Source: Pirellulales bacterium (GTDB lineage: Bacteria > Planctomycetota > Planctomycetia > Pirellulales > UBA1268). Taken from it: DNA of 51,421 nt. A model generated the notes under the pieces. It was not told the origin of the DNA, did no database searches, and was given only the letters and a program-made list of their open reading frames with translations. The position numbers and the translations under genes are program-made. Shown in pieces: positions 1-51,421 of the stretch. Each line of letters opens with the position of its first letter. Position 1 is the first letter of the stretch. The stretch spans positions 1 through 51,421 of the forward strand of contig JAUMAF010000151.1 of NCBI GenBank assembly GCA_032117045.1, in the 5' to 3' direction.

Positions 1-1
1 G

Positions 2-436
2 AACGACACGCTGGCCACGCATCGGATGCTCAGGTCGGGCTGGCTCGACACCGAGGACCTGGCCTCGACCGACGAAGATGGCTTCCTCTGGTTCGCGGGC
101 AGGCAGAAGGACATGATCTCGCGCGGAGGGTTTAAGGTGGCCCCGGCGATGGTGGAGGACGCGATCCTCTCGCATCCCGGCGTGGCGACCGCCGCGGTGG
201 TGGGGGCCTCGGATGAACGCGAGGGCCAGGTGCCCGTGGCGTTCTACGAACTCCGCCCAAGCGCCGTCGATCCCGGCGCGGAGGCCTTGGCCGCCTGGGC
301 CGCCGCCCGCCTGGAACCGCTTTCGGTGCCCGTCAGCTTTTTTCGCGTCGACCGCTGGCCACTCACAGCCCAGGGCAAACTCGACCGCGCTCGGTTGGTG
401 TGGATGGCCGACTTTGGCGACGGCCGGGAACTCTGA
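2..436 (+). CDS. AMP-binding enzyme / acyl-CoA synthetase, C-terminal part (5' truncated by window edge)
   Basis: GWLDTEDL, GRQKDMISRGG and WPLTAQGKLDR match adenylate-forming enzyme motifs A7/A8/A10; frame is open back to position 2. Confidence 0.9.
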   Translation, partial: NDTLATHRMLRSGWLDTEDLASTDEDGFLWFAGRQKDMISRGGFKVAPAMVEDAILSHPGVATAAVVGASDEREGQVPVAFYELRPSAVDPGAEALAAWAAARLEPLSVPVSFFRVDRWPLTAQGKLDRARLVWMADFGDGREL

Positions 437-466
437 GACAGGCGGCTTGTCGCAACCACGTGATCG
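387..466 (+). repeat. 80-bp direct repeat, copy 1 (last 16 codons and stop of the acyl-CoA synthetase gene plus 30 bp of 3' flank)
   Basis: gcgctcggttggtgtgg...gcaaccacgtgatcg; manual alignment to 5218-5297 gives 78/80 identity. Confidence 0.97.
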
Positions 467-578
467 GCTTCATGATCACCGTCGGCTTGACGGCTTCGGA
501 CCAGCAGGTGTGTCTACCAAGAGATTCGTCAGGGAGGGGAGCGGGCGGTCACGTGGACCAAGCCGCTGTCCGGCTCCC

Positions 579-2237
579 TCAATCCCTATGCCGCAGGTCG
601 ATGGCACCGAGGCTCGGAAAGCTGAAGAACTCCGCGGGACCCACTCCATGCCGCTCGGCGGCACGTTCGAGGTAGTCAAACTGTTCATCGGTGGGATCGC
701 CAACGACACACGATTGTGGATGGCGCTCGGCTGCCGACAGAATAATCTCTGCAAGGCACGTGAAGTTGACCTCATTGTCGCGATTCGCCGCGGTGAACAG
801 CCCCATCTCGAACGGACAATGGAGCCCTGGAATCCGGGTCAGGCACTTGACGACCCTCAGGTCTGGTCTGATGGCGAGCACGGACTGATCGACATTTTCC
901 GGCTGCGCATCGTCAAGGATCACGGTATTCATCCCAAAGTCGTCAGCCTCCAAAATGCCTCCGAGCGCATTGGTCACACAGACGACGATTGCCGCCTCCT
1001 TGATTTCCTTTTTGAGCGTCGTGAGCCGATGCACCGCCGGATTCCAGCCGGGAATCTCCGGGATCTTGCTCACTTGCTGCGGTAACTCGACCGCCAAAAC
1101 CCTCCGCAAGGGATTGCGCTTGAACATGCACCGCAGGGCCGCACGGCCCGTGGAGCCCGCCGCCCCCATCACGGCGACCACGCCATCAGCCCCGATTTCA
1201 TTCTCGATGTCCTCGACCATCTGTGCGATCGTCAGGGCCGTGAACCCATGGCCGGTGGTGATCGCCATGTTCGGCCTGGCCTGCTTAAGGAGCCTGCCCT
1301 GCCTCGAGATCGAAGGGATCAAGGCGCCGAGACTCACGAAGTGTGCCTGGCGATGTTCCGCGTAATCGAGAACGTGGATCAGGGAGTCCCTGGCGTCGGA
1401 GAGCCCTTCAAACATTTCTTGCGGGGCATACGGAATCGAAACCAACTCTCCTCGGAGCATGCGACCCCCGATCGGAACCTCGATGGAACCCAACACCGTG
1501 CACATCGGCTGGATGGTGGCAACAATATCCGCCGTCAGCCCTCGCATCAGCGGAAATGGCCGCCGCTTGTCGACGATCGCGCGGGGATGGATCACGTGCA
1601 TGAAGTCGAGCGGGCCGTCGTATTTCGGACGGAGCGATTCGATCGTGGTGACCAAGGCAGTCCGCTTCCAGCCACTCGCAAACACCACGGGCTGCTCAGG
1701 CTGAAGCGCCGCAGACCCCTTTCGATACCGCCGATTCCAGAAGGTCGTCTTTGCGAGGTCAATTTCCCACGACTTGCTGTGCAGCACCTCCGTGCCAAAC
1801 GTGACAGCCACGGTTGTGGCGATCGAAGAGGCATAGTCACGCTGCCAATGACCAACGTCACCGCTTTCCTCCGTGGCCCTCTTCACGGCCAGCGTGATGG
1901 AGACGGCAGCATTACTCTCGGTGAGCTCGCCGCCACACGCATCCTCAGGCAGAGCGTCTTCGAGCGGACGCGAGATGATGACTTCGCTCCGGTCCCAGCG
2001 TGCCACCATGCACTCGACAAACTCGTCTCGCTGAGACTCAAAATGAGCGCCCACCAGCGGCCGTAATGCCGATGCAAGCAGTTTGAGGTCGATCGCGTCG
2101 GCCAGATGGAGGAAGTCCATACGGCCGTAGATGCCTTCTCGAGATCCCTCTTGGCTTCTCTCGTCCGCGGGGCTCGCCGGGGATTGGTCTGTTGCTTTGA
2201 CAGCCTCGTGCATGGTTTTCGTTCTGATGGGGCACAT
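579..2237 (-). CDS. NAD(P)-dependent reductase of the acyl-ACP reductase / COG5322-like fold with an unassigned ~190-aa N-terminal domain
   Basis: VSLGAL, ITTGHGFTA, Rossmann VAVMGAAGSTG, ILDDAQPENV and FTCLAEIIL parallel cyanobacterial AAR motifs; GGAGGG RBS before ATG 2237. Confidence 0.7.
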   Translation of the reverse strand: MCPIRTKTMHEAVKATDQSPASPADERSQEGSREGIYGRMDFLHLADAIDLKLLASALRPLVGAHFESQRDEFVECMVARWDRSEVIISRPLEDALPEDACGGELTESNAAVSITLAVKRATEESGDVGHWQRDYASSIATTVAVTFGTEVLHSKSWEIDLAKTTFWNRRYRKGSAALQPEQPVVFASGWKRTALVTTIESLRPKYDGPLDFMHVIHPRAIVDKRRPFPLMRGLTADIVATIQPMCTVLGSIEVPIGGRMLRGELVSIPYAPQEMFEGLSDARDSLIHVLDYAEHRQAHFVSLGALIPSISRQGRLLKQARPNMAITTGHGFTALTIAQMVEDIENEIGADGVVAVMGAAGSTGRAALRCMFKRNPLRRVLAVELPQQVSKIPEIPGWNPAVHRLTTLKKEIKEAAIVVCVTNALGGILEADDFGMNTVILDDAQPENVDQSVLAIRPDLRVVKCLTRIPGLHCPFEMGLFTAANRDNEVNFTCLAEIILSAAERHPQSCVVGDPTDEQFDYLERAAERHGVGPAEFFSFPSLGAIDLRHRD

Positions 2238-2257
2238 CGATTACCCTCCAGAGTCGA

Positions 2258-4312
2258 TCAGTCCTTTCCCATCGCCTCGTAAGCAAATCTGGAGGCCTTT
2301 GCTTTGATCAACTTTTCGAGATAGGTGAGGAATTCGATTTTGACGGACGTGTTCTCCTCCGACATGGTGGCGAGGACGGCGAAGGCCATCTCGTCATCCG
2401 TGCCTTCACCAAGGAACACCGTCTTCTCCGGGCCGGGCGGACGTCGCGGATTCCCTGCTGAGTTGTCGAAGATTGCCTCCACATGCAGCGTGGAGCCCTT
2501 CTTCATCGGATACGGTTCCTTCGGCTGGTAGCGGTGCTGCCAGTTGAAGTCGTAGTCCTTGACCTCAAGCAACAGGATCCTCTCCGACGAGCCAACTGGC
2601 TGGTGCCAGACTCGAAACTCCTTGCCAAGCCGGTGCATGTGGGGAGAAATCAGCCACAGCAGACAGTCGTTCGCCACCTCGCGGGAGCCGGTGGTTTTGA
2701 AATGAGCGTCACCTTTCGGGATCAGCCTGAAATCAGTGTCGATCATGCCGCCCGTGGAATAGAGCCGGGGAGGCTTCTTGTCGAGCCAGATGCCGAGTCG
2801 GGTGGAATCATCGATCTCCGGCCGTCCTGTTCGGGTGTAGTGGATTTGGACGCCGATATCGGACTGCGGCGGAATCACCCGCCTGGCTTCGTGTGGGTAT
2901 TCAAGAGCCCCCACCCCGGGGACCCATCCCATGAAGTTGCCACCGGGGTTGTCTCGGTTCCGTATGACTTTCGTTGGGTCGGGGATGAAACCAAGCCCCA
3001 TCCCCGACTCGTATCCAGGCCCGTAGTCCTCATCGCCGGTGCCACGCGGGTGTGGTGTTCCCAGCCGTTTCTGGGCGTCGATCAGAAGGCCGGTGCCATC
3101 GTAGAAGGCCAGTGCATGGTGGATCGCCCGCCGGTTTCCTGGGAGGAACTCGGCCTTTTCGAGGTAGAGTTCCTGCTCGTTGCCCATGGGAAATACGATG
3201 GTGCGGTAGTGGTCCTCGCCCTGGGCGGCGAGATGAATGGCTTCCGGCACCGTGAACACGAGGTCTGGCGGACGGGAGTCGTGCCATTCGTCAGGGTCGT
3301 CGAAGACGAGCGGCGGGGGCGCGTCGGCCGGATTTCCTCGGGGGCAGCCTTCGTCCACCCAGCGGCCGATGAGTTCGATTTCCGCGGGCTTGAGGGCAAG
3401 GTCGTTTTTAAGAGGAAGCCCGCCGGTCACGGGCCAGGGAGGCATCAGTCGATCTGCGGTGTAGGTCTTGATGTCGGCCGCCCACTGCAACGCATGGTCG
3501 AACGATACGAGCGAGAATGGCGCCACGTCTCCGGGATGGTGGCATCGCTGGCAGTGCTGCTGGAGAAGCGGTTCGATATCGTGATGAAACTCGACGCTGC
3601 CGTGCTCAACAACCGGTCTGTCGGCGGGTTCCAGCGGGCAGCCGATCGGGGTCGTCTCCTTGAGCACGACGGCCCGACCAGCCACGATGGCGGAGATCGC
3701 ATCGGCGAGATAGGTGGCGTCGGCCTTCGGCTGGCGGACGAGCCGACTCGTGTACTGGTTGTCGATTGATCCGGAATACCGCAGCACCCGGTTCCGGTCG
3801 AGGAGAAACACCTGCGGCGTGACCGTCGCCAGAAAATGTGCCGCCGCACGTTTCTGGGGATCGAAAAACACCCGGCATGCGATGCCAGACTCGGCGATGT
3901 GACCATCCACCTCGGCTGCGTCGGCCGCGTCGCAGACCACCGCGATGAATGCCACCCCGTGATCGCCAAAGCGGGCAGCGAGGGTATTGATCACCGGCAC
4001 GCACTGATTCGAGATGGGACAGTTGAAATTAAGAAACGCTACGACGGTCGCCCGTCCGCCATCTGCCTCAGCCAACGACCACCGTGCCCCAGCCGTGTCA
4101 TGCAGATCGATCGGAGATACGACCCGCCCGATGCGGCTCCACGAGGCTGCAGCGATCGCTGCAGCCTCGTCGGGCTCGCCACCACGGGCCGTTCCGGCCA
4201 GCGAGATCACCAGGCTGGCCCCGAAGACCAAGGCCGCGAGCAGCACCGCCGCCATGGGAAAAAGCCGGCGCGGCGTGGAAACACTGGCGGGCGAACAGGG
4301 GGTTTTGCCCAT
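2258..4312 (-). CDS. Secreted redoxin (AhpC/TSA) + heme c + copper type II monooxygenase-like multidomain protein
   Basis: Signal/TM segment; NCPIS and TPQVFLLD...YSGSIDNQY redoxin motifs; CQRCH heme motif; HHAL, IHY, HMH and DEM copper ligands; start 4312 chosen for GAGGA RBS (track start 4330). Confidence 0.85.
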   Translation of the reverse strand: MGKTPCSPASVSTPRRLFPMAAVLLAALVFGASLVISLAGTARGGEPDEAAAIAAASWSRIGRVVSPIDLHDTAGARWSLAEADGGRATVVAFLNFNCPISNQCVPVINTLAARFGDHGVAFIAVVCDAADAAEVDGHIAESGIACRVFFDPQKRAAAHFLATVTPQVFLLDRNRVLRYSGSIDNQYTSRLVRQPKADATYLADAISAIVAGRAVVLKETTPIGCPLEPADRPVVEHGSVEFHHDIEPLLQQHCQRCHHPGDVAPFSLVSFDHALQWAADIKTYTADRLMPPWPVTGGLPLKNDLALKPAEIELIGRWVDEGCPRGNPADAPPPLVFDDPDEWHDSRPPDLVFTVPEAIHLAAQGEDHYRTIVFPMGNEQELYLEKAEFLPGNRRAIHHALAFYDGTGLLIDAQKRLGTPHPRGTGDEDYGPGYESGMGLGFIPDPTKVIRNRDNPGGNFMGWVPGVGALEYPHEARRVIPPQSDIGVQIHYTRTGRPEIDDSTRLGIWLDKKPPRLYSTGGMIDTDFRLIPKGDAHFKTTGSREVANDCLLWLISPHMHRLGKEFRVWHQPVGSSERILLLEVKDYDFNWQHRYQPKEPYPMKKGSTLHVEAIFDNSAGNPRRPPGPEKTVFLGEGTDDEMAFAVLATMSEENTSVKIEFLTYLEKLIKAKASRFAYEAMGKD

Positions 4313-4333
4313 GGTGTTCCTCATCAGCAACGC

Positions 4334-5101
4334 CTACTTCGCCACCTCCATGTGATACACAAACTTGAACGCACGTCCGAGCGGTCCGAGCCCCTCCGTG
4401 ACTGTGTCGACCCGCAACACGCTCAGCGTCAGGGGATCAAAGAGAAACTTGGCGGTCTTGCTGACCGTCTCGGAGTTCGGGATCAGCGGGTTTTTTTCCT
4501 GGTCACGATCAGAGCGAATCACCCAACAGTTGGTCCCGTTGTAGATCTCCGAGCCGATCACCTCGAGGTGGCAGGTGCCCGGCAACGAACTCGTCACTGG
4601 CTCGGAAAGCCATTTCGTGCCGACCTTCAGGCTCCCCGGGAAGATGTAGTGCTCGGTTTCGTGGTTGATTTCCTGAGGCTTTCCGTCGGTCCCCTGAATC
4701 GCGTCCAGCACGAGGCCCCGGTCCTCGTCTTGATGGAAGAGTTCGTACCTGACGGAATCTTCGAAGTCCTTCTTGAACTTGTTTCGCCCGGCGAAACTTG
4801 GCTTCGCGTCGTCGGCGTCGGAATGGATGGCATGGGTCTCGACCTTGAAGGCATGTTCTGCAGTCCCTTCCTTGCGCTCGACGATCGACCAGGTCTGTGT
4901 GAGCAGATCGTGCCCCGCGAGTTTGCCCTCGACGAAGTAGAGCACGTGCCCCGCATACTTGACCGGTTCGTGGTCGTGCACCAGTCCGATCTGATTCGAT
5001 GGCTGCCCCATGCCCGAAGGCTCTTCGGCCCCGATCAGCTCACCAGCCGCAATCAACCCTGCCGACGCGACGACCAACCCAAGCCAGCGATGCAAGACCA
5101 T
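4334..5101 (-). CDS. Hypothetical secreted protein (255 aa)
   Basis: N-terminal hydrophobic signal peptide, coding-like codon usage, co-oriented and adjacent to the redoxin gene. Confidence 0.75.
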   Translation of the reverse strand: MVLHRWLGLVVASAGLIAAGELIGAEEPSGMGQPSNQIGLVHDHEPVKYAGHVLYFVEGKLAGHDLLTQTWSIVERKEGTAEHAFKVETHAIHSDADDAKPSFAGRNKFKKDFEDSVRYELFHQDEDRGLVLDAIQGTDGKPQEINHETEHYIFPGSLKVGTKWLSEPVTSSLPGTCHLEVIGSEIYNGTNCWVIRSDRDQEKNPLIPNSETVSKTAKFLFDPLTLSVLRVDTVTEGLGPLGRAFKFVYHMEVAK

Positions 5102-5217
5102 GAACCTGTCTCCACGAGAGTAATGGCGAACGTTTCTAGGAATTTATAGATCTAGCAGAATGGCTTCTTTCTTGCCTCCTCAGCAGAATCTGTGCGTTAA
5201 TCCCAGCTGTGCAATAG

Positions 5218-5297
5218 GCGCTCGGTTGGTGTGGATGGTCGACTTCGGCGACGGCCGGGAACTCTGAGACAGGCGGCTTGTCGCAACCACGTGATCG
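5218..5297 (+). repeat. 80-bp direct repeat, copy 2 (orphan 3' end of the acyl-CoA synthetase gene, encodes ...LVWMVDFGDGREL*)
   Basis: 78/80 identical to 387-466; ends 7 bp before the hydrolase ATG. Confidence 0.97.
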
Positions 5298-5304
5298 CCT
5301 GCCA

Positions 5305-6069
5305 ATGAGAACCCGCCGCATGCTCTGGACCCTGCTCACGATCGCAATCGGCGGCTACGCCGGGCTTTGCCTCGTCTTCTTCGTTTTTCAGCGGTCATTC
5401 ATCTACATGCCGACCCCGGTGACGCACGCCCACGCGGCGGCGTTTACGCTCGAGGTGCCCGGTGCCACGGTGCGGGTTTCTACGAGGGCTCATGACGGCC
5501 CCAAGGCCCTGCTGTTTTTCGGAGGCAACGCGGAGGACGTGGCCTACACGGTGCCGGAACTGGCTGAAGTGTTTCCGGATCGGGCCATCTACGGCATGCA
5601 CTACCGCGGCTACAGCGGCAGTTCCGGCCACCCTTCGGAAACAGCGCTGCGGAGCGACGCCCGAGCCCTCTTCACTCTCGTTCATGCCCGCCATCCAGAC
5701 GTGATCGTCGTGGGCCGCAGCCTCGGCAGCAGTCTCGCGATCCAACTGGCGGCCGAGGAGCCCGTCTCACGGCTCGTCCTGATCACGCCTTTCGAGAGTA
5801 TCCTTTCGATCGCAAAGCGGACGGCCCCCTTCCTGCCAATGAGCCTTCTGCTTCACGACAGGTACGAGTCGTGGCGATACGCCCCCCGCGTGAACTGCCC
5901 CACGCTCCTGATCGCCGCCTCTCACGACGAACTCGTGCCGCTCGCCGACACGCAGAGGCTCATCGCAGGCTTCCCACCCAACGTGGCCGCGCTGCGGGTG
6001 ATCGAGGGCACTGACCACAACTCGGTGTCAGGCGAGGCTGAATTCTGGGAGGTGATGACCAACCCGTAG
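5305..6069 (+). CDS. Membrane-anchored alpha/beta hydrolase (ABHD/Bem46-like)
   Basis: N-terminal TM, FFGGNAE, YRGYSGSSG, nucleophile GRSLG, DELVP, DHN. Confidence 0.9.
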   Translation: MRTRRMLWTLLTIAIGGYAGLCLVFFVFQRSFIYMPTPVTHAHAAAFTLEVPGATVRVSTRAHDGPKALLFFGGNAEDVAYTVPELAEVFPDRAIYGMHYRGYSGSSGHPSETALRSDARALFTLVHARHPDVIVVGRSLGSSLAIQLAAEEPVSRLVLITPFESILSIAKRTAPFLPMSLLLHDRYESWRYAPRVNCPTLLIAASHDELVPLADTQRLIAGFPPNVAALRVIEGTDHNSVSGEAEFWEVMTNP

Positions 6070-6092
6070 ATTCCGCGCCGGGGGCCGCAGGC

Positions 6093-6530
6093 TCAGAACT
6101 CTTTCGCGGCGTCTTGAACGGCCTTTCGCACATCGTCCCACGCAGCCTGCGCACCCTTCTCCATGTGCCCCCACGCCTCGCCAGTGGATTTGCGAACCTC
6201 GTCCAACTTGTCGCGGGCTGCCTGCTGCTTGGCCTCGAGGTCAGCCATCTTCTCTTTCCAGCGGGCCTTGGCCGCATCCTTCAGGGCGTGGCCTTTTTCA
6301 TGAAGCCTTTCAATTTCCTTCTCCATCTCTGCGAGGCTGGCCTTGAGGCGCATCTCAAAATCTTCCTTTGCCTGTGCGGCAGCGTGTGCGGAGGTGTCGA
6401 CAGCCTGCTCCGCGTCGCGACGGACATCCTCGGTCGTGACTTTCCGCACCGTGTGCTCGACCGGTGCCTCCATGCAGCCATTGCAGGTCACAAGAACCGC
6501 TGCACTGAGCAGCCACCAGGAACGAGGCAT
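6093..6530 (-). CDS. Small coiled-coil probable lipoprotein (sll1863-like stress protein)
   Basis: Lipobox-like VTCNGC, amphipathic helices, AW..M.KG..AAWDDV C-terminus, GAGGTG RBS. Confidence 0.75.
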   Translation of the reverse strand: MPRSWWLLSAAVLVTCNGCMEAPVEHTVRKVTTEDVRRDAEQAVDTSAHAAAQAKEDFEMRLKASLAEMEKEIERLHEKGHALKDAAKARWKEKMADLEAKQQAARDKLDEVRKSTGEAWGHMEKGAQAAWDDVRKAVQDAAKEF

Positions 6531-6930
6531 GGGCTCACCTCATGGAGGACGACGACGATGGATTCCGTGCGAGTCGCATTCGAATGGACCCGCTCACAGC
6601 AGCCGGCATGATGCAGACGAAAGGATAGCGACGACCTCGCTGAAACCACGATGCGCGCTTCCCAGTGCGGATTTGAGACGAGCGGCATGCCGGACACTTC
6701 CTTCACATCGCGGCGAAAAAGCGCCGAAAGGTTCTGCACCCGGCCGCATTCGGTGAACTGCGGATAGTGTCTCCCGGCAGCGAAATGTGTCCCATCCGGT
6801 AGATTCCGGAAAACAAGCATCTCCACGACGCTCTTCGTCGCTCCAGCGCCCAGCGCTGCTAACGTTGCCTTGACCGATTCGGTTCATCCGTTGAACCGAC
6901 GGCTTTTTTTCTTTGAGAGGTACCTGACCC

Positions 6931-7473
6931 ATGAAGAGTTTCCTGTTGACATGTGCCCTTGCGACGGTGGCACTGCTTGGGGTCAGCATGGCTGCGACCG
7001 ATGCGTATGCGGAACCCGGCAGCGAGCGAGCTGCCGGCACTCCGGGAGCGACGAAAGACGTCGTTGTAACTGCAGTGGAGGCCGGCCACTTCAAGACGCT
7101 TGTCAAAGCTCTCGAAGCAGCCGGCCTTGTCGAGACCCTGAAGGGCAAGGGCCCCTTCACCGTGTTTGCGCCCTCTGACGAGGCGTTTGCGAAACTGCCT
7201 TCGGGGACCGTGGAAAACCTGCTCAAGCCGGAAAACAAGGAGAAGCTGAAGGCGATTCTGTTGATGCACGTAGTACCCGAGGATCTCCTCATCGCTGATG
7301 TGAAGAAGATCAAGGACGCCAAGACGGCCGGCGGGGCCAAGCTCGACGTGACGCATCATCTCCTGACTGGTGTGCACATCGGCACCGCCAAGGAGATGGC
7401 TCATGTCCAGAACTCGGACATCCACGCCTCCAATGGCGTGATTCACGTCATCGACAAGGTGATCCTGCCGTAG
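6931..7473 (+). CDS. Fasciclin (FAS1) domain protein
   Basis: Signal peptide; [17 protein letters not shown] (H1) and [15 protein letters not shown] (H2) motifs. Confidence 0.95.
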
Positions 7474-7514
7474 AGTCCGACCGTCCCAGCCTCGCACGGC
7501 AAAAGCACAAAACA

Positions 7515-7552
7515 CGTGCCCTGCGCGACAGGATTCCGTCGCGCAGGGCACG
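7515..7552. terminator. Perfect 15-bp GC-rich hairpin downstream of the fasciclin gene
   Basis: cgtgccctgcgcgac / gtcgcgcagggcacg, loop aggattcc; A-tract on the left side gives a U-tract on the minus strand. Confidence 0.65.
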
Positions 7553-7670
7553 GGTGAGCGGAGGCGAGAGTCAGACCGCTGCTCTGCTCGTCAGGGCCGG
7601 AAGAGTTTCCGAATGTTTGGGGAAGGACTCCGTGAGGGCATTTCTAATCTTCTTGACTAAGGAGTGAACT

Positions 7671-7838
7671 GTGAGTCCGATCGTAACGATCCTTGTCGTG
7701 ATTTTGATCCTGTCGCTGCTGGGCGGCGGCTACGGTTTCCGGAGCGGCAACACCGTTCTGGGCGCGGGAGGCGGAATCGTTGGTCTGATCCTGCTGATCC
7801 TGCTGATCCTTGCCTTGCTGGGGCGTCTACCGTTGTGA
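7671..7838 (+). CDS. 55-aa two-TM small membrane protein, DUF3309-like (absent from the ORF track)
   Basis: AAGGAG RBS then GTG; translates to MSPIVTILVVILILSLLGGGYGFRSGNTVLGAGGGIVGLILLILLILALLGRLPL. Confidence 0.85.
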   Translation: MSPIVTILVVILILSLLGGGYGFRSGNTVLGAGGGIVGLILLILLILALLGRLPL

Positions 7839-7864
7839 ACGGCCCTGTGCATCTGCGGGGCCGT
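7839..7864. terminator. Hairpin between convergent genes
   Basis: acggccctg / cggggccgt stem directly after the small ORF stop. Confidence 0.45.
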
Positions 7865-7921
7865 CTACTTCGTATTTTCGGGAGTCGTGACGACCACCCG
7901 TCGGTAGCCGGCGGATGATCC

Positions 7922-8374
7922 TCATGTGATCATCGCCTTGCAGGCATCGTGGCACTTCCTGCAGGTCGCGGCACATGCCTGGCAGCAGGGCTCGGCGCCG
8001 CATGCGCGAGTCGAGTTCGTGCAGTGGCGATCACGCGCGAAGACGAACACCTCTTCGCCTGTGACTGTGCTGATGTCGTGGTGCATGCTGACGCATGCCA
8101 ACTCGGTCGCCTGCTCCACGAGTGCGTCGATCCGCAGGCGGGATGCCTCCAGCATGTAGGTGCGGACGCTTTTGAGCATATCGCGGCCTTTTTCAGTGGG
8201 CTGCACCGCGGCGAGGCTCACTTCCGCCGGCGTGAGAATGCCCTGCTGGCGGACGAGCAGCAGGTTGCCGAAGAGGTGCGTGCGGATCTCCTTGGGACCG
8301 CGGCCCATGAAGTCCTGCATGAAACGAGCGATGCCCTCACAGACGGCCGCCTCGACTTCGCCCCTGGTTTTCAT
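7922..8374 (-). CDS. DUF2294 (MpsC family) protein with an atypical Cys-rich C-terminal tail
   Basis: MKTRGEVEAAV...MGRGPK...GILTPAE...SMHHDISTVTGEEVFVF is the DUF2294 pattern; start moved to ATG 8374. Confidence 0.85.
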   Translation of the reverse strand: MKTRGEVEAAVCEGIARFMQDFMGRGPKEIRTHLFGNLLLVRQQGILTPAEVSLAAVQPTEKGRDMLKSVRTYMLEASRLRIDALVEQATELACVSMHHDISTVTGEEVFVFARDRHCTNSTRACGAEPCCQACAATCRKCHDACKAMIT

Positions 8375-8502
8375 GCTGCATTCGTCCCTTGAGGCCGCAC
8401 AAGTCCGGCGGCAGAATGCCGCGTTCGCTTCGTCTATGATCGTTGGAGAGTCGCCGCACCACATCAGCCCAGCAGACCTCGCGCATCCCAGGAGCACCGA
8501 CC

Positions 8503-8913
8503 ATGGCCGCATTGAGACCGGAGTTTTCCGAGAAACTCGCCGAGATCGCCCTGGCAATGCAGGCGGAGCGGACGGGCCACTCTCCGAAGGCAGTCACCGT
8601 GGTCGCCAGCGACGAGACCGTCGTCGTCACGATGCACGAAGCCCTCACGCCTGCGGAAAAGATCCTGGCACGGAGCGCCGCGGGTGCTTCAAAGGTCGAG
8701 GACTATCACCGGGCGCTGTTCGCCGTGTCGTGCGAGGAACTGCGGCTGGAGATCCAGCGGCTTTCGGGGCGAAAGGTCCGGGAGGCGGCCGTGGTGCTCG
8801 AACCGGCGACCGGTGCGATCGTGCACGCGTTCACCAGCGGCACCGTTGTGCAGATTTTCCAACTCGAGTCGCATAAAGCGGCCCGCGAGAGGACCGGCGA
8901 AGGGCCACGCTGA
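8503..8913 (+). CDS. DUF2294 (MpsC family) protein, second divergent copy
   Basis: TGHSPKAVTV...ALTPAEK...EIQRLSGRKV...TSGTVVQIF; AGGAG RBS before ATG 8503. Confidence 0.8.
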   Translation: MAALRPEFSEKLAEIALAMQAERTGHSPKAVTVVASDETVVVTMHEALTPAEKILARSAAGASKVEDYHRALFAVSCEELRLEIQRLSGRKVREAAVVLEPATGAIVHAFTSGTVVQIFQLESHKAARERTGEGPR

Positions 8914-9025
8914 TCATCCCGGCCAACCCCGCCACCATCATGGCGACACCGCTCGGCTCGGTCATCGACACGGTGAGCCGTACGACCGGGCCCGACCGCG
9001 GCCCGCATTCCAGAAGGATTCCCCC

Positions 9026-9600
9026 ATGAAACGCTTTTTTGTCATCGACGCCGCATCGTTCGTGATGCTTGCCTGAGCGACTACATCGGCCCGCAGACGC
9101 TCACGATCGCCTACGAGGTGGCCATCTCGTCGAGTGAGGTGTTTCAGTCGGTATCGCTCGACCAGGATTTCTCCGGGGCATCGGCGACCACCTACACGGA
9201 CATGTTCGCGAGTCTCGAGGATCTCCAGGCGAACCCGACGCCCGGCAGCGGAACCTGGGCGCTGTCGGTGATCGATTCGGGAGCCGGCACCACCATCGCC
9301 CTGCCCCCGATCCAGACGCTCTGGATCCGGGGCACGATCGTACTTGGCGCCAGTGGGTCGGTGCTCTCGATCTCCAACACGATCGTGCAGGTGCCCGAGC
9401 CCGCGGCGGCCAGCCTGGCGGGCTGCGGCATGCTGCTGGCAGGGGCGGCGTGGCGCCGCAGGAAGAGATGGACGGCGGGAGACCGACCTTCGACAAACCC
9501 GTTCGGACTTGAGCGACGAGCGGATGAGTCGAAACGAAACCATACGGCGACAAGGACCCGCGATACGATATTGCTTGCATGTGAGTCCCGCATCGGATAG
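9026..9600 (+). pseudogene. Disrupted PEP-CTERM surface protein gene
   Basis: RBS plus signal-like MKRFFVIDAASFVMLA stops at 9076; the body with VPEP-TM-RRRKR is in another frame and runs ~40 codons past the basic cluster. Confidence 0.6.
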
Positions 9601-9829
9601 GGTGGGGAATTGCTCTTCGTGTGGGGAATGCAGCGAGCCGTGTTCTGGAGGAACATCCCGAACGTGCTCGGTCTGCGATCCGCTGGATCGATCGCTGATC
9701 CATGGTGCGTCGCGACCCGTCGGTCGCGATGAAGTGCTGCCGGCCGCTCTGGCCGGCATGTTCGCAAACGAGTGGCTGTTGCCGGCCCCACTGGCCTGCG
9801 GTCCAGCCATCCCCCCAGGGAGGTGATCG

Positions 9830-11047
9830 ATGGAAGCCACCGTGCGTCCGCTGTTTGTCTCGACCTATCCGCCGGAAGCGTGCGGTCTGGCCACGTTCAC
9901 CAAGGACTCCGCCGATGCGGTCGATCTGGCCGCCGGCCGGCCCGTCTCCGCGGTGGCCGCCATCGAGCGGCTCGCCACGATCCCACCCTGCGATCCGCGG
10001 GTCACCCACGTCATCAACAACCGTCGCCCCGACGCCTACCGGTTCGCCGCCGAAGTGGCCAACGAGGGGCCTTGCGATGTCGTGAGCCTGCAGCATGAGT
10101 TCGGGCTCTATCCGGGGGAGTGGGGCGGCCGCATCCTCGATTTCGTGCAGGCCTGTAGGAAGCCGATCGTGACCACATTCCACACGCTCCTGCCTCGGCC
10201 TGAGCCGGTGCCACGGATGCTGGTTCGGCAACTGGCGGCGCACAGCCGCCGCGTCGTCGTGATGACGCGGATCGCGGCCCGGTTGCTGCGCGACGACTAC
10301 GGCGTGGAGCCTGGCCGGGTGCGGATCATCCCCCACGGCGTGCCTCCGGTGCCGTTTGGCCGCGACGAATCGCTCAAGGGGCGCTTCGGCCTCGCCGGCC
10401 GCCGCGTGATCTGCACATTCGGCCTGATCAATCGCGGCAAGGGGCTCGAACACATGATTCGCGGCATGCCGGCGGTGGTCGCGGCCTGCCCGGAAGCGGT
10501 GTATCTGGTCGTCGGCGCCACGCATCCGCAAGTGAAGCTCCACGAGGGCGAGGTCTACCGCGAGGGGCTGGCGGAACTGGCCCGGTCGCTGGGCATGGAG
10601 GAGCACGTGCGATTCGTGAACCGCTACCTGAGCCTGCCCGATCTGCTCGCCCACCTGCAGGCCTGCGACGTCTTCGTCACGCCCTATCCCGGGAAAGACC
10701 AGATCGCCAGCGGAACAATGGCCTACGCCATGGCCGTCGTCGGCGCCGTCATCAGCACTCCCTATCTCTACGCCCGGGAGATGCTGGCGGGCGGCCGGGG
10801 GATTCTCGTGCCGTTCTCCGACAGCGACAGTCTGGCCCGCGCGGCCAGCCTGCTGCTCACCGACGACAACCTCCGACGGCGGACCCAGCGCAGGGCGTAC
10901 CGCCACGTGCGACCGATGTTCTGGCCCAACGTGGGCCGCCTCTATCACGAACTCTTGAGCAGGGTCGCCGCGGAGCACCGCCGGGCCGGGCTGCGGGAAT
11001 CAAGGGCCGAAGACCTCGGCCTCGCCCTCCAGGGAGACGCCCGATGA
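9830..11047 (+). CDS. GT4 family glycosyltransferase
   Basis: [48 protein letters not shown] motifs; GGAGGT RBS. Confidence 0.92.
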
Positions 11048-12141
11048 TTGACGCCGCACAGGTTCCCCTCATCCATCTGGATCGGATGACCGATTCGACC
11101 GGCCTGATCCAGCATGCGATCTACGGCATTCCGCGCCGCGAAAGCGGCTACACGACCGACGACAACGCCCGCGCCCTGCGGCTCTGCACCAGGCTCTGGA
11201 GCCACCATCCGGACGACCGCATGCTGACGCGGGTGTCGTGCTACCTGAGTTTTCTCGAATACGCGCGCTGTCGGGAGAAAAGTTTTCACAACTTCCTCAG
11301 CTACCAACGGCATTGGCTCGACACCGCCGGCACCGGCGATTGCCAGGGGCAGGCGGTGCTCGCGCTGGCCGAGGTGCTCGGCAGCCGGCTCCCGGAAGGC
11401 TACCGGTCGGTGGCCTGGGAGCTGATCAAGACGGTCCTCCCCACGCTCGCCGAGCTTCGCAGCCTGCGGGCGCAGGCCTACGTGATCATGGCCTGGTCGC
11501 ATCTCTGGAAAGCCGACATCGCGCAGGCCCGAGGGCTGCAGGCCGTCGCGCACCGCGCCGCGCTGCGGCTCACCGAGGCCTACGAGCGATCGCGCCGGCC
11601 CGACTGGCCGTGGTTCGAATCGCGGATGACCTACGCCAACGCCGTGCTTCCGCACAGCCTGTTCGCTGCGGCCGAGCGCTGGCCGAACGGGCCGTTCCTC
11701 ACCGTTGCCGAGGATACGTTCGGCTTCCTCGTCCGCGAGACGACGACCGATGGGGTCTTCTGGCCGGTGGGCAACGCCGACTGGTACGCGCGGGGCGAGA
11801 CGAAGTCCCCCTACGACCAGCAACCGGTGGAGGCCTCGACGATGGCCGAGGCGGCACTGGCCGCATTCACCGCTCGGCCAGACGGCGGCCATCTGGTGAC
11901 GTTCCTGCGTGCGCACTGCTGGTTCGGGGGTCGCAACAGCCTGGGACTCCCCCTGGTCGATCCGGTCACCGGAGGCTGCTGCGACGGCCTGCAGCGTGGC
12001 GGCCTCAACCACAATCAAGGTGCGGAGTCGACGCTCGCATCGCTGTGGACGCAGTGGCTCGGCACCACGACCCGACAACTCGACGACAGGGCGACGCGAT
12101 CGCTCCCGAATCTCTCACCCCAGGAGCCCAGCGTCGCATGA
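11044..12141 (+). CDS. GT4-associated (alpha/alpha)-barrel glycosidase-like protein
   Basis: [52 protein letters not shown]; ATGA overlap with the GT4 gene. Confidence 0.85.
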
Positions 12142-13133
12142 CTCCTCTCATCAAGCCGCAGCATTACCCCGAACTGTTCCGCCGCCACGAGGGCAATCCG
12201 ATCCTCACGGCCAATGACTGGCCCTATCCGGTCCACACCGTCTTCAACGCGGGAGCCTGCCAGATGGGCCCCAACACGCTGCTGCTGGTGCGGGTCGAGG
12301 ACCGTCGCGGCCATTCCCATCTCAGCGTGGCCCGCAGCGACGACGGCATCTCCAACTGGCGGATCGACCCCCAGCCCACCTTTGCGCCCGATCCGGTGAA
12401 CTATGCCGAAGAGGCCTGGGGCGTGGAGGACGCCCGCGTCACCTGGGTCGCCGATCGCCAGGAGTGGATCATCGCCTACACCGCCTTCTCTCCAATCGGC
12501 CCGCTCGTCTCCCTGGCCTCCACCGTCGATTTCCAGTCGTTCATCCGCCTCGGGCCGGTGATGCCCCCCGAGGACAAAGACGCCGCCATTTTTCCGCGGC
12601 AGTTCGGTGGCCGCTACGCGATGATCCATCGGCCGGTGTCGGCGGGAAGCTCCGGCGCCCACATCTGGCTCTCGTTTTCGCCCGACCTGCGGCACTGGGG
12701 TGATCATCACGTGCTGCTGCACGCCCGCCGCGGGGCGTGGTGGGATGCCAACAAGATCGGCCTCAGCCCCACGCCCCTGGAGACACCGGAAGGCTGGCTG
12801 CTGCTCTACCACGGCGTGCGGCACACCCCCGGTGGCTGCCTCTACCGGCTCGGCCTGGCGCTGCTCGACCTGGAGCAGCCGTGGCGGGTGCTACGCCGCA
12901 GCGACGACTGGATCTTCGCCCCGGAAATGCCCTACGAGCGGCAGGGCGACGTCAACGGCGTGGTCTTTCCATGCGGCTGGATCCTCGACGAGGCCACCGG
13001 CATGATCCGGATGTACTACGGCGGCGCCGATTCCTGCCTGGCCTTGGCCACGGGCCGGCTGTCCGACGTGCTCGACTACCTCCGCGAGTGTCCGGCGCCC
13101 GCGGCCAGGGCGCGTCCAGGCATGGCGGTCTGA
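12138..13133 (+). CDS. GH130 family glycoside hydrolase/phosphorylase
   Basis: VFNAGA, GVEDARVT, EDKDAAIFP, HRP, GWLLLYHGV, VVFPCG, YYGGAD; ATG 12138 overlaps the upstream stop. Confidence 0.92.
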   Translation: MTPLIKPQHYPELFRRHEGNPILTANDWPYPVHTVFNAGACQMGPNTLLLVRVEDRRGHSHLSVARSDDGISNWRIDPQPTFAPDPVNYAEEAWGVEDARVTWVADRQEWIIAYTAFSPIGPLVSLASTVDFQSFIRLGPVMPPEDKDAAIFPRQFGGRYAMIHRPVSAGSSGAHIWLSFSPDLRHWGDHHVLLHARRGAWWDANKIGLSPTPLETPEGWLLLYHGVRHTPGGCLYRLGLALLDLEQPWRVLRRSDDWIFAPEMPYERQGDVNGVVFPCGWILDEATGMIRMYYGGADSCLALATGRLSDVLDYLRECPAPAARARPGMAV

Positions 13134-13297
13134 ACCTCGCGATGGAGCACGACCTCGCCAGCCGTGTCGCCTTTGGGCCGCTCGACGGTGCGGCTTCCAG
13201 CCCTTAGGCATGGCAGCAGTCGGGTTCGGCAGGTGGTTCATGACGCAGCCGTTGCCGGTTCGGATCGCAGACATCGCGCTCGCAGGCGTCCGCTCCA

Positions 13298-14430
13298 TCA
13301 GAAGCTCACGAGCGCCCGCACGCCGGCGATCAGCGCCGTCTCCGGCCGGGCACGGTGCCCCCTACGCCAACGCTCAGGAACGCGTCGATCGGGCTGGTGT
13401 TCGGATCCGCGATGCCGGCTCGGCCGAACGGGCCCCAGCCGCGAGTGTCGTCGGCCGGATCGACAAACAGGTACTGATCGAAGTTCCAATACAGGCACCA
13501 GGAGCCACGGGTCGTCGGAATCGCCACGTCCGGGTAGGGGATGTAGGCCTCGGTGATCGACGTGTAGGTGCGGCTGTTCCAGGTGCCGCCGAGCAGCTGG
13601 TGGCCCGGGCGGTCGAGGAAGTTCGTGGGCACCCGTAGGGCCGCCGACAGGAGCATGCCGTCGTTGAACAGCGTGTCGAAGCCGCTCGTGGCCGTCGTGT
13701 CGGTCGAGTTGAGCACGGTCACCATCACCATCGGCCCGTCGTCGGGATGAATCACGAATCCCGCCCCCAGCGTGGAGTAGGGCACCGTCGCCCCGACGAT
13801 CGGATTGAAGATGAATCCCATGTTCGAGAACTGCGTCTTGCCCCGGCCGTGGGCGAAGGTGTTCATGTCGCCGTCGAGCGTGTCCATCTTGCCGGCGAAC
13901 ACGGAGACCGCATCGGTCAGCTCCTGCGTGAGCAGGACGTTCGTCAGATACACCTCTTCGCTGCCGTAGACCGGCAGGTCGGCAATCAGCGTCGGTGAGA
14001 TGAAACAGCCCACGTTGCCGACGATCGTCTCACCGTAGCGGTGCTCGGCGCGAAGCTTGAGATACAGCCCGTCGCGCACGCCGAGCCTGCCGCCGTCGGC
14101 GATCACGCAGTAGTCGCCGTGCCCGGCGTAGTCGAAGGCCTGGTCGAAGCCGCCGGTGGCATTGCCGATAGAGAAGCCCGTGTTGTCGGCGAGGATGGTC
14201 AGGCCGGCGTCGGCCAGCCGCTCGCGGAAGCCGTCCTGCGAGCCCAGGAGATGCGGGGCCATCTCATACTGCGGCTCTTCCATGTAAGGCTGCGGCGGGT
14301 TCTCCGCGATAGCCGGGCCGACGAGGCAGCACCAGAGCCCGGCGGTGAGCCATGGCAGCGGCCAACCGGTCGTCCGCTGTCGCTGGTGCACGTCGCGAGC
14401 CCCACAGGTCGGTCGCATGAAAGCCGCCAT
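13298..14430 (-). pseudogene. OprB-family carbohydrate porin with an internal deletion/frameshift near the C-terminus
   Basis: Porin-like body (FAHGRGKTQFSN, YWNFDQYL, GPFGRAGIAD) stops at 13330; the terminal strand ETALIAGVRALVSF* lies in a shifted frame ending at 13298. Confidence 0.75.
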
Positions 14431-14795
14431 TGCCGTCGGGGGGGCCGCATCATCGATACCATCGACGCAGCCGTATCACCGGATTTGGCGAATCTCCGGC
14501 CGGGGCCTGGCACCTGTTCAAGTGGCGTAGCCGGGCAGACCCTGCGGCCTCGCGTCGAACCTGATCCCACGGCTCAAATCCGGCCACGAGACCAGCAATC
14601 GCTCGAGTGCAGGGCCGAAGGCGTGAAACGGAATCAGCCCGGCGACGAGTTCCACGCGGCGGGAGAGCTTCGGCAGCGATGCGGCCCAGATGGCGGCACG
14701 TGCCTGACTATGACACGTTCGACCCGGGGCACCGCAAGGTGAACGGAGCTTTCCCGCGAACCGAGGCAGGATGCTGGCTGAGTATCGCGACAACC

Positions 14796-15026
14796 TCATC
14801 CGTCACTCGCGGCAGCGTCGAACGCCATAAACCGTGGCAATGGATTGCCGTCCACGATGACGGTCTCACCGAACATCGCGGCCGGGCGGACCCAGAGGCC
14901 GCGATCACCGTACTCTTGCCGGTAGACGACGAGTTCCTCGAGCGTCTCGCTGTGCCGGGCGACACCGATGACCGTGTACTCGTTTCCCTTGTAGTGCCGG
15001 TAGCGGCCCGGGCGGATTTCGGACAT
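14796..15026 (-). CDS. DUF1653 domain protein
   Basis: GRYRHYKGNEY...ARHSETLEELVVYR...LWVRP..MF signature. Confidence 0.92.
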   Translation of the reverse strand: MSEIRPGRYRHYKGNEYTVIGVARHSETLEELVVYRQEYGDRGLWVRPAAMFGETVIVDGNPLPRFMAFDAAASDG

Positions 15027-15162
15027 GCGTTGCCTCTCATGCTTGAGCCGTCGAATACAGCCATGCGACTTCCGTCATCGCACACCTCCCGACAGTCGCC
15101 CGCATACGCTATCCTTCCGGGTCCAAACCTGTCCCTCCCCCCTATCGGAAACCCCTTTCACG

Positions 15163-16407
15163 ATGTCTGCCGAGACCGCCGCCGACCCCTGGTTCCAGGA
15201 TCTCTTCGCCCAGCGGATCGGCGGGGCGATGTTTGGCAAGGGCACGGAGATCTACAAGTTCGAACTCATCAAGCGGGCCAAGCGAAAGGCGATCGCCGAT
15301 CATCCCGAGCGGCGGATGCTCGACTTCGGCATCGGCGAGAACGACGAGATGGCGCCGGCCAACGTGCGGGCCGTCATGAAGCGGGAAGTGGACCGTCCTG
15401 AGAATCGCGGCTACGCCGACAACGGGATCGCCGTCTTCAAGGAAGCGGCGGCGGCCTTCATGCAGCGGGAGTTCGGCGTGATGCTCGACCCCGTGACCGA
15501 GGTCAACCACTGCATCGGCTCGAAGACCGCCTATGCAATGCTGCCCGCCGCATTCATCAATCCCGGCGACGTCACGCTCATGACCGTGCCTGGCTATCCC
15601 GTTGCCGGCACGGCCACCCGCTGGTTCGGCGGCGTCGTTCACCGGCTGCCGCTCGTTGCCGAACACGACTTCTTCCCGGACCTCGACGGCATCCCCGCGG
15701 ACGTGCTCGCGAAGACGAAGATGCTCGTGCTCTGCTATCCGAACAGCCCGACGGGCAGGACGGCTACGCGGGAGTTCTACAAGAGGGTGGTCGATTTTGC
15801 TCACCAGCACCGGGTGATCGTGGTGCAGGACGCGGCCCACATCATGCTCTCGTATAATGAGGAGCCCCTCTCGTTTCTCTCGATCGACGGCGCCAAGGAC
15901 GTCGGCGTCGAGGTGCACTCGATGTCGAAGGGCTTCCACATGATCGGCTGGCGGATGGGCTGGGTCTGCGGCCACGAACGGATCGTGCGGGCCTTCGCCG
16001 ATATCAAGGACAACTGCGATTCGGGACAGTTCATGGCGATCCAGAAGGCGGCTGCGGCGGCGCTGGCCGATCCGCAGATTCCGCGGCTCGTTCGCGAGAA
16101 ATATCGCCGCCGGCTCGAGAAACTCGTGGGCGTGCTCCGCGCCTCGGGCTTCGAGTGCGAAATGCCAGGGGGCACCTACTTCCTCTACACACCAAGCCCA
16201 AAAGCCACCGGCGACCGCAGCTTCGCAACGGCGCAGGATGCCAGCCAGTTCCTGATCCACGACCTTTCCATCTCAACCGTGCCGTGGGACGACTGCGGCG
16301 CCTATCTGCGGTTCTCCGTCACCTACGAGGCCGAGGACGAGGCCGCCGAGGACGACCTGATGGCCGAACTGCACGCCCGACTGCAGCGGGCCCGCCTCAA
16401 GTTCTGA
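15163..16407 (+). CDS. dapL: LL-diaminopimelate aminotransferase (class I/II PLP aminotransferase)
   Basis: DFGIGE, GSKTA, PGYPV, YPNSPTG, DAAH, PLP lysine motif HSMSKGFHMIGWRMG; start moved to ATG 15163. Confidence 0.8.
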   Translation: MSAETAADPWFQDLFAQRIGGAMFGKGTEIYKFELIKRAKRKAIADHPERRMLDFGIGENDEMAPANVRAVMKREVDRPENRGYADNGIAVFKEAAAAFMQREFGVMLDPVTEVNHCIGSKTAYAMLPAAFINPGDVTLMTVPGYPVAGTATRWFGGVVHRLPLVAEHDFFPDLDGIPADVLAKTKMLVLCYPNSPTGRTATREFYKRVVDFAHQHRVIVVQDAAHIMLSYNEEPLSFLSIDGAKDVGVEVHSMSKGFHMIGWRMGWVCGHERIVRAFADIKDNCDSGQFMAIQKAAAAALADPQIPRLVREKYRRRLEKLVGVLRASGFECEMPGGTYFLYTPSPKATGDRSFATAQDASQFLIHDLSISTVPWDDCGAYLRFSVTYEAEDEAAEDDLMAELHARLQRARLKF

Positions 16408-16469
16408 AGCCTGTTCAGCCCGCCTCACCGCCCTTCCATCAACCTGCCCGACCTGAGGATTCACCTGCC

Positions 16470-17417
16470 ATGCCGAGGCCAAGCCTGTCTTGTCTCATCG
16501 CCTGCCTCTGCAGCCTTGTCCTCGTCGCGCCGTTGGCTGGATGCGGTGGGGGCACAAAAAAGCGGCCGGTCATGACGATCGCAGAGCGGCTGAAGAAGGC
16601 CCGGGGCGACGCGACCCCCGGCGGGCCGGCGCGGGAGTTGGCGAAGGTGGCGCGGTTGCAGTTCACATCGGGCGACAAGACCGGTGCGATCACGACGCTG
16701 GCAGAGGCTCGCAGGACGATCAAGGACGACGCCGACGCCACGATCTTCGCGCCGCGGCTGGTCGACATTGCCGACGCCTACGCCGATCTCGCCGACAAAA
16801 AATCGGCCCGCGAAGCGGTCGATCAGGCCGTCACGATGGCAGACCAGATTCCTGATGCGGTCGGCCGGGCTAACGTGCTGGCCAAGGCCGGCGGGATTTA
16901 TGGAGCCAAGCAGGGGGGGCTGGGCGATGCAACCCTCGCCAAGAAAACACTCGCCAAGGCGGCGGCGATCGCCGAGAGCGACGAGGTGTCAGATCGCTTC
17001 CGGCCGCAGGCGCTCGCGGCCGTCGCCCTCGGCTATGCCAACGCCAGTCTCGCCGGCGACGCGCGGGAGATCCTCGAGAAGCTCGAGACCACGGCCAGCG
17101 GCCTCGAAGATCTTCGGCCGAAAGCCGAGGCACTCGCCGCAGCCGCCAACGTGTATGCGAAGAGCGGATCACAAGACAAGGCGGCGGCCCTGCTTTCCCA
17201 AGCCGCCGAGGCGGCCAAGGGGATCAACGGCGCGGCGAATCGAGCCTTCGCCCTCGTCGCCGTGGCCAACGTGATGAACGCCGTCGGCGACCGGAAGGGG
17301 GCCGCGGCGCTCGCGGCCGAAGCCGAGAAGTCGGCCGGGAAGATCGCCGATCCGGAGCAGCAGAAAGACGCCCTGCAGGCCGTCCGCGTATTGGAAGCCG
17401 CAGCAGCGAAGGGCTAA
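16470..17417 (+). CDS. Ala-rich helical-repeat (TPR-like) lipoprotein
   Basis: Lipobox LAGC; recurring ~38-aa helical repeats (RA.AL..VA..YA..G....A). Confidence 0.8.
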   Translation: MPRPSLSCLIACLCSLVLVAPLAGCGGGTKKRPVMTIAERLKKARGDATPGGPARELAKVARLQFTSGDKTGAITTLAEARRTIKDDADATIFAPRLVDIADAYADLADKKSAREAVDQAVTMADQIPDAVGRANVLAKAGGIYGAKQGGLGDATLAKKTLAKAAAIAESDEVSDRFRPQALAAVALGYANASLAGDAREILEKLETTASGLEDLRPKAEALAAAANVYAKSGSQDKAAALLSQAAEAAKGINGAANRAFALVAVANVMNAVGDRKGAAALAAEAEKSAGKIADPEQQKDALQAVRVLEAAAAKG

Positions 17418-17423
17418 CCTCCT

Positions 17424-17574
17424 CGGGCACGAACTCAGCGAGGGGCTGCCCGTGCCTCGGAGCCGGCGTATGACGCCAAGCGCAGGCAGGATGCCGAAGC
17501 GCCGGCGGCATCCGAGTGAGTGAAGCCCAGGATGGGCGCAACGAACGTCCGGCTCTCGGGGCATGGGCAGGCCC
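17424..17574 (+). repeat. Structured intergenic repeat element, copy 1 (complete)
   Basis: 17424-17539 matches 51306-51421 at 112/116; long imperfect closing stem 17442-17466 / 17549-17574. Confidence 0.93.
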
Positions 17575-17592
17575 GAGCCGCCCACCAGGACA

Positions 17593-17640
17593 GCCCGCGG
17601 CCTCACGGCCGGTCGGCTTGTGCCGGAGCCCGCGGCCTAC
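17593..17640. repeat. Short REP-like palindromic repeat (gcccgcggcctNacggccggtcggcYtg), ~1.5 units
   Basis: Similar units at 51277-51303 and, inverted, at 43382-43413. Confidence 0.65.
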
Positions 17641-19007
17641 GTTCCTCGCGATACCGTCTTGAGCGCCGCCAGCGCCAGCTTCCGCGCCTCGGCATGATCG
17701 ACGATCGGCTCCGGATAGCCCCGACCCATATCGACCCATGTCTTCACATAACCGCCATCGGGGTCGAACTTCGCCGCCTGACTCGTCGGATTGAAGATCC
17801 GAAAATACGGCGCTGCGTCGGCCCCGCAGCCGGCCGCCCACTGCCAGCCGAGCGTGTTGGCGGCGAGGTCGGCGTCGACGAGCGTGTCCCAGAACCACCT
17901 CGCGCCTTCGAGCCACGAGATCCGCAGATCCTTGACGAGAAAGCTCGCCACGATCATTCGCACGCGGTTGTGCATCCAGCCGGTGGACCAGAGCTGCCGC
18001 ATGCCGGCATCGACGATCGGAAAGCCGGTGCGGCCCCGCTGCCAGGCGCGAAGGCCGATCGGATCGTCGACCCATGGAAACCGGGCATAGTCGGCCCGCA
18101 GCGGTGCGTTGGGCGTATGCGGGAAGTGATAGAGCAGGTGATTGGCAAACTCCCGCCAGCCGAGTTCCCGAAGATAGGTTTCGGCACCACCTGCGGGGAT
18201 CTTCGCGGCCGGGGTCCCACCGACGGCCTCGCGGACGGCGTGCCACACGCGACGGGGCGAGATCTCGCCGAAGTGCAGGTGGGGCGAGAGGCTGCTCGTG
18301 CCCTCGCGATCAGGCCGGTCGCGGCCCTCGCCATAGCCGGAGAGGCCGCGCTCCAAAAACCGTTCCAGCAGCGCGGCGCCGCCGGCGGCGCCGGGCGTCC
18401 ACGTCTTCCGCATGGTCGGGGCCCAGTCGATCGCCGGCAGCAGCCCGAGGGATTCAAGCGGCACCGACTTTTGATCGCGGCCGACCGACGCCTTGAGTCT
18501 CTTTGGCGCGGCCATCGGCTCCGCGGGCTCGTCGCGGGCGAGGAGGCTCCGCCAGAACGGTGTGAACACCTGATACGGCCGGCCCTCCTTGGTCGCCACG
18601 TGCACCGGCTCGAAGAGCAACGAGCCGTTGTAGCTCTCGGCCACGAGCCCGTCGTCGGTGAGCGCCTTCTTGATCGCGGTGTCGCGGGCAACCACTGCCG
18701 GCTCGTACCGCCGGTTCCAGGCCACGTGCGTCGCGGCATGATCCTTCGCGAGGGCCCGCAGGGCGGCGAGCGACGGCCCGCGGCGAATCACGAGCGGCGC
18801 CCCCGCCTTGTCGAGCGCCGCCGCGAGCTTCTCCAGCGAGTGATGCAGCCACCACCGCGAGGCCGCCCCCGGCTCCCAGGGATGCTCCTCCTCCGGCGCC
18901 CAGATGAACACCGGCACCACCGCGCCCCGCGCCGCCGCGGCGGCCAGTGCCGGTTGGTCGTCGAGTCGCAGGTCGTGTCGAAACCAGACGATCGTGGGGC
19001 CGCTCAT
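17637..19007 (-). CDS. phrB: Deoxyribodipyrimidine photolyase (CPD photolyase/cryptochrome family)
   Basis: WFRHDLRLDDQPAL, TSSLSPHLHFGEIS, WREF, GWMHNRVRMIVASFL, WQWAAGCG, RIFNP; start 19007 overlaps the upstream stop (ATGA). Confidence 0.93.
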   Translation of the reverse strand: MSGPTIVWFRHDLRLDDQPALAAAAARGAVVPVFIWAPEEEHPWEPGAASRWWLHHSLEKLAAALDKAGAPLVIRRGPSLAALRALAKDHAATHVAWNRRYEPAVVARDTAIKKALTDDGLVAESYNGSLLFEPVHVATKEGRPYQVFTPFWRSLLARDEPAEPMAAPKRLKASVGRDQKSVPLESLGLLPAIDWAPTMRKTWTPGAAGGAALLERFLERGLSGYGEGRDRPDREGTSSLSPHLHFGEISPRRVWHAVREAVGGTPAAKIPAGGAETYLRELGWREFANHLLYHFPHTPNAPLRADYARFPWVDDPIGLRAWQRGRTGFPIVDAGMRQLWSTGWMHNRVRMIVASFLVKDLRISWLEGARWFWDTLVDADLAANTLGWQWAAGCGADAAPYFRIFNPTSQAAKFDPDGGYVKTWVDMGRGYPEPIVDHAEARKLALAALKTVSRGT

Positions 19008-21964
19008 GGCCGGATTGTAGGCGACCGCAGCGCGGCGTGGAGAATCTCGACGGGATGCAGGGCCGGCCGCCCCGTGCCGTCCTTGATCTGGTGGCGGCAA
19101 CTCGTGCCCGGGGCGGCGATCAGGGTGTCGGTCGCAGCCGACCGCACGAAGGGGAACAGCACGAGTTCGCCGATCTGCATCGAGACGTCGAAGTGCTTCC
19201 GGCCGTAGCCGAACGAGCCGGCCATGCCGCAGCAGCCGCTCGGGATGACCTCCACGGTGAAGTTCCGCGGCAGCCGCAGGATGGTCGCCGAATCCTCCAC
19301 CGAGGAGAGCGCCTTCTGATGGCAGTGGCCGTGGAGGGCAATCCGCCGGGACGACTGGGTGAAGGCCTCGGCCGTGATCCGGCCGAGGCGGACCTCCCGA
19401 GCCAGAAACTCGTCCACAAGCAGGGCGCGGCCGGCAAGCCGGCGGGCAGCGGGCTCGAGCGACTCGGGCACGAGATCGGGATACTCGTCGCGAAAGCCGA
19501 GGATGGCCGACGGCTCGATGCCGATGAGCGGCGCGTCGTCGGTGACCACCGGGTCGAGGAGTTCGACGTTGGTGGCTGCCAAGTCGCGGGCCTCGCGGAG
19601 CAGCCCCATCGAGATCTGGGGCCGGCCGCTGTCGACGTGCCGCGGAATCACCACTTCATATCCGAGCGCCTCGAGCAGTTCGATCGCCTTGATGCCGACG
19701 TCGGCGTCGAGGGTGTCGGTGAACTCATCACAGAACAGATGCACGCGGCCCTTGAAGCCTGGCCCGCCGGCCACCGCATGAGGCGGCGGCCGGTGGCGAT
19801 GCCAGGCGGAGAGCGTGATGCGGGGGAGCGTGGGCAGCGAGCGGCGAGCGGCGAAGCCCAAGCACGCTTTGACGATCCGCGAGACCACCGGCGCCGTCAC
19901 GAGGAAGTTGTAGACCCAGGGCGCCACCGACGCCCACCGTAGCGCCTGCGCCATGCCCGCCACGAGTCGCGACCGGAGCGGCACTCCATGCGAGTCGTGC
20001 CAATGCTGCTGCCACTCCGCCTTGAGCCGCGCCATGTCAACGTTTGACGGGCACTCGCTTTTGCAGGCCTTGCACGACAGGCAGAGATCCATCACGGCGG
20101 CGAGTTCGGGCCGGCTCCAGGGATCGGCCGCCGAGGTCGGCCCGGCGAGCGCCTGTCGGAGCACGTTGGCCCGGGCCCTGGTCGTATCCCGCTCGTCGCG
20201 GGTGGCCATGTAGCTCGGGCACATGGTGCCGCCGGCCTGATGCGACTTGCGACATTGGCCGACGCCCGTGCACTTCTCCGCAGCCCGGAGCACGCCTCCT
20301 GTATCGGCAAATCGAAACACGGTGTCGTGCTCAGGCTCCGGCTCGCCGGGCAGGATCCGCAGCGAGGTATCCATCGGCGGCGCGTCGATGATCTTGCCCG
20401 GATTGAAAATGCCCTGCGGATCGAAGGCCTGCTTCACCCGCGTGAGCAGCCGGTAGCACTCGTCGCCCACCATCGTGCGGATGAACTCACCGCGAAGCCG
20501 GCCGTCGCCATGCTCACCCGAGAGGCTGCCGCGGTATTTCTTCACGAGCGCCGCCACATCGGTGGCCACGTCCCGAAACATCCGCAACCCGGTGGCCGTA
20601 TGCAGGTCAAAGAGCGGCCGCAGGTGCAGCTCGCCGGCCCCCGCGTGGGCGTAATGCACGCAGTCGATGCCGTATTTCTCGGCGAGCAGTTGGTCGAACT
20701 CGGCGATGTAGGCCGGGAGATCTTCGATGGCGACGGCGGTATCTTCGACGATCTCCCGCGGCTTGGCGTCACCGGGGAGATTGTTGACGAGCCCCTGCCC
20801 GGCCCGGCGGAGTTCCCAGACCTTGTTGCCGTCGTCGCCGAAGAGCACGGGATACGCATAGCCCAGAGCCGCTGTCCGCAGGTCGGATCTCAGCCGCTCA
20901 AGCAGCGCCTCGAGTGTCGGCCGGTAGTCGTGCCGGAGCTCCACCACCAGCACCGCGCCCGGATCGCCCTCGACGAAGTCGCGGTTTCGGGCCTGCTCGA
21001 GGTTGGCCCTGGTGCAGTCGAGGATCTTCTTGTCGATGAGTTCGCAGCCCGTCGGGCGATGACGCATCGCGACGACCGCCGCCTGCAAGGCCTCGTCGAC
21101 GGTCGCGCAGTGCACGATGAGGAGGGCGGCCGGCGGCGGGAGTGGCACGAGGTTCAACTCGTACTCGACGCCCAGGAAGAGCGTGCCCTCCGAGCCGGCG
21201 ATCAGGCGGCAGAGGTTGAACGGCTCCTCGACGGCGGGATCGAAGCAGGAGGCCTCCATCAGCGTGTCGACGGCGTAGCCCGTGTTCCGCCGCGTGACCT
21301 CCGGCCTGGGGAAAGAGTCGCGGATCAGCCGTCGGTTCGCGGGGTCGCCGAGCAGATCGCCGAGGCTCCGATGGATCCGGGCTTCGAGCGTTTCGGGGCC
21401 GGCGCACTTGGCGGTGAACTCCTCGCGAGACAGCGGCCCGAAGGTCGCCTCGCTGCCATCGGCCAGAAACCCCCGCGCCGACACCAGATGATCGCGGGTC
21501 GAGCCGTAGGCGATGGAGTTGGATCCGCAGGAATTGTTGCCCACCATGCCGCCGATCATCGCCCAGTTGGCAGTCGAGGTTTCGGGGGCGAAGAACAGCC
21601 CGTGCGGCGCCAGGAACCGGTTGAGTTCGTTGCGGACCACGCCCGGCTGCACCCGGACCCGCCGATGGGCGACGTCGAGCGACCCGATGCGATCGAGGTG
21701 CCGCCCAAGATCGACCACGATTCCGCCCCCCACGACCTGACCGGCGAGTGATGTGCCGGCCGCGCGGGGAATCAGGCCGACGGCATGCGTTGCCGCGAAC
21801 CGCACGAGCTCGCGGACGTCCGCCTCCGACTTCGGCAGGGCCACCGCCAACGGCCGCTCCTGATACTCCGACGCGTCGGTCGCGTAGACCGTCCGCGCAA
21901 GGTCATCGACATGGAGGTCGCCCTCAAGGCGACGGGCGAGAGCGGTAAACGGGAGGATCGACAT
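19004..21964 (-). CDS. FAD-binding and 4Fe-4S oxidoreductase (GlcD/GlcF fusion, YdiJ-like 2-hydroxyacid dehydrogenase family)
   Basis: YATDASEY, AAGTSLAGQ, SGEHGDG, CTGVGQC, CLSCKACKSECP, HGHCHQ, CCGMAGSFG. Confidence 0.92.
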   Translation of the reverse strand: MSILPFTALARRLEGDLHVDDLARTVYATDASEYQERPLAVALPKSEADVRELVRFAATHAVGLIPRAAGTSLAGQVVGGGIVVDLGRHLDRIGSLDVAHRRVRVQPGVVRNELNRFLAPHGLFFAPETSTANWAMIGGMVGNNSCGSNSIAYGSTRDHLVSARGFLADGSEATFGPLSREEFTAKCAGPETLEARIHRSLGDLLGDPANRRLIRDSFPRPEVTRRNTGYAVDTLMEASCFDPAVEEPFNLCRLIAGSEGTLFLGVEYELNLVPLPPPAALLIVHCATVDEALQAAVVAMRHRPTGCELIDKKILDCTRANLEQARNRDFVEGDPGAVLVVELRHDYRPTLEALLERLRSDLRTAALGYAYPVLFGDDGNKVWELRRAGQGLVNNLPGDAKPREIVEDTAVAIEDLPAYIAEFDQLLAEKYGIDCVHYAHAGAGELHLRPLFDLHTATGLRMFRDVATDVAALVKKYRGSLSGEHGDGRLRGEFIRTMVGDECYRLLTRVKQAFDPQGIFNPGKIIDAPPMDTSLRILPGEPEPEHDTVFRFADTGGVLRAAEKCTGVGQCRKSHQAGGTMCPSYMATRDERDTTRARANVLRQALAGPTSAADPWSRPELAAVMDLCLSCKACKSECPSNVDMARLKAEWQQHWHDSHGVPLRSRLVAGMAQALRWASVAPWVYNFLVTAPVVSRIVKACLGFAARRSLPTLPRITLSAWHRHRPPPHAVAGGPGFKGRVHLFCDEFTDTLDADVGIKAIELLEALGYEVVIPRHVDSGRPQISMGLLREARDLAATNVELLDPVVTDDAPLIGIEPSAILGFRDEYPDLVPESLEPAARRLAGRALLVDEFLAREVRLGRITAEAFTQSSRRIALHGHCHQKALSSVEDSATILRLPRNFTVEVIPSGCCGMAGSFGYGRKHFDVSMQIGELVLFPFVRSAATDTLIAAPGTSCRHQIKDGTGRPALHPVEILHAALRSPTIRP

Positions 21965-22045
21965 GCGGACCGTGAGCGGGCGCGATGAGGGATGGCCGTG
22001 CCTATCATCCGCGTATTGGCCCGTGCCGGCAACCGCCCGCCAGGC

Positions 22046-25000
22046 TCAGATCGTGGCAAAGATGTTCTTTTTTCGGGGGGTCGGCTGCTGGTCGAGGGCC
22101 ATCACTGCAAAAGCGGCGTCCAGTGGCGAGAGAGGGGCGATCGCCGCAGAGGACGCCACGGGAGCGAGGCCGGCCGGGAGATACGAGCCTGCGTTATACA
22201 GGCCCGCGGTCATGAAATCCGCCACGTCACGGATGTCCGTAACCCCGTCGTACGTGAAGTCGCCGGTCGACCATGTCGCCGTTGACCCCGTATTGAACTT
22301 CCCGCCGGCGATGAAGCCGGCGGCGTCGAGGACGTCGGTCTGGCCGTCGAGATTCGTGTCGCCCGGTGCGGCGAATCCCACGCTGATCGAGCCATCGCCA
22401 TGGTCGTACCAGCCAATCGCCCGCCGGTCGCCCAGCGTGATTGCCCCGGCGACGGCCGCCGAGACGATGCCCGACGCGCCATCCCACGCCCCGCCATTCC
22501 GCCCTGCGGCGAGCAGGGCGACGAGATCCGCAGCCACGAGACCACCGGCCACGCGAATCCGTCCGAAACCGATCTCGACGATTGCCCCCGGCTCGACCAC
22601 GAGCGACGCCATGTCGATCTCTTCGATACCCACGTCGAGCGTCAGCCTCGCGCCGGCCTTCACCAGGATCGCTCCGCTCCCGAGTGCAGCCACGTTTTTC
22701 ACCACCACCTCGCCGACTTCGACCGATGTGCCTGCGGTGTGGCTGTTGGCCAGCGTGAGGATCAGTGTGCCCGAGCCCTTCTTGATGATCCGGTCGTTGC
22801 CGGAGCGGGGCGTCGAGTCGACGACCGTGGCGAGCGCCGGCACGGTGAGTTCGACCGGCGTGTAGACGGGCACGGCGATGACTGAGCCGAGTTTGAGGGC
22901 GAGGCCGACGTTCGGTGTCTGGCCGGCGTTCACCTGGGCGACCAGCGTCGGCGTGGCGTTGTCGTAGCGAAGCGTGTTGGCCCCGCCGCCGCCATCGAGC
23001 GTGCCCGGGAACGTGACCGAGGGCGACGTCATCACGAACGTGTCGTCGTTCGAGCCCCCGATCACTGCCTCGATCGCCGTGCCGGCATGCGTGGCCGAGG
23101 CCCCCGGCGCCGTCACCGTCACGCTGCCGAGACTGACGGTGAGCGCGGAGGTGACCAGCGCGAAGTCCATCGTGTCGGAGCCCTCGCCGGCGATCTCGAT
23201 GATCGTGTCGGTGCCGAAGAGGTCGGCGAACGAATAGGTGTCGTTTCCGGGGCCGCCCGCGAGCGTGTCGCTGCCCCAGCCGCCCAAGAGCATGTCGTCG
23301 CCGTACCCGCCGGAGATCGAGTCGCCACCGTTGTTGCCCTCCAGCCGATCCCAGCCGACGCCTCCCGTGAGCGAGTCGCCGCCGTCTCCACCCTCGAACC
23401 AGACCGGCAGTCCGCCGGCGGTGAGCGTGTCGTTCTTCGTGCCGCCGATCACGTGGCGGAGGCCGCGGACGCTCGCAGTGCCCGTCGCCGTGCCGAGGAA
23501 CGTGAAGTCGAGGGCGCCGAGGTAGCTCACCGTCACCGCCGAGGTCCACGCCGAGTAATCGAGCGTGTCGAAGTCGGTGAAGTCGTAGCCCGGGTTGGCG
23601 TAGCCATCGAGCCGCCCGCCGAAGGCCGCGCCGTCGGCGAGCCGGAAGACGTCGGCCTGCCCCGTGCCCATCACCATGTCGATGCCCGCCGCGGTGGCGA
23701 CGGTCACCCGGTTGGTGCCAAACGTGACGTCGATCGAGCCGCCGATCGCCGCGTCGATGCCCCCCGGGCCGGTCACCTGGCTGAAGTCGAGCGTGTCGCT
23801 TCCTTGCCCCGCGGCCTCGGTGACTGTGTCGGTTTGGGCCGCTGCCGAGCGGAAGAAATAGTAGATGTCGTCGCCCAGACCGCCGGCGAGCGTGTCGGAT
23901 CCGTCGCCGCCGTAGATCGAATCATCGCCGCCACGGCCGGTGAGGATGTCGTTCCCGGCACCACCCGAGAGCAGATTAGCGGCCGCGTTGCCTGAGAGCG
24001 TGTCGCCGCCGTTGCCGCCGTACACGTTCTCAAACGCGGTCGCGCCGGCCAGGCCGCTCGCCGTGCCGGCGGCAAGATCGACCGTCACGCCGGCCGTCCA
24101 GGCCGCCCAGCGGTAGGGCTCGCCGGCGTACGAGAGCGTGTCCGTGCCCGTGCCGCCGTCGATCGTGGCGGCGAGCGCGGAGCCCTCGCGGATCGAGACC
24201 ACGTCGTTGCCGCTGCCGAACAGGATCGACTCAATCGTGTTGGCGTAGTAGGAGGCGCCGACGTAGGCCCCAACGTCGGAGTCGTAGCCGCTGATGGAGT
24301 ACGAGTTCGTCGGATCCACGAGCATCTGCAGCCCCGCGGTGACGGCGGTGAAGTCGAGCGTGTCGCTGCCGGCCCCGGCCACCTCGATCACGGTATCGCT
24401 GAAGACACCTGAGAACACGTAATTGTCGGCACCCGTTCCTCCCTCGAGCCGGTTGGAGCCCGCGCCGCCCACGAGGTGATCGTTGCCCGCGTCACCCCGC
24501 AGCGTGTCACCGCCCGCCTCGCCGTACAGGAAGTCGTTGTCGCCGTTGCCGCCGATCGTGTCGCCACCGTCGCCGCCCCAGATGCGGTCGACTCCGGTGC
24601 CGCCGAGCAGGATGTCGTCGTTGCCGAGGCCGCGGATCGCCGTCGAGCCGCTGAAGACCGAGGCGTCGATCCGGTTCTTGCCGCTGCCGCCGGTGAGCAG
24701 GCCGATCTCGACCGTGGCGACGGTGCTCACGCGGCCGGACACCGTCACGACGATATTCGTGAGCAGCGAGTCGACGTCGGCGTTCACCACGATGGTGTCG
24801 CCGTCCGTGCCGCCGTCGTAGATGTCCGCCCCGGTGCCCGCCGGGTCGGCCGCATATTCCCCGCCGCTGGTCACGTCGATCACGAACAGCGTGTCGGATC
24901 CGGCGTCGCCATACACCCGATCGGTGCCCGCTCCGCCCACGAGCGTGTCGCCGCCGTCGCCGCCGAAGAGCGTGTCGTCGCCCGTCCCACCAAAGATGAG

Positions 25001-28000
25001 GTCGTTGTCGCCGCCGCCGCGGAGACCGTCGCCGCCGGCGGCGAGATTCCCGTCGTTGCCGGCGCCGCCGAAGATCACGTCGGCCGCAGCGCCGCCGTGG
25101 AGATACCAGTCGTCGCCGTCGCCCCCCTCGATCCAGTTGGCCTCGGTGTCGCCGCCCGTGATCCGGTCGCGGCCCTCGTCGCCGAACAGCCGGTCGCCCT
25201 GCTGGCCGCCGACGATCGTGTCGTCGCCGCCGCGGCCACGGATCCAGTCGTTGCCTCCCTCGGTGATCACGTTGGCCGGCAGATCGGCTCCATCGTCGCC
25301 GTGGAGTACGTCGTCATCGGTGCCGCAGCCACCGTCGATGAAGTCGTCGCCGTCGCGCAGGAACACGGCATCCGGCACGTCGCCGAAGCCGATCGTGACG
25401 GCCTGCCCGGCGGTGACCGTGATCACGAAGTCGTCGCGGGTGTCGTCGGCCACGACACCCGCCGGCATCCGGGCAAGTCCGCCGCCGGAGAAGTTGGGCA
25501 GGCCGGTGACGGTTTTCGTGCCGAGCCAGCTCGACGTGCCGCCGGCGGCCGTTTGGATGGCGTAAAGCTTCTCGCCGTTGGTGAGGCCGAAGAGGCCGCC
25601 CTGCGGATTCGTCTCCAGGCCGATCACCGGCTCGGTGATCGCGGGCAGCAGGCTGCGGACCCTCGTGGTGTTGCCGCCGAGCACGCTCGGATCGACCACG
25701 AGGAGCTCCTGGCTGCCGATCTGGCCGAGCCCCTCAGGCTTGGGCGACGTGCCCACGATCCAGACCTTCGTCGCCGACTCCACCGCCACGTCGCCCACCG
25801 GCCAGTACGGCACGTTGGCCGGCGTCCGCATCGGGCCCCGAGCCTCCCAGGTGGCGGTGGCGATGTCGTAGCGATAAATGCCGTCGAGGCTCACGCCGAT
25901 GAGCGTGCCCTCGTCGAGTGCGTCGAAGCCCACGAGCGGCTCGACGCCCGGCGTCGGTCCGAGATCGAGAAGCGTGCCCGCGGCGACGTCGTATCGCCAG
26001 AGGCGATCCGTGCCGCCGGTCGCCCCGGCCCGGGACGTGCCGGTGATGAACAGCACGCCGGCGGCCGGCGACGCCAAGTCACGGGCCTCGAGCGTGCCGA
26101 AGTCACTGACCCGCGTCGCGGCCTGCGTGACGGGATCGATCGTGACGAGCACGCTCTTCCAGTTCGCCTGGTTCGGGTCCGACGAGTCGAAGCCGATCGC
26201 GTAGAGCGTCTCGGCCTGCCAGACGCCGCCCGGCGTGGCCTGCCGCCACGGGAAGACGGGCATCTGCTGGATCGTGTAGGTGCCGGGGGCGAGATTCGAG
26301 AATCGGAAGCCGCCGAGTTCGGTGGCGGAGGTGCGGCCGTCGCCGTTGACGTCGAGCGGGGCCGTGAGCACGGTCGCCTGCACCACGCCGGAGGCGTCGG
26401 AGAGGAGCACGTACTGGTCGGCCAGGCCGAGCTCGTGGACCGACTGGCCCATGCCGGCCTCACGGGGATCGTGCTGCCAGACGGTGCCCTGAATGATGGC
26501 CCCCTGCTCCGCCATGCCCGACACGACGACTCCGTCGGTGAGTGACGCGCCTGCGGCCCCGCCGCCGATCACGAACTCGAACTGAAAATCGGTGCCGGAG
26601 GTGCCGTTGCCCGACGGGAACTCCGAGACGCCATTGGTCCACTCGCCGTCGAGGACAGCGCCCGAGGAAGAGCTGATCGAGCCATCGTCGAGCACCACGC
26701 GATAGCGGCCGGGTATAAGCGTGCGGCCGCCGCTGACCTTCGCAACCTCGTACCGTACCCAGGTGGGCCGGGCTGGATCAGCCGGCAGGAGCGTGAGCCC
26801 GATCGACTCATTCGGCACCACGTCGATCCTCGTGAGCGTCGCTCCTTCTTTGATCGTGAGCGGGCTGGCCGAGGTGCAGATCTCGAATGCCAGGTAGTGA
26901 TGCTCCGCCGCCATGATCGCCGTCAACTGGCTGGCGCCGTCCGGGATGCTCTTCCAGGTGATCGCCTGGGTGTCGGTGCCGAGATACACGCCGTCGACCA
27001 CAGGCGCCGTGCTCAGCGACACGCGGAAGTCGTAGGCCGCAGCCGAGCCACCGCTGGCGAGCGTCACGGGGTGAATCGCCGTGGCCGGCGCCGTGACACG
27101 GCCGCATGTGGCGAGGTCGGCGATCACGATACGATAGGCGCCTGGCCGCAGGTCGGTGAACGAGTAGACGCCGTTCGCCGCGGTCCTCGTGACGATCTCG
27201 CCATCGTCGTACGCGCCGTCGGCATCGGCGTCGAGGTAGACGAGTACGCCGCCGAGGGGCTGGTCGCGCGTGGTCTTCACGCTGCCGGAGAGCGTGCCCA
27301 TGCGGTAGTAGCCGAACTGCGGCGGCGTCGGACCCGGTGTCGTGCCAAGATTGACGCTCGAGATCAGCGGCGTGGACGGCACCCATCCTGCCGGAATCGA
27401 CTCGATGACCTCGCCCCCCAGCACGAATCGGCCCACCCACGCGACGTGGCGGCCGGCGGCGAAATCGCCTTCGACAGGCGCCACGACCTTGCCGCCGGGC
27501 ACCTCGCCCATAGCGACGATCTGGCCCGTGGCATCCGTCACCACCAGGCCCCAGGTGAGATCGGCGGGGGCATCGGGCTCGCCCACGTCGCGGATGCCGT
27601 CGGCATCGAGATCCTCGAAGATGAAAGCCGTCAGCTTCGAACGGTTCTCAGAGGGATACACCTCCGGATAGAAGAAGATCTCAGGGCCGCAGGAGTCGGG
27701 GGCCACGGTGGCCCGGAAGCCGCCGTGGATCGACTCCTCCACCGCGCGGCCGTGGGTGCGGTCGTCGAGGTGATGCTGGTAGCCGAGTGCCGTCGTGCCG
27801 CCGTAGACGGTGTCGGCCCCCTCGCGGGCGAAGATCTCGTCGTCGCCTGGGCCACCCTCGATCCAGTTAGCCCCCGCGCCGCCGTCGATCACGTCGCGGC
27901 CGTCGCCGCCGAAGATCGTGGCGTTGCCCCCCACGACACCGAGGTCGGGGTTCGTCGAGACGACGAGCGCATCGCTGCCCGGACCGCCAAGGACGTAGTC

Positions 28001-31000
28001 GTCACCGGCGCCGAACTCGACGAGATCGCTGTCGAACCCGGCGTCGATGTAGTCGCGGCCCGCGGTGCCGGAGATCGTGTCGTTGCCGTCGCCGCCGAGG
28101 ATCACGCTCTTGAAGAGCCCGCTGCCGCGGGCGGCCTCGGCCGGCAGCCAGCCGGTGGCCACGAGCACGGGCGCGAAGCCGTGCGTGGCAAGCGTCACGT
28201 TCTTCGTGCCGTGGGTCGCCGCGGCCTCCACGCCGACGGCGGCGCTCTCGGCGTAGATCAGGTCGAAGCCGGGGCCGCCGTCGATGAAGTTGAAGCCGGT
28301 GCCGCCCTCGATCAGGTCGGCGTTTACGTTCACGGCGCTGCCGTCGCCAACGCCGTGGCCGAACGCGGTGATCGCCACGGGCTCGCCGCCGACGGTACGG
28401 TCGAAGCCGTCGCCATAGATGAGGTCGAACCCGTCGCGGCCATAGACCTTGTCGTTGCCAGACCCGCCCTCGAGGAAGTCATCGCCCGAGCCACCGTCGA
28501 CCGTGTCGTCGCCTGCGCTCGCGTAGACCGTGTCGATGCCCTTGCCGGCCATGATGACGTCGTCGCCGTCGCCGCCCCAGATTGTGTCGTTGCACGACGC
28601 CCCGCCGCCGAAGCCGTCGGGAACATTCACCATGTCACCCGTTTCGTCGTCGCCGTAGAGCTGGTCGGCGCCCGCGCCGCCGTCGAGCGTGTCGTTGCCG
28701 CCGTAGCCGAGGAGGATGTCGTTGCCGTCGTCGCCGAAAAGAATGTCGGCGGCCGCTCGGCCCATGAGTTTGTCGCGGCCGGCGGTGCCGACCACCGAAC
28801 CCGAGTCGCCGCGGAGTGTGTTGGCGGCGCTGCCGCCCGTGAGCCGGTCGTTGCCCGGGCCGCCGTAGCCCCAGACAGGGATCGTGACGTTCGACGTGAC
28901 CGTGACGATGTCGTTGCCGAGGCCGGCGTCGAACCAGATCGCGGCGATCGACGCCGCGGTGTATCGCTCCTCGAAATCGTAGCCCCGCACGACGATGTCA
29001 CCGCCGACCTGGTCGATCTCAAACTCCTCGTCGCCGTCCTCCGTTTCGCCGGGCAGCACGAGGCCGGCCCGCGGGCCGGCATTGAGCACGAGGGTCGAGA
29101 CGTTGGCCGTGGAACCATTGGCGTCATGGTCGAACGCCGTGACGTCGAACAGGTCGGGCGTGACCGGCGGGCAGGTGACCATCTCCCAGTCGAAGAGCTC
29201 GAGCCGGAGCAGTTCGAAGGTGTCTTTCCAGAGCGTCACGAACCCGAAGGGCGTCGAGAACCCGACCTTGATAGAGGCCTCGAAGAAGGCGTCGATCGAG
29301 CCCTCGAGGTCGAAGATGCACTCGGGTCCGCTGCGGAGGTTGCCGAGCAGCTCGTCGAGGTGCACCTTGCCGTCGCCGTTGTTGTCCTTGAGATTGGCGC
29401 CGAGCACGCCCTCCACGCCCGCGTCGACGCCCGCCTTCGCCACCACCACGTTGAGCTCGGCGCCGGCGCCCACTGTGGCGGTAAACGTGAGCTCCGGCTT
29501 GTCGACGCCGCCGGCATCGACGTCGCCGAGGAACACCCCGTTGAGGACCTTGCTGGCCCGCACCTCCGCGCCGGCCATCGCCTGGCGGATGCCGCGGGTG
29601 TCGTAGCCGAGCGAGAAGTCGGTGGCGAACTCGAAGCCGCCGAAGAACTTCGCGAATAGCGGCGGGAAGATCGGGAAGCTCTGCTCCAGCCGGAATCCGG
29701 CCCGCAGGTCGGGCATGTCCCAGAGGACGAGCGTGGGGTTGTCGCCGAAGAGGATGTCGACGAGCGACCCCACGGGATCGTCAAAGATGGGGAACGAGAC
29801 CGAGCCCGCGGTGACCTCGTTGTAGGCATGGGCCGTGTCCCCGGTTGCATCACGGGGCGACGCGGCGATACCAGTGCCCGCATCAAACGCGTCGGCATCG
29901 GGGGCGACGGCGCCCTCGGCGAGCTTCGCGCGGAGGGTGGCGGCGCTCGAGCTGCCGGCGGTGCCCGCGGGGAGTTTGAGGCTGCCGAGCGAAATCCTGC
30001 TCGACTCCGCGAGCCCGCCGAGCGTCGAGATCACGTCGTCGACGTCGGCCACTGCCTCGATGAACGCCACCGCGCCGTCGTAGTCGCCATCACCCGTGGC
30101 CCGGATCACGTCGAGCACCGTGATCGCCCCGGCGCCCGCGAGCTTCGAGATGTCGGAGAGCACCGGCACCTCGCTCGTGAGCAGGTCGAGCACCGGGCGG
30201 ATCGGCTCCAGGAAGGTGTCCACCGTGGAGAAGATCTCCTTGATCGGCCCCGAGAGCAGCCCGCCGAGATCGATGAAGGTGTCGGTAATCTCGAAGAAGA
30301 ACTTGTCGGCATCGAGGTCGCCAAAGGCCACGGCACCGCCCCCCGCCGCGGCGGTGGAAGTGAAGCCCATGGCCATCGACACGCCGAGGCCGGCCCCGGC
30401 GAGGTCGGCAAAAATCTCGGCGGTCAGGTCGACCCCCAGTTCCGCCCGCACGTCGCCCGACACCGTCAGATTGGTGAACAGGTCGCCGAGATCGGACAAC
30501 CCGTAGCTCGCCGCGGCCACGTCGGCGAAGAGGCCCGCTTCGAGTTCACGTCCTACGAAGGTGTCGGTCAGGGCGAACGTCAGCGGGCCAAGCTGCATCG
30601 AGAGGCCGGCCCCGGGCAGTTCGAGCGCGACGTTCGTGGTGATTTCCCGCGCCGAGCCGGTCTGCACGAAGAAGCCCCGGGCGAGGCTGTAGCCGAGACC
30701 GACGTTCACGCCGAAGCCCGTAGTCATCACCAGCGAGGCATCGCCCACGAAGGCGAGCCCGAGCCCGTCCATGCCGAGGTCGACGTCTGCGGCGGCCAGC
30801 GTCTTCGTCGTCTCGCCCGCGAGCACGACGTTCACGACCAGTTCGTCATCGGAGTCGAGGAAGTCGGACCATGGTTTCGTCCAGTCGGATGACGCCGACG
30901 TGAAATCGCTGCCATTGAGCTTGAAACTGAAGTCTCCGGCGATGGCCCCGGCCGTTTCGTCGGCGGCGGCCGCGGCACCGAACTTGAGATTGAGCCAGGC

Positions 31001-34000
31001 GAGGAGATGCTCCGGCGTGTCGATGGTGGCCGCGGCGCCGAAGAGATTCTCCAGCCGGGCGAGGAACCCGTTGCCAGAGAGGTCGATGCCATTGACGAAC
31101 GGCAGCCCTCCGAGGAAGTCGCCCGCCAGGGCCGTGCGGAGCAGGCCCACGAACTGGGCGGCGCCTGCGAGCCAGCTATCAAGGTTGAAGATCAGGCTCG
31201 GATCAGAGAGGACGTCGGCGAGCGTCGCGTAGGGCGTACCCGTGCCGTCGAAGGTAGGCGTGGAGAGCGAGAACGACGGCGTGGCTCCGAGCGACAGCGA
31301 CGCGGAGAGTCCTACCGCGCCGACGTAGCCAGTGGGGTCGATGTAGAGCGGCAGGTCAACCGCAAAGTCGGCCGTGGCGGTCGCCTTGCCGGAGCCGGTC
31401 ACGGTGAACGTGGCGGGGCCGTTGACCTTTGTGATGAGGTTGGTCTTCGCGTCGATCTCGAGGTCGCCGAACGCGACGGTCGCCTTCCGCCAGGTCGGTT
31501 GGGCCGCGTCGGGCGTCTTGCCGATCGAGATGCCCGCGAGGCCGCCGAGGCTCGCGCCGAGCACGAGGCCGTCGCCGTCGTCGACCTCCGCCGAGAGCGA
31601 CACGCCGGATGCATCGGCATCGAAGAACACGGCCTTTGTGTCGAGGTTGACGCCGAACCTCCCGGTGATCGTGCCGTCGAACAGGAACGAGAGCGTGCCG
31701 GCGCTCGTAACGTCGATCGGGATGCCCCCGACGTCGATGGAGGCGAGGTCGACGGCATACGCGGTATCGGCGAGCTTGATCACGACGTCGAACACGAGCC
31801 CCTTCACGCCGGCCGACAGGTCGACGAGCGAGGGGTTGAGGTCGAGGCTGAAGCCGCCGGGGAGCGAGATGCTCGGCGACCGGAAGCCACCGTCGGCTTC
31901 CGGAAGGAACAGCAACCGCAGCGTGTCGAGACCGCCGAAGTCGAGCCCTGGGAACGAGATCGTGGCGGGGTCGAGGCCTCCGAGCCACGAGAGGTCGAGC
32001 GAGAGATCGAACGCGGGGATGTCCGTCTCGGGCTTCCAGGCGAACTGCGGCAACGAGAGCAGCCGGCCGAATGCCAGGGTGAAGTCCTTGCCGCTGGTGC
32101 CGAACGAGGGCAGATCGGGAAGGAGATCGGGAAACACGATCGACGCCTCAGCGAACCATCCGCGGAGCCGCCCGAGGAGGGCCAGGTCGACGTCCGGGCT
32201 GCCGGGCGTCCAGCCCTCCCACTCGACGAGCAGATCGTCGAGGCTCCAGATGAGCCGCTGCAGCCTGCCGAAGATGTCGAGATCGGCGAGGTCGGGCAGG
32301 GCAGGATCGAAGCCATCGAGCAGGATCTCGCCGAGGCTGCCGAGGCTGAAGTCGGGCCAATCGAGGACGTCGCCCACGTATGACGGCCGGCCGAGCAGGT
32401 CGCCGAGGTCGAACGTCGGCAGGCTTCCAAACAGGTCGCCCAGGCCGAGGATGTCGCCGAGGGTCACGCCGGCCCAGGGAATCTCGAAGGTCCAGAGGCC
32501 GGAGGTCTCCAGATAACCCGCGAACAAGTCGAGCATGCCGGGCAGGTCGCCGAGCGAGAAGTCGGAGAGTCCACCGAAGATGTCGCCTAGCCGCGGGCTC
32601 GCGGTAATCGAGAACGACCAGTCGTGGTCCATCGCAGGGTTGTCGAACAGGCTCAGGTCGAGGTAGGGAACGTTCGCGCCCGGAAGCGTCGTCAGCGGGA
32701 TGCCGCTGCAGTAGCTCTGGTAGGCCGACTCGTCGGCGGCGGTGGAGGCGTCGTTCACGATGCCGAGGGTGGTCTTCCAGTCGGTCGACGGCACCTGGAG
32801 CTGAAAGACGCCGTCGAGCGTGGGCGCGGTCAGCGCGAGCTCCACGAAGTCGCTCACGCCGCCGCTTGTCTCCGAGAGATAAATCCGTCCGTCCGCAGCA
32901 GTGCCGGTGCCGGGATCGATGAGGTCCACGGTCACGCCAGCCGTGCCTTCGACCTTGCCGCATGCGACGGTGAGCGCGAGCGGGCCAAGCGCGGCACCTC
33001 CCTCGAGCGCGGCATCAAGCTTGATGAAGATCGATGCGGTGGAGTCGGCGGAGATGTAGATCCGATCCCGCGACGAGGCGGCTTCGAGCGACGAGCCGGT
33101 GAGCGTGTTGCCGGTCGTCGCCGTGACGACGAGCCCGAGCACGATTGGCGCGAGCGACGACTGGGTGGCCGTGCTCGTGCCGCCGATCGCGAGGCTGAGC
33201 GCCGGCGTGGAAATGGAAAAGGTCGCGGTCGCGGAAGCGGGCAACGTGAGATCGGTGGCCACGAGCGTGCTGCCCGAGAGCGCCAGCGACAGTCGGCCGG
33301 TCGTGAGCGGCGCCGAGTTCACGAGGTTGAGCAGATCGGCGACGGTGGCCGTACCGGCCGAGCCGACGCTGCCAAGCGCCAGCGACGAGAGGTCGACCCC
33401 GAACGACGAGCCGTCGCGGAGCGAAAACACGAGGTCCGGCCGGCTGAAGGCGTGCGTGCCGCTGCCGGTGGAGGTCGTGGCGATCGCCGCCCCCGCCGCG
33501 GTCCTCGCGAGCGTGAACCGGTGGGCGTCGAGCGTGGTGACGACATAGGGCGTGTTGGGCTGGAGCGGTGTGGGCAGCGAGCCCGTTGTGGAGAAGATCA
33601 CGACGTCGCCGGTGGCCAGGCCGTGGTGGCAGCTGGTGACCACGCCCGGCGTGGCCTTGGAGATCGTCGCCGTGGCCGACGGGGAGAGCCGCACGAAGAA
33701 GCCGTTGCCGTCGCTGGTGGCCTTGATCGCGGTGCCGCCCGCTGTGGCAGCCAGGGTAAACGTGTCGGCCGTGACGCTGCCGACGACGAAGTAGCGGGTG
33801 CCCGCCGCGAACGCCCCGGGCAGGGCGGCACCCTCCGCGGCGCCCACTTCGAGCGTCACGGCGTCGCCGACGGCGAGTCCGTGGCCGGCGAGCGTGAACG
33901 TGCTCTTCGTGGCGTCGGTCGCGGCGGTCGCGGAGCCGAGCTTCGTCAGGCCGTAGCCCACGGCGGCGTTGATCGCGGTGTGTGTCAGGCCCGCACCGCC

Positions 34001-35578
34001 GTTGAGGGCTGAGAGGAGCGTCGTCTCCTTCACTGCCGCGGCGGCCGTCGGGGCGGTCACTGCGATGCCCGCCTTGAGGCCGAGGGTGGCGGTCGCAGTG
34101 ACGGTTGCAGAGCCGCGGGCCGCGATCGAGAGCGGCAGCCCCGCCGGCACCAGGCCGCCGGCGTCGAACGAGACCGCCTGCTGTGTCAGCTCCGTCTCAC
34201 TGCCCGCGGTCTCGGAGATCGAGATCGGTAGCGTCCATTCGAGGCTGCCGACCTTCGAGTTCCACGTCGGAGCGAACGCGGCCTTGGTCGTACCCAACTC
34301 GGTGGCGAGCAGGTCGAGCATCTCGTCGAGCGTGTCGAACTTCCACTGGCCGACGTCGTCCTTGAGATTGGCCAGTTTGCCGCCGAGCCAGTCTCCCCAC
34401 ACGCCGCCGTAGAGCCCGGCGAGATCCTGGTCGATCACCGGGATCTCGAAGCCGCGGCCGACCTCCGGCATCCATCGCGAGACGTCGGCCAGGAACGTGC
34501 CGAGGTCGTCGGCCGAGATGTCGGCGAACTGCGTGAAGTCGAACGTGCCGGCGACGCTCGGAACGGTGAGAGCCGGATAATCGAGGGTGAGCGACCGCGG
34601 ATCGAGAATGTCGGCGGCGGTGATCTTGATCTGCTGGGCCGAGCCGTTTTTCTGCGTGAAGCCGTCGAGCCCAAGGGTAAACGGCACGGTGACGCTCACG
34701 CCGGGGCCCGTGGCCGTGAGCGATAGCCGCCCCTCAAAATCGGGAAGCGACAGGCCGGCGAGTTCGCCAAGGCGGACGGCCCCGGCGGTCCCCTCCTGGA
34801 GGTCGAGCGTGACGCCCGAGTCGATCGTCACGTCAAGGTCGGCGGGGCCGAGCTTCAGGAAGCCGTAGTCGGCATCGACGTCGGCGAGCGCCGACTTGCC
34901 CGTGTGGCTCGCGCGGCCGAAGGCACGAAGGTTGTCGAACTTGATCCAGAACGACTCTTCTGCGGTGAGCCCGGCGGCAAGGTCGATGCCGAGCGCGACG
35001 GTGCCCTCGATGCCCGCCGCGAGGGAGACCTTCGTCGCCCCTAGCCTCAGGCCCTGATCCGAGAGCGACGGCAGGACGTTCTCGGAGCCCGCTTCCGGCT
35101 CGCCGGGACGCTGCCCGAGATCGAGTTCATAGGACGCGAGCGTCGTGGTGCGCGACAGTGGCACGCTGAACCAGATCCGCTCATCGCTGCCCGTCAGCAC
35201 CGAGGAATGCGTGACCACCGTACCGGTCGCAGCCGACAGGATCGCGTCGATCTGGGCCGGCGTCTTCTCGCCTGACAGGCCAACGATGCGATCCACGAAG
35301 TCCGACTTCAGCCTGTCACCGATCGACACGAGCGTGCCGATCGGCTGTCCGAGCGCCGCCGCCTCCCGGCCCAGAAGGTCATGCTCGGCGACCTGATCCA
35401 GCCGATCGGCAAACAGGCCGATGCCCTGCGCGAGGGCAGCGACCTGATGGGCGTCGAGCAGGCTTGCGAGCACGAGCCGTCGCTCGAGCGATTCCCCTCG
35501 CAGCAGGCCCGCTGGACGACGCGTCGCCTGTCCTTGATGACCGGGGCGACGCCTCGGATGCGTGGGATGCCGAGCCAT
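22046..35578 (-). CDS. Giant (~4510 aa) RTX/Ca-binding extracellular adhesin-like protein with LEPRxLL-type N-terminal motif and dockerin-like C-terminus
   Basis: GGAGG RBS before ATG 35578; ESLERRLVLA; many GGxGxD nonapeptides; SdrD-B-like VYLDADADG; PATR-like KKGSGTLIL..ANSHT; GDTNLDG and GDFTYDG pair. Confidence 0.92.
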   Translation of the reverse strand: MARHPTHPRRRPGHQGQATRRPAGLLRGESLERRLVLASLLDAHQVAALAQGIGLFADRLDQVAEHDLLGREAAALGQPIGTLVSIGDRLKSDFVDRIVGLSGEKTPAQIDAILSAATGTVVTHSSVLTGSDERIWFSVPLSRTTTLASYELDLGQRPGEPEAGSENVLPSLSDQGLRLGATKVSLAAGIEGTVALGIDLAAGLTAEESFWIKFDNLRAFGRASHTGKSALADVDADYGFLKLGPADLDVTIDSGVTLDLQEGTAGAVRLGELAGLSLPDFEGRLSLTATGPGVSVTVPFTLGLDGFTQKNGSAQQIKITAADILDPRSLTLDYPALTVPSVAGTFDFTQFADISADDLGTFLADVSRWMPEVGRGFEIPVIDQDLAGLYGGVWGDWLGGKLANLKDDVGQWKFDTLDEMLDLLATELGTTKAAFAPTWNSKVGSLEWTLPISISETAGSETELTQQAVSFDAGGLVPAGLPLSIAARGSATVTATATLGLKAGIAVTAPTAAAAVKETTLLSALNGGAGLTHTAINAAVGYGLTKLGSATAATDATKSTFTLAGHGLAVGDAVTLEVGAAEGAALPGAFAAGTRYFVVGSVTADTFTLAATAGGTAIKATSDGNGFFVRLSPSATATISKATPGVVTSCHHGLATGDVVIFSTTGSLPTPLQPNTPYVVTTLDAHRFTLARTAAGAAIATTSTGSGTHAFSRPDLVFSLRDGSSFGVDLSSLALGSVGSAGTATVADLLNLVNSAPLTTGRLSLALSGSTLVATDLTLPASATATFSISTPALSLAIGGTSTATQSSLAPIVLGLVVTATTGNTLTGSSLEAASSRDRIYISADSTASIFIKLDAALEGGAALGPLALTVACGKVEGTAGVTVDLIDPGTGTAADGRIYLSETSGGVSDFVELALTAPTLDGVFQLQVPSTDWKTTLGIVNDASTAADESAYQSYCSGIPLTTLPGANVPYLDLSLFDNPAMDHDWSFSITASPRLGDIFGGLSDFSLGDLPGMLDLFAGYLETSGLWTFEIPWAGVTLGDILGLGDLFGSLPTFDLGDLLGRPSYVGDVLDWPDFSLGSLGEILLDGFDPALPDLADLDIFGRLQRLIWSLDDLLVEWEGWTPGSPDVDLALLGRLRGWFAEASIVFPDLLPDLPSFGTSGKDFTLAFGRLLSLPQFAWKPETDIPAFDLSLDLSWLGGLDPATISFPGLDFGGLDTLRLLFLPEADGGFRSPSISLPGGFSLDLNPSLVDLSAGVKGLVFDVVIKLADTAYAVDLASIDVGGIPIDVTSAGTLSFLFDGTITGRFGVNLDTKAVFFDADASGVSLSAEVDDGDGLVLGASLGGLAGISIGKTPDAAQPTWRKATVAFGDLEIDAKTNLITKVNGPATFTVTGSGKATATADFAVDLPLYIDPTGYVGAVGLSASLSLGATPSFSLSTPTFDGTGTPYATLADVLSDPSLIFNLDSWLAGAAQFVGLLRTALAGDFLGGLPFVNGIDLSGNGFLARLENLFGAAATIDTPEHLLAWLNLKFGAAAAADETAGAIAGDFSFKLNGSDFTSASSDWTKPWSDFLDSDDELVVNVVLAGETTKTLAAADVDLGMDGLGLAFVGDASLVMTTGFGVNVGLGYSLARGFFVQTGSAREITTNVALELPGAGLSMQLGPLTFALTDTFVGRELEAGLFADVAAASYGLSDLGDLFTNLTVSGDVRAELGVDLTAEIFADLAGAGLGVSMAMGFTSTAAAGGGAVAFGDLDADKFFFEITDTFIDLGGLLSGPIKEIFSTVDTFLEPIRPVLDLLTSEVPVLSDISKLAGAGAITVLDVIRATGDGDYDGAVAFIEAVADVDDVISTLGGLAESSRISLGSLKLPAGTAGSSSAATLRAKLAEGAVAPDADAFDAGTGIAASPRDATGDTAHAYNEVTAGSVSFPIFDDPVGSLVDILFGDNPTLVLWDMPDLRAGFRLEQSFPIFPPLFAKFFGGFEFATDFSLGYDTRGIRQAMAGAEVRASKVLNGVFLGDVDAGGVDKPELTFTATVGAGAELNVVVAKAGVDAGVEGVLGANLKDNNGDGKVHLDELLGNLRSGPECIFDLEGSIDAFFEASIKVGFSTPFGFVTLWKDTFELLRLELFDWEMVTCPPVTPDLFDVTAFDHDANGSTANVSTLVLNAGPRAGLVLPGETEDGDEEFEIDQVGGDIVVRGYDFEERYTAASIAAIWFDAGLGNDIVTVTSNVTIPVWGYGGPGNDRLTGGSAANTLRGDSGSVVGTAGRDKLMGRAAADILFGDDGNDILLGYGGNDTLDGGAGADQLYGDDETGDMVNVPDGFGGGASCNDTIWGGDGDDVIMAGKGIDTVYASAGDDTVDGGSGDDFLEGGSGNDKVYGRDGFDLIYGDGFDRTVGGEPVAITAFGHGVGDGSAVNVNADLIEGGTGFNFIDGGPGFDLIYAESAAVGVEAAATHGTKNVTLATHGFAPVLVATGWLPAEAARGSGLFKSVILGGDGNDTISGTAGRDYIDAGFDSDLVEFGAGDDYVLGGPGSDALVVSTNPDLGVVGGNATIFGGDGRDVIDGGAGANWIEGGPGDDEIFAREGADTVYGGTTALGYQHHLDDRTHGRAVEESIHGGFRATVAPDSCGPEIFFYPEVYPSENRSKLTAFIFEDLDADGIRDVGEPDAPADLTWGLVVTDATGQIVAMGEVPGGKVVAPVEGDFAAGRHVAWVGRFVLGGEVIESIPAGWVPSTPLISSVNLGTTPGPTPPQFGYYRMGTLSGSVKTTRDQPLGGVLVYLDADADGAYDDGEIVTRTAANGVYSFTDLRPGAYRIVIADLATCGRVTAPATAIHPVTLASGGSAAAYDFRVSLSTAPVVDGVYLGTDTQAITWKSIPDGASQLTAIMAAEHHYLAFEICTSASPLTIKEGATLTRIDVVPNESIGLTLLPADPARPTWVRYEVAKVSGGRTLIPGRYRVVLDDGSISSSSGAVLDGEWTNGVSEFPSGNGTSGTDFQFEFVIGGGAAGASLTDGVVVSGMAEQGAIIQGTVWQHDPREAGMGQSVHELGLADQYVLLSDASGVVQATVLTAPLDVNGDGRTSATELGGFRFSNLAPGTYTIQQMPVFPWRQATPGGVWQAETLYAIGFDSSDPNQANWKSVLVTIDPVTQAATRVSDFGTLEARDLASPAAGVLFITGTSRAGATGGTDRLWRYDVAAGTLLDLGPTPGVEPLVGFDALDEGTLIGVSLDGIYRYDIATATWEARGPMRTPANVPYWPVGDVAVESATKVWIVGTSPKPEGLGQIGSQELLVVDPSVLGGNTTRVRSLLPAITEPVIGLETNPQGGLFGLTNGEKLYAIQTAAGGTSSWLGTKTVTGLPNFSGGGLARMPAGVVADDTRDDFVITVTAGQAVTIGFGDVPDAVFLRDGDDFIDGGCGTDDDVLHGDDGADLPANVITEGGNDWIRGRGGDDTIVGGQQGDRLFGDEGRDRITGGDTEANWIEGGDGDDWYLHGGAAADVIFGGAGNDGNLAAGGDGLRGGGDNDLIFGGTGDDTLFGGDGGDTLVGGAGTDRVYGDAGSDTLFVIDVTSGGEYAADPAGTGADIYDGGTDGDTIVVNADVDSLLTNIVVTVSGRVSTVATVEIGLLTGGSGKNRIDASVFSGSTAIRGLGNDDILLGGTGVDRIWGGDGGDTIGGNGDNDFLYGEAGGDTLRGDAGNDHLVGGAGSNRLEGGTGADNYVFSGVFSDTVIEVAGAGSDTLDFTAVTAGLQMLVDPTNSYSISGYDSDVGAYVGASYYANTIESILFGSGNDVVSIREGSALAATIDGGTGTDTLSYAGEPYRWAAWTAGVTVDLAAGTASGLAGATAFENVYGGNGGDTLSGNAAANLLSGGAGNDILTGRGGDDSIYGGDGSDTLAGGLGDDIYYFFRSAAAQTDTVTEAAGQGSDTLDFSQVTGPGGIDAAIGGSIDVTFGTNRVTVATAAGIDMVMGTGQADVFRLADGAAFGGRLDGYANPGYDFTDFDTLDYSAWTSAVTVSYLGALDFTFLGTATGTASVRGLRHVIGGTKNDTLTAGGLPVWFEGGDGGDSLTGGVGWDRLEGNNGGDSISGGYGDDMLLGGWGSDTLAGGPGNDTYSFADLFGTDTIIEIAGEGSDTMDFALVTSALTVSLGSVTVTAPGASATHAGTAIEAVIGGSNDDTFVMTSPSVTFPGTLDGGGGANTLRYDNATPTLVAQVNAGQTPNVGLALKLGSVIAVPVYTPVELTVPALATVVDSTPRSGNDRIIKKGSGTLILTLANSHTAGTSVEVGEVVVKNVAALGSGAILVKAGARLTLDVGIEEIDMASLVVEPGAIVEIGFGRIRVAGGLVAADLVALLAAGRNGGAWDGASGIVSAAVAGAITLGDRRAIGWYDHGDGSISVGFAAPGDTNLDGQTDVLDAAGFIAGGKFNTGSTATWSTGDFTYDGVTDIRDVADFMTAGLYNAGSYLPAGLAPVASSAAIAPLSPLDAAFAVMALDQQPTPRKKNIFATI

Positions 35579-35981
35579 AGTTCCTCCCTGGACGAGGCCT
35601 GTACAAAGCCTGTGCAAGGCGGTCGCCCCCGGCGACACCCTGCGGTCTGTCATGAAACGGTGCCAGCGTGTGGCGGCCCGCCGACGCCCACGAAGCAGGC
35701 AGAATATCCGGGCGTTTACCCGGCGAGCAACCGGCGGGCAATGCCGCTGCCCGAGCCACTTTTTCGCACGTCACTCTTCGAGAAGTCTCACGTCACGCGT
35801 TTCGATGTATTTGCTGCATCGATCGGCACTTCCCCCTTGAGGAAGGCTGGCGAAGCCGGGGAGTTTCGGGATCTCCGGCAGATGCTTGCCGCTGGGCACC
35901 GCGACCGCCTGAGGCGATAGACTCGATTCCCGTTCCAGGCCAACAGCGCCGTCGGATCGTCACACTCCAGGAGTCGTTGCC

Positions 35982-36470
35982 ATGCCGTCTGCCACGCCGA
36001 CGCAGTCCCGCCGCAGGATGGCCTCCGGCATCGCTCTCGGATCCATGCTCCTCGCGATTGGACTCGTGCAGGCTCAGGATTTCGGCGACCACGCCTCCTC
36101 AACGCTCACGACCAAGGCGTGGGAGTCGCTCGCAGCCGGCAAGGACGATCTCGTCGTCGCCTACGTCGGGAAGTGTCGCGAACTCTACGAGGCCGAGGCG
36201 AAGAAACAACAGGCGAACCTCACGGAGTTCGCTCCGGCGGAGAAGGCACACGACTTCTGGGCCCTCAATGACGTCGGCACCTGCGCCTTCATCGAAGGCC
36301 AGCTGCTGGAGAAACAGGGGAAGAAGAAAGAGGCGATCGAGGCCTACCGACGGCTGGCCGATGAACTGAAGTTCTGCCAGTGCTGGGACACCAAGGGCTG
36401 GTTCTGGAAGCCCGCGGAGGCCGCGGCCGGCCGGATCAAGGAACTGGAGTTCGACCAGCAGCTCGAGTAG
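35982..36470 (+). CDS. Secreted short TPR-like protein
   Basis: Signal peptide ending VQA; helical hairpins; WALNDVGT and QCWDTKGWFWKPAEAA segments; AGGAG RBS. Confidence 0.8.
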   Translation: MPSATPTQSRRRMASGIALGSMLLAIGLVQAQDFGDHASSTLTTKAWESLAAGKDDLVVAYVGKCRELYEAEAKKQQANLTEFAPAEKAHDFWALNDVGTCAFIEGQLLEKQGKKKEAIEAYRRLADELKFCQCWDTKGWFWKPAEAAAGRIKELEFDQQLE

Positions 36471-36617
36471 GGCGAGATTCACTGGGCAGGCGCGGCGGCC
36501 CGGTGGCAGACAGCGCGACTCTTGGCAGGGCCTGTCGCAACCGGGAGACTGTCACCTTCGAGGTCGGGCGGGAGGCATTCCGTTCGCCCGCACCACGGCA
36601 CCCGGACACCCTCGCCC

Positions 36618-42154
<5,537 letters not shown>

Positions 42155-42180
42155 CGGTGCCCTCGGAGCCGATCTCCCGC

Positions 42181-43356
42181 ATGACGCTCATTCCTGCCCT
42201 TTCGCTTGCCGAGCTCGCCACCACCGCCGCCCAGGGCCTGCGAAACGCCTTCGATCGTGAGGCAACGCTCACGGCTGCAGCTCCGGGTCGCGTGAACCTG
42301 ATCGGCGAACACATCGACTACTGCGACGGCTTCGTGATGCCCTTCGCGCTCGACCGGGCGGTCGTGATCGCGGCCGCCGCCAACGACCGCGGCGAGGCGC
42401 GGATCGGCACGGCGGCAGGCGAGCCGGTCGCGATCCCGCTCGACCATCCCGCTGAGCCGGGACTGCCGACGTGGGCCAACTACGTGCGGGGCGTGATTCG
42501 GGGATTCCAGGACCGGAGTCTCGCGATCCCGGGCTTCGATGCCTGGATCGTGTCATCGGTGCCGACGGGCGCGGGCCTCTCCTCGTCGGCCGCGCTCGAA
42601 TGCGCCACCGCCACGCTCCTCGAAGGCCTCGTCGGCACGCGACTCGGCCTGCGGGAGAAGGCCCTCCTCTGCCAGAAGGCCGAGCATGACTTCGCGGGTG
42701 TGCCCTGCGGCATCATGGATCAGTTCGCCTCGACGTTCGGCGAGGCCGACCGGCTCGTGCTCATCGACTGCCGCTCGGGGAAGCCGGCGCTTGTGCCGTT
42801 TTCCAATCCCGATCTGACGGTCGTGATCGCCAACACCAACGTCCACCACGAACTCACCGACGGCGGCTACGCCTCCCGACGGCGAGATACCGAAGCGGGG
42901 CTGAAGATCATCGGCAAGGCATCGTGGCGCGAGGTCACGATGAACGACGTCGAGGCCGCCTGGGATCGCCTGGGCGACCCGGTCAATCGCCGCTGCCGTC
43001 ACGTGATTGGCGAGATCGCCCGCACGATGGCCGCGGCTCGGGCGCTCGAGGCGAATGAGATCGAGTCGCTCGGACCGCTCATGGCCGCCAGCCACGACTC
43101 ACTTCGCGACGATTTCGAGGTCTCATGCCGGGAGCTCGACACGATGGTGGAGATTGCCCGCCGGATCGGTCGCGCAGGCGGCGTGATCGGTGCCCGGATG
43201 ACCGGCGGCGGCTTCGGCGGTTCGACCGTCACCCTCTGCGACAGCGGCCGGGCCGAGGAGATCGCCACCCGCCTGCACCGCGACTATCTCGCGGCCACCT
43301 CCATCACGCCGGAAATCTTCGCCTCCCGCCCCTCCGCCGGCGGCCGGCTCCTCTGA
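42181..43356 (+). CDS. galK: Galactokinase
   Basis: APGRVNLIGEHIDY, PTGAGLSSSAA, CGIMDQ, GARMTGGGFGG. Confidence 0.95.
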   Translation: MTLIPALSLAELATTAAQGLRNAFDREATLTAAAPGRVNLIGEHIDYCDGFVMPFALDRAVVIAAAANDRGEARIGTAAGEPVAIPLDHPAEPGLPTWANYVRGVIRGFQDRSLAIPGFDAWIVSSVPTGAGLSSSAALECATATLLEGLVGTRLGLREKALLCQKAEHDFAGVPCGIMDQFASTFGEADRLVLIDCRSGKPALVPFSNPDLTVVIANTNVHHELTDGGYASRRRDTEAGLKIIGKASWREVTMNDVEAAWDRLGDPVNRRCRHVIGEIARTMAAARALEANEIESLGPLMAASHDSLRDDFEVSCRELDTMVEIARRIGRAGGVIGARMTGGGFGGSTVTLCDSGRAEEIATRLHRDYLAATSITPEIFASRPSAGGRLL

Positions 43357-43381
43357 GACAGCAGATGCGTGTCAGGTGAAA

Positions 43382-43413
43382 GCCGTCAGGCCGCGGGCCG
43401 CCCAGGCCGACCG
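43382..43413 (-). repeat. Inverted copy of the short REP-like repeat between convergent genes
   Basis: Reverse complement cggtcggcctg...gcccgcggcctgacggc; the latter matches 17593-17609 at 16/17. Confidence 0.55.
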
Positions 43414-43418
43414 TCGCG

Positions 43419-44654
43419 TCAGCGGGCGACGAGTCGGAGCTCCACCTCGGCGAGGCCGTTGGCGGCCGCTCGTCGGACGATGACGGGCACGATGTCGCCT
43501 GCATGAATGCTCGTTCGCAGGGCCCTGTCGAAGGCCTTCCGTTCCTCGCGGCTGGAGAACTCGAGCCGCCGGCCGGCGAAGGCCACGATCACGTCACCCG
43601 CCTCGAGCCCCGCGGCCGCGGCCGCTGAATCCTTCTCGACGGCCTCGACGAGCGGGAGCAGGTCATCCCCTCGCGGCCGTGCCAGATCGATGCCGGTGCG
43701 ACACCGCTTGGGCGCCGTCAGCACCGCCCGGAGCGTCTCCTCGCCGCCGGCCCGCCGCACGCGAAACACGGCCTCGTGCTGCTCCGGATAGATACCGAGC
43801 AGTCCGGCGAGCCGATGGCCGTTGGCCGCCGGCTCGTTGTCGATCGTCAGAATCACGTCGCCTGCCTGAAACCCCGCCGCTGCAGCCGACGATCCCTCGG
43901 CGACGTCTTTCACCACCACGCTGGCGGGCGACTCACGATCTCGGCTCTGATACTCGACCCCCGCGAGCCTCGCGTGCTTCACCTCGCCTCCCTCAGCCTG
44001 TTCCAGCAGCGGCAGCCAGAGGGCGATCTGCCGCGACGAGATCGCGAAGCCGAGGCCCGTGTTGCTCCGCAGGCCGTAGCGGGTGCTGATCTGGCCGTTG
44101 ATGCCCACCACTTCGCCATTCATGGTCACCAGCGGACCGCCGGAGTTGCCGGGATTCAATTCCGCATCGGTGACGATGCACTCGGTATAGGTGCCCTGCG
44201 TGTGGTGGACCGCCGAGATGATCCCGAGCGTGAAGGTGGGCGACTGATCGAGCACCCCGAGCGCGAACGGATTGCCCACCGCCATCACCTCGTCACCCAC
44301 CCGAACGGCATCCGAATCGCCGAGCGGCAGGTGCGGCAGCATCTCTCCCTCCGGCCCGTCGATCTTCAGCACGGCGAGATCGCCCACCTCATCGCGGCCG
44401 AGCACGCGGGCCTTGAACGAGCGGCCGTCACCGAGCCGGACGTCGAACGTTCGCCGGTCCTCGAGCACATGGTCGTTGGTGAGCATCAGGCCGTCGGGCC
44501 GGATCACCACGCCGCTGCCGCCGGCAATGAAGACATACGCGGGCCGGATCGCCACACAGAGCGACGCCAGGTCGACGTCGGCGCGGACCTGCCCGATCGT
44601 GACAGCCACCGCGGCACACAGGGCCACGGCCACTCGAGAGGCGGACCGCATCAT
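43419..44654 (-). CDS. HtrA/S1C trypsin-like serine protease with two PDZ domains (triad intact)
   Basis: GSG, LTNDHV, DLAVL, NPGNSGGPL; two GDVI-type PDZ repeats; signal peptide. Confidence 0.9.
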   Translation of the reverse strand: MMRSASRVAVALCAAVAVTIGQVRADVDLASLCVAIRPAYVFIAGGSGVVIRPDGLMLTNDHVLEDRRTFDVRLGDGRSFKARVLGRDEVGDLAVLKIDGPEGEMLPHLPLGDSDAVRVGDEVMAVGNPFALGVLDQSPTFTLGIISAVHHTQGTYTECIVTDAELNPGNSGGPLVTMNGEVVGINGQISTRYGLRSNTGLGFAISSRQIALWLPLLEQAEGGEVKHARLAGVEYQSRDRESPASVVVKDVAEGSSAAAAGFQAGDVILTIDNEPAANGHRLAGLLGIYPEQHEAVFRVRRAGGEETLRAVLTAPKRCRTGIDLARPRGDDLLPLVEAVEKDSAAAAAGLEAGDVIVAFAGRRLEFSSREERKAFDRALRTSIHAGDIVPVIVRRAAANGLAEVELRLVAR

Positions 44655-46696
44655 TTATTCTCCCCGAGCACCACCGTGATCTCACGAACGTCGTCGGCCG
44701 AAAGCATGCCTTCGAACGTCTCGCCCGGCTTCAACGACTGTCTGAGTCGCTGGAGATCCTCGAGCGTCTCGACGTCGCGGCCGGCGATCACGAGCCGCGG
44801 CCCCTTCTGTCGGCGGCGAATCGTGAGCGTGACCGGATCGCCTGCCTTGCCGGCGGCGATCCGCTCGGTCAGTTCCCGCCAGGCGTTCAGTTCCACACCT
44901 TGATAGGCCAGCACCACATCGCCCTTCTTCAGGCCCGCCTTCGCCGCGGGCGAGCCGTCCGCCACGAAACCGATCACCACGTCGTCGCCGAGGGCTCGGG
45001 ACTCGTCCGCCTGCACCCCCAGAAATGGTCCGGGAAACTTCTCGAAGGAGCGGCCCCGCTTCAGCTCGTCGAGCACGGCGCGGATACGGTCGGCGCGGGC
45101 GACGAAGCCCACCCCGGAGTTCGGAGCGCGGTTCCAGCGCATGAGCTGCGGGAGCGTGAAGATCCTTCCCATGACGGTGTCGGGCTCGATCGGGGCCGTC
45201 GCGATGCCCAGCAGGCTACCGGCGGCATCGACCACCGGGCCGCCCGAGTTGCCATAGTTGAGCAGGGCGTCGGTCTGAAACCGGTAGCCGCGGTTCCGCG
45301 AGGCGGCGCTGACGATGCCGGGGTTGAGCGTGACGTTGGCCGAGCCCGCCGCGACGAGACCGACCGCGGCCACATGGTCGCCGAGCTGCGGCGAGGTGGC
45401 GGCGGCCGCGAGGTCGCACCATGGCAGGTCGGCGGCATCGACCTTGAGCAGCGCGATGCCGAGCGGCTCGTGGCGGGCATGCACCTTCGCCTCACGACGG
45501 CTGCCGTTGGCGAGCACGACGGCCACCCGGCGGATCGCGTTGGATTTTTGGGTGAGCCCCCCCTCGGGATCCGCCAGGAGTTTCTCGATCGGCTCCTCCG
45601 CGGTGAATCGCCGCGGCCGGCCGGCCGAAGTGGCCACGAACGCGGTATCGTCGCCGACATTGAACGCGCTGGTGAGCACGAAGCCGTCGGCGGAAACGAC
45701 GATCCCCGTTCCTTGGCCGGGCGGCCGACGGAGGAGCTGGTTGACGTCGAGTGTGCGGGAGGCGGCGACAAAGGCGGCGAACCGCTGCTTCCGCTCCGGC
45801 AGGGGCAGCGAGGCCCAGCCTTCGATGCGACGGCGCTGATCTTCCCACGAGGCCCGCGGCAGTTGCTCGGCAGGCCATGTCCGCTCGACCTCGATGCCCA
45901 CGAGAAACGGGGCCACCGACGACACCGCTCGCTGCAGGCCGGCAAGCGGCGGCTGCGAGGCCGGCGCTGCGGCATCGTCGATCCTGAGCGTCACATCGCC
46001 CGACGTCAGCGGAGCGAAGCGATCGAGCAGTGTCGCCATGGGCACCGCCACGCCCTGCCAACGCCGCGGCGACACGGCGAGGCTGATCACGCCGACGACG
46101 CGACCCGCCGCGTCGACGAGCGGCCCGCCATCCGACCCGGGATTCACCGCCGCGGTCGTCTCGATCACACGGCCGGCAAACGCTGCCTCGGGCTGCGGCT
46201 CGACATCGTAGAGGCCGCTAACGATCCCGCGGCTGAACGACGCGCGGCCGTTGGCCAGCATCACGTCGTCGACGTCGCCGGCGGTAAAGGCCACGTCGCC
46301 GACGGCTGGCAGCCGCCGGGCCAGCGGAAGTGCCGCCAGCGGCTCCTCGACGGCCACCTTCAGAAGCGTCACCGCGAGCGACTCATCCACCGCCACGACT
46401 CCGGCCGGCCGCCGCTGGAAGCCCGGCAGCAGCACGGTGACCTCGGTGGCGGTCGCAGGCACGGCGCTGGCCGCGGTCAGCACGTGACCTTCCGGCGAGA
46501 TGAGGAATCCCGATCCCGAGAAGGAGCCGCCGTCGAGAACACAGGCCACGCTCACCGTGGCCGCGAGCACACGGTCCGCGACCGTGTGGATATCGGGATC
46601 CTCGGCCGCACGCCCCGCCGACACGGTGCCACCGAACTCGGCAACGCACCACGGCAGAATGAGCATGCCGACGCACATGGCGGCGTTTGGTCTCAT
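44651..46696 (-). CDS. Tandem trypsin-like domains plus PDZ, catalytically degenerate
   Basis: Domain 1 LTAASAV and NPGSDGGPL; domain 2 LTSAFNV and NYGNSGGPV; PDZ FLGV...GSPAAKAGLKKGDVV. Confidence 0.85.
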   Translation of the reverse strand: MRPNAAMCVGMLILPWCVAEFGGTVSAGRAAEDPDIHTVADRVLAATVSVACVLDGGSFSGSGFLISPEGHVLTAASAVPATATEVTVLLPGFQRRPAGVVAVDESLAVTLLKVAVEEPLAALPLARRLPAVGDVAFTAGDVDDVMLANGRASFSRGIVSGLYDVEPQPEAAFAGRVIETTAAVNPGSDGGPLVDAAGRVVGVISLAVSPRRWQGVAVPMATLLDRFAPLTSGDVTLRIDDAAAPASQPPLAGLQRAVSSVAPFLVGIEVERTWPAEQLPRASWEDQRRRIEGWASLPLPERKQRFAAFVAASRTLDVNQLLRRPPGQGTGIVVSADGFVLTSAFNVGDDTAFVATSAGRPRRFTAEEPIEKLLADPEGGLTQKSNAIRRVAVVLANGSRREAKVHARHEPLGIALLKVDAADLPWCDLAAAATSPQLGDHVAAVGLVAAGSANVTLNPGIVSAASRNRGYRFQTDALLNYGNSGGPVVDAAGSLLGIATAPIEPDTVMGRIFTLPQLMRWNRAPNSGVGFVARADRIRAVLDELKRGRSFEKFPGPFLGVQADESRALGDDVVIGFVADGSPAAKAGLKKGDVVLAYQGVELNAWRELTERIAAGKAGDPVTLTIRRRQKGPRLVIAGRDVETLEDLQRLRQSLKPGETFEGMLSADDVREITVVLGENK

Positions 46697-46861
46697 GAGA
46701 GCGAGTGTATGCCGTCACCGCTCGGCGTGGAAACGCGCATCGAAATCGATGTGGCGGACCGTCGCCAGCGGTTGCGGGGGGGCGGGTGCAGTCGTACAAC
46801 AACGCTCCTCGTCCGCTGACGTTTTCAGTATCCGTGATCAGGGACTTTCTGGAGGGTTTTC

Positions 46862-48118
46862 ATGGCCGCGACCGCGAAGGGATCCGCGATCCTGACCGAG
46901 ACGAAGAACGTCGGAGCCGCTCTCGACAAGGCGCTCGACGCCGGCAAGGGCATCCTGCGACTCTCCCCCACCTGGGTGCCGCGGAGCTTTCTCCACCCCG
47001 GCAAGCGGGTGCGTCTGCACCCTGACGACTACTACTCCTACGGCCTCAACCGGGGCGGCATCGACGAGCGATGGTTTGCCAGCACGACCGAGGCCGCTAA
47101 CGAGGGCCGCGTGCCGGACGAGGGGCTGTCGTGGTGCGTGTTCGGCGGCGAGCGATTCCTGCTGCGTGACGCGGTGGCTGAAGGCAAGTCGCGGCTCGTG
47201 GGCAAGGCTATCTGGGACCGCTACGGGAAATGGCCGGTCTATTCCAAGTTCTTCGACAACATGGGGCCGATCCCCCACCACATGCATCAGTCGTTCGACG
47301 ACGCCAAGCTGGTGGGTCAGGAAGGCAAGCCGGAGAGCTATTACTTTCCGCCGCAGTACAACAACTGCGACAATAACTTTCCCTACACCTTCATGGGCCT
47401 GGAGCCCGGCACCACGAAGGCCGACGTCCGCCGCTGCCTCGAACACTGGAACCGCGGCGACAACGGCATCATCGACCTCGCCAAGGCCTATCGCCTGAAG
47501 CGGGGCACCGGCTGGCTGATCCCGCCGGGCGTGTTGCATGCCCCGGGCTCGCTTTTGACCTATGAACCGCAGTGGGGCAGCGATGTGTTCGCGATGTTCC
47601 AGTCGCTCGTCGAGGGGCGTGCGGTGCCATGGAGCCTGCTCGTCAAGGACATGCCCCGGGAGAAGCATCAGGATCTCGACTTCATCATCGGCCAGCTCGA
47701 CTGGGACAAGAACGTCGACACGCACTTCAAGGAGGCCAACTATCTCGAGCCGATCCTCGACCAGTCGCATTCTGGCGACGGCGTGCATGACCGCTGGATC
47801 GTCTACGGCCATGTGGATGGCCGGCAGCTCTTCAGTGCGAAGGAGCTCACGCTCGACCCCGGCGCAAAGGTGACGATGAAGGATGCCGGCGCCAGCGGCT
47901 GGATCACCGTGCAGGGCGAGGGTCGGGTCGGTTGTCACGACGTGGCCACCCCGACGCTGATTCGCTTCGGCCAGATGACGGCCGACGAGCTCTTCATCTC
48001 GGCCGACGCCGCGGCGACGGGCTACACGGTGGAGAACACGGGCCCCGGCCCGCTCGTCTCGCTCCGCTACTTCGGTCCCGACGTCCACCCCGATCTTCCC
48101 ACGCACGGAAAGAAGTGA
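46862..48118 (+). CDS. Class I mannose-6-phosphate isomerase-like bicupin protein
   Basis: [39 protein letters not shown]; GGAGG RBS. Confidence 0.8.
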
Positions 48119-49149
48119 TGAGCCACTCCGCCCCCAAGCTCCACAACGCCATGTGGCCCGGCCTTGTCGGCAAGGGCACCGACCCCGGCCAGGAGCCGCC
48201 GATCTCGCTCGAGCGGATGCTGGAGTTGACCGCCGCGGCCGACGTGGACGGCCAGAAGTTCGACGGCATCGACTACTTCCTGTTTCTGCCCCACACCAAT
48301 CCCGAGGCCAGCGACTCGGAGCTGATGGCGATCGCCGACACCATCGCCTCGTATGGCTTCGCCGTCGGGTCGCTCGTGGCCCCCGTCTGGCCGGGCACGG
48401 TGGGTGACTCGGCGATGGGCGACGCGGCGGCGCGGGAGAAGTTTCTTTCGGCCGTGAAGATGGCCTGCCGGGTCGCGAAGGTCTTCGAGCGGCATGGTGT
48501 GCGGAAGTATGGCGTGATCCGCATCGACTCGGCCGAGTTTGGCGTCAACAAGTGGCGGGCAAATCCTCCGGCCAACACGGCGAGGATCGCCGAGACGTTC
48601 CGCGAGGCTGCCACGATCGCCAAGGACCACGGTCAGCGGCTGGCCGCCGAGGGGGAGATCTGCTGGGCGGGCATGCACTCGTGGAAGGACATGCTCGACC
48701 TGCTCGAGGCGGTGGGCATGCCCGAGGCGCTCGGCTTCCAGGCCGACCTCGCCCACACCTATCTCTACCTGCTCGGCTACAACGCGCCGGAGCATGCCCT
48801 CGTGCAGCCGGGCTATTCCGAGGCGGAGTTCTGGCCGGCCTACCGGGAGATGGTCGCCAAGCTGCGGCCGTGGACGATCGACTTCCACGTGGCGCAGAAC
48901 GACGGCGAGGTCCACGGCGCGGGGGCCCACGACAAGACGGGCAAGCACTGCCGGGCCGACGATCCCGCCGGCAAGCTCGACATCGTGAAGTGCTCAGGGG
49001 AGTGGCTCCAGGGCGCGGCCGACCGGGGCATCAAGCACATCTGCTGGGACGGCTGCATGTTTTCCAACGCCACGCTCGAAAATCCCGCAACCTGGAACAC
49101 GATCCTGAAGACCATGATCGCCGTCCGCAACGCCCACGGCTGGAACTGA
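48118..49149 (+). CDS. Xylose isomerase-like TIM barrel sugar isomerase/epimerase
   Basis: [32 protein letters not shown] metal-ligand pattern; TGATG overlap with the upstream gene. Confidence 0.82.
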
Positions 49150-49167
49150 GACAAAGGACCCCACACC

Positions 49168-50304
49168 ATGGCCAAACCCCTCCGCATCGGCATGATCGGC
49201 TACGGCTTCATGGGCCGCGCCCATTCCAACGGCTACAACCGCGTCAAGGATTTCTTCGACCTCGAATACCTGCCGGTGCTCCAGGCCGTCGCCGCCCGCG
49301 ACGCCGACAAGGCGAGGGCTTTCGCAGACCGCTGGGGCTACCAGCGGGTCGAGACCGACTGGCGGAAGCTCGTGGCGGCCGATGACATCGACGCCATCGA
49401 CATCTGCACGCCCAACAACCTCCATGCCGAGATCGCGATCGAGGCGGCGAAGCACGGCAAGGCGATCCTCTGCGAGAAGCCGCTCTCGATGGACGCGGCC
49501 GAAGGGGAGCGGATGTGCGAGGCCGTCGAGAAGGCCGGTGTGCCCAACATGGTCTGGTACAACTACCGCCGCATTCCGGCGGTGACGTTCGCCAAGCAGA
49601 TCATCGACTCCGGCGCCCTGGGGCGGGTGTTCCACTACCGGGCCGAGTTTCTCCAGGACTGGACGATCAGCGCCGACCTGCCGCAGGGGGGCGCGGCCCT
49701 CTGGCGGCTCGACGCGGCGGCCGCTGGCAGCGGCGTGACGGGTGACCTTCTGGCCCACTGCATCGACACGGCGATCTGGCTCAACGGGTTGGTGAGCGAC
49801 GTCACGGCGATGACTGAGACCTTTGTGAAGGAGCGGAAGCACCAGATCACGGGCAAGGTCGAGAAGGTGAGCATCGACGATGCCTGCTCGTTTCTCTGTC
49901 ACTTCAAGAACGGATCGCTGGGGCTGTTCGAGAGCACGCGGTATGCCCGCGGCCACAAGGCGCTCTACACGTTCGAGATCAACGGTGAAAACATGAGCCT
50001 CAAATGGGATCTTCACGATCTCCATCGGCTGCAGGTATTCGACTACAAGGACGCCGGACCGATGCGGGGCTGGAAGAGCATTCATGTGACCGACGGCGAC
50101 CATCCCTACATGGACAAGTGGTGGGTGCCGGGTCTGGCGATCGGCTACGAGCATTCGTTCGTGCATCAGGTGGCCGACTTCCTCGAGGCCTACGCCAAGA
50201 AGCAGCCCGCCCATCCGACGTTCCGCGACGCGCTCGAGACGCAGAAGATCTGCGACGCCGTGCTCGCGAGCGCGAAGAGCCATCAGTGGGTCACGGTGAA
50301 GTGA
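49168..50304 (+). CDS. Gfo/Idh/MocA family oxidoreductase
   Basis: [32 protein letters not shown]. Confidence 0.93.
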
Positions 50305-50308
50305 CGCC

Positions 50309-51274
50309 GTGACGCTCCGACGGATCGCGGTGGCTTTGGGGGCCTGCCTGGCGGCGCTGACCGTCGGCTGGCTGGCCCGGCCGGCGCGATACGAGATCGA
50401 CGGGCTGTCGATGGCGCCGGGGCTCATGCCCGGCGACGTCGTCGAGAGCGACATGTTTCCGCTCGCCGACCGGCTCCGGCAGCCGCAGCGGTTCGAGCGG
50501 TGGATCGTCGGCCGGCCGGACGAGGCCGTGGCCCTCAAGCGGCTTCTCGGCCTGCCGGGCGAGACGGTCTCGATCGCGGACGGCGATCTTTCGATCAACG
50601 GCACGACCTGCCTCAAGAGCCCTCGAATCCTTGCCGAAACTGCCGTCGAGGTGCCGCAGTCGATCGCCCCTCAAAACAGGCACCACGCCCGCTTCGATGC
50701 CAGGGAGGTGCTCGACGACGTCGACTTCGCCACCGAGGTGAACCGGCCGCTCCTGCCGGTCCGCGACGTGGGGATCGCGATGATCGTCCGCTCGGTGGCA
50801 ACAGACGCCCGGGTGTGCATCCGCGTGGGTCACACACGCATCACCTGGCGGCTCACGGCACAGCGGCGTGCCTGCTTCGTGGCTGGCCGGCTCGACGGCC
50901 ATCTCGTCGCCACGGGCTGGAGGCTGCAAGAGCCGCCGATTGCCGAAGATCGCGGTTGCCTGCCGGCCACGGCGACCGTCTCGTGGACGCTCGCAGAGCC
51001 CTGGCCGACGCATGACCCGGCAGACACCGCCGCCCCGGCCATCGCCGTCGACGTGGAGGGCGACGCCGCCGTCGTGGAGCGGCTCACGCTCTGGCGCGAC
51101 ATCCTCTATCGCCCCGCGGCCGACGGCACCACCGAGTGGCGACTCTCACGCGACGACTATGTCGCGCTCGGTGATTTCCCGACCGCCAGCCGCGATTCTC
51201 GCCACTGGGGCCCGCTGCATCGCGAGGCCCTCCAGCACCGAGTGACGCGAGCCGTGTCGTGGAGCGATCCGTAG
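50309..51274 (+). CDS. S26 family signal peptidase I-like protein
   Basis: N-terminal TM, GLSMAPGL (Ser), LKRLLGLPGE (Lys), LGDFPTASRDSRHWG (box E). Confidence 0.85.
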   Translation: MTLRRIAVALGACLAALTVGWLARPARYEIDGLSMAPGLMPGDVVESDMFPLADRLRQPQRFERWIVGRPDEAVALKRLLGLPGETVSIADGDLSINGTTCLKSPRILAETAVEVPQSIAPQNRHHARFDAREVLDDVDFATEVNRPLLPVRDVGIAMIVRSVATDARVCIRVGHTRITWRLTAQRRACFVAGRLDGHLVATGWRLQEPPIAEDRGCLPATATVSWTLAEPWPTHDPADTAAPAIAVDVEGDAAVVERLTLWRDILYRPAADGTTEWRLSRDDYVALGDFPTASRDSRHWGPLHREALQHRVTRAVSWSDP

Positions 51275-51303
51275 AAGCCGCGGCCTTACGGCCGGTCGGC
51301 TTG
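51271..51303 (+). repeat. Short REP-like palindrome preceded by GTAG
   Basis: gtag-aagccg-cggcc-ttac-ggccg-gt-cggctt. Confidence 0.6.
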
Positions 51304-51305
51304 GA

Positions 51306-51421
51306 CGGGCATGAAGTCAGCGAGGGGCTGCCCGTGCCCCGGAGCCGGCGTATGCCGCCAAGCGCAGGCAGGATGCCGAAGCGCCGGCGGCATCCGAGTG
51401 AGTGAAGCCCAGGATGGGCGC
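51306..51421 (+). repeat. Structured intergenic repeat element, copy 2 (cut by window end)
   Basis: 112/116 identical to 17424-17539. Confidence 0.93.

Follow-up and report, generated by a model that had tools for sequence, protein, structure and literature searches.

Gene content of the locus

The window, that is, the whole stretch of 51,421 nucleotides analysed here, comes from a Pirellulales assembly (G000), a fragmented MAG of 3.29 Mb that is 87% complete. The contig starts inside the gene of an acyl-CoA ligase, which in relatives has 512 amino acids; a full-length relative matched NCBIfam long-chain-fatty-acid--CoA ligase models below their cut-offs. Behind the 3' end of this gene, an insert of 4,731 bp (487-5217), which is less than 20 kb, is enclosed by a direct repeat. 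The features of the locus are:

2..436, plus strand: accessory class I acyl-CoA ligase gene, 3' part (PF13193, E=9e-18)
387..486, plus strand: left copy of the duplicated target, with 16 ligase codons and the stop, a spacer of about 15 bp, and the nitroreductase remnant
452..486, plus strand: remnant from the 3' interior of a nitroreductase gene (aligns within intact genes of this kind at 86-91%)
487..517, minus strand: stub of an acyltransferase gene, about 10 codons (compared with the paralogous operon G000:C255 and the donor-like allele L258)
579..2237, minus strand: gene 3, 552 aa, with an N-terminal alpha/beta domain and an acyl-ACP-reductase/PigE-N/TAD-like thioester reductase domain
2258..4312, minus strand: gene 2, about 684 aa, with a redoxin domain, a CxxCH motif, and a weak C-terminal match to copper monooxygenase
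4334..5101, minus strand: gene 1, 255 aa, with a hydrophobic N-terminus and a beta-rich model
5102..5173, no strand: leader of gene 1, rich in AT (41.7% GC) and present in G075 with no IS end
5174..5217, minus strand: decayed ISL3 right end, with the last transposase codons and the terminal repeat
5218..5297, plus strand: right copy of the duplicated target, shortened on comparison with the G009 alleles
5305..6069, plus strand: alpha/beta hydrolase gene, ATG at 5305 (PF00561)
6093..6530, minus strand: sll1863-family gene (NF052504), a recurrent neighbour of this variable region across the genus

The three minus-strand genes that the first-pass annotation had placed between the repeats are present. 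Gene 3 looks like an uncharacterised acyl-ACP-reductase-like fusion protein and putative thioester reductase, with an invariant Cys494 that aligns to Cys294 of cyanobacterial AAR. Gene 2 matches the profiles PF00578 and PF08534 above the cut-off and PF03712 below it. The product of gene 1 is likely exported, judging from its hydrophobic N-terminus; it has no Pfam or NCBIfam match, and its model (pLDDT 81) bears a weak likeness to lipid-binding barrels, with best TM-scores of 0.40-0.46 and rmsd of 8-13. The cargo is likely a piece of a lipid-modifying operon, in the intact form of which the acyltransferase gene comes after gene 3.

Both ends of the insert are fragments, which the first-pass annotation had missed: the 5' stub of the acyltransferase gene on the left and the ISL3 right end on the right. 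At the left junction there is a microhomology of 3 exact bp (6 of 8) with the close donor-like allele L258. The ISL3 end, clear over 5174-5208 and less clear over 5209-5217, matches the end of a PF01610 element on another contig (G000:C203) and copies in other genomes; its outer end points toward the cargo and its inner side is cut against the right repeat. The segments 452-486 and 5160-5211 were considered as recombination sites of a cassette and rejected, being the nitroreductase remnant and the ISL3 end. Apart from this remnant of 35-44 bp at the right edge, the insert holds no mobility gene, and no restriction or modification family was matched in it. There was no Rfam match and no sigma-70-like promoter, terminator-like sites numbered 2 against 3.4 expected, and the share of sequence words found in RNA runs did not exceed 0.17.

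The stretch 5102-5217, first described as AT-rich, has 45.7% GC, while the 53-57% first given for the interval has to be corrected to 60.7% (57.5-63.2% in sub-segments). This value ranks within the bottom 0.8% of 1108 windows across the genome, but the region to the right of the hydrolase (6093-9100) has 61.6% GC and, therefore, the step is not ended by the right repeat.

The direct repeat and its alleles

The segments 387-466 and 5218-5297 are identical at 78 of 80 positions, with mismatches at 408 and 415, and span the last 16 codons and stop of the ligase (AMP-binding_C) gene plus 30 bp of flank, as first described. Their exact run reaches 51 nt, whereas 50 shufflings of the bases of 1-12000 yielded exact repeats of 18 nt at most. 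The assembly contains only two copies of the 80-mer and one other, weak match (58 bp, 74-76%), and so this is not a dispersed repeat. No tRNA or Rfam match was found for the repeat. As a separate observation, 438-467 matches, over 30 bp and at 93%, the terminal part of an ATP-grasp gene in G018, which may explain the spacer.

The filled allele occurs in two of the 68 genomes of the genus. In the relative (G009) it is 94.6% identical over 1-5300 and the repeat measures 100 bp against 80 bp in the window, both above 30 bp; the stretch common to the two copies is 387-486 in G009 and 387-466 in the window. Sequence comparison indicates that the duplicated stretch originally had about 100 bp (387-486), comprising the ligase 3' end and the nitroreductase remnant, and that the right copy was cut to 80 bp by a later 115-bp deletion, which, judged against the filled and empty alleles of G009, fell between short look-alike stretches. 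The shortened right copy is also present in the public runs X4 and X5. The left copy keeps the ligase frame, its difference being synonymous, while the right copy has a missense change. Among 16 aligned copies, the G000 left-copy variants 443C, 454A, and 478A are otherwise seen in right copies only, and the signal of sequence exchange between the copies consists of these three sites.

The search for an empty site suggested by the first-pass annotation returned single-copy alleles in G009:C339, which reaches the hydrolase, and in G044:C2 and G085:C1, which reach into the nitroreductase remnant. It had been expected that removal of one copy plus the interval would join the ligase to the hydrolase; this order is found, but with a nitroreductase 3' remnant between the two, which makes the real empty allele 115 bp longer than the window minus one copy. 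The hydrolase is the usual partner of nitroreductase, and intact pairs occur in G000:C285 and G003:C365. The G009 empty allele was rejected as a fresh excision product, its hydrolase being 91.7% identical to that of the filled allele, and a joint of 481 to 5305 in run X2, considered as an empty site, is most likely an intact nitroreductase-hydrolase pair. Comparison of these alleles shows the duplication, the empty allele, the ragged ends, and the later trimming of the right copy.

An assembly artefact, i.e., a chimera or a duplicated overlap, is hardly credible. The source is a fragmented MAG, both junctions are never found within a single record of the public runs, and on G000:C254 a repeat of 103 bp next to a stretch of N is such an artefact. 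Nonetheless, the repeat copies of the window differ at two positions with no N nearby, and both junctions are supported outside this assembly: the same arrangement is found in a second species (G009), the left junction is bridged in X1, X4, and X5, the right one in X2, X4, and X5 (these runs come from two studies, and X1 is possibly the source), and the right junction also in the independent metagenome contig L116. This contig is too short to reach the left junction.

Origin of the insertion

The ligase is an accessory gene, with copies that are 91-98% identical in nine of the 68 genomes; its tree gives no resolution. Among 31 ligase-bearing loci of 32 metagenome matches, about 15 different continuations (counted by eye) lie downstream of it, several of them breaking at 481-489. 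Joins like the left junction are, in this sense, frequent behind the ligase.

In integrative and mobilisable elements with attL and attR at gene 3' ends, the upstream gene regains its 3' end through the duplication; some phages have long identity blocks at such ends. The locus shares this restoration, and a remnant of a site-specific element that used the ligase 3' end, and was either mobilised in trans or deprived of its integrase by deletion, would agree with the left copy keeping the ligase frame by a synonymous difference while the right copy is missense. Matches to three tyrosine and two serine recombinases exist elsewhere in G000. However, there is no integrase in the insert or beside it, as first observed, and a query made up of the three G000 tyrosine recombinases alone gave no match in 45 ligase-linked sequences (326 kb). 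None of the 32 metagenome loci (many contigs being short) shows the pattern a second time, there is no tRNA or Rfam match, and the target, present in nine of the 68 genomes only, is followed by scattered breakpoints and its many continuations with a single duplicated lineage. The elements named above differ further in that the window has an accessory target, no fixed element ends, and a site not reused by other duplicated inserts. The direct repeat is probably not an att pair, and such an origin is very unlikely. The earlier idea of a chosen metabolic-gene target whose att-like sites served in trans is not supported either: the target is accessory, a pseudogene scrap lies within the duplication, breaks downstream of the ligase are scattered, and the ends of this cargo are different at every locus.

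The three-gene block occurs at three unrelated loci in other genomes, 85-95% identical, and its ends in window-equivalent positions are 487-5217, 594-5137, 484-5145, and 545-5014. In G084 the cargo has its own 39-bp duplication of a gene end, which we take to be that of a DUF1080-like gene; no matching empty site was found for this repeat in G056 and G047, which lack the whole gene too. The resemblance noted earlier between a lipid-related cargo and its target is borne out by the acyl-ACP-reductase-like protein, but the link looks incidental and a functional tie is not evident, given that in three genomes ligase and cargo are both present at separate loci.

Similar two-copy repeats are common in the genus. 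In G044, 15 two-copy repeats were counted in 1.73 of about 4.0 Mb, surveyed from an island-rich contig, and the two pairs that were checked have empty sites. Verified empty sites belong to two other loci, with 99 bp around 21.9 kb and 101 bp around 1.3 kb. A fixed signature of about 100 bp, suggested by three validated cases of 99-101 bp, was rejected on the survey lengths of 48-270 bp (21 unique pairs), a breadth that implies no fixed stagger. A 102-bp pair in G082 resolved into no simple insertion, and the 103-bp pair on G000:C254 was set aside as a scaffold artefact.

A transposase may have been involved. In ISCR-like capture, a circle is made by a transposase and then integrated by homologous recombination, and an IS91-family rolling-circle or an ISL3 transposase acting in trans could have made a cargo circle rescued in this way. 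G000 has Y2_Tnp matches at seven places and ISL3 matches at three, and remnants of the IS91 family are found on the flanks of the ligase module (G044 and L090), next to the same cargo (L261), next to a fragment of gene 1 (G021), and next to the right copy of the 99-bp case. Against this, IS91 sequence is absent from the window, the insert has no transposase gene, the ISL3 terminal repeat faces the cargo rather than a junction, none of the 25 longest inverted pairs, out of 66, forms terminal inverted repeats at the insert ends, and IS remnants may merely accumulate in variable regions. This origin is considered unlikely. Long duplications are made by IS1634/IS1549-type elements, but the insert, with no outward terminal inverted repeats seen among those pairs and no transposase gene, differs from these and from an ISL3 composite transposon.

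A single event is a possible, though doubtful, origin: at a break or stalled fork, synthesis would have switched at 486 onto the cargo by way of a short microhomology and, after copying 4.7 kb, resumed on the target some 100 bases behind the point where it had left. Both junctions and the duplication would then arise at once and with the fewest events, in line with the little or no homology at both junctions and the one-junction intermediates that were not found. The same anatomy at the 99-bp and 101-bp loci and the 39-bp repeat of the same cargo in G084 point the same way, and double-strand breakage is proposed as the cause of restriction-modification (RM) cases in an earlier report (PMC2853133). 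On the other hand, two template switches are needed in one event, the cargo lacks a nuclease for making the break, joins of the left type are already frequent at this site without any duplication, and the survey lengths are broad.

The explanation we favour, with a probability of about 0.5, is a stepwise one, in which the host's repair machinery and recombination by RecA brought an operon fragment to this site without a dedicated recombinase. An ISL3 would first have entered the gene 1 leader, and the operon piece would have been joined, at a microhomology, directly to the nitroreductase remnant that follows the ligase 3' end. Next, another illegitimate join would have connected the interior of the ISL3 with ligase position 387, leaving repeat and cargo either duplicated in tandem or on a circle. 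From this product, a single crossover by RecA with an empty allele of the order ligase-nitroreductase-hydrolase would produce the repeat-cargo-repeat arrangement with ligase and hydrolase intact. Afterwards, sequence exchange between the two copies is likely, as is movement of the unit between backgrounds via homologous recombination, and the cargo could still be lost via crossover within the remaining 80 bp. G075 has the pre-IS leader allele, the right junction lies inside the ISL3 end, and recA is present in G000, while Ku had no match in this 87% complete assembly. A length of 80-100 bp is short for a RecA crossover, and a single-junction intermediate was not found, the cargo being at none of the 31 ligase-bearing metagenome loci. 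No circle junction was seen in the public runs, the contigs of which end inside the repeat. The end product of the stepwise route is identical to that of the single event. The single crossover of a circle put forward in the first-pass annotation is plausible and is retained here, but not its att-like use in trans.

Significance and comparison with known systems

The locus is a real but fairly ordinary insertion, probably made by host repair and recombination and not by a self-mobile element. It matches the known structural pattern called insertion with long target duplication, reportedly described by Nobusato et al. in 2000, here without RM genes, and represents this mechanistically unexplained pattern outside its usual setting. 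It is a well-resolved example, with empty, donor-like, and pre-IS alleles and later trimming. Where genes are densely packed, an insert that lands directly after a stop codon and duplicates about 100 bp will carry the gene end within its repeat, and a duplicated gene 3' end that looks like an att site is therefore no certain sign of an integrative element.

Tentatively, freshwater Pirellulales may routinely transfer accessory blocks between species without a recombinase, duplicating about 40-270 bp of any site, although we consider so general a route rather doubtful. If true, it would be an insertion route of Pirellulales possibly fed by IS91-family circles, used by the same three-gene block at two gene ends and leaving a dozen islets in one genome; insertion with long target duplication would be freed from RM cargo, with a mechanism testable by population long-read sequencing. 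Unusually many structural variants are described for Planctomycetota in a lake survey (PMC9426551). Among the matches listed in literature searches not aimed at the pairing of this insertion pattern with planctomycetes, none dealt with this locus or with that pairing.

In Furuta, Abe & Kobayashi 2010 (PMC2853133), RM units are inserted with long target duplication. The window shares with this class an insert below 20 kb, unique repeats above 30 bp and of variable length, a single empty target in a relative, and no integrase, and some of the published repeats overlap a gene 3' end, as here. It differs from the set presented there in a cargo without RM genes, found at several targets and ending in gene fragments, one of them a decayed ISL3, and in its host, a freshwater planctomycete.

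Single-crossover insertion-duplication with spontaneous excision is described for the planctomycete Planctopirus limnophila with about 1300 bp of homology (PMC11958385). The repeat-insert-repeat structure produced by host recombination and reversible by crossover is shared with this Campbell-type case, which was engineered, whereas the window has 80-100 bp and a circle that is only inferred. The H47 island of E. coli (PMC3191183, PMC5426353) is likewise a small recombinase-free block between long imperfect direct repeats, with hybrid repeat copies and empty sites among relatives. Its excision and integration were demonstrated by PCR, also without RecA, while the window is known from sequence; and H47 is a whole functional system, whereas the insert described here is a truncated operon at an accessory gene.

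The duplicated gene end and its insert

It is clear that the insertion is real and well resolved. Its parts are as follows.

387-466: left repeat copy, terminating an acyl-CoA ligase frame (PF13193)
487-5217: insert of 4,731 bp, both ends cut within other genes
579-2237, minus strand: gene 3, reductase-like
2258-4312, minus strand: gene 2, redoxin domain
4334-5101, minus strand: gene 1, beta-rich
5174-5217: decayed ISL3 end
5218-5297: right repeat copy, before an alpha/beta hydrolase gene

The repeat copies are 78/80 identical, as first described, and differ at 408 and 415. The longest exact repeat is 51 nt at the locus versus 18 nt in 50 shuffles (first 12 kb), which excludes a chance origin. 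A dispersed 80-mer, the objection foreseen by the first-pass annotation, is ruled out, since the whole G000 assembly of the studied genome (3.29 Mb, 295 contigs, 87% complete) holds two copies only. The private change of the left copy is synonymous, that of the right copy missense. The interval has a GC content of 60.7% versus 67.1% for the genome, within the lowest 0.8% of 1108 windows; the 53-57% initially estimated was wrong, and the low GC extends beyond the hydrolase, with 6093-9100 equally low (61.6%). Elsewhere in the window, a repeat of about 200 bp (17424-17638 and 51278-51479) is dispersed on dozens of contigs, often at their ends, and 22046-35653 (minus strand) is an open frame of 4,535 codons.

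Another species in the genus shares the arrangement (G009:C164, 94.6% over 1-5300). Among public sequencing runs, X1, X4 and X5 have contigs that cross the left junction, and X2, X4 and X5 have contigs that cross the right one; these runs belong to two studies, and X1 may be the source sample. The right junction is also present in one of 32 metagenome loci (L116). Each junction thus recurs, although no single record spans both, and misassembly is hardly credible. Runs that contain at least half of the stretch come from metagenomes of fresh water or drinking water, and the closest cargo relatives are in records titled Planctomycetota or Pirellulales. The predicted empty site with one repeat copy was found in G009:C339, where the ligase end leads through the repeat and a nitroreductase remnant to the hydrolase; in G044:C2 and G085:C1 the ligase is likewise followed by the remnant, after which the sequences diverge.

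The G009 duplication spans 100 bp (387-486). Its 3' portion (452-486) comes from the interior of a nitroreductase gene, the usual upstream partner of the hydrolase, and the duplicated target is therefore a ligase end plus a scrap of pseudogene. In G000, two short, similar sequences bound a 115-bp deletion that took the rest of the remnant and trimmed the right copy to 80 bp. In G044:C2 (about 205200-208260) the ligase and a divergent MFS transporter lie between a 5' and a 3' piece of one nitroreductase gene, which makes the two genes themselves the product of an insertion or replacement.

Cargo and target in related genomes

The three cargo genes are part of a longer operon running on into an acyltransferase gene, of which the left insert end keeps only about 10 codons. 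Comparison with the close allele L258 shows that the acyltransferase was joined to the nitroreductase remnant at 3 identical bases (6/8 matching). A second copy of the three-gene operon, about 75% identical, lies on C170 and C255 of G000, two contigs whose ends overlap; there the acyltransferase is intact and a desaturase-like gene is present. The longer operon is also seen in G016. At the right end, the ISL3 piece matches a PF01610 element on C203 of G000; the terminal repeat of this piece points toward the cargo, and the inner side, where the element is broken, abuts the right repeat. G075 retains this gene 1 leader free of the IS, a pre-IS allele. Gene 2 contains a perfect 30-bp palindrome (4141-4170), also present in G009.

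The C-terminal domain of gene 3 resembles acyl-ACP reductase (AAR), the PigE N-terminus and carmabin TAD (profile E 1e-12 to 1e-15; Foldseek TM by target 0.65-0.77), with its invariant Cys494 aligned to AAR Cys294 and family scores all far below cut-off. Gene 2 adds a weak copper monooxygenase match to its redoxin domain, and gene 1 resembles lipid-binding barrels only weakly (TM 0.40-0.46). Given reductase-like gene 3 and the desaturase-like and acyltransferase genes of the intact operon (labels read from sequence), a lipid-related cargo, as first proposed, is a reasonable prediction; there is no sign of joint work with the ligase.

Nothing sets the insertion target apart. Copies of the ligase with 91-98% identity are present in 9/68 genus genomes, beside varying neighbours, and by our own count the 31 ligase-bearing loci among the 32 metagenome hits show about 15 distinct continuations, with breakpoints from the stop codon to the remnant end, several at 481-489. 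None of these 31 loci has the cargo or a second copy of the repeat pattern, many contigs being short. In L070 (G042:C110), just beyond 9477, the ligase ends near an opposite-strand tRNA-like gene (by eye).

Nor is the cargo tied to this target. In G084, G085 and G086 the block (95, 85 and 86% identical) and the ligase are on different contigs, and the block ends at window-equivalent positions 594-5137, 484-5145 and 545-5014, respectively. In G084 (L259, G084:C38) it stands behind another gene's 3' end, of which 39 bp are repeated (85%) on the two sides of the block; an empty site for this repeat was sought and not found. In G086 an IS91-type end, recognised by likeness to Y2_Tnp-linked sequence, adjoins the block.

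The first-pass view of an att-like integrative element is not supported by these results: the target is accessory, the ends are variable and no integrase was found in or beside the insert. The locus lacks the features expected of an att-bounded element and those of a transposon, and an att pair is quite improbable. The insert encodes no recombinase or transposase, and the three G000 tyrosine recombinases used as queries had no match in 45 ligase-linked sequences (326 kb). A transposase acting in trans is a weaker explanation, and an unlikely one.

Route of insertion

We infer the route itself, and favour a stepwise one at a probability of about one half. A microhomology join would first set an operon piece behind the ligase, a spot where such joins are frequent. 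A second join, from inside ISL3 back to 387, would give a tandem duplication or circle, and a single RecA crossover with the empty allele would yield the present form. recA is present in G000, with two full-length matches (C132 and C88) in this one genome; Ku was searched for in the same 87% complete assembly and not found. In planctomycetes, single-crossover insertion and spontaneous excision are reported, with much longer homology (PMC11958385). Against the stepwise route, no one-junction intermediate was found; no circle junction was seen, in a test without power to show one. A one-step template switch would leave the same end product and is a possible, less probable alternative; both routes are discussed in PMC3457768.

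Three left-copy variants of G000 are otherwise confined to right copies (16 aligned copies), and its hydrolase start region is closer to the empty allele than to other filled alleles. Together these few sites suggest later sequence exchange, on which neither the identities across the whole hydrolase (91-92%) nor the ligase tree gives a clear answer.

Similar insertions in the genus and known systems

Repeat pairs of this kind are frequent in the genus. When unique direct repeats with two copies (40-400 bp, at least 90% identity) were surveyed, 1.73 Mb of G044 yielded 15 out of 105 candidate pairs and G000 another 6, a total of 21 with lengths of 48-270 bp; by eye these include four tRNA ends, one N-adjacent artefact and some tandem gene copies. 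Empty sites were found for both G044:C2 cases checked. The first is a 99-bp duplication (98%; 174581-174679 / 196560-196658) around a 21.9-kb insert full of IS91-family remnants, empty in G070:C153 and with its left junction common to G057:C192. The second is a 101-bp duplication (92%; 166883-166983 / 168312-168412) in which the 3' end of a sigma-factor-like gene is repeated on either side of a 1.3-kb insert, with an empty site in G011:C374 at 66-80% identity.

A third candidate, a 102-bp pair from G082, failed to resolve as a simple insertion. G082:C3 (about 56900-85200) has a 195-bp gene-end duplication around 28 kb, with an IS91-like end directly after the left copy. The 103-bp gene-end repeat of G000:C254 (10359-10461 / 12634-12736), beside a run of N, is a scaffolding artefact. 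Small integrase-less islets between 48-66-bp repeats were seen at G000 C93 7137-8245, C83 11257-12235 and C148 5665-7102; they hold toxin-antitoxin-like gene pairs (labels read from sequence), and two of the islets lie at tRNA 3' ends.

The locus belongs to a known kind of insertion, the insertion with long target duplication. The pattern is mentioned for 'other DNAs' as well in PMC3457768, and the H47 island (PMC3191183, PMC5426353) has a similar anatomy; of the two, mobility is demonstrated for H47 only.
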